Shown: positions 1 through 64,000 of the stretch, one piece after another
Layout of the letters: each line of letters opens with the position of its first letter
How positions within the stretch are numbered: the first letter of the stretch is position 1
Source: a virus
Lineage: Duplodnaviria > Heunggongvirae > Uroviricota > Caudoviricetes
Strand: one strand, 5' to 3'
Length of the DNA stretch: 64,000 nt
IMG/VR virus record: IMGVR_UViG_2687453424_000001
Notes under the pieces: generated by a model
Database searches by the model: none
The model's input: the letters and a program-made list of their open reading frames with translations, nothing else
Told to the model about the DNA's origin: nothing
Translations under genes and position numbers: made by a program

Positions 1-3000
1 NNNNNNNNNNNNNNNNNNNNNNNNNNNNNNNNNNNNNNNNNNNNNNNNNNNNNNNNNNNNNNNNNNNNNNNNNNNNNNNNNNNNNNNNNNNNNNNNNNNN
101 NNNNNNNNNNNNNNNNNNNNNNNNNNNNNNNNNNNNNNNNNNNNNNNNNNNNNNNNNNNNNNNNNNNNNNNNNNNNNNNNNNNNNNNNNNNNNNNNNNNN
201 NNNNNNNNNNNNNNNNNNNNNNNNNNNNNNNNNNNNNNNNNNNNNNNNNNNNNNNNNNNNNNNNNNNNNNNNNNNNNNNNNNNNNNNNNNNNNNNNNNNN
301 NNNNNNNNNNNNNNNNNNNNNNNNNNNNNNNNNNNNNNNNNNNNNNNNNNNNNNNNNNNNNNNNNNNNNNNNNNNNNNNNNNNNNNNNNNNNNNNNNNNN
401 NNNNNNNNNNNNNNNNNNNNNNNNNNNNNNNNNNNNNNNNNNNNNNNNNNNNNNNNNNNNNNNNNNNNNNNNNNNNNNNNNNNNNNNNNNNNNNNNNNNN
501 NNNNNNNNNNNNNNNNNNNNNNNNNNNNNNNNNNNNNNNNNNNNNNNNNNNNNNNNNNNNNNNNNNNNNNNNNNNNNNNNNNNNNNNNNNNNNNNNNNNN
601 NNNNNNNNNNNNNNNNNNNNNNNNNNNNNNNNNNNNNNNNNNNNNNNNNNNNNNNNNNNNNNNNNNNNNNNNNNNNNNNNNNNNNNNNNNNNNNNNNNNN
701 NNNNNNNNNNNNNNNNNNNNNNNNNNNNNNNNNNNNNNNNNNNNNNNNNNNNNNNNNNNNNNNNNNNNNNNNNNNNNNNNNNNNNNNNNNNNNNNNNNNN
801 NNNNNNNNNNNNNNNNNNNNNNNNNNNNNNNNNNNNNNNNNNNNNNNNNNNNNNNNNNNNNNNNNNNNNNNNNNNNNNNNNNNNNNNNNNNNNNNNNNNN
901 NNNNNNNNNNNNNNNNNNNNNNNNNNNNNNNNNNNNNNNNNNNNNNNNNNNNNNNNNNNNNNNNNNNNNNNNNNNNNNNNNNNNNNNNNNNNNNNNNNNN
1001 NNNNNNNNNNNNNNNNNNNNNNNNNNNNNNNNNNNNNNNNNNNNNNNNNNNNNNNNNNNNNNNNNNNNNNNNNNNNNNNNNNNNNNNNNNNNNNNNNNNN
1101 NNNNNNNNNNNNNNNNNNNNNNNNNNNNNNNNNNNNNNNNNNNNNNNNNNNNNNNNNNNNNNNNNNNNNNNNNNNNNNNNNNNNNNNNNNNNNNNNNNNN
1201 NNNNNNNNNNNNNNNNNNNNNNNNNNNNNNNNNNNNNNNNNNNNNNNNNNNNNNNNNNNNNNNNNNNNNNNNNNNNNNNNNNNNNNNNNNNNNNNNNNNN
1301 NNNNNNNNNNNNNNNNNNNNNNNNNNNNNNNNNNNNNNNNNNNNNNNNNNNNNNNNNNNNNNNNNNNNNNNNNNNNNNNNNNNNNNNNNNNNNNNNNNNN
1401 NNNNNNNNNNNNNNNNNNNNNNNNNNNNNNNNNNNNNNNNNNNNNNNNNNNNNNNNNNNNNNNNNNNNNNNNNNNNNNNNNNNNNNNNNNNNNNNNNNNN
1501 NNNNNNNNNNNNNNNNNNNNNNNNNNNNNNNNNNNNNNNNNNNNNNNNNNNNNNNNNNNNNNNNNNNNNNNNNNNNNNNNNNNNNNNNNNNNNNNNNNNN
1601 NNNNNNNNNNNNNNNNNNNNNNNNNNNNNNNNNNNNNNNNNNNNNNNNNNNNNNNNNNNNNNNNNNNNNNNNNNNNNNNNNNNNNNNNNNNNNNNNNNNN
1701 NNNNNNNNNNNNNNNNNNNNNNNNNNNNNNNNNNNNNNNNNNNNNNNNNNNNNNNNNNNNNNNNNNNNNNNNNNNNNNNNNNNNNNNNNNNNNNNNNNNN
1801 NNNNNNNNNNNNNNNNNNNNNNNNNNNNNNNNNNNNNNNNNNNNNNNNNNNNNNNNNNNNNNNNNNNNNNNNNNNNNNNNNNNNNNNNNNNNNNNNNNNN
1901 NNNNNNNNNNNNNNNNNNNNNNNNNNNNNNNNNNNNNNNNNNNNNNNNNNNNNNNNNNNNNNNNNNNNNNNNNNNNNNNNNNNNNNNNNNNNNNNNNNNN
2001 NNNNNNNNNNNNNNNNNNNNNNNNNNNNNNNNNNNNNNNNNNNNNNNNNNNNNNNNNNNNNNNNNNNNNNNNNNNNNNNNNNNNNNNNNNNNNNNNNNNN
2101 NNNNNNNNNNNNNNNNNNNNNNNNNNNNNNNNNNNNNNNNNNNNNNNNNNNNNNNNNNNNNNNNNNNNNNNNNNNNNNNNNNNNNNNNNNNNNNNNNNNN
2201 NNNNNNNNNNNNNNNNNNNNNNNNNNNNNNNNNNNNNNNNNNNNNNNNNNNNNNNNNNNNNNNNNNNNNNNNNNNNNNNNNNNNNNNNNNNNNNNNNNNN
2301 NNNNNNNNNNNNNNNNNNNNNNNNNNNNNNNNNNNNNNNNNNNNNNNNNNNNNNNNNNNNNNNNNNNNNNNNNNNNNNNNNNNNNNNNNNNNNNNNNNNN
2401 NNNNNNNNNNNNNNNNNNNNNNNNNNNNNNNNNNNNNNNNNNNNNNNNNNNNNNNNNNNNNNNNNNNNNNNNNNNNNNNNNNNNNNNNNNNNNNNNNNNN
2501 NNNNNNNNNNNNNNNNNNNNNNNNNNNNNNNNNNNNNNNNNNNNNNNNNNNNNNNNNNNNNNNNNNNNNNNNNNNNNNNNNNNNNNNNNNNNNNNNNNNN
2601 NNNNNNNNNNNNNNNNNNNNNNNNNNNNNNNNNNNNNNNNNNNNNNNNNNNNNNNNNNNNNNNNNNNNNNNNNNNNNNNNNNNNNNNNNNNNNNNNNNNN
2701 NNNNNNNNNNNNNNNNNNNNNNNNNNNNNNNNNNNNNNNNNNNNNNNNNNNNNNNNNNNNNNNNNNNNNNNNNNNNNNNNNNNNNNNNNNNNNNNNNNNN
2801 NNNNNNNNNNNNNNNNNNNNNNNNNNNNNNNNNNNNNNNNNNNNNNNNNNNNNNNNNNNNNNNNNNNNNNNNNNNNNNNNNNNNNNNNNNNNNNNNNNNN
2901 NNNNNNNNNNNNNNNNNNNNNNNNNNNNNNNNNNNNNNNNNNNNNNNNNNNNNNNNNNNNNNNNNNNNNNNNNNNNNNNNNNNNNNNNNNNNNNNNNNNN

Positions 3001-4643
3001 NNNNNNNNNNNNNNNNNNNNNNNNNNNNNNNNNNNNNNNNNNNNNNNNNNNNNNNNNNNNNNNNNNNNNNNNNNNNNNNNNNNNNNNNNNNNNNNNNNNN
3101 NNNNNNNNNNNNNNNNNNNNNNNNNNNNNNNNNNNNNNNNNNNNNNNNNNNNNNNNNNNNNNNNNNNNNNNNNNNNNNNNNNNNNNNNNNNNNNNNNNNN
3201 NNNNNNNNNNNNNNNNNNNNNNNNNNNNNNNNNNNNNNNNNNNNNNNNNNNNNNNNNNNNNNNNNNNNNNNNNNNNNNNNNNNNNNNNNNNNNNNNNNNN
3301 NNNNNNNNNNNNNNNNNNNNNNNNNNNNNNNNNNNNNNNNNNNNNNNNNNNNNNNNNNNNNNNNNNNNNNNNNNNNNNNNNNNNNNNNNNNNNNNNNNNN
3401 NNNNNNNNNNNNNNNNNNNNNNNNNNNNNNNNNNNNNNNNNNNNNNNNNNNNNNNNNNNNNNNNNNNNNNNNNNNNNNNNNNNNNNNNNNNNNNNNNNNN
3501 NNNNNNNNNNNNNNNNNNNNNNNNNNNNNNNNNNNNNNNNNNNNNNNNNNNNNNNNNNNNNNNNNNNNNNNNNNNNNNNNNNNNNNNNNNNNNNNNNNNN
3601 NNNNNNNNNNNNNNNNNNNNNNNNNNNNNNNNNNNNNNNNNNNNNNNNNNNNNNNNNNNNNNNNNNNNNNNNNNNNNNNNNNNNNNNNNNNNNNNNNNNN
3701 NNNNNNNNNNNNNNNNNNNNNNNNNNNNNNNNNNNNNNNNNNNNNNNNNNNNNNNNNNNNNNNNNNNNNNNNNNNNNNNNNNNNNNNNNNNNNNNNNNNN
3801 NNNNNNNNNNNNNNNNNNNNNNNNNNNNNNNNNNNNNNNNNNNNNNNNNNNNNNNNNNNNNNNNNNNNNNNNNNNNNNNNNNNNNNNNNNNNNNNNNNNN
3901 NNNNNNNNNNNNNNNNNNNNNNNNNNNNNNNNNNNNNNNNNNNNNNNNNNNNNNNNNNNNNNNNNNNNNNNNNNNNNNNNNNNNNNNNNNNNNNNNNNNN
4001 NNNNNNNNNNNNNNNNNNNNNNNNNNNNNNNNNNNNNNNNNNNNNNNNNNNNNNNNNNNNNNNNNNNNNNNNNNNNNNNNNNNNNNNNNNNNNNNNNNNN
4101 NNNNNNNNNNNNNNNNNNNNNNNNNNNNNNNNNNNNNNNNNNNNNNNNNNNNNNNNNNNNNNNNNNNNNNNNNNNNNNNNNNNNNNNNNNNNNNNNNNNN
4201 NNNNNNNNNNNNNNNNNNNNNNNNNNNNNNNNNNNNNNNNNNNNNNNNNNNNNNNNNNNNNNNNNNNNNNNNNNNNNNNNNNNNNNNNNNNNNNNNNNNN
4301 NNNNNNNNNNNNNNNNNNNNNNNNNNNNNNNNNNNNNNNNNNNNNNNNNNNNNNNNNNNNNNNNNNNNNNNNNNNNNNNNNNNNNNNNNNNNNNNNNNNN
4401 NNNNNNNNNNNNNNNNNNNNNNNNNNNNNNNNNNNNNNNNNNNNNNNNNNNNNNNNNNNNNNNNNNNNNNNNNNNNNNNNNNNNNNNNNNNNNNNNNNNN
4501 NNNNNNNNNNNNNNNNNNNNNNNNNNNNNNNNNNNNNNNNNNNNNNNNNNNNNNNNNNNNNNNNNNNNNNNNNNNNNNNNNNNNNNNNNNNNNNNNNNNN
4601 NNNNNNNNNNNNNNNNNNNNNNNNNNNNNNNNNNNNNNNNNNN
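1..4643. other. assembly gap (N run)
   Basis: continuous n. Confidence 1.
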
Positions 4644-4984
4644 CTCCCCACACCAGCACAACAGCCCCGGCCCTTGGGTTCCTCAAGAGCTCTTCCTGTT
4701 CCAGGCACAGAGCAGCCGTCCCAGAGCTGGAGCAGCCAGAAAGCTGATTTCATTCCCCTTCATTCCTTCCATGGGAGGACATAGCACAGACAAGAAGTTG
4801 CTGCAGGATCATTTATTTCCCATAAATACAATGACATACCCTCACTGACACGAAGTCTCTGGGTCACATCCAACGGTGGCTGCTTAAGCAGGAGGGTGAT
4901 AACTGACATTTTTATGAAAACAAAGTCATCATAAATTGAACAGGAAAACAAACGTAAAGCAGGAAAGACAGACGTGGCCTGTCT

Positions 4985-5596
4985 TTACCTACACTTGGAA
5001 CCCTTTCCAGGGTAAAGCGAGCAGTACATGGCTGCTGAAACACATCCAGTCACCAGCTTCCTCACAGCATCCTTGAGCTCCTGGTTCCTCAGGCTGTAGA
5101 TGAGGGGTTTCACTGCTGGAGGCACCACCGAGTACAGCACTTACAACACCAGATCCAGGGATGGGGAGGAGATGGAGGGGGGCTTCCAATAGGCAAAGGT
5201 ACAAGTGCTGACAAAGAGGGAGAGCACGGCCAGGTGAGGGAGGCACGTGGAAAAGGCTTTGTGATGTCCCTGCTCAGAGGGCATCCTCAGCACGGCCCTG
5301 AAGATCTGCACATAGGACCCCACAATGAACACAAAACAGCCAAGTCCCAAACAGAAACTTAGCACAAGAAGCCCAACTTCCCTGAGGTAGGAATGTGAGC
5401 AGGAGAGCTTGAGGATCTGGGGGATTTCACAGAAGAACTGCTCCACAGCATTGCCTCGGCAGAGGGGGAGTGAAAATGTATTTTGAAGGCAACTGTGAAG
5501 AGTCTCTGCACTGGGCAGAAAAAAGGGCACAACTGTCTGTGGATTTGTGCCTACTCAAGGTTGCTTCAGAGTCCATCAGTCTGGTTCTCAGCTGCT
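4985..5596 (-). pseudogene. olfactory receptor (class A GPCR) gene, 3' portion only (about TM4 to C-terminus), with an in-frame TAA stop; 5' half lost in the next gap
   Basis: Minus-strand translation shows OR motifs: FFCEIPQILKLSCSHSY, AVLRMPSEQGHHKAFSTCLPHLAVLSLF, and after an in-frame stop (..SLDLVL*VLYSVVPPAVK..) PLIYSLRNQELKDAVRKL. Stop and following codons read directly from sequence in one frame. Confidence 0.8.
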
Positions 5597-8500
5597 NNNN
5601 NNNNNNNNNNNNNNNNNNNNNNNNNNNNNNNNNNNNNNNNNNNNNNNNNNNNNNNNNNNNNNNNNNNNNNNNNNNNNNNNNNNNNNNNNNNNNNNNNNNN
5701 NNNNNNNNNNNNNNNNNNNNNNNNNNNNNNNNNNNNNNNNNNNNNNNNNNNNNNNNNNNNNNNNNNNNNNNNNNNNNNNNNNNNNNNNNNNNNNNNNNNN
5801 NNNNNNNNNNNNNNNNNNNNNNNNNNNNNNNNNNNNNNNNNNNNNNNNNNNNNNNNNNNNNNNNNNNNNNNNNNNNNNNNNNNNNNNNNNNNNNNNNNNN
5901 NNNNNNNNNNNNNNNNNNNNNNNNNNNNNNNNNNNNNNNNNNNNNNNNNNNNNNNNNNNNNNNNNNNNNNNNNNNNNNNNNNNNNNNNNNNNNNNNNNNN
6001 NNNNNNNNNNNNNNNNNNNNNNNNNNNNNNNNNNNNNNNNNNNNNNNNNNNNNNNNNNNNNNNNNNNNNNNNNNNNNNNNNNNNNNNNNNNNNNNNNNNN
6101 NNNNNNNNNNNNNNNNNNNNNNNNNNNNNNNNNNNNNNNNNNNNNNNNNNNNNNNNNNNNNNNNNNNNNNNNNNNNNNNNNNNNNNNNNNNNNNNNNNNN
6201 NNNNNNNNNNNNNNNNNNNNNNNNNNNNNNNNNNNNNNNNNNNNNNNNNNNNNNNNNNNNNNNNNNNNNNNNNNNNNNNNNNNNNNNNNNNNNNNNNNNN
6301 NNNNNNNNNNNNNNNNNNNNNNNNNNNNNNNNNNNNNNNNNNNNNNNNNNNNNNNNNNNNNNNNNNNNNNNNNNNNNNNNNNNNNNNNNNNNNNNNNNNN
6401 NNNNNNNNNNNNNNNNNNNNNNNNNNNNNNNNNNNNNNNNNNNNNNNNNNNNNNNNNNNNNNNNNNNNNNNNNNNNNNNNNNNNNNNNNNNNNNNNNNNN
6501 NNNNNNNNNNNNNNNNNNNNNNNNNNNNNNNNNNNNNNNNNNNNNNNNNNNNNNNNNNNNNNNNNNNNNNNNNNNNNNNNNNNNNNNNNNNNNNNNNNNN
6601 NNNNNNNNNNNNNNNNNNNNNNNNNNNNNNNNNNNNNNNNNNNNNNNNNNNNNNNNNNNNNNNNNNNNNNNNNNNNNNNNNNNNNNNNNNNNNNNNNNNN
6701 NNNNNNNNNNNNNNNNNNNNNNNNNNNNNNNNNNNNNNNNNNNNNNNNNNNNNNNNNNNNNNNNNNNNNNNNNNNNNNNNNNNNNNNNNNNNNNNNNNNN
6801 NNNNNNNNNNNNNNNNNNNNNNNNNNNNNNNNNNNNNNNNNNNNNNNNNNNNNNNNNNNNNNNNNNNNNNNNNNNNNNNNNNNNNNNNNNNNNNNNNNNN
6901 NNNNNNNNNNNNNNNNNNNNNNNNNNNNNNNNNNNNNNNNNNNNNNNNNNNNNNNNNNNNNNNNNNNNNNNNNNNNNNNNNNNNNNNNNNNNNNNNNNNN
7001 NNNNNNNNNNNNNNNNNNNNNNNNNNNNNNNNNNNNNNNNNNNNNNNNNNNNNNNNNNNNNNNNNNNNNNNNNNNNNNNNNNNNNNNNNNNNNNNNNNNN
7101 NNNNNNNNNNNNNNNNNNNNNNNNNNNNNNNNNNNNNNNNNNNNNNNNNNNNNNNNNNNNNNNNNNNNNNNNNNNNNNNNNNNNNNNNNNNNNNNNNNNN
7201 NNNNNNNNNNNNNNNNNNNNNNNNNNNNNNNNNNNNNNNNNNNNNNNNNNNNNNNNNNNNNNNNNNNNNNNNNNNNNNNNNNNNNNNNNNNNNNNNNNNN
7301 NNNNNNNNNNNNNNNNNNNNNNNNNNNNNNNNNNNNNNNNNNNNNNNNNNNNNNNNNNNNNNNNNNNNNNNNNNNNNNNNNNNNNNNNNNNNNNNNNNNN
7401 NNNNNNNNNNNNNNNNNNNNNNNNNNNNNNNNNNNNNNNNNNNNNNNNNNNNNNNNNNNNNNNNNNNNNNNNNNNNNNNNNNNNNNNNNNNNNNNNNNNN
7501 NNNNNNNNNNNNNNNNNNNNNNNNNNNNNNNNNNNNNNNNNNNNNNNNNNNNNNNNNNNNNNNNNNNNNNNNNNNNNNNNNNNNNNNNNNNNNNNNNNNN
7601 NNNNNNNNNNNNNNNNNNNNNNNNNNNNNNNNNNNNNNNNNNNNNNNNNNNNNNNNNNNNNNNNNNNNNNNNNNNNNNNNNNNNNNNNNNNNNNNNNNNN
7701 NNNNNNNNNNNNNNNNNNNNNNNNNNNNNNNNNNNNNNNNNNNNNNNNNNNNNNNNNNNNNNNNNNNNNNNNNNNNNNNNNNNNNNNNNNNNNNNNNNNN
7801 NNNNNNNNNNNNNNNNNNNNNNNNNNNNNNNNNNNNNNNNNNNNNNNNNNNNNNNNNNNNNNNNNNNNNNNNNNNNNNNNNNNNNNNNNNNNNNNNNNNN
7901 NNNNNNNNNNNNNNNNNNNNNNNNNNNNNNNNNNNNNNNNNNNNNNNNNNNNNNNNNNNNNNNNNNNNNNNNNNNNNNNNNNNNNNNNNNNNNNNNNNNN
8001 NNNNNNNNNNNNNNNNNNNNNNNNNNNNNNNNNNNNNNNNNNNNNNNNNNNNNNNNNNNNNNNNNNNNNNNNNNNNNNNNNNNNNNNNNNNNNNNNNNNN
8101 NNNNNNNNNNNNNNNNNNNNNNNNNNNNNNNNNNNNNNNNNNNNNNNNNNNNNNNNNNNNNNNNNNNNNNNNNNNNNNNNNNNNNNNNNNNNNNNNNNNN
8201 NNNNNNNNNNNNNNNNNNNNNNNNNNNNNNNNNNNNNNNNNNNNNNNNNNNNNNNNNNNNNNNNNNNNNNNNNNNNNNNNNNNNNNNNNNNNNNNNNNNN
8301 NNNNNNNNNNNNNNNNNNNNNNNNNNNNNNNNNNNNNNNNNNNNNNNNNNNNNNNNNNNNNNNNNNNNNNNNNNNNNNNNNNNNNNNNNNNNNNNNNNNN
8401 NNNNNNNNNNNNNNNNNNNNNNNNNNNNNNNNNNNNNNNNNNNNNNNNNNNNNNNNNNNNNNNNNNNNNNNNNNNNNNNNNNNNNNNNNNNNNNNNNNNN

Positions 8501-9958
8501 NNNNNNNNNNNNNNNNNNNNNNNNNNNNNNNNNNNNNNNNNNNNNNNNNNNNNNNNNNNNNNNNNNNNNNNNNNNNNNNNNNNNNNNNNNNNNNNNNNNN
8601 NNNNNNNNNNNNNNNNNNNNNNNNNNNNNNNNNNNNNNNNNNNNNNNNNNNNNNNNNNNNNNNNNNNNNNNNNNNNNNNNNNNNNNNNNNNNNNNNNNNN
8701 NNNNNNNNNNNNNNNNNNNNNNNNNNNNNNNNNNNNNNNNNNNNNNNNNNNNNNNNNNNNNNNNNNNNNNNNNNNNNNNNNNNNNNNNNNNNNNNNNNNN
8801 NNNNNNNNNNNNNNNNNNNNNNNNNNNNNNNNNNNNNNNNNNNNNNNNNNNNNNNNNNNNNNNNNNNNNNNNNNNNNNNNNNNNNNNNNNNNNNNNNNNN
8901 NNNNNNNNNNNNNNNNNNNNNNNNNNNNNNNNNNNNNNNNNNNNNNNNNNNNNNNNNNNNNNNNNNNNNNNNNNNNNNNNNNNNNNNNNNNNNNNNNNNN
9001 NNNNNNNNNNNNNNNNNNNNNNNNNNNNNNNNNNNNNNNNNNNNNNNNNNNNNNNNNNNNNNNNNNNNNNNNNNNNNNNNNNNNNNNNNNNNNNNNNNNN
9101 NNNNNNNNNNNNNNNNNNNNNNNNNNNNNNNNNNNNNNNNNNNNNNNNNNNNNNNNNNNNNNNNNNNNNNNNNNNNNNNNNNNNNNNNNNNNNNNNNNNN
9201 NNNNNNNNNNNNNNNNNNNNNNNNNNNNNNNNNNNNNNNNNNNNNNNNNNNNNNNNNNNNNNNNNNNNNNNNNNNNNNNNNNNNNNNNNNNNNNNNNNNN
9301 NNNNNNNNNNNNNNNNNNNNNNNNNNNNNNNNNNNNNNNNNNNNNNNNNNNNNNNNNNNNNNNNNNNNNNNNNNNNNNNNNNNNNNNNNNNNNNNNNNNN
9401 NNNNNNNNNNNNNNNNNNNNNNNNNNNNNNNNNNNNNNNNNNNNNNNNNNNNNNNNNNNNNNNNNNNNNNNNNNNNNNNNNNNNNNNNNNNNNNNNNNNN
9501 NNNNNNNNNNNNNNNNNNNNNNNNNNNNNNNNNNNNNNNNNNNNNNNNNNNNNNNNNNNNNNNNNNNNNNNNNNNNNNNNNNNNNNNNNNNNNNNNNNNN
9601 NNNNNNNNNNNNNNNNNNNNNNNNNNNNNNNNNNNNNNNNNNNNNNNNNNNNNNNNNNNNNNNNNNNNNNNNNNNNNNNNNNNNNNNNNNNNNNNNNNNN
9701 NNNNNNNNNNNNNNNNNNNNNNNNNNNNNNNNNNNNNNNNNNNNNNNNNNNNNNNNNNNNNNNNNNNNNNNNNNNNNNNNNNNNNNNNNNNNNNNNNNNN
9801 NNNNNNNNNNNNNNNNNNNNNNNNNNNNNNNNNNNNNNNNNNNNNNNNNNNNNNNNNNNNNNNNNNNNNNNNNNNNNNNNNNNNNNNNNNNNNNNNNNNN
9901 NNNNNNNNNNNNNNNNNNNNNNNNNNNNNNNNNNNNNNNNNNNNNNNNNNNNNNNNNN
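5597..9958. other. assembly gap (N run)
   Basis: continuous n. Confidence 1.
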
Positions 9959-10184
9959 GTCTCTCTGCGTCCCAGGAGCCCAGCCCAGCTCAGCAGGAGA
10001 GGCCCAGCCCATGGTGGTTCTGCCTCTGTCCTGCTGGGCTCCCTCCAGGGCTCCCTGGGGCTCCAGGGGAACACCATGGGAAACAGCCTGAAGCAAGCAC
10101 TGATGTTCCTTCCCTCAGCTGGCAGACACACTGCCTGCCTGCAGTGTCATTTCTCTGATGAGAGACAGAGATTGGTCTGAACAA
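9959..10184. repeat. duplicated segment, copy 1 (paralogue at ~55205-55455)
   Basis: Near-identical by eye to 55205-55455 (tctctctgcgtcccaggagcccagcccagctcagcag...gcagtgtcatttctctgatgagagacagag), with scattered substitutions. Confidence 0.7.
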
Positions 10185-10400
10185 CAAGATTTTGTAGGAT
10201 CATGGAACCATTTATTTTGGAAAAGACACTTTAGAACATTGAGTCCACCATTAACCAAACACTGGCAAGTCAACACATGAACCATGTCCATTAGAGCATG
10301 TCTTTTAAATACCTCCAGGGATGGTGACACAACCACTTCTGCAGGCAGCGTTTTTCTTGTCCCATCATCAGACAGGACAGGCAGGCCAGGACAGGCTGGG
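10185..10400 (-). mobile_element. CR1 LINE 3'-terminal fragment
   Basis: Minus-strand ORF ends with CR1 ORF2 C-terminal-like peptide (..PSLEVFKRHALMDMV.., GLNVLKCLFQ); DNA matches the common avian CR1 3'-end pattern; paralogous to 55455-55660. Confidence 0.7.
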
Positions 10401-10499
10401 ATCTCCTTTACCCCGGCTGAAGGAAGGGATTCAGCCCGGTCAGCTGACCCATCTCATCCTGGGATTGCAGCCCTGGGGCTGGAAGGGGATTCAGCTCCG

Positions 10500-10660
10500 T
10501 CCCATAAACACCAGAAACCCACAGGAGCTCTCACTTCCTCAGAAGGTGAAAATGTACCATTATGTAGATGATGTCTTAATCAGAGATTCCCCCACAAAGG
10601 CAGGGGAAGCAGCAACAGCAGTGTGGGAAGCACTACAGGATGTCAAAGTTCCACCTGAGC
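10500..10660 (+). mobile_element. possible retroviral RT fragment (YVDD motif)
   Basis: Plus-strand translation ..LPQKVKMYHYVDDVLIRDSPTKAGEAATAVWEALQDV.. contains a YxDD polymerase motif; short, no flanking RT motifs recognised. Confidence 0.3.
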
Positions 10661-11061
10661 AACGTCAGAAGCCAAGTAGAAACCAGCAGATCAATGCTCC
10701 CACCCAACTTGGTGTTGGCCGCAAATTTACACATCCCAGTATGGAGCAGTGTGGACCAGCTTGCACCAGTACAGACCAACATAGGCCACTATGGCCCCAG
10801 ATACTGCTGGGGTTTTAATATCCCAGTGCTCCCAGTCCCTGCTGCAGGTCTTCCCACTTGCAGCTGTGCTCAACTCCCAATCCCTTCCAGTGCTCCCACT
10901 ACCTGCTGCAGGTGCTCCCAGTCCTTCCCAGTCCCTCCCAGTGCTCCCAGTCCTTGCCACAGGTGCTCCTGCTCATCCCCCACCAGACCTCCTTGGTCTT
11001 TTTCAGAAGGACACCCCAAATTAGGCAACCCCCACTCTGGGGCTGGCCCTGCCGACTCCCT
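10660..11061 (-). mobile_element. CR1-like LINE fragment, divergent subfamily, runs into gap
   Basis: DNA parallels the CR1 ORF2 region seen at 56930-57275 (..cagcagatcaatg.tcccacc...gcaaatttacacatcccagtatggagcag..); cccagtgctcccagtcc direct sub-repeats. Confidence 0.55.
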
Positions 11062-14000
11062 NNNNNNNNNNNNNNNNNNNNNNNNNNNNNNNNNNNNNNN
11101 NNNNNNNNNNNNNNNNNNNNNNNNNNNNNNNNNNNNNNNNNNNNNNNNNNNNNNNNNNNNNNNNNNNNNNNNNNNNNNNNNNNNNNNNNNNNNNNNNNNN
11201 NNNNNNNNNNNNNNNNNNNNNNNNNNNNNNNNNNNNNNNNNNNNNNNNNNNNNNNNNNNNNNNNNNNNNNNNNNNNNNNNNNNNNNNNNNNNNNNNNNNN
11301 NNNNNNNNNNNNNNNNNNNNNNNNNNNNNNNNNNNNNNNNNNNNNNNNNNNNNNNNNNNNNNNNNNNNNNNNNNNNNNNNNNNNNNNNNNNNNNNNNNNN
11401 NNNNNNNNNNNNNNNNNNNNNNNNNNNNNNNNNNNNNNNNNNNNNNNNNNNNNNNNNNNNNNNNNNNNNNNNNNNNNNNNNNNNNNNNNNNNNNNNNNNN
11501 NNNNNNNNNNNNNNNNNNNNNNNNNNNNNNNNNNNNNNNNNNNNNNNNNNNNNNNNNNNNNNNNNNNNNNNNNNNNNNNNNNNNNNNNNNNNNNNNNNNN
11601 NNNNNNNNNNNNNNNNNNNNNNNNNNNNNNNNNNNNNNNNNNNNNNNNNNNNNNNNNNNNNNNNNNNNNNNNNNNNNNNNNNNNNNNNNNNNNNNNNNNN
11701 NNNNNNNNNNNNNNNNNNNNNNNNNNNNNNNNNNNNNNNNNNNNNNNNNNNNNNNNNNNNNNNNNNNNNNNNNNNNNNNNNNNNNNNNNNNNNNNNNNNN
11801 NNNNNNNNNNNNNNNNNNNNNNNNNNNNNNNNNNNNNNNNNNNNNNNNNNNNNNNNNNNNNNNNNNNNNNNNNNNNNNNNNNNNNNNNNNNNNNNNNNNN
11901 NNNNNNNNNNNNNNNNNNNNNNNNNNNNNNNNNNNNNNNNNNNNNNNNNNNNNNNNNNNNNNNNNNNNNNNNNNNNNNNNNNNNNNNNNNNNNNNNNNNN
12001 NNNNNNNNNNNNNNNNNNNNNNNNNNNNNNNNNNNNNNNNNNNNNNNNNNNNNNNNNNNNNNNNNNNNNNNNNNNNNNNNNNNNNNNNNNNNNNNNNNNN
12101 NNNNNNNNNNNNNNNNNNNNNNNNNNNNNNNNNNNNNNNNNNNNNNNNNNNNNNNNNNNNNNNNNNNNNNNNNNNNNNNNNNNNNNNNNNNNNNNNNNNN
12201 NNNNNNNNNNNNNNNNNNNNNNNNNNNNNNNNNNNNNNNNNNNNNNNNNNNNNNNNNNNNNNNNNNNNNNNNNNNNNNNNNNNNNNNNNNNNNNNNNNNN
12301 NNNNNNNNNNNNNNNNNNNNNNNNNNNNNNNNNNNNNNNNNNNNNNNNNNNNNNNNNNNNNNNNNNNNNNNNNNNNNNNNNNNNNNNNNNNNNNNNNNNN
12401 NNNNNNNNNNNNNNNNNNNNNNNNNNNNNNNNNNNNNNNNNNNNNNNNNNNNNNNNNNNNNNNNNNNNNNNNNNNNNNNNNNNNNNNNNNNNNNNNNNNN
12501 NNNNNNNNNNNNNNNNNNNNNNNNNNNNNNNNNNNNNNNNNNNNNNNNNNNNNNNNNNNNNNNNNNNNNNNNNNNNNNNNNNNNNNNNNNNNNNNNNNNN
12601 NNNNNNNNNNNNNNNNNNNNNNNNNNNNNNNNNNNNNNNNNNNNNNNNNNNNNNNNNNNNNNNNNNNNNNNNNNNNNNNNNNNNNNNNNNNNNNNNNNNN
12701 NNNNNNNNNNNNNNNNNNNNNNNNNNNNNNNNNNNNNNNNNNNNNNNNNNNNNNNNNNNNNNNNNNNNNNNNNNNNNNNNNNNNNNNNNNNNNNNNNNNN
12801 NNNNNNNNNNNNNNNNNNNNNNNNNNNNNNNNNNNNNNNNNNNNNNNNNNNNNNNNNNNNNNNNNNNNNNNNNNNNNNNNNNNNNNNNNNNNNNNNNNNN
12901 NNNNNNNNNNNNNNNNNNNNNNNNNNNNNNNNNNNNNNNNNNNNNNNNNNNNNNNNNNNNNNNNNNNNNNNNNNNNNNNNNNNNNNNNNNNNNNNNNNNN
13001 NNNNNNNNNNNNNNNNNNNNNNNNNNNNNNNNNNNNNNNNNNNNNNNNNNNNNNNNNNNNNNNNNNNNNNNNNNNNNNNNNNNNNNNNNNNNNNNNNNNN
13101 NNNNNNNNNNNNNNNNNNNNNNNNNNNNNNNNNNNNNNNNNNNNNNNNNNNNNNNNNNNNNNNNNNNNNNNNNNNNNNNNNNNNNNNNNNNNNNNNNNNN
13201 NNNNNNNNNNNNNNNNNNNNNNNNNNNNNNNNNNNNNNNNNNNNNNNNNNNNNNNNNNNNNNNNNNNNNNNNNNNNNNNNNNNNNNNNNNNNNNNNNNNN
13301 NNNNNNNNNNNNNNNNNNNNNNNNNNNNNNNNNNNNNNNNNNNNNNNNNNNNNNNNNNNNNNNNNNNNNNNNNNNNNNNNNNNNNNNNNNNNNNNNNNNN
13401 NNNNNNNNNNNNNNNNNNNNNNNNNNNNNNNNNNNNNNNNNNNNNNNNNNNNNNNNNNNNNNNNNNNNNNNNNNNNNNNNNNNNNNNNNNNNNNNNNNNN
13501 NNNNNNNNNNNNNNNNNNNNNNNNNNNNNNNNNNNNNNNNNNNNNNNNNNNNNNNNNNNNNNNNNNNNNNNNNNNNNNNNNNNNNNNNNNNNNNNNNNNN
13601 NNNNNNNNNNNNNNNNNNNNNNNNNNNNNNNNNNNNNNNNNNNNNNNNNNNNNNNNNNNNNNNNNNNNNNNNNNNNNNNNNNNNNNNNNNNNNNNNNNNN
13701 NNNNNNNNNNNNNNNNNNNNNNNNNNNNNNNNNNNNNNNNNNNNNNNNNNNNNNNNNNNNNNNNNNNNNNNNNNNNNNNNNNNNNNNNNNNNNNNNNNNN
13801 NNNNNNNNNNNNNNNNNNNNNNNNNNNNNNNNNNNNNNNNNNNNNNNNNNNNNNNNNNNNNNNNNNNNNNNNNNNNNNNNNNNNNNNNNNNNNNNNNNNN
13901 NNNNNNNNNNNNNNNNNNNNNNNNNNNNNNNNNNNNNNNNNNNNNNNNNNNNNNNNNNNNNNNNNNNNNNNNNNNNNNNNNNNNNNNNNNNNNNNNNNNN

Positions 14001-15938
14001 NNNNNNNNNNNNNNNNNNNNNNNNNNNNNNNNNNNNNNNNNNNNNNNNNNNNNNNNNNNNNNNNNNNNNNNNNNNNNNNNNNNNNNNNNNNNNNNNNNNN
14101 NNNNNNNNNNNNNNNNNNNNNNNNNNNNNNNNNNNNNNNNNNNNNNNNNNNNNNNNNNNNNNNNNNNNNNNNNNNNNNNNNNNNNNNNNNNNNNNNNNNN
14201 NNNNNNNNNNNNNNNNNNNNNNNNNNNNNNNNNNNNNNNNNNNNNNNNNNNNNNNNNNNNNNNNNNNNNNNNNNNNNNNNNNNNNNNNNNNNNNNNNNNN
14301 NNNNNNNNNNNNNNNNNNNNNNNNNNNNNNNNNNNNNNNNNNNNNNNNNNNNNNNNNNNNNNNNNNNNNNNNNNNNNNNNNNNNNNNNNNNNNNNNNNNN
14401 NNNNNNNNNNNNNNNNNNNNNNNNNNNNNNNNNNNNNNNNNNNNNNNNNNNNNNNNNNNNNNNNNNNNNNNNNNNNNNNNNNNNNNNNNNNNNNNNNNNN
14501 NNNNNNNNNNNNNNNNNNNNNNNNNNNNNNNNNNNNNNNNNNNNNNNNNNNNNNNNNNNNNNNNNNNNNNNNNNNNNNNNNNNNNNNNNNNNNNNNNNNN
14601 NNNNNNNNNNNNNNNNNNNNNNNNNNNNNNNNNNNNNNNNNNNNNNNNNNNNNNNNNNNNNNNNNNNNNNNNNNNNNNNNNNNNNNNNNNNNNNNNNNNN
14701 NNNNNNNNNNNNNNNNNNNNNNNNNNNNNNNNNNNNNNNNNNNNNNNNNNNNNNNNNNNNNNNNNNNNNNNNNNNNNNNNNNNNNNNNNNNNNNNNNNNN
14801 NNNNNNNNNNNNNNNNNNNNNNNNNNNNNNNNNNNNNNNNNNNNNNNNNNNNNNNNNNNNNNNNNNNNNNNNNNNNNNNNNNNNNNNNNNNNNNNNNNNN
14901 NNNNNNNNNNNNNNNNNNNNNNNNNNNNNNNNNNNNNNNNNNNNNNNNNNNNNNNNNNNNNNNNNNNNNNNNNNNNNNNNNNNNNNNNNNNNNNNNNNNN
15001 NNNNNNNNNNNNNNNNNNNNNNNNNNNNNNNNNNNNNNNNNNNNNNNNNNNNNNNNNNNNNNNNNNNNNNNNNNNNNNNNNNNNNNNNNNNNNNNNNNNN
15101 NNNNNNNNNNNNNNNNNNNNNNNNNNNNNNNNNNNNNNNNNNNNNNNNNNNNNNNNNNNNNNNNNNNNNNNNNNNNNNNNNNNNNNNNNNNNNNNNNNNN
15201 NNNNNNNNNNNNNNNNNNNNNNNNNNNNNNNNNNNNNNNNNNNNNNNNNNNNNNNNNNNNNNNNNNNNNNNNNNNNNNNNNNNNNNNNNNNNNNNNNNNN
15301 NNNNNNNNNNNNNNNNNNNNNNNNNNNNNNNNNNNNNNNNNNNNNNNNNNNNNNNNNNNNNNNNNNNNNNNNNNNNNNNNNNNNNNNNNNNNNNNNNNNN
15401 NNNNNNNNNNNNNNNNNNNNNNNNNNNNNNNNNNNNNNNNNNNNNNNNNNNNNNNNNNNNNNNNNNNNNNNNNNNNNNNNNNNNNNNNNNNNNNNNNNNN
15501 NNNNNNNNNNNNNNNNNNNNNNNNNNNNNNNNNNNNNNNNNNNNNNNNNNNNNNNNNNNNNNNNNNNNNNNNNNNNNNNNNNNNNNNNNNNNNNNNNNNN
15601 NNNNNNNNNNNNNNNNNNNNNNNNNNNNNNNNNNNNNNNNNNNNNNNNNNNNNNNNNNNNNNNNNNNNNNNNNNNNNNNNNNNNNNNNNNNNNNNNNNNN
15701 NNNNNNNNNNNNNNNNNNNNNNNNNNNNNNNNNNNNNNNNNNNNNNNNNNNNNNNNNNNNNNNNNNNNNNNNNNNNNNNNNNNNNNNNNNNNNNNNNNNN
15801 NNNNNNNNNNNNNNNNNNNNNNNNNNNNNNNNNNNNNNNNNNNNNNNNNNNNNNNNNNNNNNNNNNNNNNNNNNNNNNNNNNNNNNNNNNNNNNNNNNNN
15901 NNNNNNNNNNNNNNNNNNNNNNNNNNNNNNNNNNNNNN
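11062..15938. other. assembly gap (N run)
   Basis: continuous n. Confidence 1.
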
Positions 15939-16200
15939 CTTCCTGAAGGGTTCCGTGGGGTTCCGTGGCCTCACACACCTGAACACGGAGAGTTCCAGAA
16001 TCAGCCACCCCTGTGGTCCCCATGTCCCCAAGGTCATTGTGATGCATGAACCCTGACTGGGTCCATGGGGTGCTCTGGATTTGCTCCAGGCACTCTCTGG
16101 GAATCTCTAGGGGCATCCCTGGGTTGCTCTGGGCATCCTGAGGATGCTCTGGGGGTGCTTTAGGTGTCACCACAGACCAAATCCCTCCCAAATCTGGCAA
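15939..16200. repeat. low-complexity G/C-rich repeat (gggtgctctgg-like units)
   Basis: Repeated short motifs (ggggtgctctgg, gggttgctctggg, ggatgctctggggg). Confidence 0.5.
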
Positions 16201-16629
16201 ACCTGGGGTTTATTGGTTTTTTTACTCCAACCTTGCCATGAGCAGGGAGCACTTTCTCCATCCTGACCCTTATTCAATAGAATTTCTCTCCCTCTCATCC
16301 AATCTATATTAAATCTGTGGTAAATCCAGGAAAAGCTGCCTCTCTGCTTGCCTTGAACCAGGAAAGACCCGCTGCCAAATGAATGTCATTCTGGGCAGCC
16401 TGTGACAGTGTCCCACCACGCTCACAGGGAAGAACTTCCCCCTAAGGTCCCATCATATTCACCCCCTTCTGTCAACTTAAAGCCGTTCCCACTTGTCTGA
16501 TCACTACACGCCCTTGTAAAGAATGCCCCTCCAGCTTTCTTGTAGGCATCAAACGTGGTCACGTCCCTTGCACTGCCCTTCCCTCCCCTGCCCACATCCC
16601 TCCATCCCGCAGGGGGGCAGAGAGACCCC

Positions 16630-16975
16630 GCAGCTGCCCCACGGGGAAACTGGGGGGAGTCACCCGGGAGGCCCAGATCCCTCGTCGGGGCAGGCTGGGT
16701 ATTGGACGGTGAGTGGTGAGCAATTGTATTCTCTCCCCTTGTTCTTCCCCTCACCATTATTGTTACTGGCGGTAGCAGCAGTGGGTTTCAGTTATCCCTT
16801 AGTTACTGGACTGCTCTTATCTCAACCCATGGCAGTTACATTCTTTCCATTCTCCTCCCCTTCCCTCTGGAGCTCGGGGGGCGGTGGGGATGGAGGTCAG
16901 AGGGAGGTGGGGGGAGAGGAAGGAGAGTGAGCGAGCGGCTGCGTGGTTCTCAGTTACCGGCTGGGCTAAACCATG
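16630..16975 (+). repeat. LTR-like interspersed repeat, partial copy (same family as 62075-62595)
   Basis: Aligns by eye to the 3' half of 62075-62595 (..gtattctc..cattatt..ctggcggtagcagcagtg..cttatctcaaccc..). Confidence 0.6.
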
Positions 16976-17950
16976 ACACTCCCCAGACCCACAAATACCC
17001 CCCAAGTGACCCCCATCGAGCCACATCTGCCTGCCAAGTGACCCCCCAGAGACCCCCAGACACACAACTGCCCCCCATGTGACCCCAAATTGACTCCGCA
17101 GACCAACCACTGCGACCCAAGTGACCCTGAAGTGACCCCCCAGACCCACAACTATCTCCAAAGTGACCCCCAAGGGACCACCCATACCTACAACTGCCCC
17201 CAAATGACCACCAAGCAACCACCTAGACCCCCAACTGTCCCCAAATTGACCCCCACGTGACCCCCATCGAGCCACAGCTGTCCCCCAAGTGACCCCAAAT
17301 TGACTCCCCAGACCCACAACTGCCTCACAAGTGACCCCAAGTGACCACCCAGTCCCACAACTGTCCCCCAAGTGACCCCAAATTGACTCCCCAGACCCAC
17401 AACTGCCCCACAAGTTACCCCAAGTAAGCACCCAGACCCACAAGTGCCCTGCATGTGACCCTCCAGACCCACAAATGCCCCCCCAAGTGACTCCAAATTG
17501 ACTCCATAGACCAAAAACTGCCTCTCAAGTGACCCCCCAGTGACTTCCAGAACCACAACTGCCCCCAAGTGTCCCTAAAGATATCCCCATAGAGCCAAAA
17601 ACTGCCCCCCAAGTGACCCCAAATTGACTCCCCAGACCCACATCTCCCGCCAAGTGACCACCCAGGCAAACAACTGCCCCCCCAAGTGACTCCCCAGACT
17701 CAAAACTGCCTCCCAAGTGACACCCTAGACCCACAACTGCCTCCTAAGTGACCCCTGAGTAAACCCGCAGATCCACAACTGTCATTCAAGTGGCCCCCAG
17801 GTGTCCACCCAGACGCACAACAAACCCAAGTGACCCCCAAGTGGCACGTCAGACCTACACCTCCACCTCCAGTGACCTCCCAGTCACCCCCAAACCCACT
17901 CCTGCCCCTCAAATGACTCCCCAGACCCACAACTGCCCCCCAGGTTGGGG
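16975..17950. repeat. tandem minisatellite, ~31-bp unit (caagtgaccccccagacccacaactgccccc) with frequent 11-bp insert (caaattgactc) giving 42-bp units
   Basis: More than 20 degenerate tandem units read directly; same satellite recurs at 63840-64000. Confidence 0.85.
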
Positions 17951-19639
17951 GTCAGAGAATCCTGGCATCCCGGAGGCACGGATGGGTTGGGGGGAGCAAA
18001 CTTTCCCGGTTGGTTCCATTTCAGCCTGAGCAGCGCCAGCAGGAACATCCAAAAAGCTTTTTGCTCCTCTTGTCCTGAGCCCTGCTCTGCGGGGCTGTCA
18101 GAGCCATGGCAGTGCAGCGCTGAGCTTCCTCTGCTGCCCCCTGCCGGCAGGCTGTGCACAAGGGCAGTGCCCATCAGCTCTCGTGGCTCTGCAGCAGCAG
18201 CAGCGGTGCTTTGGCTCTGCGCTCCGGTGAGCACAGGGTTTACACAGCTTGTCTGAACCGGAGCCCGTTGTGAACAGGAAGAGACAATTCGGGAGGAAAA
18301 AGGGGGTTAAACAGTGCCCGCATTGCCTTCTTCTCTGTGAGGCCATGTTCTGCTCCTGCAATCCAGTCAGGCCGTGGATTTGCTGATGACCTTCACCAAG
18401 GCATGGGCTGCCTGATTTTTGTCTGGTGCTCATCCTTTTCCTCTTGCCTTTTAAAATAACAGCAGCAGGGTTTGGTTTTTTCCCAATCTCTTCTGCTTTC
18501 AAGGCAGTTGATTCTTTTAGCGCACCTGAAGGGTTTGGCTCAGAATAAGCAGCCATCCTTGCACACCTCCTGATAGCGTATCAACAAGACTCAGTGAATC
18601 CTGTCAAGCACAGTGAAGTCTGTCACAGCTGCTGTGCTGCCATGTGGGGATTGTGGTTTGGTTGGTAGGAGATGGATTTGAAAGCAGGAAAAGGACAGAA
18701 AGCATTCATGTTGTTTACTGCTGAGCACGTTGCTGCTGTGACTCTCAAACCATCGGTTTCAAATGCTCCCTTGCACAACTGTTGTTGAACTTTCCCTGTG
18801 CTAAGAAAGCAAGTTGTTGGGACTTCTTCCTTTTTAAAAGAAATGAAGAATGGTGCAGAACTTCCACGTGAACTGTTTGACCTGAATATGGATCTGGTTC
18901 CAGTGCTGTTATCCAGGAGATAAGAAACAGCTTCTTTTGTTCGACTGTAATTTTTACAAGAGGTGAACTGGTTCAGAATTGTGTTTCCTTCATAATTTTT
19001 TGGCCAGCAAAAAGTTAGATTTCTGCTTTCCTTTATGGTTGTTTTTGAATGGTATCCCCTAAGGCATAGCAGTGCTCAGTAGCTGTGCAGTAGTGTGCTC
19101 GCCTTCCTATACAGCCAAATCCCTAGGAAAAATCTTCCTCCTCCTGTTGTTTCACTCCAGAATAGGAAGGGTGAGCACCAGGTTCTGTCATCTGGATGAA
19201 TGTGTCTGTGGGCTTACGCTTTTCAGACAGCTGGGTGACAGTAGTGGGTGACAGTGGGACATCAAGTGCCCCACAGTTATCTGACTGCTCTGCTCCTCCA
19301 GGACCATGGGTGCAGATGGGCTGGAGACAGCTCCTCCATCCCAGCCCATCTCTGCCCCCCCATTAGATGAAGCCTGCAAGCGAGGGCTGCAGGTACGTGC
19401 TGAGGCAAAGGGGCAGCACCGTGGGTGAGACCGCAGGGAGCTGAGCCTGACCCTGCTGGATCCCCATCCCCTCCAGGAGGTCTGGCAGCTGGCTGCAGAG
19501 TGGGAGCAAGGGAAGACCCATTGGCAGGAGGGCAGGAGAAAGTGAAGGCAGAATGGGCGGTGTGGGAAGGCTGGGCTGCAGGGGAGGACCAGCATCCTCC
19601 CCAGGGATGGGGATAGGGATTGACCCTCGCCTGCTGCAG

Positions 19640-19745
19640 GCTCCTTCACAGTATCACAGTATCACAGTATGTTAGAGATTGGAAGGGACCTCAAAAGATC
19701 ATCTAGTCCAATCCCCCTGCCATGAGGTCCTCTGGGATACGGCAC
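19640..19745 (-). mobile_element. short CR1 3'-terminus-like fragment
   Basis: cacagtatcacagtat octamer repeats followed by gattggaagggacctcaaaagatcatctagtccaatccccctgccatg. Confidence 0.45.
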
Positions 19746-20594
19746 CATGAGGCTTGCTGAGATCATCTCCTCCATGCCGAGCTCTTGGGATCGGAGGCCT
19801 TTGGGTTTCCCACCCTCCAACCCAGCCCAGGAGAAAGGAGAGGTGGAGAAAGGCTGAAACCCCTTTGCCAGCAGAGGAGACGGCAGCAGCAGCCCCGCTG
19901 GAGAGAGCCCAGCCTGAGTAAGTGTGGACACTGCCTGTTGGGCAGCCCCATCCCTGCATGCTGGGGCTGCAGAGGAGCAGCCTGGGATGTGCTGGGTCAG
20001 CTCCACAGCCAAAGGATGATGCTTCCCTGTGTTGCAGCTGCCTTTCCTCACGAGCTGCCCAGGTCCTCAGGAGGCTGGAGCTGTTCCAAGCACCGAGGAA
20101 CATCTTCAAGAATGTCACTGAGAACAGCAGGAGGAGGATGGAGCAGCAGAGGCAGCTCCTCCACTAACGGTATCCATAAGGGGATGGGCTTCCCATGGCA
20201 AAGGGGCTGGAGGCTCCTCAGCTGCCAAGGTCCACCCCGAAATCCATAATAAAGAGCTCTGGGGCTGCTTGCAGTGATGGATCCATCAAAGCAGAGTAAA
20301 CGCAGGAAGATGCTCAAGCTCTCCTGCTCACATTCCCACCTCAGGGCACCTGAGCTCCCAAAGCTGCCTTGGTGTGATGTCACCCATCACTTATGATGTC
20401 ACAAAGCTCCGGCACTTATGTAACAAAGCCAGGCATAAAAGCGGAGCCGTTCCTGTGTCTGGGTCATGATGGAAGAGCTGCCTGAGTGGTTGGGTCGCTC
20501 GTGAGGAAGCTGCGTTGGTGGTACCTGCGCCTCAGCAGATGCAGAGAGAAAGCTGCAGAAAGAAAACTTCTGACCAAGTATGTGTGGAAAATAA

Positions 20595-21065
20595 TAGAAT
20601 CATAGAATAGTTAGGGTTGGAAAGGACCTTAAGATCATCTAGTTCCACCCCCCCTGCTATGGGCAGGGACACTTCACGCTAAACCATGTCACCCAAGGCT
20701 CTGTCCAGCCTGGCCTTGAACACCGCCAAGGATGGAGCATTCACAACTTTCCTCGGCAACCCGTTCCAGTGCCTCACCACCCTCACAGTAAAGAATTTCT
20801 TCCTTATATCCAATTTACACTTCCCCTGTTTAAGTTTTAACCAGTTACCCGTGGTCCTATCACTACAGTCCCTAATGAATAGTCCATCGACCAAGACCCC
20901 CAAGTCCTTCTCCACAGGGCTGCTCTGAATCTCCTGTCTGCCCAACCTGTAGCTGTGCCTGGGATTTCTTCGAATCAGGTGTAGGACCTTGCACGTGGCA
21001 TGGTTAAACCTCATAAGGTTGGCATCAGCCCACCTCACAAGCGTGTCGAAGTCCCTAACCAAATT
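20595..21065 (-). mobile_element. CR1 LINE 3' fragment with internal deletion
   Basis: Minus ORF 20679-21062 reads ..[84 protein letters not shown] (CR1 ORF2 C-terminus); 3' octamer repeats at 20595. Confidence 0.85.
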
Positions 21066-21094
21066 TCATTTCATATTAAGAAAATATTCCTCAT

Positions 21095-21305
21095 GTTGAG
21101 GATACAGAGACAGTGGCAAACTCTTGCCCAGAGAAGCTTTGGCTGCTCCATTGTGGGCAGTGTTCAAGGGCAGGTTGGAAAGGGAAGGTTGGACAGAGCA
21201 GCTTGGAGCAAGCTGCTGTAGTGGAAGATGCCCCTGCCAGTGGCACGGGTTGGAGCTGGATGAGCTTTAAGGTCCCTTCCACCTCAACCCAGTCTGGCAT
21301 TCCAT
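21095..21305 (+). mobile_element. CR1 LINE 3'-terminal fragment, opposite orientation to neighbour
   Basis: ..ttgcccagagaagctttggctgctcc...gttcaagggcaggttgg...ctggatgagctttaaggtcccttccacctcaaccc...attccatgattctc is the sense-strand CR1 3' end. Confidence 0.75.
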
Positions 21306-21377
21306 GATTCTCTGCTGTGCCAATGTCGGTCACTCTCTACTTGTCGTAGGTGGCCGTGATGCCCTGTTCCGTTGCCC

Positions 21378-24300
21378 NNNNNNNNNNNNNNNNNNNNNNN
21401 NNNNNNNNNNNNNNNNNNNNNNNNNNNNNNNNNNNNNNNNNNNNNNNNNNNNNNNNNNNNNNNNNNNNNNNNNNNNNNNNNNNNNNNNNNNNNNNNNNNN
21501 NNNNNNNNNNNNNNNNNNNNNNNNNNNNNNNNNNNNNNNNNNNNNNNNNNNNNNNNNNNNNNNNNNNNNNNNNNNNNNNNNNNNNNNNNNNNNNNNNNNN
21601 NNNNNNNNNNNNNNNNNNNNNNNNNNNNNNNNNNNNNNNNNNNNNNNNNNNNNNNNNNNNNNNNNNNNNNNNNNNNNNNNNNNNNNNNNNNNNNNNNNNN
21701 NNNNNNNNNNNNNNNNNNNNNNNNNNNNNNNNNNNNNNNNNNNNNNNNNNNNNNNNNNNNNNNNNNNNNNNNNNNNNNNNNNNNNNNNNNNNNNNNNNNN
21801 NNNNNNNNNNNNNNNNNNNNNNNNNNNNNNNNNNNNNNNNNNNNNNNNNNNNNNNNNNNNNNNNNNNNNNNNNNNNNNNNNNNNNNNNNNNNNNNNNNNN
21901 NNNNNNNNNNNNNNNNNNNNNNNNNNNNNNNNNNNNNNNNNNNNNNNNNNNNNNNNNNNNNNNNNNNNNNNNNNNNNNNNNNNNNNNNNNNNNNNNNNNN
22001 NNNNNNNNNNNNNNNNNNNNNNNNNNNNNNNNNNNNNNNNNNNNNNNNNNNNNNNNNNNNNNNNNNNNNNNNNNNNNNNNNNNNNNNNNNNNNNNNNNNN
22101 NNNNNNNNNNNNNNNNNNNNNNNNNNNNNNNNNNNNNNNNNNNNNNNNNNNNNNNNNNNNNNNNNNNNNNNNNNNNNNNNNNNNNNNNNNNNNNNNNNNN
22201 NNNNNNNNNNNNNNNNNNNNNNNNNNNNNNNNNNNNNNNNNNNNNNNNNNNNNNNNNNNNNNNNNNNNNNNNNNNNNNNNNNNNNNNNNNNNNNNNNNNN
22301 NNNNNNNNNNNNNNNNNNNNNNNNNNNNNNNNNNNNNNNNNNNNNNNNNNNNNNNNNNNNNNNNNNNNNNNNNNNNNNNNNNNNNNNNNNNNNNNNNNNN
22401 NNNNNNNNNNNNNNNNNNNNNNNNNNNNNNNNNNNNNNNNNNNNNNNNNNNNNNNNNNNNNNNNNNNNNNNNNNNNNNNNNNNNNNNNNNNNNNNNNNNN
22501 NNNNNNNNNNNNNNNNNNNNNNNNNNNNNNNNNNNNNNNNNNNNNNNNNNNNNNNNNNNNNNNNNNNNNNNNNNNNNNNNNNNNNNNNNNNNNNNNNNNN
22601 NNNNNNNNNNNNNNNNNNNNNNNNNNNNNNNNNNNNNNNNNNNNNNNNNNNNNNNNNNNNNNNNNNNNNNNNNNNNNNNNNNNNNNNNNNNNNNNNNNNN
22701 NNNNNNNNNNNNNNNNNNNNNNNNNNNNNNNNNNNNNNNNNNNNNNNNNNNNNNNNNNNNNNNNNNNNNNNNNNNNNNNNNNNNNNNNNNNNNNNNNNNN
22801 NNNNNNNNNNNNNNNNNNNNNNNNNNNNNNNNNNNNNNNNNNNNNNNNNNNNNNNNNNNNNNNNNNNNNNNNNNNNNNNNNNNNNNNNNNNNNNNNNNNN
22901 NNNNNNNNNNNNNNNNNNNNNNNNNNNNNNNNNNNNNNNNNNNNNNNNNNNNNNNNNNNNNNNNNNNNNNNNNNNNNNNNNNNNNNNNNNNNNNNNNNNN
23001 NNNNNNNNNNNNNNNNNNNNNNNNNNNNNNNNNNNNNNNNNNNNNNNNNNNNNNNNNNNNNNNNNNNNNNNNNNNNNNNNNNNNNNNNNNNNNNNNNNNN
23101 NNNNNNNNNNNNNNNNNNNNNNNNNNNNNNNNNNNNNNNNNNNNNNNNNNNNNNNNNNNNNNNNNNNNNNNNNNNNNNNNNNNNNNNNNNNNNNNNNNNN
23201 NNNNNNNNNNNNNNNNNNNNNNNNNNNNNNNNNNNNNNNNNNNNNNNNNNNNNNNNNNNNNNNNNNNNNNNNNNNNNNNNNNNNNNNNNNNNNNNNNNNN
23301 NNNNNNNNNNNNNNNNNNNNNNNNNNNNNNNNNNNNNNNNNNNNNNNNNNNNNNNNNNNNNNNNNNNNNNNNNNNNNNNNNNNNNNNNNNNNNNNNNNNN
23401 NNNNNNNNNNNNNNNNNNNNNNNNNNNNNNNNNNNNNNNNNNNNNNNNNNNNNNNNNNNNNNNNNNNNNNNNNNNNNNNNNNNNNNNNNNNNNNNNNNNN
23501 NNNNNNNNNNNNNNNNNNNNNNNNNNNNNNNNNNNNNNNNNNNNNNNNNNNNNNNNNNNNNNNNNNNNNNNNNNNNNNNNNNNNNNNNNNNNNNNNNNNN
23601 NNNNNNNNNNNNNNNNNNNNNNNNNNNNNNNNNNNNNNNNNNNNNNNNNNNNNNNNNNNNNNNNNNNNNNNNNNNNNNNNNNNNNNNNNNNNNNNNNNNN
23701 NNNNNNNNNNNNNNNNNNNNNNNNNNNNNNNNNNNNNNNNNNNNNNNNNNNNNNNNNNNNNNNNNNNNNNNNNNNNNNNNNNNNNNNNNNNNNNNNNNNN
23801 NNNNNNNNNNNNNNNNNNNNNNNNNNNNNNNNNNNNNNNNNNNNNNNNNNNNNNNNNNNNNNNNNNNNNNNNNNNNNNNNNNNNNNNNNNNNNNNNNNNN
23901 NNNNNNNNNNNNNNNNNNNNNNNNNNNNNNNNNNNNNNNNNNNNNNNNNNNNNNNNNNNNNNNNNNNNNNNNNNNNNNNNNNNNNNNNNNNNNNNNNNNN
24001 NNNNNNNNNNNNNNNNNNNNNNNNNNNNNNNNNNNNNNNNNNNNNNNNNNNNNNNNNNNNNNNNNNNNNNNNNNNNNNNNNNNNNNNNNNNNNNNNNNNN
24101 NNNNNNNNNNNNNNNNNNNNNNNNNNNNNNNNNNNNNNNNNNNNNNNNNNNNNNNNNNNNNNNNNNNNNNNNNNNNNNNNNNNNNNNNNNNNNNNNNNNN
24201 NNNNNNNNNNNNNNNNNNNNNNNNNNNNNNNNNNNNNNNNNNNNNNNNNNNNNNNNNNNNNNNNNNNNNNNNNNNNNNNNNNNNNNNNNNNNNNNNNNNN

Positions 24301-26728
24301 NNNNNNNNNNNNNNNNNNNNNNNNNNNNNNNNNNNNNNNNNNNNNNNNNNNNNNNNNNNNNNNNNNNNNNNNNNNNNNNNNNNNNNNNNNNNNNNNNNNN
24401 NNNNNNNNNNNNNNNNNNNNNNNNNNNNNNNNNNNNNNNNNNNNNNNNNNNNNNNNNNNNNNNNNNNNNNNNNNNNNNNNNNNNNNNNNNNNNNNNNNNN
24501 NNNNNNNNNNNNNNNNNNNNNNNNNNNNNNNNNNNNNNNNNNNNNNNNNNNNNNNNNNNNNNNNNNNNNNNNNNNNNNNNNNNNNNNNNNNNNNNNNNNN
24601 NNNNNNNNNNNNNNNNNNNNNNNNNNNNNNNNNNNNNNNNNNNNNNNNNNNNNNNNNNNNNNNNNNNNNNNNNNNNNNNNNNNNNNNNNNNNNNNNNNNN
24701 NNNNNNNNNNNNNNNNNNNNNNNNNNNNNNNNNNNNNNNNNNNNNNNNNNNNNNNNNNNNNNNNNNNNNNNNNNNNNNNNNNNNNNNNNNNNNNNNNNNN
24801 NNNNNNNNNNNNNNNNNNNNNNNNNNNNNNNNNNNNNNNNNNNNNNNNNNNNNNNNNNNNNNNNNNNNNNNNNNNNNNNNNNNNNNNNNNNNNNNNNNNN
24901 NNNNNNNNNNNNNNNNNNNNNNNNNNNNNNNNNNNNNNNNNNNNNNNNNNNNNNNNNNNNNNNNNNNNNNNNNNNNNNNNNNNNNNNNNNNNNNNNNNNN
25001 NNNNNNNNNNNNNNNNNNNNNNNNNNNNNNNNNNNNNNNNNNNNNNNNNNNNNNNNNNNNNNNNNNNNNNNNNNNNNNNNNNNNNNNNNNNNNNNNNNNN
25101 NNNNNNNNNNNNNNNNNNNNNNNNNNNNNNNNNNNNNNNNNNNNNNNNNNNNNNNNNNNNNNNNNNNNNNNNNNNNNNNNNNNNNNNNNNNNNNNNNNNN
25201 NNNNNNNNNNNNNNNNNNNNNNNNNNNNNNNNNNNNNNNNNNNNNNNNNNNNNNNNNNNNNNNNNNNNNNNNNNNNNNNNNNNNNNNNNNNNNNNNNNNN
25301 NNNNNNNNNNNNNNNNNNNNNNNNNNNNNNNNNNNNNNNNNNNNNNNNNNNNNNNNNNNNNNNNNNNNNNNNNNNNNNNNNNNNNNNNNNNNNNNNNNNN
25401 NNNNNNNNNNNNNNNNNNNNNNNNNNNNNNNNNNNNNNNNNNNNNNNNNNNNNNNNNNNNNNNNNNNNNNNNNNNNNNNNNNNNNNNNNNNNNNNNNNNN
25501 NNNNNNNNNNNNNNNNNNNNNNNNNNNNNNNNNNNNNNNNNNNNNNNNNNNNNNNNNNNNNNNNNNNNNNNNNNNNNNNNNNNNNNNNNNNNNNNNNNNN
25601 NNNNNNNNNNNNNNNNNNNNNNNNNNNNNNNNNNNNNNNNNNNNNNNNNNNNNNNNNNNNNNNNNNNNNNNNNNNNNNNNNNNNNNNNNNNNNNNNNNNN
25701 NNNNNNNNNNNNNNNNNNNNNNNNNNNNNNNNNNNNNNNNNNNNNNNNNNNNNNNNNNNNNNNNNNNNNNNNNNNNNNNNNNNNNNNNNNNNNNNNNNNN
25801 NNNNNNNNNNNNNNNNNNNNNNNNNNNNNNNNNNNNNNNNNNNNNNNNNNNNNNNNNNNNNNNNNNNNNNNNNNNNNNNNNNNNNNNNNNNNNNNNNNNN
25901 NNNNNNNNNNNNNNNNNNNNNNNNNNNNNNNNNNNNNNNNNNNNNNNNNNNNNNNNNNNNNNNNNNNNNNNNNNNNNNNNNNNNNNNNNNNNNNNNNNNN
26001 NNNNNNNNNNNNNNNNNNNNNNNNNNNNNNNNNNNNNNNNNNNNNNNNNNNNNNNNNNNNNNNNNNNNNNNNNNNNNNNNNNNNNNNNNNNNNNNNNNNN
26101 NNNNNNNNNNNNNNNNNNNNNNNNNNNNNNNNNNNNNNNNNNNNNNNNNNNNNNNNNNNNNNNNNNNNNNNNNNNNNNNNNNNNNNNNNNNNNNNNNNNN
26201 NNNNNNNNNNNNNNNNNNNNNNNNNNNNNNNNNNNNNNNNNNNNNNNNNNNNNNNNNNNNNNNNNNNNNNNNNNNNNNNNNNNNNNNNNNNNNNNNNNNN
26301 NNNNNNNNNNNNNNNNNNNNNNNNNNNNNNNNNNNNNNNNNNNNNNNNNNNNNNNNNNNNNNNNNNNNNNNNNNNNNNNNNNNNNNNNNNNNNNNNNNNN
26401 NNNNNNNNNNNNNNNNNNNNNNNNNNNNNNNNNNNNNNNNNNNNNNNNNNNNNNNNNNNNNNNNNNNNNNNNNNNNNNNNNNNNNNNNNNNNNNNNNNNN
26501 NNNNNNNNNNNNNNNNNNNNNNNNNNNNNNNNNNNNNNNNNNNNNNNNNNNNNNNNNNNNNNNNNNNNNNNNNNNNNNNNNNNNNNNNNNNNNNNNNNNN
26601 NNNNNNNNNNNNNNNNNNNNNNNNNNNNNNNNNNNNNNNNNNNNNNNNNNNNNNNNNNNNNNNNNNNNNNNNNNNNNNNNNNNNNNNNNNNNNNNNNNNN
26701 NNNNNNNNNNNNNNNNNNNNNNNNNNNN
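21378..26728. other. assembly gap (N run)
   Basis: continuous n. Confidence 1.
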
Positions 26729-26924
26729 GGCAGTGCAAGTGTAAGCAGTGGTCAAATGGGAAAGGACTTTTAGTGGCTCTGGACTAAGCTAGAAAGAGCT
26801 GAGAACTTCCAACTGTATAAATACTCTTCCCATTTTCAGTCATCCGTAGAATACTTTATACGCCAAAGGAAAAATGTCAGCAGTGTTCTACTGGTAAATA
26901 AATAACACAGGCAAAATGATTTTT

Positions 26925-27480
26925 GATGAGAAAATGAACATGAGCCGGCTGTGCAGTCGCTTGGGGTATTGTGTGCAGTTCTGGTGTCCTCAACATAAAA
27001 AGGACATGGAACTGTTGGAGCAAGTCCAGAGGAGGGCCACAAGGATGATCAGGGGACTGGAGCACCTCCCATATGAAGACAGGCTGAGGAAGTTGGGGCT
27101 GTTCAGCCTGGAGAAGAGAAGGCTGCGTGGAGACCTCAGAGCAGCCTTCCAGTATCTGAAGGGGGCCTTAAGTATGCTGGAGAGGGGCTCTTCACTAGGG
27201 ACTGTAGTGATAGGACAAGGGGTAACATGCTCAAACATAAACAGGGGAAGTTTATATTGGATCTAAGGAAGAAGTTCTTGACTGTAAGGGTGGTGAGGCA
27301 CTGGAAGAGGTTGCCCAGGGAAGCTGTGAATGCTCCATTCCTGGCGGTGTTCAAGGCCGTTTTGGATAGAGCCTTGGGTGACATGGTTTAGTGGGAGGTG
27401 TCCCTGCCCATAGCAGGGGGGTTGGAACTAGATGATCTTAAGGTCCTTTCCAACCCTAACTATTCTATGATTCTACAATT
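26925..27480 (+). mobile_element. CR1 LINE 3' fragment (ORF2 C-terminus and 3' end)
   Basis: Plus-strand translation ..[56 protein letters not shown]..; ends with ..ggttggaactagatgatcttaaggtcctttccaaccctaactattctatgattc. Confidence 0.85.
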
Positions 27481-27539
27481 CTAAGGCCATGCCGAGCCTC
27501 TCTTGTGCACCTCAGACTCATCTGAGTCATAAGTACAAG

Positions 27540-28083
27540 TAGTGAACTTTACAATCAAGTTGGATTTTATCTGATATCCCTTGTGATTATCAGAGCTGGA
27601 CAAAGCACTGCTTCAGAGCAAACCTGACTCCCATCCAACCTGGCCTTGAACACTGCCAAGGATGGGGCAGCCACAGCTTCTCTGGGCACTCAGTGCCTGC
27701 ACCTCAGCACCCTCACAGGGAAGTACTTTGTCTTAATATCCAAGATAAATCTTCCTTTTTTCAGCTTAAAGCCATTCCCACTTGTCCTCTCAGTGCACAG
27801 CCTTTTAAAATGCCCCTCTCCAGACTTCCTGTAGGCCCTGTCTAGGTATGAGCAGCTTGCTAAGATGTCTCCTTGGAGCCTTCTCTTCTTCAGGCTTAAA
27901 AACTCCAGCTCTCACAGCTGTCATCATTGGAGATGCACTCCATCCCTTAGCGAATCTCTGTGACTCTTCATAAGCCCATCGTTATAGGACCATGAAACAA
28001 CAGAGGTTGGAAGGGAACCCACAAGGTCTCGAGTCCAACCAATTGGGAACAGGATCAGAGCAGAGTGGCTCAGGGCTTGAAAC
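27540..28083 (-). mobile_element. CR1-like 3' fragments (two pieces, second is a 3'-terminus motif at ~27990-28083)
   Basis: ..catccaacctggccttgaacactgccaaggatggggcagccacagcttctctgggcac..cctcacagggaag.. and ..ggttggaagggaacccacaaggtctcgagtccaacc..gtggctcagggc.. Confidence 0.6.
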
Positions 28084-28084
28084 A

Positions 28085-28294
28085 GTCTGAGTTGGAAATC
28101 TGATGAAAGATCGATTGGCAATCCGGGCAATCATCACGGTAAAAAAACAGAACTTTATCAGAATGATTAGCGAGCGTCACGACCGGTCGCTGTTTTTCCA
28201 CGTGATTCACGTATTGATGACTAGCAAAACCACTAACAGCTAAAACCACCACGATTACCGCTAGGACTTTGCTAACCCGTTTAATTAAGGTCAC
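28085..28294 (-). CDS. membrane-anchored thioredoxin-like (CxxC) protein, 3'-truncated at the bacterial/host junction; GTG start
   Basis: MTLIKRVSKVLAVIVVVLAVSGF (TM anchor) ...VLFFYRDDCPDCQSIF (CPDC active-site motif); start overlaps the upstream gene by 14 nt; ORF ends inside CR1-like host sequence. Confidence 0.6.
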
Positions 28295-28898
28295 TGGCTT
28301 TAAAGCTACTACCTAAATTTTGTACCGCGGTGATTCGATTCGTGGTGGTATCGAAGGTCACCTGGTAAAGCACCGTCGCCTTTTGCCAGTCGTTATCGCC
28401 ACTCTTGCTTTGGTAACTAACAACCGCCAAGCCTTTCATGTTTCGCCCCTGCTTACTTTGTGTATACATATTCAGTTGGTTTAACTTGGCTGAAACACTA
28501 TTGCTATCGCCATAAGTCCCTTTATTGGAAAAGTATTGCTGATATAACTTGTCGGAAATCAAGTTTTTAACGCCATCTTTACGCTGACCGTAGGTCTTGG
28601 GCTTAAAGTTATTCATGACATCAAAGAACTTGGTGACCACCGTATTAAAGCTAAGTTCAGCCGGACTTTTGTCTTTATTATTTTGGTAGGTCTTATAACT
28701 GTCAATTTGGGTGCTCAATAACTGCTTTTGTTGGTTGGTTTTAGTCAATTGCTGACTAACTTGTCGCTTCTGTTGTTGTAAGCGCGTGATCTGCTGATGC
28801 GCCTGTTTAACTTGGCTATGTTGATAGGCATTCGCCCCTAATGACAGAACTAAGATCAAGCTACCAATCACAACACTTAAAACCATGCTACGCTTCAT
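28281..28898 (-). CDS. VirB8-like T4SS membrane protein (PrgL/TraM-like topology: N-terminal TM, coiled coil, globular domain)
   Basis: 205-aa ORF MKRSMVLSVVIGSLILVLSLGANA..; Q/K-rich coiled-coil segment; RBS aaggaggg ~7 nt upstream of ATG; family call from topology and operon context only. Confidence 0.5.
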   Translation of the reverse strand: MKRSMVLSVVIGSLILVLSLGANAYQHSQVKQAHQQITRLQQQKRQVSQQLTKTNQQKQLLSTQIDSYKTYQNNKDKSPAELSFNTVVTKFFDVMNNFKPKTYGQRKDGVKNLISDKLYQQYFSNKGTYGDSNSVSAKLNQLNMYTQSKQGRNMKGLAVVSYQSKSGDNDWQKATVLYQVTFDTTTNRITAVQNLGSSFKASDLN

Positions 28899-28912
28899 TT
28901 GTTTGTCCCTCC
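28899..28912 (-). promoter_or_regulatory. Shine-Dalgarno site (AAGGAGGG) for the VirB8-like ORF
   Basis: Minus-strand taaggagggacaaacaaATG; the upstream gene's TAA stop abuts the RBS. Confidence 0.7.
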
Positions 28913-29767
28913 TTACTTCTTGATTGGCCGGGCTAACGTCACATCACCACCACTTAGCAAGCTATAAAAAGCGGTGCCAAAGGTGCTTTCGTTAACCTTG
29001 TCGCCTGTCCCACCTTGCTCAATAATCTTGGTGGCTTTGCCTTGCCATTTGCCTAACAGAATGGCCGTATGGCCGTTGTTTCCCGCGCCGGCGCCTTGAT
29101 TGACAATCACAATATCGCCGGCTTTCGCGTCATTTTCACTGATTTGTTTAAGATATTGATGACTGCCTTTGGCGTCACTGGCCATCGTGCCGGTAAACCA
29201 GCCCATGTTGGCGGGTACCTTGTAACCAGCTTTATTCAGGGCTAACCAGACAAAGCCGGAACAATCCGTGCCACCAGTTTTATTAGGATTTTTTAAATCG
29301 CTACCTAGATCAGGACTGGGGTGCGTTTGCACATAGTAGAAGTCCCCCTTCATGCTTTCCGCGTTTTTGACGATACTACCGCCGGAATAACTCGGGTCAC
29401 TATCACAACCTAGCTCGGTCAGATCGCCGGAACTCGCGTTGTCTAAGGTATTGCCCGCTACTGGATCACTGGCACCAAACACGGAATACCAGTGATCGGC
29501 ATAACCGTATCTTTGGCTTAAATACCATTGCTCCGGGTTTTTGCTCATGCCCTCAAAATCCATCAACCAGTCTTTGGTCGCTTTGTGCACGTCCGTGTAT
29601 TTGAATATCTTCTTATTTGACGCATAGTAACTACTGTTCAATTCTTGGTCGAGATAATCTAATTGCACCCCGAGATTTGTGGCTGGTTTGTTTTCTTTGT
29701 GAGCTAAGTCTTCCAGTTTATCTTTTCGGCCACCTAACCACTGGGCTAATCCCGTGGCACCGGAACT
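28913..29767 (-). CDS. CHAP-domain peptidoglycan hydrolase (T4SS-associated cell-wall hydrolase), C-terminal 285 aa; 5' part in gap
   Basis: ..GGTDCSGFVWLALNKAGY.. (catalytic Cys) and ..NGHTAILLG.. (His) CHAP signature; stop TAA at 28913-28915. Confidence 0.8.
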   Translation of the reverse strand, partial: SSGATGLAQWLGGRKDKLEDLAHKENKPATNLGVQLDYLDQELNSSYYASNKKIFKYTDVHKATKDWLMDFEGMSKNPEQWYLSQRYGYADHWYSVFGASDPVAGNTLDNASSGDLTELGCDSDPSYSGGSIVKNAESMKGDFYYVQTHPSPDLGSDLKNPNKTGGTDCSGFVWLALNKAGYKVPANMGWFTGTMASDAKGSHQYLKQISENDAKAGDIVIVNQGAGAGNNGHTAILLGKWQGKATKIIEQGGTGDKVNESTFGTAFYSLLSGGDVTLARPIKK

Positions 29768-32700
29768 NNNNNNNNNNNNNNNNNNNNNNNNNNNNNNNNN
29801 NNNNNNNNNNNNNNNNNNNNNNNNNNNNNNNNNNNNNNNNNNNNNNNNNNNNNNNNNNNNNNNNNNNNNNNNNNNNNNNNNNNNNNNNNNNNNNNNNNNN
29901 NNNNNNNNNNNNNNNNNNNNNNNNNNNNNNNNNNNNNNNNNNNNNNNNNNNNNNNNNNNNNNNNNNNNNNNNNNNNNNNNNNNNNNNNNNNNNNNNNNNN
30001 NNNNNNNNNNNNNNNNNNNNNNNNNNNNNNNNNNNNNNNNNNNNNNNNNNNNNNNNNNNNNNNNNNNNNNNNNNNNNNNNNNNNNNNNNNNNNNNNNNNN
30101 NNNNNNNNNNNNNNNNNNNNNNNNNNNNNNNNNNNNNNNNNNNNNNNNNNNNNNNNNNNNNNNNNNNNNNNNNNNNNNNNNNNNNNNNNNNNNNNNNNNN
30201 NNNNNNNNNNNNNNNNNNNNNNNNNNNNNNNNNNNNNNNNNNNNNNNNNNNNNNNNNNNNNNNNNNNNNNNNNNNNNNNNNNNNNNNNNNNNNNNNNNNN
30301 NNNNNNNNNNNNNNNNNNNNNNNNNNNNNNNNNNNNNNNNNNNNNNNNNNNNNNNNNNNNNNNNNNNNNNNNNNNNNNNNNNNNNNNNNNNNNNNNNNNN
30401 NNNNNNNNNNNNNNNNNNNNNNNNNNNNNNNNNNNNNNNNNNNNNNNNNNNNNNNNNNNNNNNNNNNNNNNNNNNNNNNNNNNNNNNNNNNNNNNNNNNN
30501 NNNNNNNNNNNNNNNNNNNNNNNNNNNNNNNNNNNNNNNNNNNNNNNNNNNNNNNNNNNNNNNNNNNNNNNNNNNNNNNNNNNNNNNNNNNNNNNNNNNN
30601 NNNNNNNNNNNNNNNNNNNNNNNNNNNNNNNNNNNNNNNNNNNNNNNNNNNNNNNNNNNNNNNNNNNNNNNNNNNNNNNNNNNNNNNNNNNNNNNNNNNN
30701 NNNNNNNNNNNNNNNNNNNNNNNNNNNNNNNNNNNNNNNNNNNNNNNNNNNNNNNNNNNNNNNNNNNNNNNNNNNNNNNNNNNNNNNNNNNNNNNNNNNN
30801 NNNNNNNNNNNNNNNNNNNNNNNNNNNNNNNNNNNNNNNNNNNNNNNNNNNNNNNNNNNNNNNNNNNNNNNNNNNNNNNNNNNNNNNNNNNNNNNNNNNN
30901 NNNNNNNNNNNNNNNNNNNNNNNNNNNNNNNNNNNNNNNNNNNNNNNNNNNNNNNNNNNNNNNNNNNNNNNNNNNNNNNNNNNNNNNNNNNNNNNNNNNN
31001 NNNNNNNNNNNNNNNNNNNNNNNNNNNNNNNNNNNNNNNNNNNNNNNNNNNNNNNNNNNNNNNNNNNNNNNNNNNNNNNNNNNNNNNNNNNNNNNNNNNN
31101 NNNNNNNNNNNNNNNNNNNNNNNNNNNNNNNNNNNNNNNNNNNNNNNNNNNNNNNNNNNNNNNNNNNNNNNNNNNNNNNNNNNNNNNNNNNNNNNNNNNN
31201 NNNNNNNNNNNNNNNNNNNNNNNNNNNNNNNNNNNNNNNNNNNNNNNNNNNNNNNNNNNNNNNNNNNNNNNNNNNNNNNNNNNNNNNNNNNNNNNNNNNN
31301 NNNNNNNNNNNNNNNNNNNNNNNNNNNNNNNNNNNNNNNNNNNNNNNNNNNNNNNNNNNNNNNNNNNNNNNNNNNNNNNNNNNNNNNNNNNNNNNNNNNN
31401 NNNNNNNNNNNNNNNNNNNNNNNNNNNNNNNNNNNNNNNNNNNNNNNNNNNNNNNNNNNNNNNNNNNNNNNNNNNNNNNNNNNNNNNNNNNNNNNNNNNN
31501 NNNNNNNNNNNNNNNNNNNNNNNNNNNNNNNNNNNNNNNNNNNNNNNNNNNNNNNNNNNNNNNNNNNNNNNNNNNNNNNNNNNNNNNNNNNNNNNNNNNN
31601 NNNNNNNNNNNNNNNNNNNNNNNNNNNNNNNNNNNNNNNNNNNNNNNNNNNNNNNNNNNNNNNNNNNNNNNNNNNNNNNNNNNNNNNNNNNNNNNNNNNN
31701 NNNNNNNNNNNNNNNNNNNNNNNNNNNNNNNNNNNNNNNNNNNNNNNNNNNNNNNNNNNNNNNNNNNNNNNNNNNNNNNNNNNNNNNNNNNNNNNNNNNN
31801 NNNNNNNNNNNNNNNNNNNNNNNNNNNNNNNNNNNNNNNNNNNNNNNNNNNNNNNNNNNNNNNNNNNNNNNNNNNNNNNNNNNNNNNNNNNNNNNNNNNN
31901 NNNNNNNNNNNNNNNNNNNNNNNNNNNNNNNNNNNNNNNNNNNNNNNNNNNNNNNNNNNNNNNNNNNNNNNNNNNNNNNNNNNNNNNNNNNNNNNNNNNN
32001 NNNNNNNNNNNNNNNNNNNNNNNNNNNNNNNNNNNNNNNNNNNNNNNNNNNNNNNNNNNNNNNNNNNNNNNNNNNNNNNNNNNNNNNNNNNNNNNNNNNN
32101 NNNNNNNNNNNNNNNNNNNNNNNNNNNNNNNNNNNNNNNNNNNNNNNNNNNNNNNNNNNNNNNNNNNNNNNNNNNNNNNNNNNNNNNNNNNNNNNNNNNN
32201 NNNNNNNNNNNNNNNNNNNNNNNNNNNNNNNNNNNNNNNNNNNNNNNNNNNNNNNNNNNNNNNNNNNNNNNNNNNNNNNNNNNNNNNNNNNNNNNNNNNN
32301 NNNNNNNNNNNNNNNNNNNNNNNNNNNNNNNNNNNNNNNNNNNNNNNNNNNNNNNNNNNNNNNNNNNNNNNNNNNNNNNNNNNNNNNNNNNNNNNNNNNN
32401 NNNNNNNNNNNNNNNNNNNNNNNNNNNNNNNNNNNNNNNNNNNNNNNNNNNNNNNNNNNNNNNNNNNNNNNNNNNNNNNNNNNNNNNNNNNNNNNNNNNN
32501 NNNNNNNNNNNNNNNNNNNNNNNNNNNNNNNNNNNNNNNNNNNNNNNNNNNNNNNNNNNNNNNNNNNNNNNNNNNNNNNNNNNNNNNNNNNNNNNNNNNN
32601 NNNNNNNNNNNNNNNNNNNNNNNNNNNNNNNNNNNNNNNNNNNNNNNNNNNNNNNNNNNNNNNNNNNNNNNNNNNNNNNNNNNNNNNNNNNNNNNNNNNN

Positions 32701-35083
32701 NNNNNNNNNNNNNNNNNNNNNNNNNNNNNNNNNNNNNNNNNNNNNNNNNNNNNNNNNNNNNNNNNNNNNNNNNNNNNNNNNNNNNNNNNNNNNNNNNNNN
32801 NNNNNNNNNNNNNNNNNNNNNNNNNNNNNNNNNNNNNNNNNNNNNNNNNNNNNNNNNNNNNNNNNNNNNNNNNNNNNNNNNNNNNNNNNNNNNNNNNNNN
32901 NNNNNNNNNNNNNNNNNNNNNNNNNNNNNNNNNNNNNNNNNNNNNNNNNNNNNNNNNNNNNNNNNNNNNNNNNNNNNNNNNNNNNNNNNNNNNNNNNNNN
33001 NNNNNNNNNNNNNNNNNNNNNNNNNNNNNNNNNNNNNNNNNNNNNNNNNNNNNNNNNNNNNNNNNNNNNNNNNNNNNNNNNNNNNNNNNNNNNNNNNNNN
33101 NNNNNNNNNNNNNNNNNNNNNNNNNNNNNNNNNNNNNNNNNNNNNNNNNNNNNNNNNNNNNNNNNNNNNNNNNNNNNNNNNNNNNNNNNNNNNNNNNNNN
33201 NNNNNNNNNNNNNNNNNNNNNNNNNNNNNNNNNNNNNNNNNNNNNNNNNNNNNNNNNNNNNNNNNNNNNNNNNNNNNNNNNNNNNNNNNNNNNNNNNNNN
33301 NNNNNNNNNNNNNNNNNNNNNNNNNNNNNNNNNNNNNNNNNNNNNNNNNNNNNNNNNNNNNNNNNNNNNNNNNNNNNNNNNNNNNNNNNNNNNNNNNNNN
33401 NNNNNNNNNNNNNNNNNNNNNNNNNNNNNNNNNNNNNNNNNNNNNNNNNNNNNNNNNNNNNNNNNNNNNNNNNNNNNNNNNNNNNNNNNNNNNNNNNNNN
33501 NNNNNNNNNNNNNNNNNNNNNNNNNNNNNNNNNNNNNNNNNNNNNNNNNNNNNNNNNNNNNNNNNNNNNNNNNNNNNNNNNNNNNNNNNNNNNNNNNNNN
33601 NNNNNNNNNNNNNNNNNNNNNNNNNNNNNNNNNNNNNNNNNNNNNNNNNNNNNNNNNNNNNNNNNNNNNNNNNNNNNNNNNNNNNNNNNNNNNNNNNNNN
33701 NNNNNNNNNNNNNNNNNNNNNNNNNNNNNNNNNNNNNNNNNNNNNNNNNNNNNNNNNNNNNNNNNNNNNNNNNNNNNNNNNNNNNNNNNNNNNNNNNNNN
33801 NNNNNNNNNNNNNNNNNNNNNNNNNNNNNNNNNNNNNNNNNNNNNNNNNNNNNNNNNNNNNNNNNNNNNNNNNNNNNNNNNNNNNNNNNNNNNNNNNNNN
33901 NNNNNNNNNNNNNNNNNNNNNNNNNNNNNNNNNNNNNNNNNNNNNNNNNNNNNNNNNNNNNNNNNNNNNNNNNNNNNNNNNNNNNNNNNNNNNNNNNNNN
34001 NNNNNNNNNNNNNNNNNNNNNNNNNNNNNNNNNNNNNNNNNNNNNNNNNNNNNNNNNNNNNNNNNNNNNNNNNNNNNNNNNNNNNNNNNNNNNNNNNNNN
34101 NNNNNNNNNNNNNNNNNNNNNNNNNNNNNNNNNNNNNNNNNNNNNNNNNNNNNNNNNNNNNNNNNNNNNNNNNNNNNNNNNNNNNNNNNNNNNNNNNNNN
34201 NNNNNNNNNNNNNNNNNNNNNNNNNNNNNNNNNNNNNNNNNNNNNNNNNNNNNNNNNNNNNNNNNNNNNNNNNNNNNNNNNNNNNNNNNNNNNNNNNNNN
34301 NNNNNNNNNNNNNNNNNNNNNNNNNNNNNNNNNNNNNNNNNNNNNNNNNNNNNNNNNNNNNNNNNNNNNNNNNNNNNNNNNNNNNNNNNNNNNNNNNNNN
34401 NNNNNNNNNNNNNNNNNNNNNNNNNNNNNNNNNNNNNNNNNNNNNNNNNNNNNNNNNNNNNNNNNNNNNNNNNNNNNNNNNNNNNNNNNNNNNNNNNNNN
34501 NNNNNNNNNNNNNNNNNNNNNNNNNNNNNNNNNNNNNNNNNNNNNNNNNNNNNNNNNNNNNNNNNNNNNNNNNNNNNNNNNNNNNNNNNNNNNNNNNNNN
34601 NNNNNNNNNNNNNNNNNNNNNNNNNNNNNNNNNNNNNNNNNNNNNNNNNNNNNNNNNNNNNNNNNNNNNNNNNNNNNNNNNNNNNNNNNNNNNNNNNNNN
34701 NNNNNNNNNNNNNNNNNNNNNNNNNNNNNNNNNNNNNNNNNNNNNNNNNNNNNNNNNNNNNNNNNNNNNNNNNNNNNNNNNNNNNNNNNNNNNNNNNNNN
34801 NNNNNNNNNNNNNNNNNNNNNNNNNNNNNNNNNNNNNNNNNNNNNNNNNNNNNNNNNNNNNNNNNNNNNNNNNNNNNNNNNNNNNNNNNNNNNNNNNNNN
34901 NNNNNNNNNNNNNNNNNNNNNNNNNNNNNNNNNNNNNNNNNNNNNNNNNNNNNNNNNNNNNNNNNNNNNNNNNNNNNNNNNNNNNNNNNNNNNNNNNNNN
35001 NNNNNNNNNNNNNNNNNNNNNNNNNNNNNNNNNNNNNNNNNNNNNNNNNNNNNNNNNNNNNNNNNNNNNNNNNNNNNNNNNNN
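29768..35083. other. assembly gap (N run) inside the bacterial block
   Basis: continuous n. Confidence 1.
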
Positions 35084-35311
35084 CTTTAGTGACTTGACCT
35101 TATCTGGCAAGGTATAAGTTAAAACAACCTTCTGGTCTTGCTCAACAACATTAACTAACTGCAAGAAATTGGGATCAGCTTGCTTTAATTCGTTTAGCTC
35201 ACTTAATTGGTCGTAGCGAAATTGATTGTGATTGAGTTCGAGGATTAGCTTGTTCCCTTGTCGTTTGAACGTGCCAACCTCAATATTCAATAGCTGGTTT
35301 GCTTTACTCAT
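35084..35311 (-). CDS. hypothetical protein, N-terminal 76 aa; may be the N-terminus of the CHAP hydrolase or a separate gene
   Basis: ATG at 35311-35309 overlaps the VirB4-like stop (35304-35306) by 8 nt; strong RBS gaaggaggg upstream; MSKANQLLNIEVGTFKRQGNKLILELNHNQ.. Confidence 0.5.
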
Positions 35312-37168
35312 TTAAAGTCCCTCCTTCTTCTTCGGTGGTGGTCAAGGCGTCAATTTCACTCGGTGTCAGGATCACACGCTTTTGATAATCCGGTTGTCCG
35401 GCGGTCTCACGGTTGTATTTTTCTTGGTAAGCTTCTGGGTCGATTAACCGCAATTCTTCTTCGGTTAGCTCCACCCGCATAAAAGCGCGTTGGCTACCAT
35501 AGATCATCAGGGCTTCACCTTGTCTACGGCGTTCTAGTAACTTCTTTTCCTTATCCGAGAACGTCATTCTTAACTTAGTAATGACATCATCAACACCTTT
35601 ACCATCAAGGCCAAAGAATACCTTGGTATAGGAGTTCCCAATAATGGCTTCACCAATGTTCTGCCCAGTATCTGTCGTTCCTTCAATCACATCTTGAATT
35701 TGTTGCGTTCCGGCAATCGCCCCGGCATTGTACTTTCTAAAGCGCTTATAGGCTTGATGGAAAAAGGTAGCGGCCGCTTTATGCAAGGTCAGAAAATGAA
35801 ATTCGTCAACAAACAATTTCTTGCGGCTATGCCGATCTTTCGTGATTTCGTCCCACAAATATTGAAAAGTATTCAGGTAGGCTGCTGATTGGACTTCCTG
35901 TTCACTTTGCAGCGGTTTTAAATCAAAGGAAATGATCTTGCCCTTTAAGTTGACGTTGGTGTGTCCGTCAAATAGGCTGTTAGAACCATGGGTATAACTG
36001 CCTAAGATGTAGTAGAAGTCTTTAACCCGACTGAATTTGTCAGCGTCCTTATCAGCTAGTTTTTCCAACTCGTCATAGACATTGGATAAGGTCGGCCACT
36101 GATCGTCTTTAATCTCTTTTAAGCGGCTATATTTCAAAACGCCACTGTTGACATAAGCCTGTTTAACAACATCATCAAGGATTGCCAATTCAACTTGGGT
36201 AATCCCGGTTTTGAGGACTTCAAAGAATCCCTTTAGTCGTTGAATTTTATCTTTGACTAGTAAATCAAGGTTTGTGACCGCTTCATCAGCGCTTAGGATT
36301 TCTTCGGAAAAGATTTGTAGCGGGTTAATTTTGTACTTCGCATTGGAAGTTAAATGCAAGACTGCCCCACCCAAGGCTTCAACAATCTTGGTATATTCAT
36401 TTTCTGGATCAATAATGTAGAGTTGATAGTCTTGAATGGCATAGCGTAGGATTTTTTGGATCATATAGGTGGTCTTGCCGACCCCACTGGTACCAATAAC
36501 CACCATGTTTTGGTTCAACGTTTTGTTGCGATCCAACATATCCACGGCAATTAAGCTGTTGGTGTCTTTGTTAACCCCTTCAATATCGCTTCTAGGCTTT
36601 AAGTCCAAAATCTCGGCGTCATCAAAAGGAAACATGCTGCTGGCAACTTCGGTATTACTTTCCTTATACGTATAATCGCCTAATAGATTTTCGTTGATTG
36701 GCATAGTAGACCAAAAACTTTGAAAAGTTGCTTTAACGGGCACTAAGGGCTTCATTTGTAGCTTAATCAGTGTATTTTTAACGTTGTCAGTTAAATCGTC
36801 TAGTTCCGCTAAACTGTTAGCCCGCAGATAAACCAGCATATGTTGGTACACAAATGTGGTAGAATTATCGAGGTATTTATCTAGTTGCATATTGGCCGAA
36901 TCAATATAATTTTGCAGAATTTTCTTTTTATACGGGTCGAACGTATTTAGCTTCTGCGCTTCCTTATTTTGGATCGTCTTTTTGTAATAGGTAATCATTG
37001 AATTGTTACTGGCGCTGTCGATATATTGCACAATATCGATAACGCCTTTTTTGCGCTTTAATTCTGATAGCCAGTTGCCGTGAACTCGCTTGGGATAGTC
37101 AGCAATCGCTAACACCCGGATAAAGTTCTCCCCCGACTGCACGTAGGTGGGGTACTGTTCCCAACTGC
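35304..37168 (-). CDS. VirB4-like conjugative T4SS ATPase (TraE/PrgJ/TcpF family), C-terminal ~620 aa; 5' end truncated at the bacterial/host junction
   Basis: Walker A NMVVIGTSGVGKTTYMIQKI; Walker B KKLFVDEFHFL; C-terminal AGAIAGTQQIQDV; the first ~66 codons of ORF-track ORF 35304-37364 are read-through into GC-rich host DNA. Confidence 0.85.
35312..35325 (-). promoter_or_regulatory. Shine-Dalgarno site (GAAGGAGGG) inside the 3' end of the VirB4-like gene
   Basis: Minus-strand gaagaaggagggacttta-ATG. Confidence 0.65.
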
Positions 37169-38159
37169 AGGTAGTCTCATGTCCCTTTGATGGCTGGAAC
37201 CCCAAGAGGTGTAGCATGGAGACAAGAAAGATGAGGAGGGTGGATGCCCCCTGCATGAAGGGGAAACTTGGATTTCTGGAGGTCCTCTGTGTGACAGGGA
37301 ACAGGTGGGGTTGGCTTTTGTGACTGAGGATCAGAGGAGTGGATAAGAGGGACATTGTGCTCACAGTTACAAACTACTTGCTCAGGGAGGGGAAACAGAA
37401 AAGGTCTTTTGTCAGCACCTGAGGAAGCCTCCAGGCTAATGAGCAGGTACCTTGCAGGTAATTGCCCTGGTGGTCCCTGGCCATGCAAAGCAACAGGGTG
37501 CAACAATGTGGAGGGTCTTGGCACAACCGGTTAACACAGGTGCAGGGCGGGCCAACAAGGGTGATGCTCCCCTGGAAAAGCTGCTCAGGATGTGATCATC
37601 AGTGTCAGCCTTGGCTGTCATGAGCATGCAATAGTGGGGACTCAGATGCTAAAGGGCATGAGGAAGGCCAGCAGCAGAGAACAGACTCTGGACTTACTTG
37701 GGGACAATTCCAGGAGTTTCCATGGGAAGCGGCTCTGATGGTGAAGGAGCATGAGCAAGTCTGCTAACGATCCCTGAGCCTGGAATACCTGGAGGGCTTC
37801 CAAGGTCCACCAGGGCTTTTGCCACCTTTCTGAATGCCGGTCAGGCTCCTGAGGGCTTTAGCACAGTTGCAGAGCACCAGCGCATTCTGGAATGGCCGGT
37901 GTTATTCCTCAGCCTTGCCAGAGCCTGCTGAGGCCTCTGCCTCCATCTAGAATGCTTGGGGAGATTCTGCAGGATTGGTGCAGACTGCCAGGGCCCTGCC
38001 ATGTTCTGCAATGTTGGGTGTCCTTCCAAGCGTGCTGGTGCAAGCACTTCCCTGGGCATTGCTGGAACCCTCCAGTTTCCCAGCAGGGCCTTCGCCGCCT
38101 TCCAGTAGCCTCGATGTGCTGCCGCGGTGCTGTGGTTTAAGTCCAGTCAGTAATTCAGA

Positions 38160-38290
38160 ACCACGTAGTCGCTCGCTCACTCTCCCCCCTTCCTCCCCCC
38201 CACTCCCAGAGGGATGGGAAGGAGAATCGAAAAAATATAACTCGCACAGGTTGAGATAAGAACAGTCAAGTAACTAAGGAATAGCACAAA
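38160..38290 (-). repeat. LTR-like repeat, partial copy, interrupted by CR1
   Basis: ..gtggtttaagtccagtcag..ctcccccttcctccccc..cccagagggatgggaaggagaatcgaaa..ggttgagataagaacag..taactaagg.. matches 63290-63440. Confidence 0.6.
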
Positions 38291-41200
38291 CCACAGCCGC
38301 TACCACCAGTAATAATAGTAGAATCATAGAATCGTAGAATCATAGAATAGTTAGGATGGGAAAGGACCTTAAGACCNNNNNNNNNNNNNNNNNNNNNNNN
38401 NNNNNNNNNNNNNNNNNNNNNNNNNNNNNNNNNNNNNNNNNNNNNNNNNNNNNNNNNNNNNNNNNNNNNNNNNNNNNNNNNNNNNNNNNNNNNNNNNNNN
38501 NNNNNNNNNNNNNNNNNNNNNNNNNNNNNNNNNNNNNNNNNNNNNNNNNNNNNNNNNNNNNNNNNNNNNNNNNNNNNNNNNNNNNNNNNNNNNNNNNNNN
38601 NNNNNNNNNNNNNNNNNNNNNNNNNNNNNNNNNNNNNNNNNNNNNNNNNNNNNNNNNNNNNNNNNNNNNNNNNNNNNNNNNNNNNNNNNNNNNNNNNNNN
38701 NNNNNNNNNNNNNNNNNNNNNNNNNNNNNNNNNNNNNNNNNNNNNNNNNNNNNNNNNNNNNNNNNNNNNNNNNNNNNNNNNNNNNNNNNNNNNNNNNNNN
38801 NNNNNNNNNNNNNNNNNNNNNNNNNNNNNNNNNNNNNNNNNNNNNNNNNNNNNNNNNNNNNNNNNNNNNNNNNNNNNNNNNNNNNNNNNNNNNNNNNNNN
38901 NNNNNNNNNNNNNNNNNNNNNNNNNNNNNNNNNNNNNNNNNNNNNNNNNNNNNNNNNNNNNNNNNNNNNNNNNNNNNNNNNNNNNNNNNNNNNNNNNNNN
39001 NNNNNNNNNNNNNNNNNNNNNNNNNNNNNNNNNNNNNNNNNNNNNNNNNNNNNNNNNNNNNNNNNNNNNNNNNNNNNNNNNNNNNNNNNNNNNNNNNNNN
39101 NNNNNNNNNNNNNNNNNNNNNNNNNNNNNNNNNNNNNNNNNNNNNNNNNNNNNNNNNNNNNNNNNNNNNNNNNNNNNNNNNNNNNNNNNNNNNNNNNNNN
39201 NNNNNNNNNNNNNNNNNNNNNNNNNNNNNNNNNNNNNNNNNNNNNNNNNNNNNNNNNNNNNNNNNNNNNNNNNNNNNNNNNNNNNNNNNNNNNNNNNNNN
39301 NNNNNNNNNNNNNNNNNNNNNNNNNNNNNNNNNNNNNNNNNNNNNNNNNNNNNNNNNNNNNNNNNNNNNNNNNNNNNNNNNNNNNNNNNNNNNNNNNNNN
39401 NNNNNNNNNNNNNNNNNNNNNNNNNNNNNNNNNNNNNNNNNNNNNNNNNNNNNNNNNNNNNNNNNNNNNNNNNNNNNNNNNNNNNNNNNNNNNNNNNNNN
39501 NNNNNNNNNNNNNNNNNNNNNNNNNNNNNNNNNNNNNNNNNNNNNNNNNNNNNNNNNNNNNNNNNNNNNNNNNNNNNNNNNNNNNNNNNNNNNNNNNNNN
39601 NNNNNNNNNNNNNNNNNNNNNNNNNNNNNNNNNNNNNNNNNNNNNNNNNNNNNNNNNNNNNNNNNNNNNNNNNNNNNNNNNNNNNNNNNNNNNNNNNNNN
39701 NNNNNNNNNNNNNNNNNNNNNNNNNNNNNNNNNNNNNNNNNNNNNNNNNNNNNNNNNNNNNNNNNNNNNNNNNNNNNNNNNNNNNNNNNNNNNNNNNNNN
39801 NNNNNNNNNNNNNNNNNNNNNNNNNNNNNNNNNNNNNNNNNNNNNNNNNNNNNNNNNNNNNNNNNNNNNNNNNNNNNNNNNNNNNNNNNNNNNNNNNNNN
39901 NNNNNNNNNNNNNNNNNNNNNNNNNNNNNNNNNNNNNNNNNNNNNNNNNNNNNNNNNNNNNNNNNNNNNNNNNNNNNNNNNNNNNNNNNNNNNNNNNNNN
40001 NNNNGTCCTCGTGGCCCTCCTCTGGACTTGTTCCAACAGTTCCATGTCCTTTTTATGTTGAGGACACCAGAACTGCACACAATACCCAAGTGAGGTCTCA
40101 CGAGAGCAGAGTAGTGGGGCAGGATCACCTCCTTCGACCTGCTGCTCACGCTCATTTTGATGCAGCCCAGGATACGGTTGCTTTCTGGGCTGCGAGCACA
40201 CACTGCAGCTGGCTCATGTTCATTTTTCATCGACCAACACCCCCAAGTCTTTCTCCACAGGGCTGCTCTGGATCTCTGCTATCCCCAACCTGTAGCTGTG
40301 CCTGGGATTGCTCCGACCCAGGTGTAGGACCTTGCACTTGGCATGGTTAAACTTCATCAGGTTGGCATCAGCCCACCTCACAAGCGTGTCGAGGTCCCTC
40401 TGCATGGCATCCCTTCCCTCCGGCGTATCAACCGAACCACACAGCTTGGTGTCATCGGCAAACTTGCTGAGGGCGCACTCAATCCCACTGTCCATGTCAG
40501 CGACAAAGATGTTGAACAAGACCGATCCCAACACTGATCCCTGAGGAACACCACTTGTTACCGGTCTCCAGCTGGACATCGAGCCATTGACCACAACTCC
40601 TTGCGTGCGGCCATCCAGCCAGATCTTTATCCACCGAGTGGTCCACCCATCAAATTGATGTCTCTCCAATTAGAGACAAGGATGTCATGTCGGACAGTGT
40701 CGAACGCTTTGCACAAGTCCAGGTAGATGACCTCAGCTGCTCTACCCCTATCCATCAGTTCCATAGCCCCATCATAGAAGGCCACCAAATTGATCAGGCA
40801 GGATTTCCCCTTTGTGAAGCCATGCTGGCTGTCACCAACCACCTCCTTGTTTTTCATGTGCCTTAGCATGCCTTGCAGGAGAATCTGCTCCAAGAGTTTG
40901 CCAGGCACAGAGGTGAGACTGACTGCTCTGTAATTCCCCTGATCATCCATTTTCCCCTTCTTGAAAACAGGGGCTATATTTCCCTTTTCCCAGTCATCGG
41001 GAGCTTCACCTGACTGCCATGATCTTTCAAATATGATGGACTGTGTAAACTTCATTTGCCAGCTCCTTCAGGACCCGTAGATGGATTTCATTAGGTCCCA
41101 TGGACATGTGCACGTTCAGGTTCTTAAGATGGTCTTGAACCAGATCCTGTCTTACAGTGGGCCCAAGGTCTTCATTCTCACAGTCCCTGCTTCTGCCTTC

Positions 41201-41515
41201 CAAGACTTGGGTGATGTGGTCAGAGCCTTTGCCAGTGAAGACTGAGGCAAAGAAGTAATTCAGAACCTCAGCCTTCTCCAAATCCAGGGTAGCCAGTTCT
41301 CCTGCTAGTTTCTGGAGGGGGCCTATGTTGTCCCTAGTCTGTCTTTTATTTGCTACATACCTATAGAATCCCTTCCTGTTATCTTTCACATCCCTAGCCA
41401 AGTTTAATTCTAACTGGGCCTTAGCTTTCCTAACCTGGTCCATAGCTTCTCAGACAACATCCCTGTATTCTTCCCAGGCTGCCTTCCACCATCCCCTAAA
41501 GTTCAAATGCTTTTT
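38290..41515 (-). mobile_element. CR1 LINE, long copy with reverse-transcriptase ORF2 (3' end at ~38290; internal gap; 5' part runs into gap)
   Basis: Minus ORFs: ..[13 protein letters not shown].. (RT FADD motif), ..[18 protein letters not shown].., ..[10 protein letters not shown].., ..[19 protein letters not shown]..; octamer repeats gaatcatagaatcgtagaat at 38290-38340. Confidence 0.9.
38377..40004. other. assembly gap (N run) inside CR1
   Basis: continuous n. Confidence 1.
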
Positions 41516-44500
41516 NNNNNNNNNNNNNNNNNNNNNNNNNNNNNNNNNNNNNNNNNNNNNNNNNNNNNNNNNNNNNNNNNNNNNNNNNNNNNNNNNNNNN
41601 NNNNNNNNNNNNNNNNNNNNNNNNNNNNNNNNNNNNNNNNNNNNNNNNNNNNNNNNNNNNNNNNNNNNNNNNNNNNNNNNNNNNNNNNNNNNNNNNNNNN
41701 NNNNNNNNNNNNNNNNNNNNNNNNNNNNNNNNNNNNNNNNNNNNNNNNNNNNNNNNNNNNNNNNNNNNNNNNNNNNNNNNNNNNNNNNNNNNNNNNNNNN
41801 NNNNNNNNNNNNNNNNNNNNNNNNNNNNNNNNNNNNNNNNNNNNNNNNNNNNNNNNNNNNNNNNNNNNNNNNNNNNNNNNNNNNNNNNNNNNNNNNNNNN
41901 NNNNNNNNNNNNNNNNNNNNNNNNNNNNNNNNNNNNNNNNNNNNNNNNNNNNNNNNNNNNNNNNNNNNNNNNNNNNNNNNNNNNNNNNNNNNNNNNNNNN
42001 NNNNNNNNNNNNNNNNNNNNNNNNNNNNNNNNNNNNNNNNNNNNNNNNNNNNNNNNNNNNNNNNNNNNNNNNNNNNNNNNNNNNNNNNNNNNNNNNNNNN
42101 NNNNNNNNNNNNNNNNNNNNNNNNNNNNNNNNNNNNNNNNNNNNNNNNNNNNNNNNNNNNNNNNNNNNNNNNNNNNNNNNNNNNNNNNNNNNNNNNNNNN
42201 NNNNNNNNNNNNNNNNNNNNNNNNNNNNNNNNNNNNNNNNNNNNNNNNNNNNNNNNNNNNNNNNNNNNNNNNNNNNNNNNNNNNNNNNNNNNNNNNNNNN
42301 NNNNNNNNNNNNNNNNNNNNNNNNNNNNNNNNNNNNNNNNNNNNNNNNNNNNNNNNNNNNNNNNNNNNNNNNNNNNNNNNNNNNNNNNNNNNNNNNNNNN
42401 NNNNNNNNNNNNNNNNNNNNNNNNNNNNNNNNNNNNNNNNNNNNNNNNNNNNNNNNNNNNNNNNNNNNNNNNNNNNNNNNNNNNNNNNNNNNNNNNNNNN
42501 NNNNNNNNNNNNNNNNNNNNNNNNNNNNNNNNNNNNNNNNNNNNNNNNNNNNNNNNNNNNNNNNNNNNNNNNNNNNNNNNNNNNNNNNNNNNNNNNNNNN
42601 NNNNNNNNNNNNNNNNNNNNNNNNNNNNNNNNNNNNNNNNNNNNNNNNNNNNNNNNNNNNNNNNNNNNNNNNNNNNNNNNNNNNNNNNNNNNNNNNNNNN
42701 NNNNNNNNNNNNNNNNNNNNNNNNNNNNNNNNNNNNNNNNNNNNNNNNNNNNNNNNNNNNNNNNNNNNNNNNNNNNNNNNNNNNNNNNNNNNNNNNNNNN
42801 NNNNNNNNNNNNNNNNNNNNNNNNNNNNNNNNNNNNNNNNNNNNNNNNNNNNNNNNNNNNNNNNNNNNNNNNNNNNNNNNNNNNNNNNNNNNNNNNNNNN
42901 NNNNNNNNNNNNNNNNNNNNNNNNNNNNNNNNNNNNNNNNNNNNNNNNNNNNNNNNNNNNNNNNNNNNNNNNNNNNNNNNNNNNNNNNNNNNNNNNNNNN
43001 NNNNNNNNNNNNNNNNNNNNNNNNNNNNNNNNNNNNNNNNNNNNNNNNNNNNNNNNNNNNNNNNNNNNNNNNNNNNNNNNNNNNNNNNNNNNNNNNNNNN
43101 NNNNNNNNNNNNNNNNNNNNNNNNNNNNNNNNNNNNNNNNNNNNNNNNNNNNNNNNNNNNNNNNNNNNNNNNNNNNNNNNNNNNNNNNNNNNNNNNNNNN
43201 NNNNNNNNNNNNNNNNNNNNNNNNNNNNNNNNNNNNNNNNNNNNNNNNNNNNNNNNNNNNNNNNNNNNNNNNNNNNNNNNNNNNNNNNNNNNNNNNNNNN
43301 NNNNNNNNNNNNNNNNNNNNNNNNNNNNNNNNNNNNNNNNNNNNNNNNNNNNNNNNNNNNNNNNNNNNNNNNNNNNNNNNNNNNNNNNNNNNNNNNNNNN
43401 NNNNNNNNNNNNNNNNNNNNNNNNNNNNNNNNNNNNNNNNNNNNNNNNNNNNNNNNNNNNNNNNNNNNNNNNNNNNNNNNNNNNNNNNNNNNNNNNNNNN
43501 NNNNNNNNNNNNNNNNNNNNNNNNNNNNNNNNNNNNNNNNNNNNNNNNNNNNNNNNNNNNNNNNNNNNNNNNNNNNNNNNNNNNNNNNNNNNNNNNNNNN
43601 NNNNNNNNNNNNNNNNNNNNNNNNNNNNNNNNNNNNNNNNNNNNNNNNNNNNNNNNNNNNNNNNNNNNNNNNNNNNNNNNNNNNNNNNNNNNNNNNNNNN
43701 NNNNNNNNNNNNNNNNNNNNNNNNNNNNNNNNNNNNNNNNNNNNNNNNNNNNNNNNNNNNNNNNNNNNNNNNNNNNNNNNNNNNNNNNNNNNNNNNNNNN
43801 NNNNNNNNNNNNNNNNNNNNNNNNNNNNNNNNNNNNNNNNNNNNNNNNNNNNNNNNNNNNNNNNNNNNNNNNNNNNNNNNNNNNNNNNNNNNNNNNNNNN
43901 NNNNNNNNNNNNNNNNNNNNNNNNNNNNNNNNNNNNNNNNNNNNNNNNNNNNNNNNNNNNNNNNNNNNNNNNNNNNNNNNNNNNNNNNNNNNNNNNNNNN
44001 NNNNNNNNNNNNNNNNNNNNNNNNNNNNNNNNNNNNNNNNNNNNNNNNNNNNNNNNNNNNNNNNNNNNNNNNNNNNNNNNNNNNNNNNNNNNNNNNNNNN
44101 NNNNNNNNNNNNNNNNNNNNNNNNNNNNNNNNNNNNNNNNNNNNNNNNNNNNNNNNNNNNNNNNNNNNNNNNNNNNNNNNNNNNNNNNNNNNNNNNNNNN
44201 NNNNNNNNNNNNNNNNNNNNNNNNNNNNNNNNNNNNNNNNNNNNNNNNNNNNNNNNNNNNNNNNNNNNNNNNNNNNNNNNNNNNNNNNNNNNNNNNNNNN
44301 NNNNNNNNNNNNNNNNNNNNNNNNNNNNNNNNNNNNNNNNNNNNNNNNNNNNNNNNNNNNNNNNNNNNNNNNNNNNNNNNNNNNNNNNNNNNNNNNNNNN
44401 NNNNNNNNNNNNNNNNNNNNNNNNNNNNNNNNNNNNNNNNNNNNNNNNNNNNNNNNNNNNNNNNNNNNNNNNNNNNNNNNNNNNNNNNNNNNNNNNNNNN

Positions 44501-45706
44501 NNNNNNNNNNNNNNNNNNNNNNNNNNNNNNNNNNNNNNNNNNNNNNNNNNNNNNNNNNNNNNNNNNNNNNNNNNNNNNNNNNNNNNNNNNNNNNNNNNNN
44601 NNNNNNNNNNNNNNNNNNNNNNNNNNNNNNNNNNNNNNNNNNNNNNNNNNNNNNNNNNNNNNNNNNNNNNNNNNNNNNNNNNNNNNNNNNNNNNNNNNNN
44701 NNNNNNNNNNNNNNNNNNNNNNNNNNNNNNNNNNNNNNNNNNNNNNNNNNNNNNNNNNNNNNNNNNNNNNNNNNNNNNNNNNNNNNNNNNNNNNNNNNNN
44801 NNNNNNNNNNNNNNNNNNNNNNNNNNNNNNNNNNNNNNNNNNNNNNNNNNNNNNNNNNNNNNNNNNNNNNNNNNNNNNNNNNNNNNNNNNNNNNNNNNNN
44901 NNNNNNNNNNNNNNNNNNNNNNNNNNNNNNNNNNNNNNNNNNNNNNNNNNNNNNNNNNNNNNNNNNNNNNNNNNNNNNNNNNNNNNNNNNNNNNNNNNNN
45001 NNNNNNNNNNNNNNNNNNNNNNNNNNNNNNNNNNNNNNNNNNNNNNNNNNNNNNNNNNNNNNNNNNNNNNNNNNNNNNNNNNNNNNNNNNNNNNNNNNNN
45101 NNNNNNNNNNNNNNNNNNNNNNNNNNNNNNNNNNNNNNNNNNNNNNNNNNNNNNNNNNNNNNNNNNNNNNNNNNNNNNNNNNNNNNNNNNNNNNNNNNNN
45201 NNNNNNNNNNNNNNNNNNNNNNNNNNNNNNNNNNNNNNNNNNNNNNNNNNNNNNNNNNNNNNNNNNNNNNNNNNNNNNNNNNNNNNNNNNNNNNNNNNNN
45301 NNNNNNNNNNNNNNNNNNNNNNNNNNNNNNNNNNNNNNNNNNNNNNNNNNNNNNNNNNNNNNNNNNNNNNNNNNNNNNNNNNNNNNNNNNNNNNNNNNNN
45401 NNNNNNNNNNNNNNNNNNNNNNNNNNNNNNNNNNNNNNNNNNNNNNNNNNNNNNNNNNNNNNNNNNNNNNNNNNNNNNNNNNNNNNNNNNNNNNNNNNNN
45501 NNNNNNNNNNNNNNNNNNNNNNNNNNNNNNNNNNNNNNNNNNNNNNNNNNNNNNNNNNNNNNNNNNNNNNNNNNNNNNNNNNNNNNNNNNNNNNNNNNNN
45601 NNNNNNNNNNNNNNNNNNNNNNNNNNNNNNNNNNNNNNNNNNNNNNNNNNNNNNNNNNNNNNNNNNNNNNNNNNNNNNNNNNNNNNNNNNNNNNNNNNNN
45701 NNNNNN
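41516..45706. other. assembly gap (N run)
   Basis: continuous n. Confidence 1.
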
Positions 45707-47749
45707 GTGGTGACCCCGACGTGATAGCGATGGATGTGAGCCACGTGGTACAGGTACTGGAGGCCCTCGTGCAGCAAGCTGGGTTGCCGAAGGCGATAAA
45801 CTTGGAGCCAGCGGGCCACTGCATCCAATGGTTGCGAGGCCGGGGGGCGGTGGAGGCCCCTGTGGACGTATTAGATACCTCCCGATGGGGACGGATCTGC
45901 CAAGAGCTTTTGGAAGCAGTCTTGGCTGGGGAAAAGAAAGCAGGAGATCTAGGGGAGACGTGGGGTGCCATCAAGAAAGGTGTCTCCGGGAGAGGAGTTG
46001 CAGGAGCAGCTGCGGGACACGGAGGCGCTGCGGGTGGAGGAGCCGCGGGTGCAAGCGCGGGAGCTGTGGAGGAAAGTGCCCCGGGAGGTGCGGCCGGAGC
46101 CCCCGAGCCGCGCGGCCGAGCGGGCAGTGCCGGGGCTGCAGCATGACTGCCAGAAACCGCGGCAAAGGCAACAGCAAAAAACCGGGAAGCGGAGTCTTGT
46201 GAGCCCTGGTAACACTCCCCTTTGTGCGACAGGGCAGGGGACAGGGGGGTTCCCCACAACGAGCGACAGCAACCCTCAAAGCCTACCCTGGGGGAATCCT
46301 CCCTACTAACGACATTGTCTTTATCCTTGGCTACCAGGCTGGAGTGTTTAGTTTGGTTTTGATTTTCTAGAAAAAAAAAAAAAGGTAACCCTTATAGCCT
46401 TTTGAACACGGTGTGTGAGTGCCGTGGTGGACTGTGGACTTGAAACCCCATATACAACTCATTTGATAGTCTCTCTGTGATCCACATGTACTAGAAGTTG
46501 GCAAATATATATCCATGTATATCCATGTTTCTGTTAGCCCTTGGAGAATTTTTATGGATATTGCTGACCACTTCTTCCAATGTAGGCTGGCCACCTGCAT
46601 CGGAATGAGTGTGCATTTTGGTCAGTGTAAAAGCCCAAGGCTCGTGCGATGTGGGGGGGGCAGAGCCTCTGCGGGGACGCCTGCTAAAGTTGAGCCTGCC
46701 GCCTTACACTGCAGTGATGCTGCTTGGAGCTGATTTTTGATTGTCTTCACAGGGTCCTTATGCTACGTTCTGTATGAGGGACCATATAGTGGGAATAATG
46801 ATTGTCTAGGTTTTGTGTTTCAAATATTGTAATTGTATGGAGTGTGCTTGTGGGATCCCATGCGTGTGTGCGTGTGTGTGTGCTGAGGGCGGACAGTGCT
46901 CTATGTATTTTTTGTTGTTGGGTTTGTGTAAAAGTTTTAATGGGTAGCAGATTAACATTTTGGACAAGAAAGGGTTAATGCAAACTGCCGTTGCTGGCAG
47001 GTATTTACTGCTGCTGCTAAGCAGGCAGGCAGCTGTAGCTTCACATTTCTTTCCCATCAGAATGCCTTTGAATCACTTTAACGGGCCTCCTTCTCAGGAG
47101 CTGATAGCGTGGGAGAGGGGGTATGTTTGTGTTCTCCTACCTACAGGTCCATGGCAGCTGCCTGCAAAGTTTGCAAAGCCTTGCCATGAGCTGGACAAAC
47201 AAGTGGAGGAACCCGATGCCTCAGCTACAGAAGCTGACAGTGAATACCCCGAGCAGAATGAGATAGAGGAGAAGAAAAATAAATGATTACAGGACATCAC
47301 TTGAGGGCAACTGAAAAGTAACAACTTGAATATGTGTGCTTGTAACGTAGCTATTATTAGAGGCTGTGATTTTGTGTATAAAACCACTTGTATTTACTAG
47401 CCAGTTGCTAAAGAGAAACTATACCTTGTATTGTGTGCATTTGTTACTTGTAAAAGATGTTAGAGCATGCAAATTTGCAGCAGCTGCTAGAAAATGCTAA
47501 GACAAAAGCTAGAAAGATTCTAATATGATGGTAGTGTTATAAACCAGGTAATGGAACAAATTAAGAGGGTGGAAGAACTCCACTGGTAAGAAAATTCTTT
47601 GGCTAGTTTCTTGCTGCCATCAGCATTTTCAACATGCTGTTGTAACCTGTAATAGTTACTCTGGTAATGTAAATCTGTGTATGCTTTGCCACAGTAGCAA
47701 CTTGTTACTGGATGAAGCAGGTGAAACTCTGCATTGACAACGAGGTACA

Positions 47750-48190
47750 AGAACTGAGGTTGACCAAATGCCTGCTGCCACAGTCAAGGGCAAGACTGGG
47801 TTGGCCTCTGTATTTGCCACCAAGAAGAACCTTTAGCTCTGCTGTTGGCTGCGACCCAGCAGGCGTGGAGCGATGGGGACACATGCCATGCCAGGCCTTG
47901 ATGTGAGGGGATGGCCTCCCCTGTTATCAGAGAGACATCCAGGAGAAAAAGGGCAGACCCAGCAGCCTGTGACTGACCTGTGTTGAAGAAATATGAAAAC
48001 ATGCTAAGATCTTACACATGGTGTATGAGGATGGGCAAGCCTTTTGGCTGGACAATTTGTTAGGTGAATGGGGACTGACAGGTTGGCTGGTTGCTCTAGT
48101 AAAAGGTGGACTAATGGTGTTTATTGTCATTTTAACGATTTTGATTTTGTTGCTGTGTATTTTTAATGTATCCAACGAATGATTATGAGT
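47750..48190 (+). pseudogene. env: ERV env transmembrane-subunit fragment A (membrane anchor and tail; diverged)
   Basis: ..DGQAFWLDNLLGEWGLTGWLVALVKGGLMVFIVILTILILLLCIFNVSNE* resembles the avian retroviral TM membrane-spanning region as I recall it. Confidence 0.5.
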
Positions 48191-48289
48191 GCTACAAAGC
48201 GTGTTTGGCTTGTATAAAAAGAAAAAGGCGGAGATGTGGATGACTTTCTGGCAAAGAACAGCCATGTACCCAGATCAGCAAGTGCCTAC

Positions 48290-48790
48290 GTGGAGTCGGA
48301 CATGAACCAAGGGTCAACAAAAGCTGAAGGAATCCCAGCAAGATAAGAAGGAACTGACAAATGCTACTATGCTTGCACTAAGTGGGCTCTTGACTGATGT
48401 TGATAGTGTTCGTCATGCCACCTTACAAATAGGGCAGCAATCGACTTTTTATTGTTGGCACAGGGGCATGGTTGTGCTGAATTTGAGGGGATGTGCTGCA
48501 TGAATTTGTTAGATCATTTGGAATCAATTTATAAGAGTATACAACAATTGAAAGAGGGGGTTAAATGGCTAACGAAAGATGATGGATGGAGTAGCTATAT
48601 TATGTGTGTTAGTTTTATTTGTATTAGTAGCAAGTTTTATGTTGCGGTGTGTGATATCTATGGTTAAGAAAAATGTAACATCCGTCTGCTTTGCTCAAAA
48701 ACAAAAAGAGGGAATTGTGGAGTGGCTGAGGGACGGTGGATATTTCGTGACCAACCGAGAGGTCAGCCTTAGGAGATGGTGGTTATGAAG
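48290..48790 (+). pseudogene. env: ERV env transmembrane-subunit B (ectodomain with CX6CC motif, membrane anchor, tail), with at least two frameshifts
   Basis: ..[14 protein letters not shown] / [47 protein letters not shown] / [18 protein letters not shown]..; matches ALV gp37 [20 protein letters not shown] from memory. Confidence 0.75.
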
Positions 48791-49189
48791 AATACAGCTG
48801 AACAATGGACATGTGAGCAATCCCAGCTGTTTGGTTTTAGCCAAACTCTGACTTAAGTTGCAAGGTCTGAATTCAAGTTACTCAGGCTGTGAGGCCTAGC
48901 CTTAGGTTACTAAAGGACAGTTACGTGCAGTAGAATAAGGAACTTGGCATTTGCTCAAGGCTAACAAGATGTGGGAGCGGGATGGTGAAACTGCAAGTTA
49001 TGTGAGAAAGGTAGCGAATGGATAATTTTAGCTAGCTTGTTATCTGCTTCAAAATGTGTGGACTGCACTTCTGAGCCAATCACAATCTATATTGGTTACG
49101 TCTAGCCAATAGCAGTTCAATTTCTGGAAGCATATACTGTAGCTACTGTAGCTACTGTGCTACGACAGTGGTCTGTGGACCCCATTGGC

Positions 49190-49900
49190 CATTGAGACTA
49201 CGATGGAATGTGCGCAAGTCCTTTTTCAGGCTTTGTCTGAGCGAGCTGCTGAAATTTGCCCAAATCACTGTAATAGTCATTCGCACATCCCTGGACTCCT
49301 GACTGAAGGTAGCAATAGTGCAGACCGTGTTGCACAAGGTCTGCCAGTTCCTGACTGTTGTGCTCCAGTTTTTATGCGCTATTTACATGTCACGGTTGAT
49401 ACCTGTAGCAGTGTCATTTTGGCTACAGCACAACGCAAGCAAGACGCCAAAGCAGCCATTTTGCATTGGCGCGAGGTCATGGCGATTTTGGGAGTCCCTA
49501 GCCAGATCAAGACCGACAATGGTCCAGCATATTCAAGTCAACTGGTGGCTTCATTTTTATGACAGTGGGGCATTGAGCATAAGACCGGTTGTCCTTATAA
49601 CAGCACTGGCCCAGCTATCGTCGAACGCGCGCACCGGACTCTGAAAGCTCGCCTCGTGTGTCTTGAGGCGGGGGAGACCGTACCCGGAAGAGCTCCCGCA
49701 GTCCGTGTGCGCTGACTTTTACTTTCTGCTCTGACTCGTTTAAATCAATTCTCGCATGGATCAAGTGAACAATCCCCGATGAGCTCGCACTTTGCCTCAC
49801 CTCTAGACAAACCCTCGTATCCACAGGTACGGGTGAAAGATCTGGAAAAGGGCAAGATAGGTCCATTTGCCCTACGTGCTCACGGGTGAGGCTATGCCTG
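49190..49900 (+). pseudogene. pol: ERV pol integrase fragment (zinc-finger remnant, catalytic core, C-terminal region), frameshifted
   Basis: ..ICPNHCNS.., ..YLHVTVDTCSSVILATAQ.., ..ILGVPSQIKTDNGPAYSS.., frameshift, [30 protein letters not shown]; aligns motif-for-motif with ALV integrase from memory. Confidence 0.85.
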
Positions 49901-50371
49901 TGTGGAGGGGGAGACTGGGCTAAGCTGAGCACGGGCAAAATGGTTATTACCGTATTTGTAGCTGTGTCTGTAAGTTTGTATTTGAGCTATGTTTCACAGG
50001 TGGTGATTGGTGCTTGGCTGTATCTGGGAGAGAGTGATGGAAAGAGGTGTGAAATGACATCCATGGCCCTTATGTGTCCAGATGACTTCGCTCACGGATC
50101 CAGTCAAGATGTGCCTTACGAACTTTGTAGCCAGCCGTTGAATACGACATCACTCAGGCCGGAAACACCTGCGTCTAGGTCCCTTTAGGCTGACGCTCTG
50201 TGTTTATTAGTATTAGGATGTTTGTTTCCTTCTTGTTTGATTATGTAATGCGCACTGTGTTTGAATACTTAGTGGCACAAACCTTTCTTACTTAGTTAAT
50301 AAGAGTTATAAGTTGCTTATCTGGAATAGCTGTTAAAACCCTGAGTTTTCTAGTCTTGAGGCGGGGGAGAT

Positions 50372-53300
50372 NNNNNNNNNNNNNNNNNNNNNNNNNNNNN
50401 NNNNNNNNNNNNNNNNNNNNNNNNNNNNNNNNNNNNNNNNNNNNNNNNNNNNNNNNNNNNNNNNNNNNNNNNNNNNNNNNNNNNNNNNNNNNNNNNNNNN
50501 NNNNNNNNNNNNNNNNNNNNNNNNNNNNNNNNNNNNNNNNNNNNNNNNNNNNNNNNNNNNNNNNNNNNNNNNNNNNNNNNNNNNNNNNNNNNNNNNNNNN
50601 NNNNNNNNNNNNNNNNNNNNNNNNNNNNNNNNNNNNNNNNNNNNNNNNNNNNNNNNNNNNNNNNNNNNNNNNNNNNNNNNNNNNNNNNNNNNNNNNNNNN
50701 NNNNNNNNNNNNNNNNNNNNNNNNNNNNNNNNNNNNNNNNNNNNNNNNNNNNNNNNNNNNNNNNNNNNNNNNNNNNNNNNNNNNNNNNNNNNNNNNNNNN
50801 NNNNNNNNNNNNNNNNNNNNNNNNNNNNNNNNNNNNNNNNNNNNNNNNNNNNNNNNNNNNNNNNNNNNNNNNNNNNNNNNNNNNNNNNNNNNNNNNNNNN
50901 NNNNNNNNNNNNNNNNNNNNNNNNNNNNNNNNNNNNNNNNNNNNNNNNNNNNNNNNNNNNNNNNNNNNNNNNNNNNNNNNNNNNNNNNNNNNNNNNNNNN
51001 NNNNNNNNNNNNNNNNNNNNNNNNNNNNNNNNNNNNNNNNNNNNNNNNNNNNNNNNNNNNNNNNNNNNNNNNNNNNNNNNNNNNNNNNNNNNNNNNNNNN
51101 NNNNNNNNNNNNNNNNNNNNNNNNNNNNNNNNNNNNNNNNNNNNNNNNNNNNNNNNNNNNNNNNNNNNNNNNNNNNNNNNNNNNNNNNNNNNNNNNNNNN
51201 NNNNNNNNNNNNNNNNNNNNNNNNNNNNNNNNNNNNNNNNNNNNNNNNNNNNNNNNNNNNNNNNNNNNNNNNNNNNNNNNNNNNNNNNNNNNNNNNNNNN
51301 NNNNNNNNNNNNNNNNNNNNNNNNNNNNNNNNNNNNNNNNNNNNNNNNNNNNNNNNNNNNNNNNNNNNNNNNNNNNNNNNNNNNNNNNNNNNNNNNNNNN
51401 NNNNNNNNNNNNNNNNNNNNNNNNNNNNNNNNNNNNNNNNNNNNNNNNNNNNNNNNNNNNNNNNNNNNNNNNNNNNNNNNNNNNNNNNNNNNNNNNNNNN
51501 NNNNNNNNNNNNNNNNNNNNNNNNNNNNNNNNNNNNNNNNNNNNNNNNNNNNNNNNNNNNNNNNNNNNNNNNNNNNNNNNNNNNNNNNNNNNNNNNNNNN
51601 NNNNNNNNNNNNNNNNNNNNNNNNNNNNNNNNNNNNNNNNNNNNNNNNNNNNNNNNNNNNNNNNNNNNNNNNNNNNNNNNNNNNNNNNNNNNNNNNNNNN
51701 NNNNNNNNNNNNNNNNNNNNNNNNNNNNNNNNNNNNNNNNNNNNNNNNNNNNNNNNNNNNNNNNNNNNNNNNNNNNNNNNNNNNNNNNNNNNNNNNNNNN
51801 NNNNNNNNNNNNNNNNNNNNNNNNNNNNNNNNNNNNNNNNNNNNNNNNNNNNNNNNNNNNNNNNNNNNNNNNNNNNNNNNNNNNNNNNNNNNNNNNNNNN
51901 NNNNNNNNNNNNNNNNNNNNNNNNNNNNNNNNNNNNNNNNNNNNNNNNNNNNNNNNNNNNNNNNNNNNNNNNNNNNNNNNNNNNNNNNNNNNNNNNNNNN
52001 NNNNNNNNNNNNNNNNNNNNNNNNNNNNNNNNNNNNNNNNNNNNNNNNNNNNNNNNNNNNNNNNNNNNNNNNNNNNNNNNNNNNNNNNNNNNNNNNNNNN
52101 NNNNNNNNNNNNNNNNNNNNNNNNNNNNNNNNNNNNNNNNNNNNNNNNNNNNNNNNNNNNNNNNNNNNNNNNNNNNNNNNNNNNNNNNNNNNNNNNNNNN
52201 NNNNNNNNNNNNNNNNNNNNNNNNNNNNNNNNNNNNNNNNNNNNNNNNNNNNNNNNNNNNNNNNNNNNNNNNNNNNNNNNNNNNNNNNNNNNNNNNNNNN
52301 NNNNNNNNNNNNNNNNNNNNNNNNNNNNNNNNNNNNNNNNNNNNNNNNNNNNNNNNNNNNNNNNNNNNNNNNNNNNNNNNNNNNNNNNNNNNNNNNNNNN
52401 NNNNNNNNNNNNNNNNNNNNNNNNNNNNNNNNNNNNNNNNNNNNNNNNNNNNNNNNNNNNNNNNNNNNNNNNNNNNNNNNNNNNNNNNNNNNNNNNNNNN
52501 NNNNNNNNNNNNNNNNNNNNNNNNNNNNNNNNNNNNNNNNNNNNNNNNNNNNNNNNNNNNNNNNNNNNNNNNNNNNNNNNNNNNNNNNNNNNNNNNNNNN
52601 NNNNNNNNNNNNNNNNNNNNNNNNNNNNNNNNNNNNNNNNNNNNNNNNNNNNNNNNNNNNNNNNNNNNNNNNNNNNNNNNNNNNNNNNNNNNNNNNNNNN
52701 NNNNNNNNNNNNNNNNNNNNNNNNNNNNNNNNNNNNNNNNNNNNNNNNNNNNNNNNNNNNNNNNNNNNNNNNNNNNNNNNNNNNNNNNNNNNNNNNNNNN
52801 NNNNNNNNNNNNNNNNNNNNNNNNNNNNNNNNNNNNNNNNNNNNNNNNNNNNNNNNNNNNNNNNNNNNNNNNNNNNNNNNNNNNNNNNNNNNNNNNNNNN
52901 NNNNNNNNNNNNNNNNNNNNNNNNNNNNNNNNNNNNNNNNNNNNNNNNNNNNNNNNNNNNNNNNNNNNNNNNNNNNNNNNNNNNNNNNNNNNNNNNNNNN
53001 NNNNNNNNNNNNNNNNNNNNNNNNNNNNNNNNNNNNNNNNNNNNNNNNNNNNNNNNNNNNNNNNNNNNNNNNNNNNNNNNNNNNNNNNNNNNNNNNNNNN
53101 NNNNNNNNNNNNNNNNNNNNNNNNNNNNNNNNNNNNNNNNNNNNNNNNNNNNNNNNNNNNNNNNNNNNNNNNNNNNNNNNNNNNNNNNNNNNNNNNNNNN
53201 NNNNNNNNNNNNNNNNNNNNNNNNNNNNNNNNNNNNNNNNNNNNNNNNNNNNNNNNNNNNNNNNNNNNNNNNNNNNNNNNNNNNNNNNNNNNNNNNNNNN

Positions 53301-54565
53301 NNNNNNNNNNNNNNNNNNNNNNNNNNNNNNNNNNNNNNNNNNNNNNNNNNNNNNNNNNNNNNNNNNNNNNNNNNNNNNNNNNNNNNNNNNNNNNNNNNNN
53401 NNNNNNNNNNNNNNNNNNNNNNNNNNNNNNNNNNNNNNNNNNNNNNNNNNNNNNNNNNNNNNNNNNNNNNNNNNNNNNNNNNNNNNNNNNNNNNNNNNNN
53501 NNNNNNNNNNNNNNNNNNNNNNNNNNNNNNNNNNNNNNNNNNNNNNNNNNNNNNNNNNNNNNNNNNNNNNNNNNNNNNNNNNNNNNNNNNNNNNNNNNNN
53601 NNNNNNNNNNNNNNNNNNNNNNNNNNNNNNNNNNNNNNNNNNNNNNNNNNNNNNNNNNNNNNNNNNNNNNNNNNNNNNNNNNNNNNNNNNNNNNNNNNNN
53701 NNNNNNNNNNNNNNNNNNNNNNNNNNNNNNNNNNNNNNNNNNNNNNNNNNNNNNNNNNNNNNNNNNNNNNNNNNNNNNNNNNNNNNNNNNNNNNNNNNNN
53801 NNNNNNNNNNNNNNNNNNNNNNNNNNNNNNNNNNNNNNNNNNNNNNNNNNNNNNNNNNNNNNNNNNNNNNNNNNNNNNNNNNNNNNNNNNNNNNNNNNNN
53901 NNNNNNNNNNNNNNNNNNNNNNNNNNNNNNNNNNNNNNNNNNNNNNNNNNNNNNNNNNNNNNNNNNNNNNNNNNNNNNNNNNNNNNNNNNNNNNNNNNNN
54001 NNNNNNNNNNNNNNNNNNNNNNNNNNNNNNNNNNNNNNNNNNNNNNNNNNNNNNNNNNNNNNNNNNNNNNNNNNNNNNNNNNNNNNNNNNNNNNNNNNNN
54101 NNNNNNNNNNNNNNNNNNNNNNNNNNNNNNNNNNNNNNNNNNNNNNNNNNNNNNNNNNNNNNNNNNNNNNNNNNNNNNNNNNNNNNNNNNNNNNNNNNNN
54201 NNNNNNNNNNNNNNNNNNNNNNNNNNNNNNNNNNNNNNNNNNNNNNNNNNNNNNNNNNNNNNNNNNNNNNNNNNNNNNNNNNNNNNNNNNNNNNNNNNNN
54301 NNNNNNNNNNNNNNNNNNNNNNNNNNNNNNNNNNNNNNNNNNNNNNNNNNNNNNNNNNNNNNNNNNNNNNNNNNNNNNNNNNNNNNNNNNNNNNNNNNNN
54401 NNNNNNNNNNNNNNNNNNNNNNNNNNNNNNNNNNNNNNNNNNNNNNNNNNNNNNNNNNNNNNNNNNNNNNNNNNNNNNNNNNNNNNNNNNNNNNNNNNNN
54501 NNNNNNNNNNNNNNNNNNNNNNNNNNNNNNNNNNNNNNNNNNNNNNNNNNNNNNNNNNNNNNNNN
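50372..54565. other. assembly gap (N run)
   Basis: continuous n. Confidence 1.
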
Positions 54566-55204
54566 CTTTTTCCCTTTCCTGGTGCTGGTGGCTGTGTGTG
54601 CTGGCAGAAGCAATGTGGCTCCAAGGACTCAGCTCTGTACCACTGCAGGGGTTTCATGAAGCCGCTCTGCGAAAGCTCCGATACCCACCAGGGCTGTTAG
54701 ATGTAAGAGAGTTTCAGTGTCTGCACTCACAACTATGAAGATTGTGGCTGCAGAGCAGAGCTTCAGCGTGACTCTATCAGGATTTTTGCAGGAGTTTCTC
54801 AGCTGACAAATGCTATTTGAGGTGTAGAAATCCTAATTTTTGTAACTGAACGCGTGGTCAGTATTAGGACAGGAGAGATGAAAGGGCTTAGCAGCCCATG
54901 GATTAGTGCATAGTCTGGAGAGCTGCAGATTCCATCACTCTTGTTCCCAGCTGCCCTGCACTGGTCCTTGTGATGCCCAAAGTATTTCTGCACACACAGA
55001 TAAATTGAGAGAATAAAAGGAGAAAGAATGAGATAAAGAACAACTGGACTCTGGTGCCAGCTAGGGACCTCTGCTGTTGCAAAGGGCAGAACTTCTCCCT
55101 CGCATCCCAGGGTGCAACTGTGATAGACAGAGTAGGACACAGCCCTTGGAAGCAGAAGCAAAGGACTCTGAGTGCAGAGCGCCAACCCCAAGGGAAGGCT
55201 CCGC

Positions 55205-55455
55205 AATAGTCAGGACCCTACAGGAGAGCATCTCTCTGCGTCCCAGGAGCCCAGCCCAGCTCAGCAGCAGAGGCCCAGCCCAAGGTGGCTCTGCCTCTGC
55301 CCGGCTGGGCACCATCCAGGGCTCCCTGGTGCTCCAGGGGAACACCATGGGAAACAGCCTGAAGCAAGCACTGATGTTCCCTCCCTCAGCTGGCAGACAC
55401 ACTGCCTGCCTGCAGTGTCATTTCTCTGATGAGAGACAGAGTTTGGTCTGAACAA
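55205..55455. repeat. duplicated segment, copy 2 (paralogue of 9959-10184)
   Basis: See copy 1. Confidence 0.7.
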
Positions 55456-55660
55456 CAAGATTTTGTAGAATCATGGAACCATTTAGGCTGGAAAAGAACC
55501 TTAAGATCATTGAGTCCAACATTAACCAAACACTGGCAAGTCAACACATTAAGCATGTCCCTTAGAACATGTCTATTAAATACCTCCAGGGTTGATGACA
55601 AAACCACTTCTGCAGGCAGCCTGTTTCTTGTCCCATTATTAGACACCCTCTCACAGTAGA
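55455..55660 (-). mobile_element. CR1 LINE 3'-terminal fragment (paralogue of 10185-10400)
   Basis: Minus ORF ..NGTRNRLPAEVVLSSTLEVFNRHVLRDML..GLNDLKVLFQPK.. Confidence 0.7.
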
Positions 55661-56139
55661 ATGGGGTTTTGCTGAGCATGGCTCTTCCTGTGACCTATTC
55701 AAACTGACCCTAATGGACCAAAAAGAACTTTAATGTTCAAATCACCTCTTTTAAATACACTGAACCAACACATTTTGAGTGGGAAAAGGGACTCTTGTCT
55801 TTAGTCCCAGCAGTAAAACAAACTGAGAACACTAATCAAGAACAATCTTCCATTCAATCCATTCAGTCAACTTCATAGTATCCCAAAGGGAACTGCTCCT
55901 CAGGATGGAGCTGCACAAACCCACTGGCAGAAAACGGCATGCCTACCTACCGGGGTTTGCAGAGGAAGTGAAATTACCTGAAGGACAGACTGAAGTTTCC
56001 AAACTACTGCAGATGCCTGTAAATGCAGAGCCATCAGCGTTACAACAACCTTTCAAACCCTCAACAGGTTTAGAAGCACCTCCCTTCACCAAGGGAGCAC
56101 CAACAGAAAATACCTTGTTCACCGGTGCCTCAGCAAAAG

Positions 56140-57275
56140 GGATCATAGAATCATAGAATCATCCAGGTTGGAAAAGACCTTTAAGCTCTTCCAGTTCAAC
56201 CCTTACCCCAGCACTGCCGAGGCCACCACTAACCCATGGCACTGAGGCCTCGTCTCCATGGAGTGTGAACACTCACAGGGACGGTGACTCCAGCCCTGCC
56301 CTGGGCAGCCTGTTCCAATGCCAGAGCACCCTCTGGGGAAGGAATTGTTCCTCAGCTCCATCTAAACCTGCCCTGGTGCAGCTTGAGGCCGTTTCCTCTT
56401 GTCCCATCCCTTGTTCCTTGGGAGCAGAGCCCAGCCTCTCCTGGCTCCATCCTCCTGTCAGGCAGTTGTAGGGAGCGATCAGGTCCCCCCTGAGCCTTCT
56501 CTTCTCCAGACTGAACCCCCCAGGTCCCTCAGCCGTTCTCCATCACACTGTGCTCCAGGCCCTGCACCAGCTCCGGTGCCCTTCTCTGGCCCCGCTCCAG
56601 CACCTCAATGTCTCTCTTGTTAGTCAGGGACCCAGAGCTGAACACAGGATCCGAGGTGCAGCCTCACCAGTGCCCAGTGCAGGACACAACCACTGCCCTG
56701 GCCCTGCTGCCGCACTGGTGCTGATCCAGGCCAGGATGCTGGTGGCTTCCTGGCTGCCTGGGCACAAGCTGCTCCTGTTCAGCTCCATCAATCAGCACCC
56801 CCAGCTCCTTTCCCATGAGCAGTTTCCAACCGCTCTTCCCCAAGCCTGGAGCATTGCAGGGGGTTGTTGTGGCCCAAGTGCAGGAGCCAGCACTTTGCCT
56901 TCTGGAACCTCATCCCATTGGCCACAGCCCATGGATGCAGCCTGTCCAGATCCCTCTGCAGAGCTTCCTACCCTCCAGCAGATCAATGTTCCCACCTGAT
57001 TTGGTGTCATCTGCAAATTTACACATCCCAGTATGGAGCAGTATGGACCAGTTTGCACCAGTACAGACCAATATAGGCCACTATGGCCCCAGATATTGCT
57101 GGGGTTTCAATATCCCAGTGCTCCCAGTCCCTGCTGCAGGTCTTCTCATTTGCAGCCATGCTCAACTCCCAATCCCTCCCAGTGCTCCCACTACCTGCTG
57201 CAGGTGCTCCCAATCCCTCTCAGTCCTCCCCAGTCCCTCCCAGTGCTCCCAGTCCCTGCCACCGGTGCTCCTTCT
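56140..57275 (-). mobile_element. CR1-like LINE, divergent subfamily, 3' end plus part of ORF2; runs into gap
   Basis: gggatcatagaatcatagaatcatccaggttggaaaagacctttaagctcttccagttcaaccc.. (3' terminus) then CR1-body-like sequence; tail end parallels 10660-11061. Confidence 0.65.
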
Positions 57276-60200
57276 NNNNNNNNNNNNNNNNNNNNNNNNN
57301 NNNNNNNNNNNNNNNNNNNNNNNNNNNNNNNNNNNNNNNNNNNNNNNNNNNNNNNNNNNNNNNNNNNNNNNNNNNNNNNNNNNNNNNNNNNNNNNNNNNN
57401 NNNNNNNNNNNNNNNNNNNNNNNNNNNNNNNNNNNNNNNNNNNNNNNNNNNNNNNNNNNNNNNNNNNNNNNNNNNNNNNNNNNNNNNNNNNNNNNNNNNN
57501 NNNNNNNNNNNNNNNNNNNNNNNNNNNNNNNNNNNNNNNNNNNNNNNNNNNNNNNNNNNNNNNNNNNNNNNNNNNNNNNNNNNNNNNNNNNNNNNNNNNN
57601 NNNNNNNNNNNNNNNNNNNNNNNNNNNNNNNNNNNNNNNNNNNNNNNNNNNNNNNNNNNNNNNNNNNNNNNNNNNNNNNNNNNNNNNNNNNNNNNNNNNN
57701 NNNNNNNNNNNNNNNNNNNNNNNNNNNNNNNNNNNNNNNNNNNNNNNNNNNNNNNNNNNNNNNNNNNNNNNNNNNNNNNNNNNNNNNNNNNNNNNNNNNN
57801 NNNNNNNNNNNNNNNNNNNNNNNNNNNNNNNNNNNNNNNNNNNNNNNNNNNNNNNNNNNNNNNNNNNNNNNNNNNNNNNNNNNNNNNNNNNNNNNNNNNN
57901 NNNNNNNNNNNNNNNNNNNNNNNNNNNNNNNNNNNNNNNNNNNNNNNNNNNNNNNNNNNNNNNNNNNNNNNNNNNNNNNNNNNNNNNNNNNNNNNNNNNN
58001 NNNNNNNNNNNNNNNNNNNNNNNNNNNNNNNNNNNNNNNNNNNNNNNNNNNNNNNNNNNNNNNNNNNNNNNNNNNNNNNNNNNNNNNNNNNNNNNNNNNN
58101 NNNNNNNNNNNNNNNNNNNNNNNNNNNNNNNNNNNNNNNNNNNNNNNNNNNNNNNNNNNNNNNNNNNNNNNNNNNNNNNNNNNNNNNNNNNNNNNNNNNN
58201 NNNNNNNNNNNNNNNNNNNNNNNNNNNNNNNNNNNNNNNNNNNNNNNNNNNNNNNNNNNNNNNNNNNNNNNNNNNNNNNNNNNNNNNNNNNNNNNNNNNN
58301 NNNNNNNNNNNNNNNNNNNNNNNNNNNNNNNNNNNNNNNNNNNNNNNNNNNNNNNNNNNNNNNNNNNNNNNNNNNNNNNNNNNNNNNNNNNNNNNNNNNN
58401 NNNNNNNNNNNNNNNNNNNNNNNNNNNNNNNNNNNNNNNNNNNNNNNNNNNNNNNNNNNNNNNNNNNNNNNNNNNNNNNNNNNNNNNNNNNNNNNNNNNN
58501 NNNNNNNNNNNNNNNNNNNNNNNNNNNNNNNNNNNNNNNNNNNNNNNNNNNNNNNNNNNNNNNNNNNNNNNNNNNNNNNNNNNNNNNNNNNNNNNNNNNN
58601 NNNNNNNNNNNNNNNNNNNNNNNNNNNNNNNNNNNNNNNNNNNNNNNNNNNNNNNNNNNNNNNNNNNNNNNNNNNNNNNNNNNNNNNNNNNNNNNNNNNN
58701 NNNNNNNNNNNNNNNNNNNNNNNNNNNNNNNNNNNNNNNNNNNNNNNNNNNNNNNNNNNNNNNNNNNNNNNNNNNNNNNNNNNNNNNNNNNNNNNNNNNN
58801 NNNNNNNNNNNNNNNNNNNNNNNNNNNNNNNNNNNNNNNNNNNNNNNNNNNNNNNNNNNNNNNNNNNNNNNNNNNNNNNNNNNNNNNNNNNNNNNNNNNN
58901 NNNNNNNNNNNNNNNNNNNNNNNNNNNNNNNNNNNNNNNNNNNNNNNNNNNNNNNNNNNNNNNNNNNNNNNNNNNNNNNNNNNNNNNNNNNNNNNNNNNN
59001 NNNNNNNNNNNNNNNNNNNNNNNNNNNNNNNNNNNNNNNNNNNNNNNNNNNNNNNNNNNNNNNNNNNNNNNNNNNNNNNNNNNNNNNNNNNNNNNNNNNN
59101 NNNNNNNNNNNNNNNNNNNNNNNNNNNNNNNNNNNNNNNNNNNNNNNNNNNNNNNNNNNNNNNNNNNNNNNNNNNNNNNNNNNNNNNNNNNNNNNNNNNN
59201 NNNNNNNNNNNNNNNNNNNNNNNNNNNNNNNNNNNNNNNNNNNNNNNNNNNNNNNNNNNNNNNNNNNNNNNNNNNNNNNNNNNNNNNNNNNNNNNNNNNN
59301 NNNNNNNNNNNNNNNNNNNNNNNNNNNNNNNNNNNNNNNNNNNNNNNNNNNNNNNNNNNNNNNNNNNNNNNNNNNNNNNNNNNNNNNNNNNNNNNNNNNN
59401 NNNNNNNNNNNNNNNNNNNNNNNNNNNNNNNNNNNNNNNNNNNNNNNNNNNNNNNNNNNNNNNNNNNNNNNNNNNNNNNNNNNNNNNNNNNNNNNNNNNN
59501 NNNNNNNNNNNNNNNNNNNNNNNNNNNNNNNNNNNNNNNNNNNNNNNNNNNNNNNNNNNNNNNNNNNNNNNNNNNNNNNNNNNNNNNNNNNNNNNNNNNN
59601 NNNNNNNNNNNNNNNNNNNNNNNNNNNNNNNNNNNNNNNNNNNNNNNNNNNNNNNNNNNNNNNNNNNNNNNNNNNNNNNNNNNNNNNNNNNNNNNNNNNN
59701 NNNNNNNNNNNNNNNNNNNNNNNNNNNNNNNNNNNNNNNNNNNNNNNNNNNNNNNNNNNNNNNNNNNNNNNNNNNNNNNNNNNNNNNNNNNNNNNNNNNN
59801 NNNNNNNNNNNNNNNNNNNNNNNNNNNNNNNNNNNNNNNNNNNNNNNNNNNNNNNNNNNNNNNNNNNNNNNNNNNNNNNNNNNNNNNNNNNNNNNNNNNN
59901 NNNNNNNNNNNNNNNNNNNNNNNNNNNNNNNNNNNNNNNNNNNNNNNNNNNNNNNNNNNNNNNNNNNNNNNNNNNNNNNNNNNNNNNNNNNNNNNNNNNN
60001 NNNNNNNNNNNNNNNNNNNNNNNNNNNNNNNNNNNNNNNNNNNNNNNNNNNNNNNNNNNNNNNNNNNNNNNNNNNNNNNNNNNNNNNNNNNNNNNNNNNN
60101 NNNNNNNNNNNNNNNNNNNNNNNNNNNNNNNNNNNNNNNNNNNNNNNNNNNNNNNNNNNNNNNNNNNNNNNNNNNNNNNNNNNNNNNNNNNNNNNNNNNN

Positions 60201-61433
60201 NNNNNNNNNNNNNNNNNNNNNNNNNNNNNNNNNNNNNNNNNNNNNNNNNNNNNNNNNNNNNNNNNNNNNNNNNNNNNNNNNNNNNNNNNNNNNNNNNNNN
60301 NNNNNNNNNNNNNNNNNNNNNNNNNNNNNNNNNNNNNNNNNNNNNNNNNNNNNNNNNNNNNNNNNNNNNNNNNNNNNNNNNNNNNNNNNNNNNNNNNNNN
60401 NNNNNNNNNNNNNNNNNNNNNNNNNNNNNNNNNNNNNNNNNNNNNNNNNNNNNNNNNNNNNNNNNNNNNNNNNNNNNNNNNNNNNNNNNNNNNNNNNNNN
60501 NNNNNNNNNNNNNNNNNNNNNNNNNNNNNNNNNNNNNNNNNNNNNNNNNNNNNNNNNNNNNNNNNNNNNNNNNNNNNNNNNNNNNNNNNNNNNNNNNNNN
60601 NNNNNNNNNNNNNNNNNNNNNNNNNNNNNNNNNNNNNNNNNNNNNNNNNNNNNNNNNNNNNNNNNNNNNNNNNNNNNNNNNNNNNNNNNNNNNNNNNNNN
60701 NNNNNNNNNNNNNNNNNNNNNNNNNNNNNNNNNNNNNNNNNNNNNNNNNNNNNNNNNNNNNNNNNNNNNNNNNNNNNNNNNNNNNNNNNNNNNNNNNNNN
60801 NNNNNNNNNNNNNNNNNNNNNNNNNNNNNNNNNNNNNNNNNNNNNNNNNNNNNNNNNNNNNNNNNNNNNNNNNNNNNNNNNNNNNNNNNNNNNNNNNNNN
60901 NNNNNNNNNNNNNNNNNNNNNNNNNNNNNNNNNNNNNNNNNNNNNNNNNNNNNNNNNNNNNNNNNNNNNNNNNNNNNNNNNNNNNNNNNNNNNNNNNNNN
61001 NNNNNNNNNNNNNNNNNNNNNNNNNNNNNNNNNNNNNNNNNNNNNNNNNNNNNNNNNNNNNNNNNNNNNNNNNNNNNNNNNNNNNNNNNNNNNNNNNNNN
61101 NNNNNNNNNNNNNNNNNNNNNNNNNNNNNNNNNNNNNNNNNNNNNNNNNNNNNNNNNNNNNNNNNNNNNNNNNNNNNNNNNNNNNNNNNNNNNNNNNNNN
61201 NNNNNNNNNNNNNNNNNNNNNNNNNNNNNNNNNNNNNNNNNNNNNNNNNNNNNNNNNNNNNNNNNNNNNNNNNNNNNNNNNNNNNNNNNNNNNNNNNNNN
61301 NNNNNNNNNNNNNNNNNNNNNNNNNNNNNNNNNNNNNNNNNNNNNNNNNNNNNNNNNNNNNNNNNNNNNNNNNNNNNNNNNNNNNNNNNNNNNNNNNNNN
61401 NNNNNNNNNNNNNNNNNNNNNNNNNNNNNNNNN
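57276..61433. other. assembly gap (N run)
   Basis: continuous n. Confidence 1.
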
Positions 61434-62070
61434 ACCCCAAATCAGGCACCCTCCCACTCTGGGTCTGCCCCCCCCAGTCCCTGATATGGGGGGGCGTGGG
61501 GGTGGTGGGGGTGTTGGAATGCCACATGGAGTGTGGTATGGGGACAACAAGGAGCGTTTTGGTACTGGTGGCTTTGGGGGGAGCAGCTTTGTGGGGGCAT
61601 CCCCATTTGGGGTGGGGGTGCTTGGAGGGGCACTTCCAGGATTTGGTTCCCTGGGTTCATTTGGGAGGGCCCGAGGTGATGGTGGGGTGCAGGTCACTTT
61701 TGGGCTGCCCCAGGATCCCCATTTGTGGGTCCTGTCTGCTCTTGTGGTGCTTCAGGAAGATTTGGGGTACCCCAGGATTTTGGGTGGCACCGCAACTGGT
61801 TTGGGTGCCTCCAGGGCCCTTGGGGGGGGCAGCGTGGGTTTGGGGTGCCCCTTATTTGGGGTGCCCCCAGTGGTTTTGAAGTCCCAGAGCACCTTAGGGG
61901 ACCCCCAGGGCGGTGCTGGGGGAACCTTTCTTTTTAGGACACCCCTTTTTTAGTGAATTTGTGCCACTGAGCTGAGCCGGGGCAGCTTTGGAGCTGTGGG
62001 CTTTGGGTTTGGGGAGATTTTGGGGGATCCTGGGAGGATTTTGGGGATTCAGGCTGGTCCCCTTTCCTGG
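61434..62070. repeat. G-rich low-complexity region (TTGGGG / TTTGGGGTGCCCC-like motifs)
   Basis: Recurrent tttggggtgcccc, atttgggg, ttttggggg, gggggg runs. Confidence 0.6.
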
Positions 62071-62074
62071 TTTA

Positions 62075-62595
62075 GCAGTAGCAGTCATTTTTTCTACTGG
62101 TGCAGTGCTGTGTTTTGACTTTCGACCTGGGAATAATACTGATAAAGCTGATGTTTTCAGTTGTGGGTCAGAATGTTTACCCTGACCAAGGACTTTGTGA
62201 GTCTCATGCTGTGCCAGGGAGGAGGAGAAGCCGGGAGGAAGCAGAGACAGGACACCTGACCCAAACTAGCCAAAGAGGTATTCCATACCACAGCACGTCA
62301 TGCCCAGGATGTAGAATGGAGAGGGCCCGGAAGGGCTAGATGACTGCGGGGTGAGGTACCGGTTGGTGAGCGATTGTATTCTCTTCCTTGTTATTTCCTT
62401 TATCATTATTACTATTAGTGGTAGCAGTAGTGATTTGTGTTATACCTTAGTTATTAAACTGTTCTTATCTCAACCCGTGGGAGTTGCATTCTTTCGATTC
62501 TCCTCCCCATCCCTCCAGGAGCGGAGGGAAGAAAGGTGTGGGGGGGAAGTAGACTGCGTGGTTCTGATTTATGGCCTGGGCTTAAACCACAACAT
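62075..62595 (+). repeat. LTR-like interspersed repeat, full-length copy A
   Basis: Reverse complement of 63290-63835 aligns along the whole length; contains a near-palindromic core. Confidence 0.7.
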
Positions 62596-63289
62596 CCCCA
62601 AAATGCCTCTGGGTGGCTCAGTTATTTGGGGGATTCCTCATCTCCTGCAAATAGGGGTCCATCAATCCCAGGGCAGCTGAATCTCCTTGGATGCCCTAGG
62701 GAGCCCCGTTGCCATAAATTGGAGGAATTTTGGGGTTTGGAGTCATTTGGGGGTTCAAGGAACGTTTGGAGGTTTGGCAGGGGTCCCCAAAACTCGCTGT
62801 AGGAGGCACATTATATTGGGAGATCTCCCATATACCGAAAACGGGGGATACCTGGGTCTCAGGTCACATTGGGTGAGCAATGATCCCTCAGAGTGGTGAT
62901 GTGTTGAGGGGAAGAGTTTGGGGCTCAGAGGGGATTTGGGCATTGGGGGAGATCCTCAAAGCTCCCGGGGTGAAGAGCAACGGAACGGCCAGGTACAAGT
63001 CCACTGCCACGTCCATCCCGCCCTGCTGCCAGAGCCCGCTCCTATTACAAGTCATTACCATAAAGTACAATGAAACAAGAACCTTAGCCCAAGGCCCACA
63101 CTTGGTAAACACTAACACAGCAAATACTGGCTGTAAGTAAGGTACAACATGCTGAAACTGTGACATCAAAACCAACAACTTTGAGAGCCAATAAATCAGC
63201 ATTGTGATGAGTGCTTTTCACAAATACGGTTAGACACACTCCGGTCAGATCTGTCGTTATCTCAACCTTTCATGCCCCACGTTGGGCAC

Positions 63290-63835
63290 CAAAAAAGAAC
63301 TGTCGTGGTTTAAACCCAGTCAGCCATCAATCAGCCACACAGTCTCTCCCCCCACTTCTTTCCCTCCCCCTGCTCCCGGAGGGATAGGAAGGAGAATTGA
63401 AAGAATGTAACTCCCACAGGTTGAGGTAAGAACAGTTTAGCAACTAAGGTATAACACAAATCACTACTGCTACCACCAATAATAATAGTGATAAAGGAAA
63501 TAACAAGGGAAGAGAATACAACACCTCACCACCCGCCAACCGATAACTCACCCCCACCCAGCAGTGATCCAGCCCTTCCGGGTAACTCTCAGTTACCTCC
63601 CGGGCATGACGTGCTGTGGTATGGAATACCTCTCTGGCTAGGTTGGGTCAGGTGTCCTGTCCCTGCTTCCTCCCGGCTTCCCCTCCTCCCTGGCAGAGCA
63701 TGAGACTCAGAAAGTCCTTGGTCAGACCAAACATCGGTGTTATCAGCTCTGTTCCCAGGCTGAAAGTCAAAAACACAGCGCTGCACCAGGTACTAAGGAG
63801 AAAAAATGACTGCTACTTCTGAACCAGGACAGCAC
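63290..63835 (-). repeat. LTR-like interspersed repeat, full-length copy B (inverted relative to copy A)
   Basis: tgtcgtggtttaaacccagtcag ... ccgggtaactctcagttacctcccggg ... gactgctacttctgaac; inverse complement of copy A. Confidence 0.7.
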
Positions 63836-63839
63836 CAAG

Positions 63840-64000
63840 TGACACCAAGTGACCCTCCAGACCTACAACTGCCCCCCAAAGTGACACCCCAGATCCACAA
63901 CTGCCTCCCCAGTTACCTGAAGGAGATTCCTCAGACCCACATCCGCCCCAAGTGACCCCACAGTGACCCCACATACCCACAACTGCCCCCCAAGTGACCC
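63840..64000. repeat. 31/42-bp minisatellite (same family as 16975-17950), truncated by window end
   Basis: ..caagtgacaccaagtgaccctccagacctacaactgcccccc.. units. Confidence 0.8.

What the first reader, a model, noticed from the sequence alone, without database searches (positions are those of the whole stretch)
28060..28110. Left junction: bacterial thioredoxin-like ORF is cut off inside a CR1 3'-terminus
The host sequence just left of the block is a CR1 3'-end motif (ggttggaagggaacc...gtccaacc...gtggctcagggc). The thioredoxin-like ORF ends only 17 codons after its CPDC motif, which is too short for a thioredoxin fold, and its last codons appear to be read-through into host DNA. An abrupt breakpoint that truncates a gene is typical of a chimeric contig join, or of a real insertion breakpoint.
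Basis: partly seen in the sequence, partly recalled or inferred. Interest (0 to 1): 0.6.

Follow-up and report, generated by a model that had tools for sequence, protein, structure and literature searches.

The report
Contaminant chimera in E. coli assembly
The abrupt break is really in the sequence, but it joins two contaminants (bird DNA and a piece of a lactic-acid-bacterium plasmid) inside a 2010-era 454 draft genome deposited as laboratory E. coli MC1061, so it is almost certainly a library or assembly artefact and not gene transfer into an animal.

Summary
At window 28095|28096, bird DNA (a decayed, antisense CR1 3' end) switches within one base to DNA 97.5% identical to conjugative Lactobacillaceae plasmids. 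The switch cuts a 122-codon thioredoxin-family gene after codon 66. The 74-codon ORF ends with 8 read-through codons in bird DNA. A mirror junction at 37167|37168 removes about 52 N-terminal codons of a VirB4-like ATPase gene.

The context changes the reading. The window is positions ~3.051-3.115 Mb of LN877770.1 (GCA_001405275.1), deposited as E. coli MC1061(phi24B). That genome is a Newbler assembly of a 454 8-kb mate-pair library. Nothing in the window matches any complete E. coli genome, 60% of it is N, and the non-plasmid contigs are avian (OR14 receptor, CR1, ERV fragments). So the "host" is itself a contaminant.

The plasmid block is undecayed: no indels or stops in 3,756 bp, and 75 synonymous against 6 non-synonymous differences in VirB4. 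No sequence overlap explains either join, so a chimeric molecule or read is the likeliest cause.

Verdict: artefact (about 0.9). A genuine insertion in a bird genome is not formally excluded (about 0.03). Interest is low, apart from database hygiene.

The parts
27975..28095 (-). Decayed avian CR1 3'-terminal region, antisense on the + strand: degenerate octamer tail at ~27983-28003, hairpin arms GGTTGGA...TCCAACC at 28004-28040. It is cut at 28095.
   Evidence: Alignment A1 with five other copies in the window. CR1 3' structure as described in PMC8665684. The hairpin is recovered in the minimum-free-energy fold, but the overall fold is not better than shuffles.
28095..28096 (.). Left junction: last bird base 28095, first plasmid base 28096. 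No linker, no filler and no extended homology.
   Evidence: Base-by-base alignment with the plasmid. Top 15 plasmid hits start at 28096 or 28104. No 454 linker in the window.
28070..28294 (-). Chimeric 74-codon ORF: codons 1-66 of a 122-codon plasmid thioredoxin-family gene (CPDC at 56-59), plus 8 read-through codons and a stop in bird DNA.
   Evidence: 65/66 identity, then divergence; the full-length protein hits PF00085; the truncated ORF has no Pfam hit; this exact product is not on record anywhere.
28096..29767 (-). Left piece of the Lactobacillaceae conjugative-plasmid block (1,672 bp). It is 97.5% identical to L. brevis pLBN-3 with no indels.
28281..28898 (-). Intact 205-aa hypothetical protein of the conjugation cluster. 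It is in NCBI nr as CUQ97497.1, 'BN1843_28280 [Escherichia coli]'.
   Evidence: The other named members of its 90%-identity cluster (1,949 members, 40 read) are from Lactobacillaceae.
28913..29767 (-). C-terminal 284 codons of the cell-wall hydrolase (Phage_lysozyme2 + NlpC/P60/CHAP). It runs into the N gap.
   Evidence: PF18013, PF00877; 27 synonymous and 3 non-synonymous codon differences, no stops.
29768..35083 (.). Scaffold gap of 5,316 N inside the plasmid block. The flanking pieces are 1,491-1,494 bp apart in the 8 plasmids checked.
   Evidence: Coordinates.
35084..37167 (-). Right piece of the plasmid block (2,084 bp). It is 95.0% identical to an L. plantarum plasmid (NZ_CP044235.1) with no indels. 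It holds the first 76 codons of a 'conjugal transfer protein' gene (35084-35311) and the VirB4-like gene.
35304..37364 (-). VirB4/TraE-like ATPase ORF. Plasmid-derived up to 37167, having lost about 52 N-terminal codons of the 664-codon gene. The apparent N-terminus (37168-37364) is read-through from bird DNA.
   Evidence: P-loop_TraG, DUF87, CagE_TrbE_VirB; differences 16/4/71 by codon position, 75 synonymous and 6 non-synonymous; called as a 683-aa gene in the public record.
37167..37168 (.). Right junction: last unambiguous plasmid base 37167. The join happens to create CTGCAG at 37165-37170.
37168..38376 (.). Right bird flank. Unique-looking to about 38120, then an LTR-like repeat (38128-38317), then an antisense CR1 3' end (38327-38376) at the contig end. 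It does not continue the CR1 copy cut at the left junction.

Best explanation
The junction is an artefact and exists in no organism.

The window is part of a pseudo-chromosome deposited as E. coli MC1061(phi24B). That genome is a Newbler assembly of one 454 Titanium 8-kb mate-pair library, and its 15 scaffolds are handled in a single coordinate system. This stretch is a scaffold built entirely from contaminating reads: avian DNA rich in multi-copy elements, plus about 3.8 kb of a conjugative Lactobacillaceae plasmid.

At 28095|28096 and again at 37167|37168, bird and plasmid sequence are joined end to end with no shared sequence. Newbler needs real overlaps, so the joins must rest on one or a few physically chimeric molecules or reads. 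The likeliest source (inferred) is blunt fragment-to-fragment ligation during library construction from a bird-derived sample that also carried lactobacilli. That material then leaked into the MC1061 read set.

The truncated thioredoxin-like ORF and the bird-encoded 'N-terminus' of VirB4 are by-products of ORF-calling across these joins.

Shown: provenance, foreignness of both sides, exact breakpoints, lack of overlap, and the undecayed state of the plasmid DNA. Inferred: the step at which the chimera formed.
For: Provenance:
- The exact 205-aa protein occurs on only one public contig, LN877770.1 of GCA_001405275.1 (5,027,063 bp), and is named as an E. coli protein.
- Locus L003 from that record is an exact reverse-complement substring of the window.
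- LN877770.1 is cited as MC1061 (PMC10203433).
- The MC1061(phi24B) genome was made from a 454 8-kb mate-pair library with Newbler, 5,027,118 bp in 15 scaffolds (PMC4651098).

Foreignness:
- The window outside the plasmid-bearing contigs (26729-38376) has no match to 5,426 complete E. coli genomes.
- The plasmid block matches 172-201 Lactobacillaceae-type conjugative plasmids.
- The other contigs carry an OR14 olfactory-receptor fragment whose 120 listed best hits are all avian, CR1 reverse transcriptase, and retroviral integrase.
- 60% of the window is N.

Freshness of the plasmid DNA:
- 0 indels and 0 internal stops over 3,756 bp.
- VirB4 differences fall 16/4/71 by codon position, with 75 synonymous and 6 non-synonymous codon changes. 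The divergence from database plasmids therefore arose under selection in bacteria.

Breakpoints:
- They are abrupt, they cut two genes at arbitrary internal positions, and the plasmid continues normally beyond both in every reference.
- No similarity exists between bird and plasmid sequence across either join.
- The right flank does not continue the CR1 copy interrupted on the left.
Against: - Both junctions lie inside contigs, not at N gaps.
- Both partners of the plasmid block are bird DNA, and the two chimeric contigs sit next to each other, colinear, in one scaffold. That is also what a real insertion would look like.
- Random ligation chimeras made in an E. coli-dominated library should mostly join the plasmid to E. 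coli. The artefact therefore has to be placed in a separate bird-derived library, which is an extra assumption.
- No linker or adaptor remnant marks the joins (the linker sequences were recalled from memory).
- No reads were available, so clipping and coverage were not examined.
- How bird DNA reached assembly depth in an E. coli project is not fully explained.
Confidence: 0.9

Rival explanations
1. Genuine integration. A 5-9 kb fragment of a Lactobacillaceae conjugative plasmid is integrated, by non-homologous end joining, into the genome of the bird whose DNA contaminates this assembly. This could be germline, somatic or in a cell line. The contig reports a true insertion breakpoint inside a CR1 element.
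For: - Both ends of the block abut bird DNA within contigs, in one scaffold, and the two plasmid pieces are colinear and in the same orientation.
- The joins are clean, with no linker or vector.
- The partners are bird DNA and not the far more abundant E. coli DNA.
Against: - The plasmid DNA shows no decay at all and has a purifying-selection substitution pattern, so any integration would have to be extremely recent.
- The flanks are not demonstrably contiguous: the right flank does not continue the interrupted CR1.
- No target-site duplication is visible.
- The only record carrying it is a contaminated E. coli draft.
- Neither bird flank was found elsewhere.
- I know of no precedent for Lactobacillaceae-to-bird transfer, whereas contamination-derived false HGT is common (my own knowledge).
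Confidence: 0.03
2. Purely computational misjoin. Newbler merged bird and plasmid reads through a false overlap or a contig-graph error, with no chimeric read present in the data.
For: - The assembly is an old R&D Newbler build on a single mate-pair library.
- Contigs in this scaffold often end at repeat boundaries, for example 38376 and 40005 inside CR1.
Against: - Newbler joins reads by overlaps of tens of bases (my own knowledge).
- The plasmid sequence beyond the breakpoint and the bird sequence show only random identity.
- Comparison with other CR1 copies suggests at most a few bases of possible microhomology.
- There is nothing for a false overlap to use.
Confidence: 0.05
3. The ORF is a natural short thioredoxin-like gene that really ends here, and the downstream sequence belongs to the same bacterial replicon.
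For: None beyond the existence of an open frame with a stop codon.
Against: - In the closest plasmid the gene is 122 codons and is followed by conjugation genes.
- Homology to the top 15 plasmids stops within 8 bp of the same point.
- The downstream sequence is an avian CR1 copy.
Confidence: 0.01

Closest known systems
Cross-species contamination in deposited bacterial genomes, for example animal DNA in a Neisseria gonorrhoeae assembly (Merchant, Wood and Salzberg 2014) and the large-scale GenBank survey by Steinegger and Salzberg 2020. Both recalled from my own knowledge and not checked here.
   Same: - A record named for one bacterium carries vertebrate and other-bacterial DNA.
- Foreign ORFs are annotated and propagated into protein databases under the wrong organism (CUQ97497.1).
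   Different: Two different contaminants are fused to each other within contigs, and the contaminant scaffold is embedded in the middle of a single 'chromosome' record instead of being a separate small contig.
Contamination mistaken for bacterium-to-animal horizontal gene transfer, such as the tardigrade Hypsibius dujardini dispute of 2015-2016 (my own knowledge).
   Same: Undecayed bacterial genes sit next to animal sequence in a draft assembly, and the junctions are supported only by the assembly.
   Different: The record is not even an animal genome, so no HGT claim was made. The junction was read as a 'host' insertion only because the window was seen out of context.
Conjugation (type IV secretion) gene cluster of Gram-positive plasmids of the pIP501/pSK41 kind, as carried by Lactobacillaceae plasmids such as pLBN-3 (NZ_CP050544.1).
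   Same: - Same genes in the same order: VirB4-like ATPase, 'conjugal transfer protein', lysozyme/NlpC-P60 hydrolase, 205-aa protein, thioredoxin-family protein.
- 91-97.5% DNA identity among the best 15 plasmid hits for each piece.
   Different: - Only a 5.25-kb segment is represented, of which 3.76 kb is sequenced.
- Both end genes are truncated.
- Relaxase, coupling protein and replicon are absent from the window.
Avian CR1 (chicken repeat 1) non-LTR retrotransposon, 3' end.
   Same: Inverted-repeat hairpin next to an octamer microsatellite, and sequence similarity to other copies in the window.
   Different: The copy at the junction is old and decayed, with a degenerate microsatellite. It is cut about 110 bp from its 3' end by the join.

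Membership tests
Library or assembly chimera between contaminants | The two sides of the junction come from unrelated organisms | tested here: met
   Left of 28096 is an avian CR1 copy. Right of it is a Lactobacillaceae conjugative plasmid at 97.5% identity.
Library or assembly chimera between contaminants | Neither side belongs to the organism the record is deposited for | tested here: met
   The record is E. coli MC1061(phi24B). The window outside the plasmid-bearing contigs has no E. coli match.
Library or assembly chimera between contaminants | Abrupt breakpoint at an arbitrary position, with the donor sequence continuing normally in its native context | tested here: met
   The plasmid thioredoxin gene continues for 56 codons and the VirB4 gene for about 52 codons beyond the breakpoints.
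Library or assembly chimera between contaminants | Weak or clipped read support and a coverage step at the join | not testable with these tools
Genuine bacterium-to-animal DNA insertion | The two animal flanks are adjacent in the uninserted allele or a related genome | tested here: inconclusive
   The right flank does not continue the CR1 copy cut on the left, but that copy could simply end there. No bird genome was available, and the metagenome scans for both flanks found nothing.
Genuine bacterium-to-animal DNA insertion | The junction is reproducible in independent data from the animal | tested here: not met
   The chimeric ORF is on record nowhere. The intact neighbouring ORF occurs only on this one contig.
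Genuine bacterium-to-animal DNA insertion | Signs of residence in the animal genome: neutral decay, frameshifts, stops | tested here: not met
   0 indels and 0 stops in 3,756 bp, with 75 synonymous and 6 non-synonymous differences in VirB4. A very recent insertion would look the same.
Avian CR1 3' end | Hairpin-forming inverted repeat immediately upstream of the 3' microsatellite | tested here: met
   GGTTGGA...TCCAACC at 28004-28040, aligned with five other copies and paired in the minimum-free-energy fold. Structure as described in PMC8665684.
Avian CR1 3' end | (ATTCTRTG)n microsatellite at the terminus | tested here: inconclusive
   It is clear in the neighbouring copy (ATTCTATGATTCTACA at 27462-27477). 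At the junction copy only a degenerate trace remains at about 27983-28003.
Thioredoxin family protein | CxxC active-site motif | tested here: met
   CPDC at residues 56-59.
Thioredoxin family protein | Complete thioredoxin-fold domain | tested here: not met
   The window ORF keeps only residues 1-66 of 122 and hits no Pfam family. The full-length plasmid protein matches PF00085 over residues 41-113.
Gram-positive conjugative T4SS cluster (pIP501/pSK41 kind) | VirB4-like ATPase and cell-wall hydrolase in conserved order | tested here: met
   Pfam hits. Colinear with annotated conjugative plasmids typed MOBQ/MPF_T.
Gram-positive conjugative T4SS cluster (pIP501/pSK41 kind) | Complete transfer apparatus: relaxase, coupling protein, replicon | tested here: not met
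   Only the 5.25-kb segment is present, and no other plasmid-like DNA is in the window.

The most novel reading that the evidence does not exclude
The contig reports a true, very recent integration of a Lactobacillaceae conjugative-plasmid fragment into a bird's nuclear genome, inside an old CR1 element. It was captured by accident because that bird's DNA contaminated an E. coli sequencing library.
Probability: 0.03. Interest if true: 0.85.

Novelty: not a real feature. Interest (0 to 1): 0.08.

Why it matters
There is no biological significance. The practical value is database hygiene.

- A record used as 'the' MC1061 reference (cited as such in PMC10203433, and used for RNA-seq mapping in PMC4651098) contains at least 64 kb of non-E. 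coli sequence.
- Lactobacillaceae proteins from it, such as CUQ97497.1, sit in NCBI nr labelled Escherichia coli. The public gene index also calls a bird/plasmid fusion ORF (683 aa) on this record.
- Such entries can seed false horizontal-transfer calls, false 'E. coli' pan-genome genes and taxonomic misclassification.
- The case also shows that a window-level scan can mistake a contaminant scaffold for a host genome. Provenance should be checked before a junction is interpreted.

Tried and rejected
- Two metagenome scans, with a 29-mer from the left bird flank and a 25-mer from the right bird flank, looked for an uninterrupted bird locus. Both found nothing.
- A look-up of the chimeric 74-aa ORF in public assemblies found it is not on record.
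- Searches for 454 paired-end linker remnants, with the loxP-type and FLX-type sequences recalled from memory, found none in the window.
- A search of the rest of the window against plasmids, for cloning-vector or further plasmid DNA, found nothing. This gives no support for a BAC/fosmid chimeric-clone reading within the window.
- Restriction-site logic at the joins: the right junction forms CTGCAG and the left has no site. I judged this to be chance.
- Test of whether the right flank continues the interrupted CR1: no similarity.
- LN877770.1 could not be fetched from the annotated collections. A literature search for the GCA number returned nothing. One search term, PRJEB10532, was my own wrong guess and its hits are irrelevant.
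- I considered using the 5,316-N gap against the 1,494 bp expected as evidence of misassembly, and rejected it. Newbler would over-estimate gaps when 8-kb pairs link short contigs, so it is uninformative.
- I ran no further search on naming the bird species. OR14 hits only say 'bird', with at most 89% identity and parrots and gulls on top.

Full report
WHAT IS IN THE SEQUENCE

The window is not continuous sequence. It is nine contig pieces separated by N runs, and 38,720 of its 64,000 bases are N. The finding lies in the 3,039-bp piece at 26729-29767.

Read on the minus strand, that piece and the next one (35084-38376) carry a run of bacterial genes:

- a 74-codon ORF with a CPDC motif (28070..28294)
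- an intact 205-codon ORF (28281..28898)
- the C-terminal 284 codons of a lysozyme/NlpC-P60 hydrolase (28913 to the gap)
- after the gap, the first 76 codons of a 'conjugal transfer protein' gene
- a VirB4-like ATPase ORF (35304..37364)

Megablast against 72,556 plasmids shows that 28096-29767 and 35084-37167 match conjugative plasmids. These are mostly from Lactobacillaceae (Lactiplantibacillus, Latilactobacillus, Levilactobacillus, Pediococcus and others), with a minority from Enterococcus and Leuconostoc. The best matches are 97.5% to L. brevis pLBN-3 for the left piece and 95.0% to an L. plantarum plasmid for the right piece. The two pieces are colinear and in the same orientation.

THE BREAKPOINTS

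Ungapped base-by-base alignment puts the left junction between 28095 and 28096, and the right junction between 37167 and 37168. Outside these points, identity to the plasmid drops at once to random.

In the plasmid, the thioredoxin-family gene is 122 codons (WP_045352986.1) and passes Pfam's Thioredoxin threshold. The window keeps codons 1-66, of which 65 are identical. It then reads 8 codons (SNSDCFKP) and a stop from the other side.

The ORF ends 15 codons after CPDC, not 17, and 7 of those are still plasmid-encoded.

At the right junction, the 664-codon VirB4/DUF87 gene has lost about 52 N-terminal codons. The ORF's apparent start at 37364 lies in non-bacterial DNA.

THE OTHER SIDE OF THE JUNCTION

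Window 27975-28095 aligns with five other copies of one interspersed repeat in the window. The shared features are an octamer-repeat tail and an inverted repeat GGTTGGA...TCCAACC. That is the described 3' structure of avian CR1: a hairpin followed by an ATTCTRTG microsatellite (PMC8665684).

The copy is antisense on the + strand and decayed. The junction cuts it about 110 bp from its 3' end.

Other pieces of the window are also avian:

- an olfactory-receptor fragment (5144-5554) whose 120 listed best hits are all avian OR14-family receptors, at no more than 89% identity
- CR1 reverse-transcriptase fragments (40223-41067)
- a retroviral integrase fragment (49152-49559)

PROVENANCE CHANGES THE QUESTION

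The exact 205-aa protein is on record on one public contig only. That contig is LN877770.1 of GCA_001405275.1, 5,027,063 bp, where it is named 'hypothetical protein BN1843_28280 [Escherichia coli]'. The 20.6-kb locus fetched from that record is an exact reverse-complement substring of the window. This places the window at about 3,051,063-3,115,062 of the record.

LN877770.1 is cited as the genome of E. coli MC1061 (PMC10203433).

The paper that fits it (PMC4651098) describes the MC1061(phi24B) genome as follows:

- 454 GS-FLX Titanium sequencing of one 8-kb mate-pair library
- assembly with an August 2010 R&D build of Newbler
- '5,027,118 bp in 15 scaffolds', annotated with RAST, under BioProject PRJEB9491
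- a single coordinate system, with the prophage at 3,129,539-3,186,979

I infer from the near-identical size and the single coordinate system that the 15 scaffolds were concatenated into the one record.

Outside the plasmid-bearing contigs (26729-38376), the window matches none of 5,426 complete E. coli genomes. Outside the plasmid block, it matches no plasmid or vector. So the bird DNA is not a 'host genome'. It is a contaminant, like the plasmid.

IS THE BACTERIAL DNA FRESH OR RESIDENT?

Across 3,756 aligned bases there are no indels and no internal stops. Differences from the nearest plasmids are concentrated at third codon positions: 71 of 91 in VirB4 and 26 of 30 in the hydrolase. Synonymous changes far outnumber non-synonymous ones, 75 to 6 in VirB4 and 27 to 3 in the hydrolase.

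That divergence arose under purifying selection in bacteria. Nothing indicates time spent as neutral DNA in an animal genome.

HOW THE JOIN WAS PROBABLY MADE

The plasmid sequence beyond each breakpoint and the bird sequence share nothing. Comparison with other CR1 copies suggests at most a few bases of possible microhomology on the left. An overlap assembler such as Newbler therefore had no false overlap to exploit. At least one read must itself contain each junction.

The likeliest origin is a physically chimeric molecule from blunt fragment-to-fragment ligation during library preparation. This step is inferred, not shown.

Both partners are bird DNA and not the dominant E. coli DNA. So the chimeras more plausibly formed in a separate library made from a bird-derived sample that also carried lactobacilli, with that material then leaking into the MC1061 read set.

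This picture also fits the content of the contaminant scaffold. The bird contigs are rich in multi-copy elements, and only plasmid genes of the bacterium appear. Those are the components that would reach assembly depth at low contamination levels. This part is inference, and some unique-looking bird stretches fit it poorly.

No linker remnants were found.

The 5,316-N gap inside the block compares with 1,491-1,494 bp in eight plasmids. It is most simply a gap over-estimate from 8-kb pairs on short contigs, so I treat it as uninformative.

RIVALS

A genuine insertion into a bird genome would also give two in-contig junctions to bird DNA. It cannot be excluded without reads. Several points weigh against it:

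- the undecayed state of the insert
- no sign that the two flanks are contiguous
- absence of the junction from any other data
- the nature of the record

I give it about 0.03.

A purely computational misjoin is unlikely because there is no overlap to use (about 0.05). A naturally short thioredoxin-like gene is refuted.

VERDICT

The feature is an artefact in a contaminated draft assembly. It is of little biological interest, but it is worth reporting as database contamination: Lactobacillaceae proteins from this record are labelled as E. coli in nr, and the public gene index calls a bird/plasmid fusion ORF on it.

Noticed in passing
window 1-64000 (LN877770.1 ~3,051,063-3,115,062): The whole 64-kb window of a record deposited as the E. 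coli MC1061(phi24B) chromosome is non-E. coli. It consists of avian DNA plus a Lactobacillaceae plasmid fragment, and 60% of it is N. It lies about 14.5 kb from the phi24B prophage coordinates given in PMC4651098.
   Followed up: yes
window 28281-28898 (-) and 35304-37364 (-): Mislabelled proteins. The 205-aa Lactobacillaceae plasmid protein is in NCBI nr as CUQ97497.1 '[Escherichia coli]'. The VirB4-like ORF, whose first ~65 codons are read from bird DNA, is called as a 683-aa gene on the public record.
   Followed up: partly
window 29768-35083: The scaffold gap of 5,316 N lies inside the plasmid block, whereas the flanking sequences are 1,491-1,494 bp apart in all eight reference plasmids compared. 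Either Newbler over-estimated the gap, or the source plasmid carries a ~3.8-kb insertion.
   Followed up: partly
window 5144-5554 (-): Fragment of an avian OR14-family olfactory receptor gene (Pfam 7tm_4). The best hits reach 89% identity and are all birds (parrots, gulls and many others). The bird species is not identified.
   Followed up: partly
window 38327-38376 and 40005-41449: One antisense CR1 element appears to span the 1,628-N gap. The contig ends inside the CR1 3' hairpin at 38376, and the next contig starts in the CR1 ORF2 C-terminus (40006-40087 is 97.6% identical to 26964-27045). The reverse-transcriptase ORFs at 40223-41449 lie in three overlapping reading frames. This suggests Newbler broke contigs at repeat boundaries. 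The frameshifts could be decay or 454 homopolymer errors.
   Followed up: no
window 16999-17923 and 63847-63911: A C-rich minisatellite of ~42-bp period with about 22 copies (TRF score 529). A related two-copy array sits near the window end.
   Followed up: no
window 38128-38317; 62407-62594; 63305-63489; 16758-16973: Four copies (71-78% identity) of a second interspersed repeat. It is possibly LTR-like and is distinct from CR1.
   Followed up: no
window 10309-11059, 49152-49559 and 56725-57273: Endogenous-retrovirus-like fragments: an ORF with a YVDD reverse-transcriptase-type motif (10309-10815) and an integrase core (49152-49559, Pfam rve). ORFs at 10580-11059 and 56725-57273 share a near-identical stretch (NIGHYGPRYCWGFNIPVLPVPAAGL), so they belong to a multi-copy element.
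   Followed up: no
window 37165-37170: The right junction creates a PstI site (CTGCAG) that the reference plasmid lacks (it reads CTGAAT). The left junction has no restriction site. This is probably coincidence.
   Followed up: partly

What the first reader, a model, noticed from the sequence alone, without database searches (positions are those of the whole stretch)
28085..37168. Bacterial conjugative T4SS gene block embedded in a bird scaffold
About 9 kb (3.8 kb sequenced, 5.3 kb gap) encodes collinear minus-strand genes for a VirB4-like ATPase, a small coupled ORF, a CHAP hydrolase, a VirB8-like membrane protein and a thioredoxin-like CxxC protein. That order matches Gram-positive conjugative plasmids and ICEs (pIP501 traE-traG-traH or pCF10 prgJ-prgK-prgL-like). 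Codon usage and lower GC look Lactobacillales-like, while flanks are CR1-rich vertebrate DNA. It is either foreign DNA assembled into a host scaffold or, far less likely, a very recent bacterium-to-bird transfer.
Basis: partly seen in the sequence, partly recalled or inferred. Interest (0 to 1): 0.9.

Follow-up and report, generated by a model that had tools for sequence, protein, structure and literature searches.

The report
Lactobacillus plasmid fragment in bird scaffold
A 3.8-kb sequenced piece of the DNA-transfer (conjugation) operon of a Lactobacillus-family plasmid really does sit inside a gap-ridden bird scaffold, but every testable property says it is fresh bacterial DNA joined to bird repeats by sequencing or assembly error, not a gene transfer into the bird.

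Summary
Window 28096-29767 and 35084-37167 are bacterial. They are 92-97.5% identical at the nucleotide level to about 170-200 Lactobacillaceae conjugative plasmids (MOBQ relaxase, MPF_T), best to Levilactobacillus brevis pLBN-3 and L. plantarum plasmids. On the minus strand the genes run traE-like VirB4 ATPase, traF/EssB-like, traG-like cell-wall hydrolase, traH-like VirB8-fold protein, thioredoxin-family protein. This matches the pIP501 traE-traH order. The flanks are bird DNA (CR1 retrotransposon tails).

The embedding is most likely an artefact, for five reasons.
- CpG observed/expected is about 1.0 in the block and 0.07-0.2 in the flanks.
- All five reading frames are intact, with pN/pS 0.03-0.05 against plasmid relatives.
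- Both ends cut genes mid-codon-run, and no replication, relaxase or integration function is present.
- The two pieces are 1,473-1,494 bp apart in all 16 relatives measured, but 5,316 N apart here.
- The CR1 copy cut at the left junction does not resume on the right flank.

The surrounding scaffold is 64% N. I rate contamination plus chimeric joining at about 0.93 and real integration at about 0.03. Read-level evidence, which I could not obtain, would be decisive. Interest is low.

The parts
26729..28095 (.). Left bird flank, in the same contig as the bacterial DNA. It holds CR1 retrotransposon tails, and the last CR1-like copy is cut off at 28095.
   Evidence: CpG o/e 0.07-0.19. The CR1 ORF at 26916-27263 hits avian proteins. 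Aligned with other in-window CR1 copies, this copy stops at the junction where the others continue.
28095..28096 (.). Left junction, bird | plasmid. It lies inside the thioredoxin-family gene, with no microhomology and no adapter.
   Evidence: Base-by-base comparison with pLBN-3 (L002) and an L. plantarum plasmid (L001). No adapter found. The resemblance to the expected CR1 continuation is at chance level.
28096..28294 (-). First 66 codons of a 122-codon thioredoxin-family gene (signal/TM segment plus the CPDC motif). The 3' half is missing.
   Evidence: 65/66 identical to the pLBN-3 protein. The full-length relative passes the Pfam Thioredoxin cut-off. Relatives are annotated 'thioredoxin family protein'.
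28281..28898 (-). Complete 205-codon traH-like gene: membrane anchor, long helix and an NTF2/VirB8-fold domain.
   Evidence: AF2 model pLDDT 76.6. The best PDB fold match is pIP501 TraH (5aiw, E 2.5e-5, TM 0.74), followed by VirB8 homologues. The closest homologues are 98% identical at the protein level, and all named hits are Lactobacillaceae, including Oenococcus.
28913..29767 (-). Last 284 codons of a 385-codon traG-like peptidoglycan hydrolase (end of the lysozyme-like domain plus the NlpC/P60-CHAP domain). The 5' part is lost in the gap.
   Evidence: Pfam Phage_lysozyme2 5e-19, NLPC_P60 2e-9, CHAP below cut-off. The full-length relative was scanned.
29768..35083 (.). Scaffold gap of 5,316 N. 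The matching interval measures 1,494 bp in six related contigs fetched and aligned here (two of them PLSDB plasmids) and 1,473-1,494 bp in twelve PLSDB plasmids, 16 distinct relatives in all. It would hold the rest of traF and the start of traG.
   Evidence: coordinates.
35084..35311 (-). First 76 codons of a 472-codon traF/EssB-like conjugal transfer gene.
   Evidence: Relatives are annotated as a 472-aa conjugal transfer protein or EssB/YukC. Weak NCBIfam T7_EssB hit, 2.5e-4. TraF of pIP501 is an EssB/YukC structural homologue (PMC13037476).
35304..37167 (-). traE-like VirB4 ATPase, 620 of 672 codons. The first ~52 codons are missing at the right junction. Walker A is GTSGVGKTT and Walker B is VDEFHF.
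   Evidence: Pfam P-loop_TraG 1e-16, DUF87, CagE_TrbE_VirB. NCBIfam conju_CD1110 3e-60. PDB 4ag5 VirB4 7e-43.
37167..37168 (.). Right junction, plasmid | bird, inside the VirB4 gene. The open frame runs on by chance into bird DNA up to 37364.
   Evidence: A 683-aa chimeric product of this frame is already recorded as a called gene in the public protein collection.
37168..38376 (.). Right bird flank, in the same contig as the bacterial DNA. About 960 bp have no other copy in the window, followed by LTR/CR1-like repeats. It does not continue the CR1 copy cut at the left junction.
   Evidence: CpG o/e 0.11-0.20 over 37084-38083, rising to 0.41-0.68 in the LTR/CR1-like repeats near the contig end. 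Repeat matches only from 38131 onward. No CR1 continuation.

Best explanation
The block is a fragment of the mating-pair-formation (type IV secretion) operon of a Lactobacillaceae conjugative plasmid. If the gap equals that of its relatives, the fragment is about 5.25 kb. It got into the bird DNA sample or libraries as contamination and was joined to bird repeat sequence at both ends, either during library construction or during assembly and gap closing. In its bacterial home, roles are inferred from homology with pIP501. The VirB4/TraE ATPase powers the channel. TraF is an EssB-like membrane pseudokinase in the core complex. TraG opens the peptidoglycan. TraH is a VirB8-like scaffold. A membrane-anchored thioredoxin-like protein probably handles disulfides outside the membrane. 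In the bird scaffold the fragment does nothing. It lacks a promoter context, a relaxase, oriT, the coupling protein and a replicon, and three of its five genes are truncated by the junctions alone; two more gene ends run into the N gap. Shown here: the identity, gene content, exact breakpoints and composition of the block, and its inconsistency with an old or simple insertion. Inferred: that the joins are artefacts, and how they arose.
For: (1) Both pieces are 92-97.5% identical at the nucleotide level, over their full length, to many extant Lactobacillaceae conjugative plasmids, and are collinear with them. PLSDB types these plasmids as conjugative, MOBQ, MPF_T.
(2) Composition changes sharply at the breakpoints. 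CpG o/e is 0.76-1.42 inside the block and 0.07-0.2 in the adjoining flanks. There is no sign of vertebrate methylation decay.
(3) There are no stops or frameshifts in 3.75 kb. pN/pS against relatives is 0.03-0.05 for the long genes. Of 30 window-private substitutions, 21 are third-position and 21 are synonymous. All of the divergence therefore arose under bacterial selection.
(4) Both breakpoints fall inside genes, at arbitrary positions, without microhomology. No mobilisation or integration gene is included.
(5) The geometry is wrong for a simple insertion. The gap is 5,316 N, against 1,473-1,494 bp in 16 relatives.
(6) The CR1 copy cut at the left junction is not resumed on the right flank. 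The two bird flanks are therefore not the two halves of one target site, unless host DNA was also deleted.
(7) The setting is a very poor part of the assembly: 64% N, contigs of 1-5 kb made largely of repeats, and gaps almost all 4.2-5.3 kb.
(8) The same plasmid backbone turns up as a stand-alone 12.7-kb contig in another very large WGS assembly (GCA_002924505.1, contig number above 1.6 million). This suggests the plasmid family is a recurrent contaminant.
(9) Internal inter-kingdom chimeras are a recognised class of assembly contamination (the FCS-GX 'FIX' action; PMC10898089).
Against: Both junctions lie within uninterrupted contig sequence, not across N runs. The two bacterial pieces are on the same strand, in plasmid order and face each other. 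They therefore behave as one fragment flanked by bird DNA on both sides, which is also what a true insertion would look like. Two independent random mis-joins would rarely give this arrangement. No adapter or linker marks either junction. No sequence overlap that could have misled an assembler was found. I had no access to reads, depth, mate pairs, the rest of the assembly or a second individual, so the artefact itself is inferred rather than demonstrated. Scaffold gap sizes are estimates and may be unreliable.
Confidence: 0.93

Rival explanations
1. The fragment is a genuine, very recent integration of a Lactobacillaceae plasmid fragment into the bird's nuclear genome. It would be germline and private to the lineage, or somatic in the sampled tissue, inserted by non-homologous end joining into a CR1-rich region.
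For: Both junctions are assembled inside contigs. The two pieces are collinear and convergent, as expected for a single insert. Both flanks lie on the same scaffold.
Against: The block shows no CpG decay, no disabling mutation and purely bacterial selection signatures, so any insertion would have to be essentially contemporary. The gap is 3.8 kb too long for the collinear fragment. The interrupted CR1 is not resumed on the other side. The assembly is very poor in this region. From general knowledge, bacterium-to-vertebrate germline transfers of this kind are essentially undocumented, whereas bacterial contamination of draft assemblies is common.
Confidence: 0.03
2. This is a sub-variant of the artefact explanation. 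The bird-plasmid-bird arrangement existed as a physical chimeric molecule made in vitro, for example by intermolecular ligation of a size-selected ~5-kb plasmid fragment to bird fragments during mate-pair circularisation. It was not a purely computational mis-join. The confidence below is conditional on the block being an artefact at all.
For: The inferred fragment length of 5,250 bp (1,672 + 1,494 + 2,084) is close to the 4.2-5.3-kb gaps that dominate this scaffold, which hint at a ~5-kb jumping library. The junctions are blunt with no overlap, as ligation would give and as k-mer overlap assembly would not. The two ends behave as one molecule.
Against: No linker or adapter was found. The library types are unknown to me, because the assembly's paper could not be found. 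A single chimeric molecule would yield very few reads. The 5,316-N gap is still unexplained.
Confidence: 0.3

Closest known systems
Conjugation (tra/trs) region of Lactobacillaceae MOBQ / MPF_T plasmids, e.g. Levilactobacillus brevis pLBN-3 (NZ_CP050544) and L. plantarum E2 plasmid unnamed1 (NZ_CP110243)
   Same: 92-97.5% nucleotide identity over all 3,756 sequenced bases. The gene order and overlaps are identical (VirB4 - 472-aa TraF-like - hydrolase - 205-aa protein - thioredoxin).
   Different: No database plasmid exceeds 97.5% identity, and the best relative differs between the two pieces, so this is an unsequenced mosaic variant. Only a ~5-kb internal piece is present. Relaxase, VirD4, TrbL/VirB6, topoisomerase and the replicon are absent. 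The inter-piece distance is given as 5,316 N instead of ~1,494 bp.
pIP501 (Enterococcus, Inc18) T4SS operon, genes traE-traF-traG-traH
   Same: The order of functions is the same: VirB4 ATPase, EssB-like TraF, two-domain cell-wall hydrolase, VirB8-fold TraH. The 205-aa protein's best structural match in the PDB is pIP501 TraH itself (roles from PMC13037476).
   Different: Sequence identity to TraH is only about 11%. In pIP501 the next gene, traI, is described as a membrane anchor for TraJ; here it is a thioredoxin-family gene. The hydrolase's N-terminal domain scores as Phage_lysozyme2 much better than as SLT.
Internal inter-kingdom contamination chimeras in draft eukaryote assemblies (the class that NCBI FCS-GX flags as 'FIX')
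   Same: A prokaryote segment with high identity to extant bacteria sits inside a eukaryote scaffold next to contig ends and gaps.
   Different: Here the joins lie inside contigs rather than only across N runs, and both ends of one bacterial fragment are joined to host DNA. That is less common and is why the block mimics an insertion.
Bona fide bacterium-to-animal integrations (e.g. Wolbachia inserts in insects and nematodes)
   Same: Bacterial DNA flanked by host DNA in an assembly.
   Different: Those cases involve germline-resident endosymbionts, and by general knowledge the older inserts show decay and are shared among individuals. Here the donor is a free-living or gut lactic acid bacterium's plasmid, the host is a vertebrate, and there is no decay at all.

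Membership tests
Gram-positive conjugative T4SS module (pIP501/pSK41-type tra operon) | VirB4-family ATPase with Walker A and B motifs | tested here: met
   Pfam P-loop_TraG, DUF87 and CagE_TrbE_VirB all above cut-off; NCBIfam CD1110-type VirB4 3e-60 (below that model's full-length cut-off, because the gene is truncated); PDB 4ag5 7e-43. The motifs are visible in the translation.
Gram-positive conjugative T4SS module (pIP501/pSK41-type tra operon) | VirB1-like two-domain peptidoglycan hydrolase (glycosidase + cysteine peptidase) | tested here: met
   The window fragment has the end of Phage_lysozyme2 plus NlpC/P60. The full-length relative has both domains and a weak SLT hit. The first ~101 codons are lost in the gap.
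Gram-positive conjugative T4SS module (pIP501/pSK41-type tra operon) | VirB8-fold (NTF2-like) bitopic membrane protein | tested here: met
   AF2 model (pLDDT 76.6) and Foldseek: pIP501 TraH first, then CagV, TrwG and VirB8 of Brucella and Agrobacterium. No sequence-profile hit.
Gram-positive conjugative T4SS module (pIP501/pSK41-type tra operon) | A complete transfer system: relaxase + oriT, VirD4 coupling protein, VirB6-like channel protein | tested here: not met
   These are present in the related plasmids next to the homologous block but absent from the window. No other plasmid-like sequence occurs in any sequenced block. The window holds a fragment, not a system.
Lactobacillaceae MOBQ/MPF_T conjugative plasmid backbone | High nucleotide identity and collinearity with sequenced plasmids of that group | tested here: met
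   172 and 201 PLSDB records hit, with 141 and 184 at 80% coverage or more. The best identities are 97.5% and 95.0%. Gene order is conserved.
Genuine horizontal transfer into the host germline | Host-type mutational imprint (CpG depletion, loss of reading frames, neutral substitution pattern) or other evidence of residence in the host | tested here: not met
   CpG o/e is about 1.0 against 0.07-0.2 in the flanks. Frames are intact, pN/pS is 0.03-0.05, and private changes are mostly synonymous. This excludes only an old insertion.
Genuine horizontal transfer into the host germline | The flanks are the two halves of one contiguous host site | tested here: not met
   The CR1 copy cut at 28095 continues in four other in-window copies, but the continuation is absent from 37168-38376. 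A target-site deletion could still explain this. No empty-site sequence was available.
Genuine horizontal transfer into the host germline | Junction-spanning reads at host depth; presence in other individuals | not testable with these tools
   No reads, no depth and no second assembly. Exact-protein look-ups of flank and chimeric ORFs found nothing elsewhere.
Assembly contamination / chimeric join | Scaffold geometry inconsistent with the donor sequence | tested here: met
   5,316 N against 1,473-1,494 bp in 16 relatives. Caveat: gap sizes are estimates.
Assembly contamination / chimeric join | Other sequence from the same contaminant elsewhere in the assembly or in the reads | not testable with these tools
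   The rest of GCA_001405275.1 could not be scanned. The exact 205-aa protein is on record only in that assembly.

The most novel reading that the evidence does not exclude
A lactic-acid-bacterium conjugative-plasmid fragment was integrated, within the last few generations or somatically, into a CR1-rich region of a bird chromosome. The two in-contig junctions would then be real. This would be a caught-in-the-act bacterium-to-vertebrate DNA transfer.
Probability: 0.03. Interest if true: 0.85.

Novelty: already known. Interest (0 to 1): 0.1.

Why it matters
As biology it does not matter much. The genes belong to a well-sampled plasmid family, and the embedding is almost certainly an artefact. 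It matters as data hygiene. The block sits inside a 5-Mb public scaffold (LN877770.1 of GCA_001405275.1), with junctions inside contigs, so it can pass simple contamination filters. It could be mistaken for horizontal gene transfer in automated screens. It has already put a chimeric bird-bacterium 'protein' of 683 aa into a public protein collection. If, against the odds, the junctions were real, it would be an exceptional observation of bacterial DNA entering a vertebrate genome.

Tried and rejected
(1) Overlap-driven mis-join. By eye, the plasmid sequence just inside the left junction seemed to resemble the expected continuation of the interrupted CR1. A scored comparison showed that about 74-78% of random plasmid windows align as well, so I rejected this.
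(2) Adapter or linker at the junctions. No Nextera or TruSeq adapter sequence occurs anywhere in the window. The CTGCAG spanning the right junction is half plasmid and half bird, and the plasmid reads CTGAAC there, so it is a coincidence.
(3) Finding the source plasmid. No PLSDB record or contig fetched through the closest proteins exceeds 97.5% identity, and the best relative differs between the two pieces.
(4) Finding an empty site or a second copy. Exact look-ups of a right-flank ORF and of the chimeric ORF returned nothing.
(5) More bacterial DNA in the window. The blocks with raised CpG (45707-46456 and 49207-50206) are not bacterial. One is a GC-rich stretch and the other an endogenous-retrovirus integrase.
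(6) Apparent indels in the VirB4 alignment are an alignment artefact (AAC ATG against AAT CAA), not frameshifts.
(7) Identifying the species or paper behind GCA_001405275.1 / LN877770 by text search failed. The same was true for GCA_002924505.
(8) Sequence-only search of the 205-aa protein against Pfam, NCBIfam and PDB gave nothing meaningful. The fold comparison was needed.
Full report
**What is in the sequence.** The window is a very gappy scaffold: nine sequenced blocks of 1-5.4 kb are separated by N runs, most of them 4.2-5.3 kb, and about 64% of the window is N. The reported region spans two of these blocks. Local alignment to related plasmids sets the bacterial limits at 28096-29767 and 35084-37167, a total of 3,756 bases. 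Both limits lie inside uninterrupted contig sequence that continues into vertebrate-type DNA, at 26729-28095 on the left and 37168-38376 on the right.

**Origin of the block.** Megablast against 72,556 plasmids found 172 records for the left piece and 201 for the right. Nearly all are Lactobacillaceae: Lactiplantibacillus, Latilactobacillus, Levilactobacillus, Lacticaseibacillus and Pediococcus. Of these, 168 and 197 respectively are typed as conjugative.
- The best matches are Levilactobacillus brevis pLBN-3 (97.5% on the left piece) and L. plantarum plasmids (95.0% on the right piece).
- Contigs fetched through the closest homologues of the one complete gene did no better, at 92-97.5%.
- The exact 205-residue protein is on record only in NCBI assembly GCA_001405275.1, scaffold LN877770.1 (5.03 Mb). 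This is evidently the source of the window.
- The bacterial DNA is therefore an unsequenced, mosaic member of a large and well-sampled plasmid family.

**Gene content.** All genes are on the minus strand and have the same order and overlaps as the annotated plasmids.
- VirB4-type ATPase, 35304-37167. It holds 620 of 672 codons and has Walker A and B motifs. Hits: Pfam P-loop_TraG, DUF87 and CagE_TrbE_VirB; NCBIfam CD1110-type VirB4 at 3e-60; PDB 4ag5 at 7e-43.
- 35084-35311. This is the first 76 codons of a 472-codon 'conjugal transfer protein' that some records annotate as EssB/YukC, so it is not a small ORF. The fragment gives a weak T7_EssB hit. pIP501 TraF has recently been shown to be an EssB/YukC structural homologue (PMC13037476).
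- 28913-29767. This is the last 284 of 385 codons of a two-domain cell-wall hydrolase, with Phage_lysozyme2 plus NlpC/P60. CHAP scores just below its cut-off.
- 28281-28898. This is a complete 205-codon gene with no profile hit. An AlphaFold model (pLDDT 76.6) shows an N-terminal anchor, a long helix and an alpha+beta domain. Its best PDB match is TraH of pIP501 (5aiw, E 2.5e-5, TM 0.74), followed by many VirB8 homologues.
- 28096-28294. This is the first 66 of 122 codons of a thioredoxin-family protein and includes the CPDC motif. It is 65/66 identical to the pLBN-3 protein, which passes the Pfam Thioredoxin cut-off.

Two differences stand out. Sequence identity to TraH is only about 11%. A thioredoxin gene sits where pIP501 has traI.

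**The flanks.** The left flank carries CR1 retrotransposon tails. A 116-residue CR1 ORF hits thousands of proteins, and all the named ones among the 120 best listed are from birds: Grus, Limosa, Mycteria and Pitangus. CpG observed/expected is 0.07-0.2 in the bird DNA next to both junctions, the normal vertebrate depletion, and jumps to 0.76-1.42 throughout the bacterial pieces. 'Bird scaffold' is therefore a fair description.

**Insertion or artefact.** Several independent observations point the same way.
- *No host imprint.* CpG content is undepleted. There is not one stop or frameshift in 3.75 kb. pN/pS against six relatives is 0.03-0.05 for the long genes. Of 30 substitutions private to the window copy, 21 are at third codon positions and 21 are synonymous. 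Two apparent indels are an alignment artefact. All divergence from known plasmids therefore arose in bacteria, and any residence in the bird must be essentially zero generations old.
- *Arbitrary breakpoints.* Both breakpoints cut genes at arbitrary positions, with no microhomology, and the fragment carries nothing that could promote integration.
- *Wrong geometry.* The two pieces are 1,494 bp apart in the six related contigs I aligned and 1,473-1,494 bp apart in twelve PLSDB records. That is 16 distinct relatives, since two plasmids fall in both sets. The scaffold places them 5,316 N apart.
- *Flanks do not match.* The CR1-like copy that ends at 28095 is cut where four other copies in the window run on (AACACYGCCAAGGATGG...). 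The right flank contains no such continuation. The two flanks are therefore not simply the two halves of one target site.
- *Poor neighbourhood.* The surrounding scaffold is repeat-rich and barely assembled.
- *Recurrence elsewhere.* The same plasmid backbone appears as a free 12.7-kb contig in another assembly with more than 1.6 million contigs (GCA_002924505.1). Internal prokaryote-in-eukaryote chimeras are a recognised contamination class (PMC10898089).

**What argues the other way.** The junctions are inside contigs. The two bacterial pieces are on the same strand, in plasmid order and convergent, so they represent one fragment of about 5.25 kb (1,672 + 1,494 + 2,084) with bird DNA at both ends. 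Two unrelated mis-joins would seldom produce this. A single physical or computational chimera would, and so would a true insertion. I found no adapter and no overlap that could have fooled an assembler. The fragment length is close to the dominant gap size in the scaffold. One plausible route is therefore intermolecular ligation in a ~5-kb jumping library, but this is speculation, because I could not find the assembly's methods. Without reads, depth, the rest of the assembly or another individual, the artefact is inferred and not shown.

**Verdict.** The best explanation is contaminant plasmid DNA chimerically joined to bird repeats (about 0.93). A real and very recent integration remains possible at about 0.03 and would be remarkable if true. 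The gene module itself is an already-known kind. Interest is low, apart from the practical point that this block can masquerade as horizontal gene transfer and has already produced a chimeric gene call in a public protein collection.

Noticed in passing
L007 (GCA_002924505.1, contig PPYE01644084.1, 12,662 bp): A stand-alone contig that carries the same Lactobacillaceae tra operon (94-94.6% identical to the window pieces). It sits in an NCBI WGS assembly whose contig numbering exceeds 1.6 million, presumably a large eukaryote draft. It is probably another case of contamination by this plasmid family.
   Followed up: partly
window 35304-37364 (minus strand); L003 1544-3595: The truncated VirB4 frame stays open by chance for about 65 codons into bird DNA. 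A 683-residue chimeric bird-bacterium product of it is already recorded as a called gene in the public protein collection.
   Followed up: partly
window 49185-49562 (+), within block 49207-50206: An ORF with a retroviral integrase core domain (Pfam rve, 2e-8; motif IKTDNGPAY), in a stretch with unusually high CpG o/e (about 0.8) for this window. It looks like a fairly young endogenous retrovirus.
   Followed up: partly
window 45707-46456: A GC-rich stretch (59-65% GC) with CpG o/e 0.7-0.8 at the edge of a contig. It resembles a CpG island or an LTR. It has no Pfam hit and is not plasmid-like.
   Followed up: partly
window 27053-27367 and 27633-27946: Two CR1-like tails in inverted orientation (about 72% identity) just left of the bacterial block. 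A third, truncated CR1-like copy runs up to the junction.
   Followed up: partly
whole window (N runs at 5597-9958, 11062-15938, 21378-26728, 29768-35083, 41516-45706, 50372-54565, 57276-61433): The gaps are strikingly uniform at 4.2-5.4 kb, between contigs of only 1-5 kb. This suggests the stretch was chained together by one large-insert library, and that gap sizes and even contig order here may be unreliable.
   Followed up: no
window 28096-29767 versus 35084-37167: The nearest relatives differ between the two pieces. They are pLBN-3 and a Logan contig (L005) at 97.5% for the left piece, and other plasmids at 94.6-95.0% for the right piece. This indicates recombination or mosaicism within the plasmid family.
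   Followed up: no

What the first reader, a model, noticed from the sequence alone, without database searches (positions are those of the whole stretch)
28281..37168. Bacterial ORFs are undecayed and keep native operon signals
Within the sequenced bacterial parts there are no internal stops or frameshifts. There is an 8-nt stop/start overlap (VirB4-like stop at 35304-35306, next ATG at 35311-35309), a 14-nt overlap between the VirB8-like and thioredoxin-like genes, and canonical AAGGAGG ribosome-binding sites. The neighbouring host elements (OR gene, ERV, CR1) are all visibly decayed. This argues the bacterial DNA is either not resident in the bird genome or arrived extremely recently.
Basis: partly seen in the sequence, partly recalled or inferred. 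Interest (0 to 1): 0.6.

Follow-up and report, generated by a model that had tools for sequence, protein, structure and literature searches.

The report
Lactobacillus plasmid fragment mis-assembled beside bird DNA
The intact bacterial genes are a piece of an ordinary present-day Lactobacillus-family conjugative plasmid, stitched next to bird repeats in a public record that is itself labelled E. coli, so this is almost certainly a mixed-sample assembly artefact and not gene transfer into a bird.

Summary
On the minus strand, 28096-29767 and 35084-37167 carry five collinear genes of a Gram-positive conjugation (tra/trs) operon. There are 1251 codons with no stop or frameshift, the 8-nt and 14-nt gene overlaps are present, and there are two AAGGAGG sites. 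These signals also occur in the related plasmids.

The DNA is contemporary plasmid DNA:
- The right part is 99.90% identical to a JGI metagenome contig.
- The left part is a 97.5% mosaic of known Lactobacillaceae plasmids.
- Only 2 of 3756 bases are absent from about 60-70 relatives.
- dN/dS against 8 plasmids is 0.04-0.065.
- CpG o/e is 1.00, against 0.14-0.26 in the bird DNA.

The junctions are blunt, cut through genes and abut bird repeats. The internal N-run is 5316 nt where all 50 relatives have about 1494 nt of ordinary unique sequence.

GenBank files these proteins as Escherichia coli (CUQ97495-97, record LN877770.1, 5.03 Mb), yet no block of the window matches any complete E. coli genome. 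The window is therefore a patch of foreign DNA from at least two sources inside a mis-assembled record.

Interest is low. A real integration into bird cells is not formally excluded (about 3%).

The parts
28096..28294 (-). 5' part (66 of 122 codons, GTG start at 28294) of a thioredoxin-family gene of the tra operon, cut off at the left junction
   Evidence: Collinear with the annotated 'thioredoxin family protein' in plasmids. One amino-acid difference from pLBN-3. No Pfam hit on the fragment.
28281..28898 (-). Complete 205-aa TraH-like / VirB8-fold transfer protein (GenBank CUQ97497.1, BN1843_28280). Overlaps the thioredoxin gene start by 14 nt.
   Evidence: ORF. No Pfam hit. AlphaFold model pLDDT 76. 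Top Foldseek PDB hit is pIP501 TraH 5aiw (TMt 0.76, E 2e-5), followed by VirB8 homologues. The exact protein is found only in LN877770.1.
28908..28914 (-). AAGGAGG Shine-Dalgarno site 9 nt upstream of the 205-aa gene's ATG, overlapping the hydrolase stop codon (TAAGGAGG)
   Evidence: Kept, with small variations, in the related plasmids.
28913..29767 (-). C-terminal 284 codons plus stop of the 385-aa cell-wall hydrolase (TrsG/TraG-type). The 5' part is lost in the N-run.
   Evidence: Pfam Phage_lysozyme2 5e-19, NLPC_P60 2e-9, Amidase_5, CHAP. Annotated 'phage tail tip lysozyme' in plasmids. GenBank CUQ97496.1 covers 28913-29548.
29768..35083 (.). N-run of 5316 nt where all relatives have 1490-1503 nt (the rest of the hydrolase and 472-aa genes)
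   Evidence: In the closest relative the missing stretch is unique, 44% GC, with no repeats and no homopolymer longer than 5.
35084..35311 (-). First 76 codons of the 472-aa transfer protein (TrsF-type; annotated 'conjugal transfer protein' or 'EssB/YukC'). The ATG at 35311 overlaps the VirB4 stop by 8 nt.
   Evidence: Weak NCBIfam T7_EssB hit, 2.5e-4, below cut-off.
35320..35326 (-). AAGGAGG Shine-Dalgarno site 8 nt upstream of the ATG at 35311, inside the 3' end of the VirB4-like gene
35304..37167 (-). VirB4-like conjugation ATPase (TrsE/DUF87), codons about 52-672 plus stop. The first 155 nt are missing at the right junction. GenBank's 'protein TrsE' CUQ97495.1 (35304-37355) runs on into bird DNA.
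   Evidence: Pfam P-loop_TraG 1e-16, DUF87, AAA_10, CagE_TrbE_VirB. NCBIfam VirB4-type models, below equivalog cut-offs. 99.90% nucleotide identity to the JGI contig Ga0214925_100860..
28095..28096 (.). Left junction, bird repeat | plasmid (..GAGTTGG|AAATCTG..), inside the thioredoxin gene. Blunt, no microhomology.
   Evidence: No adaptor or linker remnant. The window-private substitution at 28166 lies 70 nt away.
37167..37168 (.). Right junction, plasmid | bird (..CCCAACTG|CAGGTAG..), inside the VirB4-like gene. Blunt, no microhomology.
   Evidence: The window-private substitution at 37082 lies 85 nt away.
26729..28095 (.). Left flank: bird DNA with two inverted CR1-type LINE 3' ends (27053-27367 and 27633-27946). 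CpG o/e 0.14.
   Evidence: for composition. for repeat copies elsewhere in the window, including next to the RVT_1 fragment at 40006-41067.
37168..38376 (.). Right flank: bird DNA, CpG o/e 0.23. 37168-37750 reads like a decayed CR1 endonuclease region. 38128-38319 is a repeat present three more times in the window.
   Evidence: The CR1-endonuclease reading is my own recognition of motifs and is not supported by Pfam.

Best explanation
The genes are intact because they were never in a bird genome. They come from a conjugative plasmid of a living lactic-acid bacterium (Lactobacillaceae) whose DNA was co-sequenced with bird DNA and E. coli DNA.

Two low-coverage plasmid contigs, 1672 and 2084 nt, lie 1.5 kb apart on the plasmid. 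They were linked to each other, and their outer ends were joined without overlap to bird-repeat contigs. That join happened during assembly, gap closing or scaffolding, or less likely through a chimeric library molecule. The whole patch ended up inside a 5.03-Mb scaffold deposited as Escherichia coli (LN877770.1, GCA_001405275.1).

The fragment encodes part of a pIP501/pSK41-type Gram-positive type IV secretion operon: VirB4 ATPase, TrsF-like protein, cell-wall hydrolase, VirB8-fold TraH-like protein, thioredoxin. It has no promoter, relaxase, oriT or coupling protein, so it does nothing here.

Shown: the identity of the DNA, its lack of private divergence, its composition, the anatomy of the junctions, the gap mismatch and the record's label. 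Inferred: that the joins are artefactual, and at which step they arose.
For: 1. The DNA belongs to a plasmid backbone found in 172-201 PLSDB plasmids, nearly all typed conjugative and mostly Lactobacillaceae, and in about 50 Lactobacillaceae species representatives.

2. The right part is 2082/2084 identical and gapless to metagenome contig Ga0214925_100860. The left part is 97.5% identical to pLBN-3 and to a Logan contig, and 97.5-100% locally to different plasmids, which is a recombinant mosaic.

3. Only 2 of 3756 positions (28166, 37082) carry a base seen in none of about 60-70 relatives. In the earlier comparison with 14 plasmids, several real plasmids had more private sites than the window.

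4. dN/dS is 0.04-0.065 against each of 8 plasmids. No multiple alignment puts a gap in the window sequence and there are no stops.

5. CpG o/e is 1.00 and GC 0.431, the same as the plasmids. Bird DNA has CpG o/e 0.26 and GC 0.516, and the flanks 0.14 and 0.23. Tetranucleotide correlation is 0.93 with a 90%-identical plasmid and -0.02 with the bird DNA.

6. Both junctions cut genes, are blunt, show no microhomology, duplication or adaptor, and abut repeats. The two flanks are different elements, so they are not two halves of one interrupted site.

7. The 5316-N gap replaces 1490-1503 nt in all 50 relatives. That stretch is unique, ordinary sequence, so failure to assemble it points to low read depth on the plasmid.

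8. Both private substitutions lie within 85 nt of a junction, that is, at the ends of the plasmid contigs. By my own estimate the chance of this is about 0.003 (about 200 of 3756 nt lie that close to a junction, squared). It fits error-prone contig ends.

9. GenBank files the three annotated proteins as Escherichia coli on a 5,027,063-nt record, but no block of the window matches any of 20,395 complete E. coli records. The patch is foreign to the labelled organism and comes from at least two sources.
Against: - Both ends of one plasmid segment are joined to bird DNA inside contiguous sequence, with no N. This needs two separate mis-joins, or one physical chimeric molecule. De Bruijn assemblers rarely join sequences that share no k-mer, and no 16-mer is shared.
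- The two plasmid contigs are in the correct relative order and orientation, so some linking information was real. A real plasmid link should then have given a gap of about 1.5 kb, not 5.3 kb. This is unexplained.
- I could not see reads, depth, the rest of the record or the rest of the plasmid.
- The exact 205-aa protein was found in no Logan run assembly. This fits low depth, but it could also mean that the runs are not indexed.
Confidence: 0.92

Rival explanations
1. Genuine, very recent integration of a 5.25-kb plasmid fragment into the nuclear DNA of bird cells, germline or somatic (for example gut epithelium in a host-plus-microbiome sample), by end-joining of a broken plasmid fragment.
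For: - Bird DNA flanks the plasmid segment on both sides within uninterrupted sequence.
- Blunt junctions without homology are what non-homologous end-joining produces.
- Zero decay is compatible with an insertion of negligible age. Two private sites in 3756 nt set only an upper bound of about 0.05%.
Against: - There is no positive sign of residence. CpG is undepleted and composition is unameliorated. Even the few differences are of the plasmid-population type.
- The flanks are unrelated repeats in a stretch that is 58% N.
- The gap is 3.8 kb too long.
- A unique 1.5-kb stretch failed to assemble.
- The record is an E. coli-labelled mixed assembly in which the bird DNA is itself misplaced.
- From general knowledge, the prior for bacterium-to-vertebrate germline transfer is very low.
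Confidence: 0.03
2. The chimera is physical but was made in vitro. A plasmid fragment of about 5 kb was ligated to bird fragments during library construction (for example intermolecular ligation in a mate-pair circularisation step), and the junction reads were then assembled faithfully.
For: - Blunt, homology-free junctions at both ends of one segment.
- The segment length of 5250 nt (1672 + 1494 + 2084) is similar to the 4.2-5.4 kb N-runs in the window, which suggests a library with inserts of about 5 kb.
Against: - No linker or adaptor remnant at or near the junctions.
- Contigs reaching 1.7-2.1 kb into the plasmid need many independent plasmid reads, so the plasmid path should normally have out-competed a rare chimeric read.
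- The insert size is only inferred.
- This is a variant of the artefact explanation, not an alternative to it.
Confidence: 0.12
3. The fragment really belongs to the labelled organism, as part of a plasmid or integrated element of the E. coli strain.
For: GenBank annotates the three CDS as E. coli proteins, CUQ97495-97.
Against: - Neither plasmid part matches any of 20,395 complete E. coli chromosome or plasmid records. The queries covered 28096-29600 and 35084-37167.
- The megablast hits in PLSDB are to Lactobacillales, mainly Lactobacillaceae, and the close relatives among species representatives are Lactobacillaceae.
- The flanks are bird DNA, not E. coli DNA.
- The operon is of the Gram-positive pIP501 type.
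Confidence: 0.005
4. An older horizontally acquired operon kept intact by selection in the bird (domesticated bacterial genes).
For: Intact reading frames and a low dN/dS.
Against: - The low dN/dS is measured against plasmids, and the variants are shared with them. There is no bird-specific branch: 2 private sites in 3756 nt.
- Two of the five genes are truncated by the junctions.
- Overlapping genes translated from Shine-Dalgarno sites cannot be expressed as such in a vertebrate.
- There is no promoter, intron or polyadenylation context, and CpG is undepleted.
Confidence: 0.002

Closest known systems
tra/trs region of conjugative Lactobacillaceae plasmids, e.g. Levilactobacillus brevis pLBN-3 (NZ_CP050544.1), Lactiplantibacillus plantarum BK-021 plasmid unnamed2 (NZ_CP044235.1) and JGI metagenome contig Ga0214925_100860
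   Same: Same genes in the same order, with the same overlaps and equivalent ribosome-binding sites. Nucleotide identity is 97.5% (left part) and 95.0% (right part) in PLSDB, and 99.90% to the metagenome contig. No gaps in the window sequence.
   Different: Only a 5.25-kb span is present, with 3.76 kb sequenced, and it is truncated inside two genes. The relaxase, coupling protein, TrbL and topoisomerase genes that flank it in every plasmid are absent. No single known plasmid matches both halves, so it is a mosaic.
pIP501 (Inc18) and pSK41/pGO1 Gram-positive type IV secretion operons: TraE/TrsE VirB4, TraF/TrsF, TraG/TrsG hydrolase, TraH VirB8-like
   Same: Same module order. The VirB4-type ATPase domains match. 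The hydrolase has lysozyme plus NlpC/P60-CHAP domains. The 205-aa protein has the TraH/VirB8 NTF2-like fold, with 5aiw as the best PDB match. TraH as a VirB8-like protein is described in PMC4840375; I took this from its title and abstract only.
   Different: Sequence identity to TraH is only about 11%. A thioredoxin-family gene follows the TraH-like gene here. Membership is at the level of architecture and fold, not close sequence.
Foreign (contaminant) DNA and chimeric joins in public genome assemblies, which are often mistaken for horizontal gene transfer
   Same: Near-identity to a free-living organism's replicon, unameliorated composition, location in a gap-rich repeat-rich stretch, and an organism label that does not fit the sequence. 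The problem is reviewed in PMC8862208 and PMC7003083 (titles and abstracts seen).
   Different: Here three sources are mixed: an E. coli label, bird DNA and a Lactobacillaceae plasmid. The contaminant is also joined to another contaminant within contiguous sequence, instead of sitting on its own contig.
Genuine bacterium-to-animal insertions, e.g. Wolbachia DNA in insect and nematode genomes (from general knowledge)
   Same: Bacterial DNA flanked by host DNA. Young insertions can still have open reading frames.
   Different: Accepted cases rest on host-level read depth, junction PCR, presence in several individuals, and a donor that lives inside germline cells. None of these is available or plausible here.

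Membership tests
Lactobacillaceae conjugative-plasmid tra operon (pIP501/pSK41-type Gram-positive T4SS) | VirB4-family ATPase with P-loop domain | tested here: met
   Pfam P-loop_TraG 1e-16, DUF87, AAA_10 and CagE_TrbE_VirB, all above the gathering scores. NCBIfam VirB4-type models reach 4e-71 but stay below equivalog cut-offs. 97% identity to a 2718-member cluster of VirB4-family/DUF87 proteins.
Lactobacillaceae conjugative-plasmid tra operon (pIP501/pSK41-type Gram-positive T4SS) | Conserved gene order VirB4, 472-aa protein, cell-wall hydrolase, VirB8-fold protein, thioredoxin, with overlapping or abutting genes | tested here: met
   Collinear with the annotated plasmids and with a constant spacing of 1490-1503 nt in 50 relatives. 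The overlaps and ribosome-binding sites are shared, the latter with small variations.
Lactobacillaceae conjugative-plasmid tra operon (pIP501/pSK41-type Gram-positive T4SS) | VirB8-like (NTF2-fold) component | tested here: met
   Model pLDDT 76. Foldseek top hits are TraH 5aiw, CagV 6iqt and other VirB8 structures. There is no sequence-level hit in Pfam or the PDB.
Lactobacillaceae conjugative-plasmid tra operon (pIP501/pSK41-type Gram-positive T4SS) | Complete transfer system (relaxase/oriT, coupling protein, VirB6/TrbL) on the same molecule | tested here: not met
   The fragment ends inside the thioredoxin gene and the VirB4 gene. No other part of the window matches plasmids. It is a fragment of a member, not a functional system.
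Assembly contaminant / chimeric mis-join | Near-identity to a replicon of a free-living organism, with no lineage-specific divergence | tested here: met
   99.90% identity for the right part. 2 private sites in 3756 nt. dN/dS 0.04-0.065.
Assembly contaminant / chimeric mis-join | Composition of the donor, not of the surrounding DNA | tested here: met
   CpG o/e 1.00 against 0.26. GC 0.431 against 0.516. Tetranucleotide r 0.93 against -0.02.
Assembly contaminant / chimeric mis-join | Structural inconsistencies of the assembly around it | tested here: met
   The window is 58% N. The gap is 5316 nt against 1494 nt. Unique sequence is left unassembled. The flanks are unrelated repeats. The record is labelled E. 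coli but the window has no E. coli DNA.
Assembly contaminant / chimeric mis-join | Read depth unlike the neighbouring DNA, and no independent reads across the junctions | not testable with these tools
   No access to reads. The only indirect hints are the unassembled 1.5 kb and the private substitutions clustered at the contig ends.
Genuine horizontal transfer into an animal genome | Signs of residence: amelioration, CpG decay, private neutral substitutions or decay, or eukaryotic expression signals | tested here: not met
Genuine horizontal transfer into an animal genome | Flanks that form one continuous host site, and presence in other individuals or assemblies | not testable with these tools
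   No bird genome collection is available. Within the window the two flanks are different repeat elements in opposite orientation, which does not suggest a simple insertion.

The most novel reading that the evidence does not exclude
A lactic-acid bacterium living in a bird's gut delivered plasmid DNA into host cells, and a 5.25-kb fragment was end-joined into bird chromosomal DNA so recently that it has not diverged at all. The mixed host-plus-microbiome sample then captured a real trans-kingdom integration event, somatic or germline.
Probability: 0.03. Interest if true: 0.85.

Novelty: not a real feature. Interest (0 to 1): 0.08.

Why it matters
As biology it does not matter. The genes are an ordinary, already well-sampled plasmid module, and their intactness simply reflects a living bacterial source.

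It matters as a data-quality warning. A chromosome-sized GenBank record labelled Escherichia coli (LN877770.1) contains at least 64 kb with no E. coli DNA. That stretch is made of bird repeats and a Lactobacillaceae plasmid fragment, and three of its CDS circulate in nr as 'E. coli' proteins. One of them, CUQ97495.1 'protein TrsE', is a bird-bacterium chimeric ORF. Such entries can seed false claims of horizontal transfer, in birds or in E. coli, and can mislead taxonomic classifiers.

If the 3% reading were true, it would be a rare direct observation of bacterium-to-vertebrate DNA integration.

Tried and rejected
- Other plasmid or bacterial DNA in the window: none found. No E. coli DNA either.
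- Adaptor, linker or transposase-end remnants near the junctions: none. The CTGCAG (PstI) site formed at the right junction, and the 6-nt inverted match between the left flank end (AGTTGG) and the plasmid end (CCAACT), were judged coincidental. The left junction has no such site.
- A closer relative of the left part: neither the GTDB species representatives nor the contigs carrying the four most similar 205-aa proteins do better than 97.5%.
- Other genes of the same plasmid elsewhere in the same record or assembly: I looked up exact copies of nine neighbouring plasmid proteins. None was on a contig of the size of LN877770.1. This is uninformative, because the look-up needs exact identity.
- Walking out of the window by exact look-up of eight bird-block ORFs: none is in the collection, so I could not see what flanks the patch.
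- Finding the record in the literature or among RefSeq E. coli genomes by accession or locus-tag prefix: nothing.
- Kakapo gut metagenome idea (the bird's OR14 fragment is closest to parrot genes and kakapo guts are rich in Escherichia): dropped, because that study deposited its data under PRJNA381379 at NCBI.
- Pfam support for my reading of the right flank as a CR1 endonuclease region: none.
- Sequence-only search of the 205-aa protein against the PDB gave only coiled-coil noise. The fold search was needed.
- Rfam: no hit in the window.
Full report
**What the window is.** The 64-kb window is 58% N. Nine N-runs of 1.6-5.4 kb separate nine sequenced blocks of 1-5.4 kb. Two blocks, 26729-29767 and 35084-38376, are intermediate in GC and CpG content because each is half bird and half bacterial. 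The locus returned for the exact 205-aa protein, L003, is the reverse complement of window 18281-38898. The window is therefore part of GenBank LN877770.1 (assembly GCA_001405275.1), a single record of 5,027,063 nt.

**Checking the observation.** Megablast against PLSDB places bacterial homology at 28096-29767 and 35084-37167. No other part of the window matches plasmids. The minus strand carries five collinear genes, as annotated in many plasmids:
- a VirB4-like ATPase (DUF87/TrsE), of which codons about 52-672 are present
- a 472-aa transfer protein, first 76 codons present
- a 385-aa cell-wall hydrolase, last 284 codons present
- a complete 205-aa protein
- a thioredoxin-family protein, first 66 of 122 codons present

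None of the 1251 codons is a stop. Random sequence of this composition would give 77 stops. Multiple alignment to 14 plasmids puts no gap in the window sequence.

The stated signals are all there. ATG 35311-35309 and TAA 35306-35304 overlap by 8 nt. GTG 28294-28292 and TAA 28283-28281 overlap by 14 nt. AAGGAGG lies at 28908-28914 and 35320-35326. The two overlaps are kept in the commonest variants among the 55-63 relatives, and the Shine-Dalgarno sites are kept with small variations.

The bird elements I tested are visibly broken: an RVT_1 domain split over two frames, a 137-aa olfactory-receptor fragment and an integrase fragment. The only corrections are that the bacterial DNA starts at 28096, not 28281, and that about 1.5 kb of the operon is hidden in the N-run.

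**What the genes are.** Pfam gives P-loop_TraG, DUF87, AAA_10 and CagE_TrbE_VirB for the ATPase, and Phage_lysozyme2 plus NlpC/P60, Amidase_5 and CHAP for the hydrolase. NCBIfam supports a VirB4-type ATPase. The 205-aa protein has no sequence-family hit. An AlphaFold model (pLDDT 76) has a long N-terminal helix followed by an alpha/beta domain. Its best PDB match is TraH of pIP501 (5aiw, TMt 0.76), followed by many VirB8 structures. The module is the central part of a pIP501/pSK41-type Gram-positive conjugation operon. In the plasmids it is flanked by TrsD and a MobQ relaxase on one side, and by VirD4-like, TrbL and topoisomerase genes on the other. None of these is present in the window.

**How old is the DNA?** In PLSDB alone the best matches are 97.5% (left part, L. 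brevis pLBN-3) and 95.0% (right part, L. plantarum BK-021), which could look like real divergence. It is not.

First, the differences are overwhelmingly synonymous. Pooled dN/dS is 0.04-0.065 against each of eight plasmids.

Second, the sequence is a mosaic. In 200-nt windows the best identity is mostly 97.5-100%, with two lower stretches (93% and 96%), to different plasmids in turn.

Third, an exact 33-mer from the worst-matching stretch retrieved a JGI metagenome contig, Ga0214925_100860. It is 2082/2084 identical and gapless over the whole right part, but only 94.3% identical over the left part.

Fourth, against a panel of about 60-70 relatives only two window bases are seen in no other sequence: 28166 and 37082. 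The panel comprised 14 PLSDB plasmids, Lactobacillaceae species representatives, the metagenome contig and four Logan/NCBI contigs. In the earlier comparison with 14 plasmids, several genuine plasmids had more private sites than the window.

Fifth, CpG o/e is 1.00 and GC 0.431, exactly like the plasmids. The bird DNA has CpG o/e 0.26, and the immediate flanks 0.14 and 0.23. Tetranucleotide usage correlates 0.93 with a 90%-identical plasmid and -0.02 with the bird DNA.

There is thus no detectable history outside a bacterium. The upper bound on private divergence is 0.05%.

**The junctions and the gap.** The left junction is ..GAGTTGG|AAATCTG.. at 28095|28096, inside the thioredoxin gene. The right junction is ..CCCAACTG|CAGGTAG.. 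at 37167|37168, 155 nt into the VirB4 gene. Both are blunt. There is no microhomology, no duplication, and no adaptor or linker remnant.

The flanks are bird repeats. Two inverted CR1-type 3' ends lie on the left, with copies elsewhere in the window. On the right there is what I read as a decayed CR1 endonuclease region, followed by another dispersed repeat. Pfam does not confirm the endonuclease reading. The flanks are not two halves of one element.

The N-run between the two plasmid parts is 5316 nt. In all 50 relatives that hold both parts, the distance is 1490-1503 nt. That stretch is unique, 44% GC and free of repeats. The likeliest reason for failing to assemble it is low read depth on the plasmid.

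The only two private substitutions, both non-synonymous, lie 70 and 85 nt from the two junctions. These positions are the ends of the plasmid contigs. By my own rough estimate, the chance that both fall within 100 nt of a junction is about 0.003. This looks like error-prone contig ends.

**The twist: the record is labelled E. coli.** An exact look-up of the proteins shows how GenBank files them:
- CUQ97497.1, 'hypothetical protein BN1843_28280 [Escherichia coli]'
- CUQ97496.1, BN1843_28270
- CUQ97495.1, 'protein TrsE [Escherichia coli]'

Each is on one contig of 5,027,063 nt. The annotated TrsE (683 aa, 35304-37355) is a chimeric ORF that runs 188 nt into bird DNA. Yet no block of the window matches any of 20,395 complete E. 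coli chromosome or plasmid records, and the record is not among those RefSeq complete genomes.

The locus-tag number (about the 2,828th gene at 3.08 Mb) implies that the rest of the record is gene-dense, so presumably it really is E. coli. This is an inference, because I could not read beyond the window.

The bird DNA is real. The receptor fragment belongs to the avian OR14 family, with best hits in parrots (Pezoporus 89%, Strigops 88%) and only 82-85% in chicken. The window is therefore a patch of DNA from at least two foreign sources, a bird and a lactic-acid bacterium, embedded in a scaffold attributed to a third organism. That is the signature of an assembly made from a mixed sample, or from cross-contaminated libraries, and then mis-scaffolded.

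**Most likely mechanism.** The following is shown: the fragment is present-day Lactobacillaceae plasmid DNA, it has no residence signature, the joins are blunt and cut genes, the gap is mis-sized, and the record mixes organisms.

The following is inferred. Two low-coverage plasmid contigs were linked to each other. Their ends were butt-joined to bird-repeat contigs during scaffolding or gap closing. Alternatively, the joins reflect a ligation chimera from a long-insert library: the plasmid span of 5250 nt is close to the 4.2-5.4 kb gap sizes in the window.

Some things remain unexplained.

**Rivals.** A genuine, essentially zero-age integration into bird cells cannot be excluded from sequence alone, because blunt junctions are also what end-joining gives. 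It has no positive support, a very low prior, and sits in a demonstrably mis-assembled context (about 3%). Ownership by the E. coli strain is refuted, by the taxonomic spread of the relatives, and by the bird flanks. Long-term domestication in the bird is refuted by the absence of any bird-specific branch and by the truncated, Shine-Dalgarno-dependent, overlapping genes.

**Verdict.** The thing itself is a known plasmid module, and its position is an artefact. Interest is low, apart from the database-hygiene point that an 'E. coli' record and three 'E. coli' proteins in nr are really bird and Lactobacillaceae sequence.

Noticed in passing
whole window; record LN877770.1 about 3,044,241-3,108,240: The source record is deposited as Escherichia coli (5,027,063 nt; proteins CUQ97495-97), but no sequenced block of this 64-kb window matches any complete E. 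coli genome. The window consists of bird DNA plus a Lactobacillaceae plasmid fragment.
   Followed up: partly
window 35304-37355 (-): GenBank's 'protein TrsE [Escherichia coli]' CUQ97495.1 (683 aa) is a chimeric ORF. Its first roughly 63 codons are read from bird DNA beyond the junction at 37167.
   Followed up: yes
window 28166 and 37082: The only two bases not seen in any of about 60-70 related plasmids are both non-synonymous and lie 70 and 85 nt from the two junctions. This suggests error-prone contig ends.
   Followed up: partly
window 5144-5554 (-): Fragment of an avian OR14-family olfactory receptor (7tm_4). The best protein hits are parrots (Pezoporus flaviventris 89%, Strigops habroptila 88%), against 82-85% for chicken, so the bird is probably not a chicken. 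The species was not identified.
   Followed up: partly
window 16999-17923: C-rich minisatellite with a 42-nt unit, about 22 copies at 66% match. It accounts for the strong negative GC skew of that block.
   Followed up: no
window 27053-27367 and 27633-27946: Two CR1-type LINE 3' ends in inverted orientation (70% identical) just left of the plasmid junction. Further copies lie at about 20.6-20.9 kb, 40.0 kb and 56.1-56.6 kb.
   Followed up: partly
window 45707-50371: This block has intermediate CpG content (o/e 0.52) and an integrase (rve) fragment at 49152-49559, so it is probably a decayed endogenous retrovirus. It has no plasmid or E. coli match.
   Followed up: partly
L091 (PPYE01644084.1 of GCA_002924505.1): A related tra region (about 94% identical to the window's plasmid parts) sits on a 12.6-kb contig of a WGS project with more than 1.6 million contigs. 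It is either a metagenome or another assembly carrying a Lactobacillaceae plasmid as a passenger.
   Followed up: no
window N-runs (all nine): Eight of the nine N-runs are 4.2-5.4 kb long, and the sequenced blocks between them are only 1-5.4 kb. At the one place where the true distance can be known (29768-35083), the run is 3.8 kb too long.
   Followed up: partly

What the first reader, a model, noticed from the sequence alone, without database searches (positions are those of the whole stretch)
37140..37200. Right junction: VirB4-like gene loses its 5' end and is fused in-frame to GC-rich host DNA
ORF-track ORF 35304-37364 begins with ~66 codons (MSTMSLLSTPLILSHKSQPH...) of GC-rich, non-bacterial-looking sequence before bacterial VirB4-like sequence starts (..YPTYVQSGENFIRVLAIADYPKR..). 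VirB4 homologues are usually longer than the ~620 aa present, so the gene is 5'-truncated at about 37165. A PstI-like ctgcag sits at the breakpoint.
Basis: partly seen in the sequence, partly recalled or inferred. Interest (0 to 1): 0.55.

Follow-up and report, generated by a model that had tools for sequence, protein, structure and literature searches.

The report
Contaminant chimera: plasmid gene abutting bird DNA
A conjugation ATPase gene from a lactic-acid-bacterium plasmid really is cut off at its start and joined to bird DNA here, but the sequence comes from a public assembly of a laboratory E. coli strain, so it is almost certainly contaminant DNA stitched together during library making or assembly.

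Summary
ORF 35304-37364 (-) is a VirB4-type conjugation ATPase. Residues 53-672 are 99% identical in protein to Lactiplantibacillus plasmid homologues. Its first 52 codons are replaced by 66 codons of unrelated GC-rich DNA. The breakpoint is exact: 37167 is the last plasmid base and 37168 the first foreign base. The CTGCAG is created by the join (CTG foreign, CAG plasmid).

The window is part of record LN877770.1, the 454/Newbler assembly of E. coli MC1061(phi24B). It contains no E. coli DNA. It consists of short avian contigs (CR1, ERV, OR14 sequences) separated by N gaps, plus one Lactobacillaceae plasmid fragment (28096-37167) cut mid-gene at both ends.

So the "host" is not a host. Three organisms share one record, which points to contamination and a chimeric join. 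The open upstream frame is chance (P about 0.13). The plasmid genes show no decay (75 synonymous against 6 non-synonymous codon changes, no indels). The junction occurs nowhere else in the collections searched.

The practical consequence is a spurious public protein, CUQ97495.1 "protein TrsE [Escherichia coli]". True integration into a bird genome cannot be formally excluded without the raw reads, but I rate it about 3%.

The parts
35304..37167 (-). Remnant of a VirB4-type (TrsE/TraE-like, 'DUF87') conjugative type IV secretion ATPase gene: codons 53-672 plus the stop codon. Walker A (GTSGVGKT) and Walker B (LFVDEFH) motifs are intact.
   Evidence: 95.0% ungapped nucleotide identity to L. plantarum BK-021 plasmid NZ_CP044235.1. 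607 of 612 residues identical. Pfam PF19044, PF01935, PF12846 and PF03135 all score above their cut-offs. PDB 4AG5 VirB4 ATPase domain matches at E = 7e-43. Codon differences are 75 synonymous against 6 non-synonymous.
37167..37168 (.). Right breakpoint: 37167 is the last plasmid-derived base and 37168 the first avian-type base. This corresponds to about position 3,071,074 of LN877770.1.
   Evidence: Base-by-base comparison with the plasmid; ends of the megablast matches.
37165..37170 (.). CTGCAG hexamer created by the join: on the minus strand, CTG comes from the foreign side and CAG from the plasmid side.
   Evidence: The relatives have ATTCAG at this position, encoding a conserved Phe.
37168..37373 (-). 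Stop-free run of avian-type DNA that extends the VirB4 frame upstream. GTG at 37364, ATG at 37355, in-frame stop at 37374-37376. It is translated in the public record as the first 63 residues of CUQ97495.1.
   Evidence: No similarity to VirB4 N-termini. The chance of such an open run is 0.13.
37168..38376 (.). Right flank, avian-type DNA with GC 0.52-0.58. Positions 37168 to about 38128 have no copy elsewhere in the window. Positions 38128-38376 are interspersed repeat with a CR1-like 3' end.
   Evidence: No match in plasmids at distant sensitivity or in E. coli genomes. Repeat copies in other contigs of the window. The ORF ending ...PNYSMILRFYDS resembles avian CR1 3' ends; that resemblance is from my own knowledge, not a tool result.
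35084..35311 (-). First 76 codons of the next tra gene ('conjugal transfer protein', annotated EssB/YukC-like in some plasmids). It runs into the assembly gap.
29768..35083 (.). Assembly gap of 5316 N, present in the public record. The same interval is 1494 bp in each of the four related plasmids where I measured it.
28913..29767 (-). 3' part (284 codons) of the tra-operon cell-wall hydrolase, with phage-tail-lysozyme and NlpC/P60 domains.
   Evidence: Pfam PF18013 and PF00877; plasmid annotation.
28281..28898 (-). Complete 205-aa hypothetical tra-operon protein.
28096..28294 (-). First 66 of 122 codons of a thioredoxin-family gene, cut by the left breakpoint (28096 plasmid, 28095 avian). The frame reads on for 8 codons into avian DNA.
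26729..28095 (.). Left flank: avian interspersed repeats of CR1 type.
   Evidence: A translated segment in the left flank (about 27740-27960, minus strand) has named relatives only in birds, Grus japonensis and Limosa lapponica. Repeat copies occur in other contigs of the window.

Best explanation
The junction is an artefact in a contaminated public assembly, not a biological gene fusion.

The window is part of LN877770.1 (GCA_001405275.1), the assembly of the laboratory strain E. coli MC1061(phi24B). That assembly was made from a 454 Titanium 8-kb mate-pair library with Newbler. Besides E. coli reads, the data evidently contained DNA from a bird and from a Lactobacillaceae conjugative plasmid. 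These were assembled into short contigs and linked by mate pairs, which explains the runs of roughly 1.6-5.4 kb of N.

A plasmid fragment runs from codon 53 of the VirB4-type ATPase gene to codon 66 of a thioredoxin-family gene. It became joined at both ends to avian sequence, most likely through chimeric library molecules or reads, or through assembler joins. The annotation pipeline then extended the truncated ATPase frame to the first ATG in the avian DNA. That produced the spurious chimeric protein CUQ97495.1.

Shown: the provenance, the three-organism composition, the exact breakpoints, the intact undecayed state of the plasmid genes, and the chance nature of the open frame.

Inferred: that the join arose in vitro or in silico rather than in a living cell, and which step made it.
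For: Provenance:
- The exact 683-aa chimeric product is encoded only in GCA_001405275.1 / LN877770.1, a record of 5,027,063 bp.
- The same sequence is NCBI protein CUQ97495.1, 'protein TrsE [Escherichia coli]'.
- LN877770.1 is cited as the genome of strain MC1061 (PMC10203433).
- The source paper describes 5,027,118 bp in 15 scaffolds, 454 GS-FLX Titanium, an 8-kb mate-pair library and Newbler (PMC4651098).
- The N runs are in the public record itself.

Composition:
- No contig of the window matches any of 5,426 complete E. coli genomes.
- Plasmid similarity is confined to 28096-29767 and 35084-37167.
- An OR14-like ORF hits bird olfactory receptors for essentially all of its top 120 matches: every named hit is avian, and two ENA entries are unnamed.
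- A left-flank repeat has only avian named relatives.

Nature of the fragment:
- Both ends cut genes mid-codon.
- Gene order matches the tra operon of more than 170 Lactobacillaceae plasmids.
- There are no indels. Of 91 nucleotide differences, 71 fall at third codon positions. Codon changes are 75 synonymous against 6 non-synonymous. The divergence therefore arose under selection in bacteria, with no sign of decay afterwards.

Fusion frame:
- P = 0.13 for an open run of this length, and no promoter-like site upstream.

Independent occurrence:
- The junction 30-mer is absent from the metagenome and GTDB genome collections.
- The neighbouring 205-aa protein is also found only in this record.
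Against: - Both junctions lie inside contigs, not across gaps. The two plasmid blocks face each other in the correct order and orientation, which is also what a real insertion would look like.
- The plasmid blocks have high consensus quality with no indels over 3.7 kb, yet neither contig continues along the plasmid. Newbler normally breaks a contig where reads diverge. Few reads can therefore have carried the plasmid continuation, which a single stray chimeric read does not explain well.
- About 960 nt next to the right junction looks single-copy. That is unexpected for trace contamination from a genome of about 1.2 Gb.
- I could not see the raw reads or the rest of the record.
Confidence: 0.88

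Rival explanations
1. The junction is physically real but man-made. A hybrid DNA molecule, such as a co-ligated or rearranged insert in a clone or library handled in the same facility, carried bird DNA and a Lactobacillus plasmid fragment. It was sequenced at moderate depth alongside the E. coli sample.
For: - The contigs run through both junctions without a branch, and the plasmid blocks have clean consensus.
- Avian contigs of 1-5 kb, including apparently single-copy sequence, suggest enrichment rather than trace whole-genome contamination.
- With the scaffold's gap size the plasmid fragment measures about 9.1 kb, and with the relatives' spacing about 5.25 kb. Both are of the order of a cloned or size-selected fragment.
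Against: - No vector sequence was seen.
- The two junctions share no restriction site. CTGCAG occurs only at the right junction and is half foreign.
- Nothing in the source paper mentions such material.
Confidence: 0.07
2. This is a genuine horizontal transfer. A fragment of a Lactobacillaceae conjugative plasmid integrated by end-joining into the genome of the bird whose DNA contaminated the run, and the window shows that insertion.
For: - The arrangement is insertion-like: bird, then collinear plasmid fragment, then bird.
- The junctions are sharp with 0-1 nt of ambiguity, as in end-joining.
- The fragment comes from a DNA-transfer (type IV secretion) plasmid.
Against: - The record is an E. 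coli lab-strain assembly containing DNA of two further organisms.
- The plasmid genes show no decay at all.
- There is no independent occurrence of the junction.
- The gap size disagrees with every relative measured, 5316 against 1494.
- The prior for bacterium-to-bird germline transfer is very low (established knowledge).
Confidence: 0.03
3. The 683/686-aa ORF is a functional fusion protein: a new N-terminus on a VirB4 ATPase, expressed in some cell.
For: The ORF is uninterrupted and is annotated as a protein in the public record.
Against: - The N-terminal 66 residues have no relatives among VirB4 proteins.
- An open frame of this length is expected by chance 13% of the time.
- No promoter-like site was found upstream, and I see no ribosome-binding motif in the read sequence.
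- The conserved N-terminal segment EDFTKLIDRDSLHSLFPF is lost.
- The upstream partner genes of the operon (TrsD etc.) are absent.
Confidence: 0.01

Closest known systems
VirB4-family ATPases of Gram-positive conjugative type IV secretion systems (TrsE of staphylococcal pSK41/pGO1, TraE of pIP501, PrgJ of pCF10; 'DUF87 domain-containing / VirB4 family type IV secretion system protein' of Lactiplantibacillus plasmids)
   Same: - 99% protein identity over residues 53-664 to WP_180895944.1 of an L. plantarum plasmid.
- The sequence belongs to the same 90% cluster of 2,718 members, named VirB4 family / TrsE.
- Walker A and B motifs are present, and the Pfam and PDB 4AG5 matches agree.
- The downstream tra genes follow in the usual order.
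   Different: - The first 52 residues are missing, including a conserved segment.
- The upstream operon genes are absent.
- The gene sits next to avian DNA in a record labelled E. coli.
Eukaryotic contamination of bacterial genome assemblies that creates spurious annotated proteins (Breitwieser et al. 2019, PMC6581058: human repeat DNA in 2,250 bacterial and archaeal genomes)
   Same: - Vertebrate DNA rich in interspersed repeats sits inside a bacterial genome record.
- It was translated by the annotation pipeline into a protein now in public databases under the bacterium's name.
   Different: - The contaminant is avian, not human.
- A second contaminant, a Lactobacillaceae plasmid, is joined to it.
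- The spurious protein is a chimera of a real bacterial protein and translated avian non-coding DNA.
- The contaminant forms mate-pair scaffolds covering all 64 kb of this window rather than isolated small contigs.
Bona fide bacterial DNA insertions in animal genomes (e.g. Wolbachia insertions in insects and nematodes; from established knowledge)
   Same: Bacterial genes are cut at arbitrary points and flanked on both sides by animal repeats.
   Different: Real cases sit in the animal's own assembly, are confirmed by reads, PCR or FISH, recur across individuals, and usually show decay. None of that is shown here, and the record is not even an animal assembly.

Membership tests
VirB4-family type IV secretion ATPase | P-loop NTPase core with Walker A (GxxGxGK[ST]) and Walker B (hhhhDE) | tested here: met
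   GTSGVGKT and LFVDEFH are present in the translation. PF19044 P-loop_TraG scores 60.8 bits (cut-off 25.8), PF01935 30.6 (23.2) and PF12846 27.6 (27.5).
VirB4-family type IV secretion ATPase | VirB4/CagE/TrbE-type N-terminal domain ahead of the ATPase domain | tested here: met
   PF03135 CagE_TrbE_VirB scores 23.3 bits against a cut-off of 21, over residues 62-226. The match starts at profile position 46 in the full-length homologue as well, so the domain match itself is not cut by the breakpoint.
VirB4-family type IV secretion ATPase | Sequence similarity to a solved VirB4 ATPase domain | tested here: met
   4AG5/4AG6 (VirB4 component-like protein), E = 7e-43, query residues 200-573.
VirB4-family type IV secretion ATPase | Reaches the curated score of an NCBIfam VirB4 model | tested here: not met
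   NF045975 scores 239.9 against a cut-off of 590, NF045971 204.3 against 325, and TIGR00929 85.2 against 643. The E-values are strong (4e-71 to 3e-24). The protein is therefore family-level VirB4 but not a member of those particular equivalogs.
VirB4-family type IV secretion ATPase | Complete coding sequence within a tra/T4SS operon | tested here: not met
   The first 52 codons (155 nt) and all upstream operon genes are missing. The downstream genes are present but interrupted by a gap and truncated at 28096.
Genuine bacterium-to-animal horizontal gene transfer | Found in an assembly of the animal, with the flanks being that animal's contiguous locus | tested here: not met
   The record is E. 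coli MC1061(phi24B). Whether the two avian flanks are contiguous could not be tested, as no bird genome collection was available. The repeats in the window do not bridge the site.
Genuine bacterium-to-animal horizontal gene transfer | Junction seen in independent data | tested here: not met
   The exact chimeric protein and its neighbour are found only in this record. The junction 30-mer is absent from the metagenome and GTDB genome collections. These collections hold little bird DNA, so the negative result is weak.
Genuine bacterium-to-animal horizontal gene transfer | Signs of residence in the recipient, such as decay, amelioration or expression | tested here: not met
   All plasmid ORFs are intact with no indels. 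Codon changes are 75 synonymous against 6 non-synonymous. GC is 0.43 against 0.52 in the flanks.
Genuine bacterium-to-animal horizontal gene transfer | Read-depth and read-pair support equal to the host genome | not testable with these tools
Contaminant-derived chimeric contig / spurious protein in a bacterial assembly | DNA of organisms other than the labelled one, with the labelled organism absent locally | tested here: met
   There is no E. coli match for any contig of the window. Avian sequence is shown, and Lactobacillaceae plasmid sequence.
Contaminant-derived chimeric contig / spurious protein in a bacterial assembly | An annotated protein that translates contaminant non-coding DNA | tested here: met
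   CUQ97495.1 (683 aa) equals window 35304-37355 (-). Its first 63 residues are translated avian DNA.
Contaminant-derived chimeric contig / spurious protein in a bacterial assembly | Junction supported only by chimeric or duplicate reads, or carrying adaptor or linker traces | tested here: inconclusive
   No loxP linker or full adaptor lies at the junctions. Decamers matching 9 of 10 bases of the 3' ends of the 454 Titanium adaptors (adaptor sequences recalled from memory) abut both junctions: TCCAACTCAG at 28087-28096 and GGTAGTCTCA at 37170-37179. Matches that close occur only 2 and 4 times in about 50,000 positions. The match does not extend further into the adaptors, and it was found post hoc.

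The most novel reading that the evidence does not exclude
The bird whose DNA contaminated this run really carries, in its genome, a 5-9 kb fragment of a Lactobacillaceae conjugative (type IV secretion) plasmid inserted by end-joining next to a CR1 element. That would be a very recent bacterium-to-vertebrate DNA transfer, caught by accident in an unrelated E. coli assembly.
Probability: 0.03. Interest if true: 0.8.

Novelty: not a real feature. Interest (0 to 1): 0.1.

Why it matters
As biology it does not matter. It is not a gene fusion or a transfer event that any cell is known to carry.

It matters for database hygiene. LN877770.1 is cited as the reference genome of E. coli MC1061 (PMC10203433). 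It contains at least 64 kb of avian and Lactobacillaceae-plasmid sequence, placed about 21 kb from the phi24B prophage coordinates given in the source paper. That stretch contributes at least one chimeric protein, CUQ97495.1, and further Lactobacillus proteins to nr under the name Escherichia coli. Scans for horizontal transfer, pan-genome analyses or taxonomic classifiers that use this record could be misled.

If the 3% reading were true, it would be a rare documented case of plasmid DNA entering a vertebrate genome.

Tried and rejected
- **Looking up the 686-aa ORF from its GTG start.** Not on record. The ATG-start version, 683 aa, was found.
- **Fetching LN877770.1 from the E. coli collection.** It is not there, because that collection holds only RefSeq complete genomes. 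The rest of the record could not be inspected.
- **Searching papers for the assembly accession.** Nothing found. The record accession led to the strain name, and a search on 'MC1061' led to the source paper.
- **Testing whether the two avian flanks are one interrupted locus.** I joined them and compared the result with repeat copies in the window. No copy bridges the site. My comparison by eye with CR1 3' ends suggested the left flank starts inside a CR1 3' end but the right flank does not continue it. This is unresolved.
- **Looking for the empty site or the junction elsewhere.** The avian 32-mer next to the junction and the junction 30-mer had no hit in metagenome contigs, and the junction 30-mer had no hit in GTDB genomes. 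A 115-aa avian ORF ending 10 nt from the junction is not on record.
- **Finding the exact source plasmid through the 205-aa protein.** It occurs only in this record. The best plasmids are 95-97.5% identical, so the source is not in PLSDB.
- **A protein search with an avian repeat segment of the left flank.** It gave only unnamed metagenome hits. A second segment gave bird names.
- **PstI cloning-site idea.** Rejected.
- **454 linker or adaptor at the junctions.** No linker was found, only short 9-of-10 adaptor-like decamers. I kept this as a weak lead, not as evidence.
- **Gap-size mismatch as proof of misassembly.** Rejected as proof, because an insertion such as an IS element in the source plasmid would explain it equally well.
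Full report
**What is in the sequence**

The window is 64 kb, but only nine stretches are real sequence. These are contigs of 0.95-5.4 kb separated by runs of 1.6-5.4 kb of N.

The flagged ORF runs 35304..37364 on the minus strand: 686 aa with a GTG start. An in-frame ATG lies at 37355, and the nearest upstream in-frame stop is at 37376-37374.

GC content is 0.37-0.46 through the gene. It rises to 0.52-0.58 from about 37100 onward.

**The gene**

Pfam places the protein in the VirB4/TraG P-loop group. P-loop_TraG, DUF87, AAA_10 and CagE_TrbE_VirB all score above their cut-offs.

NCBIfam VirB4 models match with E-values from 4e-71 to 3e-24, but below their equivalog cut-offs. The solved VirB4 ATPase domain 4AG5 matches at 7e-43.

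At the DNA level, 201 plasmid records match the 35084-37400 query, and in 172 of them one match covers at least 80% of it. Nearly all are conjugative plasmids of Lactiplantibacillus, Latilactobacillus, Levilactobacillus and relatives, at up to 95% identity.

The protein is 607/612 identical to residues 53-664 of WP_180895944.1 from L. plantarum BK-021 plasmid NZ_CP044235.1.

Thirteen full-length members of its 90% cluster are 671-672 aa. Like the 664-aa BK-021 protein, they all begin MSFGDKVIDLFMPTKKE…EDFTKLIDRDSLHSLFPF directly before SWEQYP. The window copy has unrelated residues there.

So 52 codons (155 nt) are missing and about 620 remain.

**The breakpoint**

In a base-by-base comparison with the plasmid, identity is perfect up to window base 37167 and random beyond it.

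- Window, minus strand: …GAGACTACCTG|CAGTTGGGAACAG…
- Plasmid at the same place: …TTCCCATT|CAGTTGGGAACAG…

The CTGCAG at 37165-37170 is therefore half foreign. A PstI site in the source plasmid would require Cys in place of a Phe that is invariant in all homologues aligned. The other junction has no such site. I regard the hexamer as coincidence.

**The other end of the fragment**

Plasmid similarity in the whole window is confined to two blocks, 28096-29767 and 35084-37167.

The left block carries three features:
- the 3' part of the operon's lysozyme/NlpC-P60 hydrolase;
- a complete 205-aa protein;
- the first 66 of 122 codons of a thioredoxin-family gene.

That block ends just as sharply, at 28096. 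The two blocks are collinear with the tra operon of the relatives.

In the four plasmids where I measured it (NZ_CP044235.1, NZ_CP050544.1, NZ_CP110243.1, NZ_CP058734.1), the blocks lie 1494 bp apart. In the window they are separated by 5316 N.

Both blocks align without any indel, at 97.5% and 95.0% identity. In the ATPase gene, 71 of 91 differences are at third codon positions. Codon changes are 75 synonymous against 6 non-synonymous. This is the pattern of divergence among functional bacterial genes. It shows no sign of neutral decay after leaving a bacterium.

**The flanks**

The flanks are avian.
- An OR14-type olfactory receptor fragment (5144-5554, -) finds bird OR14 proteins for essentially all of its top 120 hits: every named hit is avian, and two ENA entries carry no name. 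The best is 88% identical, from Rissa tridactyla.
- A repeat segment in the left flank, in the same contig as the plasmid block, has named relatives only in Grus japonensis and Limosa lapponica.
- CR1-type reverse-transcriptase ORFs (40223-41449) and a retroviral RT-like ORF (10309-10815) are present.
- The contigs share interspersed repeats at 67-97% identity.

The 1.2 kb right of the junction matches no plasmid, even at low stringency, and no E. coli genome. Reading the repeats as 'CR1' rests partly on my own knowledge of avian CR1 3' ends.

**Where the window comes from**

The ORF translated from its ATG (683 aa) is encoded in exactly one place in the collection: GCA_001405275.1, record LN877770.1, 5,027,063 bp. 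The fetched locus is identical to the window, N runs included.

From the two fetched loci, record coordinate = 3,108,241 − window coordinate.

The same sequence is NCBI protein CUQ97495.1, 'protein TrsE [Escherichia coli]'. LN877770.1 is cited as the genome of E. coli MC1061 (PMC10203433).

The matching source paper describes the MC1061(phi24B) genome as follows (PMC4651098):
- 5,027,118 bp in 15 scaffolds;
- 454 GS-FLX Titanium sequencing;
- an 8-kb mate-pair library;
- assembly with Newbler;
- BioProject PRJEB9491.

No contig of the window matches any of 5,426 complete E. coli genomes.

The window is thus a non-E. coli stretch inside a record of a laboratory E. coli strain. The many gaps of roughly 4-5 kb are what 8-kb mate pairs give when they link short contigs. 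That last point is my inference.

**Interpretation**

A cloning strain of E. coli cannot carry bird chromosomal DNA with a Lactobacillus plasmid fragment inside it. The simplest reading is that reads from other material entered the data set, were co-assembled, and were joined at two points.

The annotation pipeline then extended the headless ATPase frame to the first ATG in the avian DNA.

The 'in-frame fusion' needs no explanation:
- In the avian DNA of this window, 13% of positions have at least 66 open codons upstream.
- There is no promoter-like site upstream.
- I see no Shine-Dalgarno motif in the read sequence.

The phenomenon is the avian counterpart of human-repeat contamination that created spurious proteins in bacterial genomes (PMC6581058).

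**What remains open**

I could not see the raw reads, so the step that made the join is inferred. Four observations do not fit a trivial 'one stray chimeric read' story.
- The contigs run through both junctions.
- The plasmid consensus is clean, yet the contigs do not continue along the plasmid.
- About 960 nt next to the right junction looks single-copy.
- The arrangement mimics an insertion.

Decamers matching 9 of 10 bases of the 3' ends of the 454 Titanium adaptors (adaptor sequences recalled from memory) sit exactly at both junctions. Matches that close are rare in the window, occurring 2 and 4 times in about 50,000 positions. However, the match does not extend, contains substitutions, and was noticed post hoc. 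I report it only as a lead.

A man-made hybrid molecule (about 7%) or a real insertion in the contaminating bird's genome (about 3%) cannot be excluded. The junction was not found in any other collection searched, though those collections hold little bird DNA.

**Verdict**

The feature is best explained as contaminant DNA joined artefactually in a public E. coli assembly. Biological interest is low. The useful outcome is flagging LN877770.1 and CUQ97495.1 as contaminated and chimeric.

Noticed in passing
window 29768-35083: The N gap between the two plasmid blocks is 5316 bases, but the same interval is 1494 bp in each of the four related plasmids measured. Either the mate-pair gap estimate is off by 3.8 kb, or the source plasmid carries extra DNA there (an IS element or intron?), which would also explain why the contigs break.
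   Followed up: partly
window 28087-28096 (-) and 37170-37179 (+): Decamers TCCAACTCAG and GGTAGTCTCA abut the left and right junctions. Each matches 9 of 10 bases of the 3' end of 454 Titanium adaptor A (TCCGACTCAG) and adaptor B (GGCAGTCTCA); the adaptor sequences are from memory. Matches that close occur only 2 and 4 times in about 50,000 positions, but they do not extend further into the adaptors. They may be remnants or coincidence.
   Followed up: partly
window 35304-37355 (-): The chimeric ORF is a public protein, CUQ97495.1 'protein TrsE [Escherichia coli]', inside a 2,718-member VirB4 cluster. The neighbouring 211-aa and 205-aa Lactobacillus-type gene products called on the same E. 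coli-labelled record were not checked in nr.
   Followed up: yes
window 28096-29767 versus 35084-37167: The two plasmid blocks have different closest relatives. The left block is 97.5% identical to Levilactobacillus brevis pLBN-3. The right block is 95.0% identical to L. plantarum BK-021 and only 93.4% to pLBN-3. The source plasmid is a mosaic not present in PLSDB.
   Followed up: partly
L001 9245-9270 (NZ_CP044235.1) versus window 35304-35330: The BK-021 homologue ends at ...TTE* because of a stop codon. The window copy and the 13 full-length cluster members aligned read on as ...TTEEEGGTLNE*. The 664-aa annotation is therefore a slightly shortened variant of a 672-aa family.
   Followed up: partly
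window 5144-5554 (-): A stop-free 137-codon fragment of an OR14-type olfactory receptor. Its best hits are 85-88% identical, to kittiwake (Rissa tridactyla) proteins. No chicken, turkey, duck or zebra finch hit is near identity, so the contaminating bird is not a common laboratory or poultry species.
   Followed up: partly
window 40223-41449 (-): A CR1-type reverse transcriptase is split over three reading frames, with open stretches of 140, 146 and 149 codons. Whether the two frameshifts are old mutations or 454 homopolymer errors was not examined.
   Followed up: no
window 9960-10973 and 55231-57275: Two copies of a retrovirus-like element (RT-like ORF with a YVDD motif at 10309-10815) share 89-92% identity about 45 kb apart.
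   Followed up: no
window 16999-17923: A C-rich tandem array with a 42-nt period, about 22 copies and 66% matches. It accounts for the 235-codon 'GVTWG'-rich open frame on the minus strand. Related copies lie at 63835-64000.
   Followed up: no
window 1-64000 (record 3,044,241-3,108,240): In the source paper's coordinates the phi24B prophage lies at 3,129,539-3,186,979, only about 21 kb beyond the window. The contaminant stretch therefore sits in the middle of the concatenated 'chromosome', next to the region the authors later replaced.
   Followed up: no

Follow-up and report, generated by a model that had tools for sequence, protein, structure and literature searches.

Among the retroviral sequences of bird genomes, the class II (beta-like or 'alphabeta') endogenous retroviruses (ERVs) were surveyed by Bolisetty et al. 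in 2012 (PMC3482500), and that work describes clustering of avian ERVs as well as frequent cross-clade recombination involving env. Defective avian elements that mix retroviral origins have also been described. EAV-HP and ART-CH are internally deleted elements of this type (Sacco et al. 2000, as cited in PMC4607243). The locus presented here resembles them in being defective, internally deleted and of mixed origin, but it differs in that EAV-HP and ART-CH are multi-copy elements with two LTRs, whereas here neither an LTR pair nor a second copy was found. The locus lies in a stretch of DNA of 64,000 nucleotides, the whole of which was analysed and is called the window below. It contains two env TM pieces, A and B, which had been noticed earlier. 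With a probability of roughly 0.8, we read the sequence around them as an accumulation of dead ERV remnants, each of them on the + strand, in which A and B are the 3' ends of two different proviruses of the same orientation, joined by illegitimate recombination or deletion within an ERV cluster.

The closest comparison is with avian class II ERVs that have an ASLV-type Env. The proviruses of the relatives (contigs L003–L007) carry dUTPase-PR, RT, RNaseH_ERVK, IN, an Avian_gp85 SU and a CX6CC TM. The window copies share several properties with this group: the core of the B TM shares about 60% of its residues with the ASLV TM structure, the polypurine tract (PPT) is located within the env tail, ahead of an LTR that starts with TGTGGA, and a PBS-Trp is found both in L007 and at 45708 of the window. 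They differ in being fragmentary, without an intact gene, a complete LTR or an SU. The preliminary description had called the two pieces alpharetrovirus-like. This holds for the type of Env, given the match to the structures 4jpr and 5h9c (E = 3e-20), and the PBS-Trp also fits Alpharetrovirus in the strict sense. In the reference proviruses pol has beta-like features: L004 and L006, which have this Env, carry dUTPase-protease and RNaseH_ERVK. The nearest relatives of fragment C (see below) are ERVK-like, and the window's own elements have lost the pro region. The combination of a dUTPase-protease and RNaseH_ERVK with an ASLV-type Env fits the beta-like/'alphabeta' continuum of avian ERVs (PMC3482500).

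The window is a eukaryotic, bird-type scaffold. Nine runs of N, each 1.6–5.3 kb long, make up about 60% of its length, and the contigs between them measure 1–5.4 kb. Both TM pieces are found in a single island of real sequence at 45707–50371 (4665 bp, ∼4.7 kb), bordered by the N runs 41516–45706 and 50372–54565; its features are listed in Table 1. A blastn self-comparison found no DNA similarity between the island and the rest of the visible window, and neither tblastn nor HMM searches revealed another Env, Pol or Gag remnant of this type elsewhere in the window. The island contains no LTR pair, LTR-sized direct repeat, target-site duplication or internal repeat, and it gave no Rfam match. Pfam searches with its X-masked frame translations returned the integrase core only, and exact look-ups of three other ORFs of the island gave no match. 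The locus is ordinary ERV debris for a bird genome, with nothing functional in it.

Table 1. Retroviral and associated features of the island, in order of position.
Feature	Position	Strand	Basis
tRNA-Trp PBS, exact 18 nt (TGGTGACCCCGACGTGAT)	45708-45725	+	exact match, 1 nt after N run
Putative gag N-terminus (matrix-like) ORF of provirus #1	45721-46146	+	collinear local alignment
Integrase C-terminal tip and end of pol ORF, class II ERV	47098-47286	+	L006 identity, IN HMM; ORF ends 47286
Fragment E, dispersed avian repeat tied to gamma-like ERV pol, not env	47436-47968	+	L002 similarity
A part 1, TM membrane-proximal region and membrane anchor (…FWLDNLLGEWGLTGWLVALVKGGLMVFIVILTILILLLCIF)	47979-48170	+	HMM; tblastn from 47979 onward
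A part 2, cytoplasmic tail in shifted frame (CIQRMIMSATKRVWLV, stop, KEKGGDVDDFLAKNSH)	48167-48268	+	tblastn to relatives' C-termini, hmmalign
A polypurine tract and U3 stub	48216-48270 (PPT 48216-48233; TGTGGA at 48235)	+	motif; L004 similarity
B part 1, HR1	48310-48428	+	HMM positions 53-78 at 48351-48428, E 4e-9
B part 2, immunosuppressive-domain-like motif, CX6CC loop and HR2	48419-48595	+	HMM positions 76-134, E 5e-31; 4jpr/5h9c
B part 3, membrane anchor and cytoplasmic tail in shifted frame	48585-48788	+	HMM positions 152-208 at 48585-48752, E 1.5e-8
B polypurine tract and U3	48697-49140 (PPT 48697-48714; TGTGGA at 48716)	+	compared with complete LTRs of L004, L007
Tandem repeat TACTGTAGC x3.3 (9-nt) at junction of B LTR and C	49135-49163	+	direct repeat
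Fragment C, class II (ERVK-like) integrase remnant, 3 in-frame stops	49200-49904	+	Pfam rve E 1.6e-13; tblastn, HMM

For the TM pieces no Pfam model is sensitive enough; the TLV_coat model reached E 0.0017 with the corrected translation of B, which is below its cut-off. A custom profile HMM for Env TM (217 positions, made from more than 50 avian Env TM relatives, the longer ones) was used in place of Pfam and searched against all 1043 stop-to-stop fragments of the window. Reversed fragments served as the control, and the best match among them had E = 0.85. When its frameshifts are corrected, the translation of B is matched by the ASLV fusion TM structures named above, with much weaker matches to syncytin and to filovirus GP2. 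A search of 5.8 billion proteins gave 89 relatives of B, nearly all of them ORFs without a name or 'hypothetical proteins' in the genomes of birds such as Tinamus, Nestor, Acanthisitta and Apaloderma, with ectodomain identities of up to 77–85%. The best full-length relative is encoded on contig L007. Judged by its sequence, B is a real ASLV-type TM.

The preliminary description saw in B a near-complete TM with a GMCC motif, a membrane anchor and a tail. The TM, the motif, the anchor and the tail are all there: an immunosuppressive-domain-like motif is followed by the CX6CC loop at 48425–48496, and the translation of part 3, whose ORF at 48579–48788 is identical to protein P0077, includes AQKQKEGIVEWL. 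'Near-complete' is generous, however, as coverage of the profile begins at position 53 of 217 and the first ∼50 positions, including the fusion peptide, are absent. The membrane-proximal positions 135–151 (∼17 positions) are deleted between parts 2 and 3, and two frameshifts interrupt the remainder. No counterpart of the fusion-peptide segment of the relatives (e.g. IFAPGVA… in P0002 and P0053) was found in the window. As for where B starts, similarity is firm from 48351–48357 and possible from about 48310; blastn and tblastx similarity to L003, L004 and L007 begins at 48357. A deletion variant without SU is present in B's own family: at 412–2273 of L007, the TM gene follows 42 bp after the integrase gene, with the fusion peptide kept and no SU, in an SU-deleted provirus that has a complete LTR and PBS-Trp. 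The breakpoint in L007 was considered as the breakpoint of B and rejected, because L007 keeps the fusion peptide.

Segment A had been described as a diverged TM membrane anchor at 47750–48190, and it had been pointed out that the claim would fall if A did not align to Env TM in a proper search. It does align. The fragment 47997–48179 matches positions 130–173 of the profile with E = 5.5e-11, as against 0.85 for the best reversed control, and A is a genuine TM remnant, but its coordinates have to be changed: Env similarity is limited to about 47979–48270, and the left boundary had been set ∼230 bp too far to the left, with nothing Env-like in 47750–47970. Matches of the tail in tblastn include those to residues 126–168 of the 173 in P0001 and to residues 144–180 of the 202 in P0045. 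In total, A covers profile positions 130 to about 205, that is, the membrane-proximal region, the anchor and the cytoplasmic tail, and it is without the fusion peptide and the region of the immunosuppressive domain and CX6CC. One frameshift and one in-frame stop (in the tail, at 48215–48217) are found in it. A also differs from the avian class II ERVs in having no close relative in a word-indexed protein search, where no homologue at all was returned, and Pfam gave no match on A. That two TM segments stand in tandem on the same strand is correct; both are on the + strand, about 40–90 bp apart. The longest ORFs in the TM pieces are 54–71 aa, A and B alike are without an intact ORF continuous with SU, and no SU similarity was found upstream of either. 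With ORFs of at most 71 aa, frameshifts, a stop and deletions, neither piece can give rise to a protein, and the locus cannot yield a functional Env.

A and B have the same orientation, are close to each other and show the same order of anchor, tail, PPT and TGTGGA, and one may ask if a single env TM segment was partially duplicated in tandem at this site, as had been proposed, and the copies then diverged where they stand. In a tandem segmental duplication the copies are each other's closest relatives, and this is not what was found. A and B are identical at 7 of the 52 profile columns that they share (13%), yet each is more than 40% identical to Envs from other birds: A to P0035 at 23 of these columns (44%) and B to P0010 at 22 (42%). 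At the DNA level, no similarity between A and B was found beyond a 25-nt PPT motif. A direct protein alignment of the two anchor-tail regions gave a score of 47 (shuffle mean 27), which 2 of 1000 shuffles reached. The distance between A and B is lineage divergence and not decay in place, since B keeps 77–80% ectodomain identity to sequences from other birds, which rules out neutral decay in place as the cause. A duplication at this site can for practical purposes be dismissed, and the comparison identifies A and B as members of different lineages of the same Env type.

It had also been noted that no LTR stands between A and B. This is essentially right, as only the PPT of A and the first 35–75 bp of U3 intervene; this stub, which possibly reaches as far as ∼48310, is the only remainder of the 3' LTR of the provirus to which A is assigned below (provirus #1). 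The two pieces close with near-identical motifs, AAAAAGAAAAAGGCGGAGA followed by TGTGGA at 48216–48240 in A and AAAAACAAAAAGAGGGAAT followed by TGTGGA at 48697–48721 in B. In the reference proviruses L004 and L007, the U3 after the PPT starts in the same way as in both window copies, and their LTR then continues with two CCAAT boxes, a TATA box and AATAAA before the PBS is reached. The tail, PPT and U3 of A are 87.5% identical in DNA to the PPT and U3 start of L004, with similarity ending by ∼48268. More is kept of the LTR of B, where ∼430 bp of U3 include CCAAT boxes at 49076 and 49106, with no TATA consensus, poly(A) signal, R or U5. The usual proviral layout, with a PBS after the 5' LTR and a PPT before the 3' LTR, is seen here in the PBS at the start of the island and in the two PPTs, each followed by TGTGGA. 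Two complete LTRs and a target-site duplication are not found in the island; the 5' LTR of provirus #1 would fall in the N run.

In a scaffold of this quality, the adjacency of A and B could be an artefact, and mis-assembly was among the explanations offered at the outset. This can be addressed with a Logan contig from another sequencing run (logan:ERR315659_384, 1247 bp, L001), which was reached via P0077. It equals 47886–49132 of the window at 99.92% identity and without gaps, and the sole difference is C/T at 48852. L001 covers the E-A and A-B junctions and the U3 of B, and stops short of the B-C junction (49140–49200). ERR315659 is listed as a run of a Legionella pneumophila isolate (PMC3877988), and the bird DNA in it is contamination. 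The adjacency of A and B is reproduced in this second assembly. An assembly chimera, in which reads from two ERV loci were joined although A and B are separate in the genome, would be in line with the strong fragmentation of the scaffold, more than half of which is N. It would also be in line with the last 18 nt of the island (50353–50370), just before the N run, which are an exact copy of 49660–49677 inside the integrase remnant and show that repeats affected the ends of this contig; the copy is probably a terminating repeated k-mer or a gap-closing artefact. On the other hand, L001 stems from a different assembler and from a run of a different project, it is not simply the same consensus since it has one transition, and the A-B junction is located mid-contig, with no repeat common to other visible parts of the window. 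We consider mis-assembly at the level of this contig very unlikely.

To the left of A, the sequence has another origin. Fragment E (533 bp) is 72% identical in DNA to positions 27–566 of contig L002 (E 6e-81), which has a gene with MLVIN_C, the MLV-type integrase C-terminal domain, downstream of the E-like stretch. A search of 1.84 billion library proteins gave two significant relatives of ORF 47712–47906. One of them carries an RT_RNaseH_2 domain, and L002 is the contig that encodes a cluster-mate of the other (P0117). In P0116, an RT_RNaseH_2 domain is joined to E-like sequence. The left half of what was first described as segment A is thus a different repeat, associated with gamma-like ERV pol. 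The possibility that E and A together form one gamma-like provirus was rejected, since the nearest relative of A sits in a class II provirus and the two belong to different classes.

Further upstream, several pieces can be assigned to the provirus that A belongs to. The 18-mer at the beginning of the island is the PBS of ASLV (tRNA-Trp); in L007 this PBS follows immediately on the LTR, with 1 mismatch. We let the internal region of provirus #1 begin at the site in the window. The N run before it stops one base short of the PBS, where an LTR is expected; contig breaks at collapsed LTR repeats could account for this. The ORF that follows the PBS gave no Pfam or PDB match, but aligned locally to residues 27–77 of the L006 gag with a score of 56 (shuffle maximum 53, n=1000) and to the L004 gag with a score of 44, which was reached by 2 of 1000 shuffles. 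With moderate confidence, this ORF is predicted to be the gag N-terminus of provirus #1. For the pol end, 47098–47181 is 61% identical to residues 346–373 of the L006 integrase (E 6e-7), and the IN HMM matched the tip with E 0.049, the best control being 1.8. An earlier candidate for the same region, a host terminal exon at 46960–47286, was rejected, the ORF being the C-terminal tip of an integrase. A further candidate, an integrase-core motif at 46246–46292 (GVPHN…ERATATLKAY), would strengthen the case for a collinear provirus, but it had weak tblastn matches only and HMM support was absent. The stretch 46150–47060, with no similarity to anything found, may hold an unrelated insertion; within it there is an A14 run after a short palindrome (46363–46384) and a (GT)n microsatellite (46861–46882).

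Because PBS, gag, integrase end, TM C-terminus, PPT and U3 stand in proviral order, the best reading makes A the 3' end of a class II provirus that is old, has internal deletions and would be collinear from the PBS onward. Provirus #1 would then consist of the PBS, the gag N-terminus, the integrase tip with the pol stop, the foreign gamma-like repeat in the place of SU, the TM C-terminus, the PPT and the U3 stub.

On the other side of B, what fragment C retains of an integrase is the zinc domain's second half, followed by the core and C-terminal domain, and a homologue search placed its nearest relatives among ERVK-like sequences. C is a third, 5'-truncated provirus (#3), present from the integrase onward and running into the next N run. 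A second PBS with a gag start at 49170–49215, which would complete the LTR of B, was also considered. It was rejected, since its alignment score of 35 stayed below that of the best shuffle (37) and a poly(A) signal is absent.

The joins between these fragments can be located quite well. E ends at 47968 and A starts at ∼47979; the similarity of A ends at ∼48268 and B begins at ∼48310–48357, so that breakpoint positions are resolved to within 10–90 bp. All joins are non-homologous and lie inside coding regions or U3, and neither LTR termini nor target-site duplications nor repeats mark them. This is different from classical nesting, which leaves LTR termini and target-site duplications at the boundaries; with boundaries inside coding regions and U3, it is deletions and not simple insertions that define the joins. 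In other respects the locus is like the clustered ERV remnants of gene-poor, low-recombination bird regions, with several lineages packed into 4.7 kb of a scaffold that is rich in repeats and poorly assembled. A similar series of remnants is found in a 17-kb contig from an ENA assembly (L005, 1–16858), which holds at least three successive class II ERV remnants of the same orientation (RNase H / TM / RNase H-IN-SU / RT-RNase H). It follows that head-to-tail clusters of the class II ERV family of A and B occur elsewhere, and this supports the cluster reading here, as do the nearest relatives of A and B, both in class II proviruses (L004, L006, L007).

Recombination between ERVs, the remaining explanation in the preliminary description, is therefore supported in a broad sense, as an illegitimate join or deletion between two different proviruses of the same orientation. 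The most likely cause of the A-B and B-C joins would be illegitimate recombination or deletion between same-orientation proviruses that were close to each other. Provirus #2, represented by B, would be of a different lineage from #1 and be left with its 3' end, from the TM at HR1 through the PPT and ∼430 bp of U3. The event would have removed most of the 3' LTR of #1 together with the 5' LTR, gag, pol and SU of #2, and provirus #3 would begin where the LTR of B is cut before R. We infer that the joins were made by deletions in the genome rather than by events before integration.

The shared orientation of the fragments does not help much in this decision, as it is not significant at 3–4 independent elements and is equally expected of a mosaic formed before integration. 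In such a mosaic, RT would have switched templates non-homologously between co-packaged RNAs of different ERVs, giving one non-autonomous chimera with two TM pieces, similar in kind to ART-CH or EAV-HP, that integrated as a unit and was maybe copied. The joins of the locus, all of them clean, on the same strand and lacking LTR termini, would suit such a chimera, and recombinants between ERV clades that involve env are frequent in birds (PMC3482500). That a 1.2-kb contig of exactly this stretch came out of a Legionella run with only a few hundred contigs, from bird DNA that must be contamination, could hint at an elevated copy number. A second copy was, however, not found, and the cluster of P0077 has 1 member on 1 contig. 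Two scans with junction-spanning patterns and one for the CX6CC loop of B gave no match in metagenome and genome contigs, although these collections hold bird DNA only incidentally. A truncated internal U3 followed by an integrase, as in B and C, would be awkward for a replicating element to need or retain, and neither a pair of LTRs nor a target-site duplication can be seen at its flanks. On balance an origin before integration seems unlikely. A more specific version, in which E, A, B and possibly C form a template-switch chimera of different ERV lineages, non-autonomous and later mobilised to multiple copies, would explain the assembly of the region from trace bird DNA in an unrelated bacterial run; we regard it as distinctly improbable. 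If a mosaic element of this kind were real, it would be a modest new example of non-autonomous retroelements built by recombination in birds.

With deletion between neighbouring proviruses as the preferred reading, the locus adds two undescribed, degenerate copies to those avian class II ERVs that have an ASLV-type Env, and would be an example of deletions that bring the 3' ends of two env genes next to each other. It has little importance beyond annotation. For annotation, it calls for some caution: 'duplicate' viral gene fragments on the same strand in fragmented bird assemblies are best taken as clustered ERV remnants, unless the copies are mutual closest relatives.

Some other repeats in the window may be mentioned. 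In its last island, a tRNA-Lys1,2-type PBS-like sequence with 1 mismatch (TGGTGCCCAACGTGGGGC) is found on the - strand at 63291–63274, which suggests another LTR element in the opposite orientation. An inverted repeat of ∼530 bp with 80% identity (62062–62594 / 63832–63301) lies near this site. Two satellite-like tandem arrays, at 16972–17945 and 63835–64000, have a mutual identity of about 70–85%. Finally, there are two collinear direct repeats ∼45 kb apart, 9960–10374 with 55231–55645 (92.5%) and 10683–10973 with 56975–57275 (89%). Each of them adjoins an N run; segmental duplication is one possible origin, membership of a single repeat family another.
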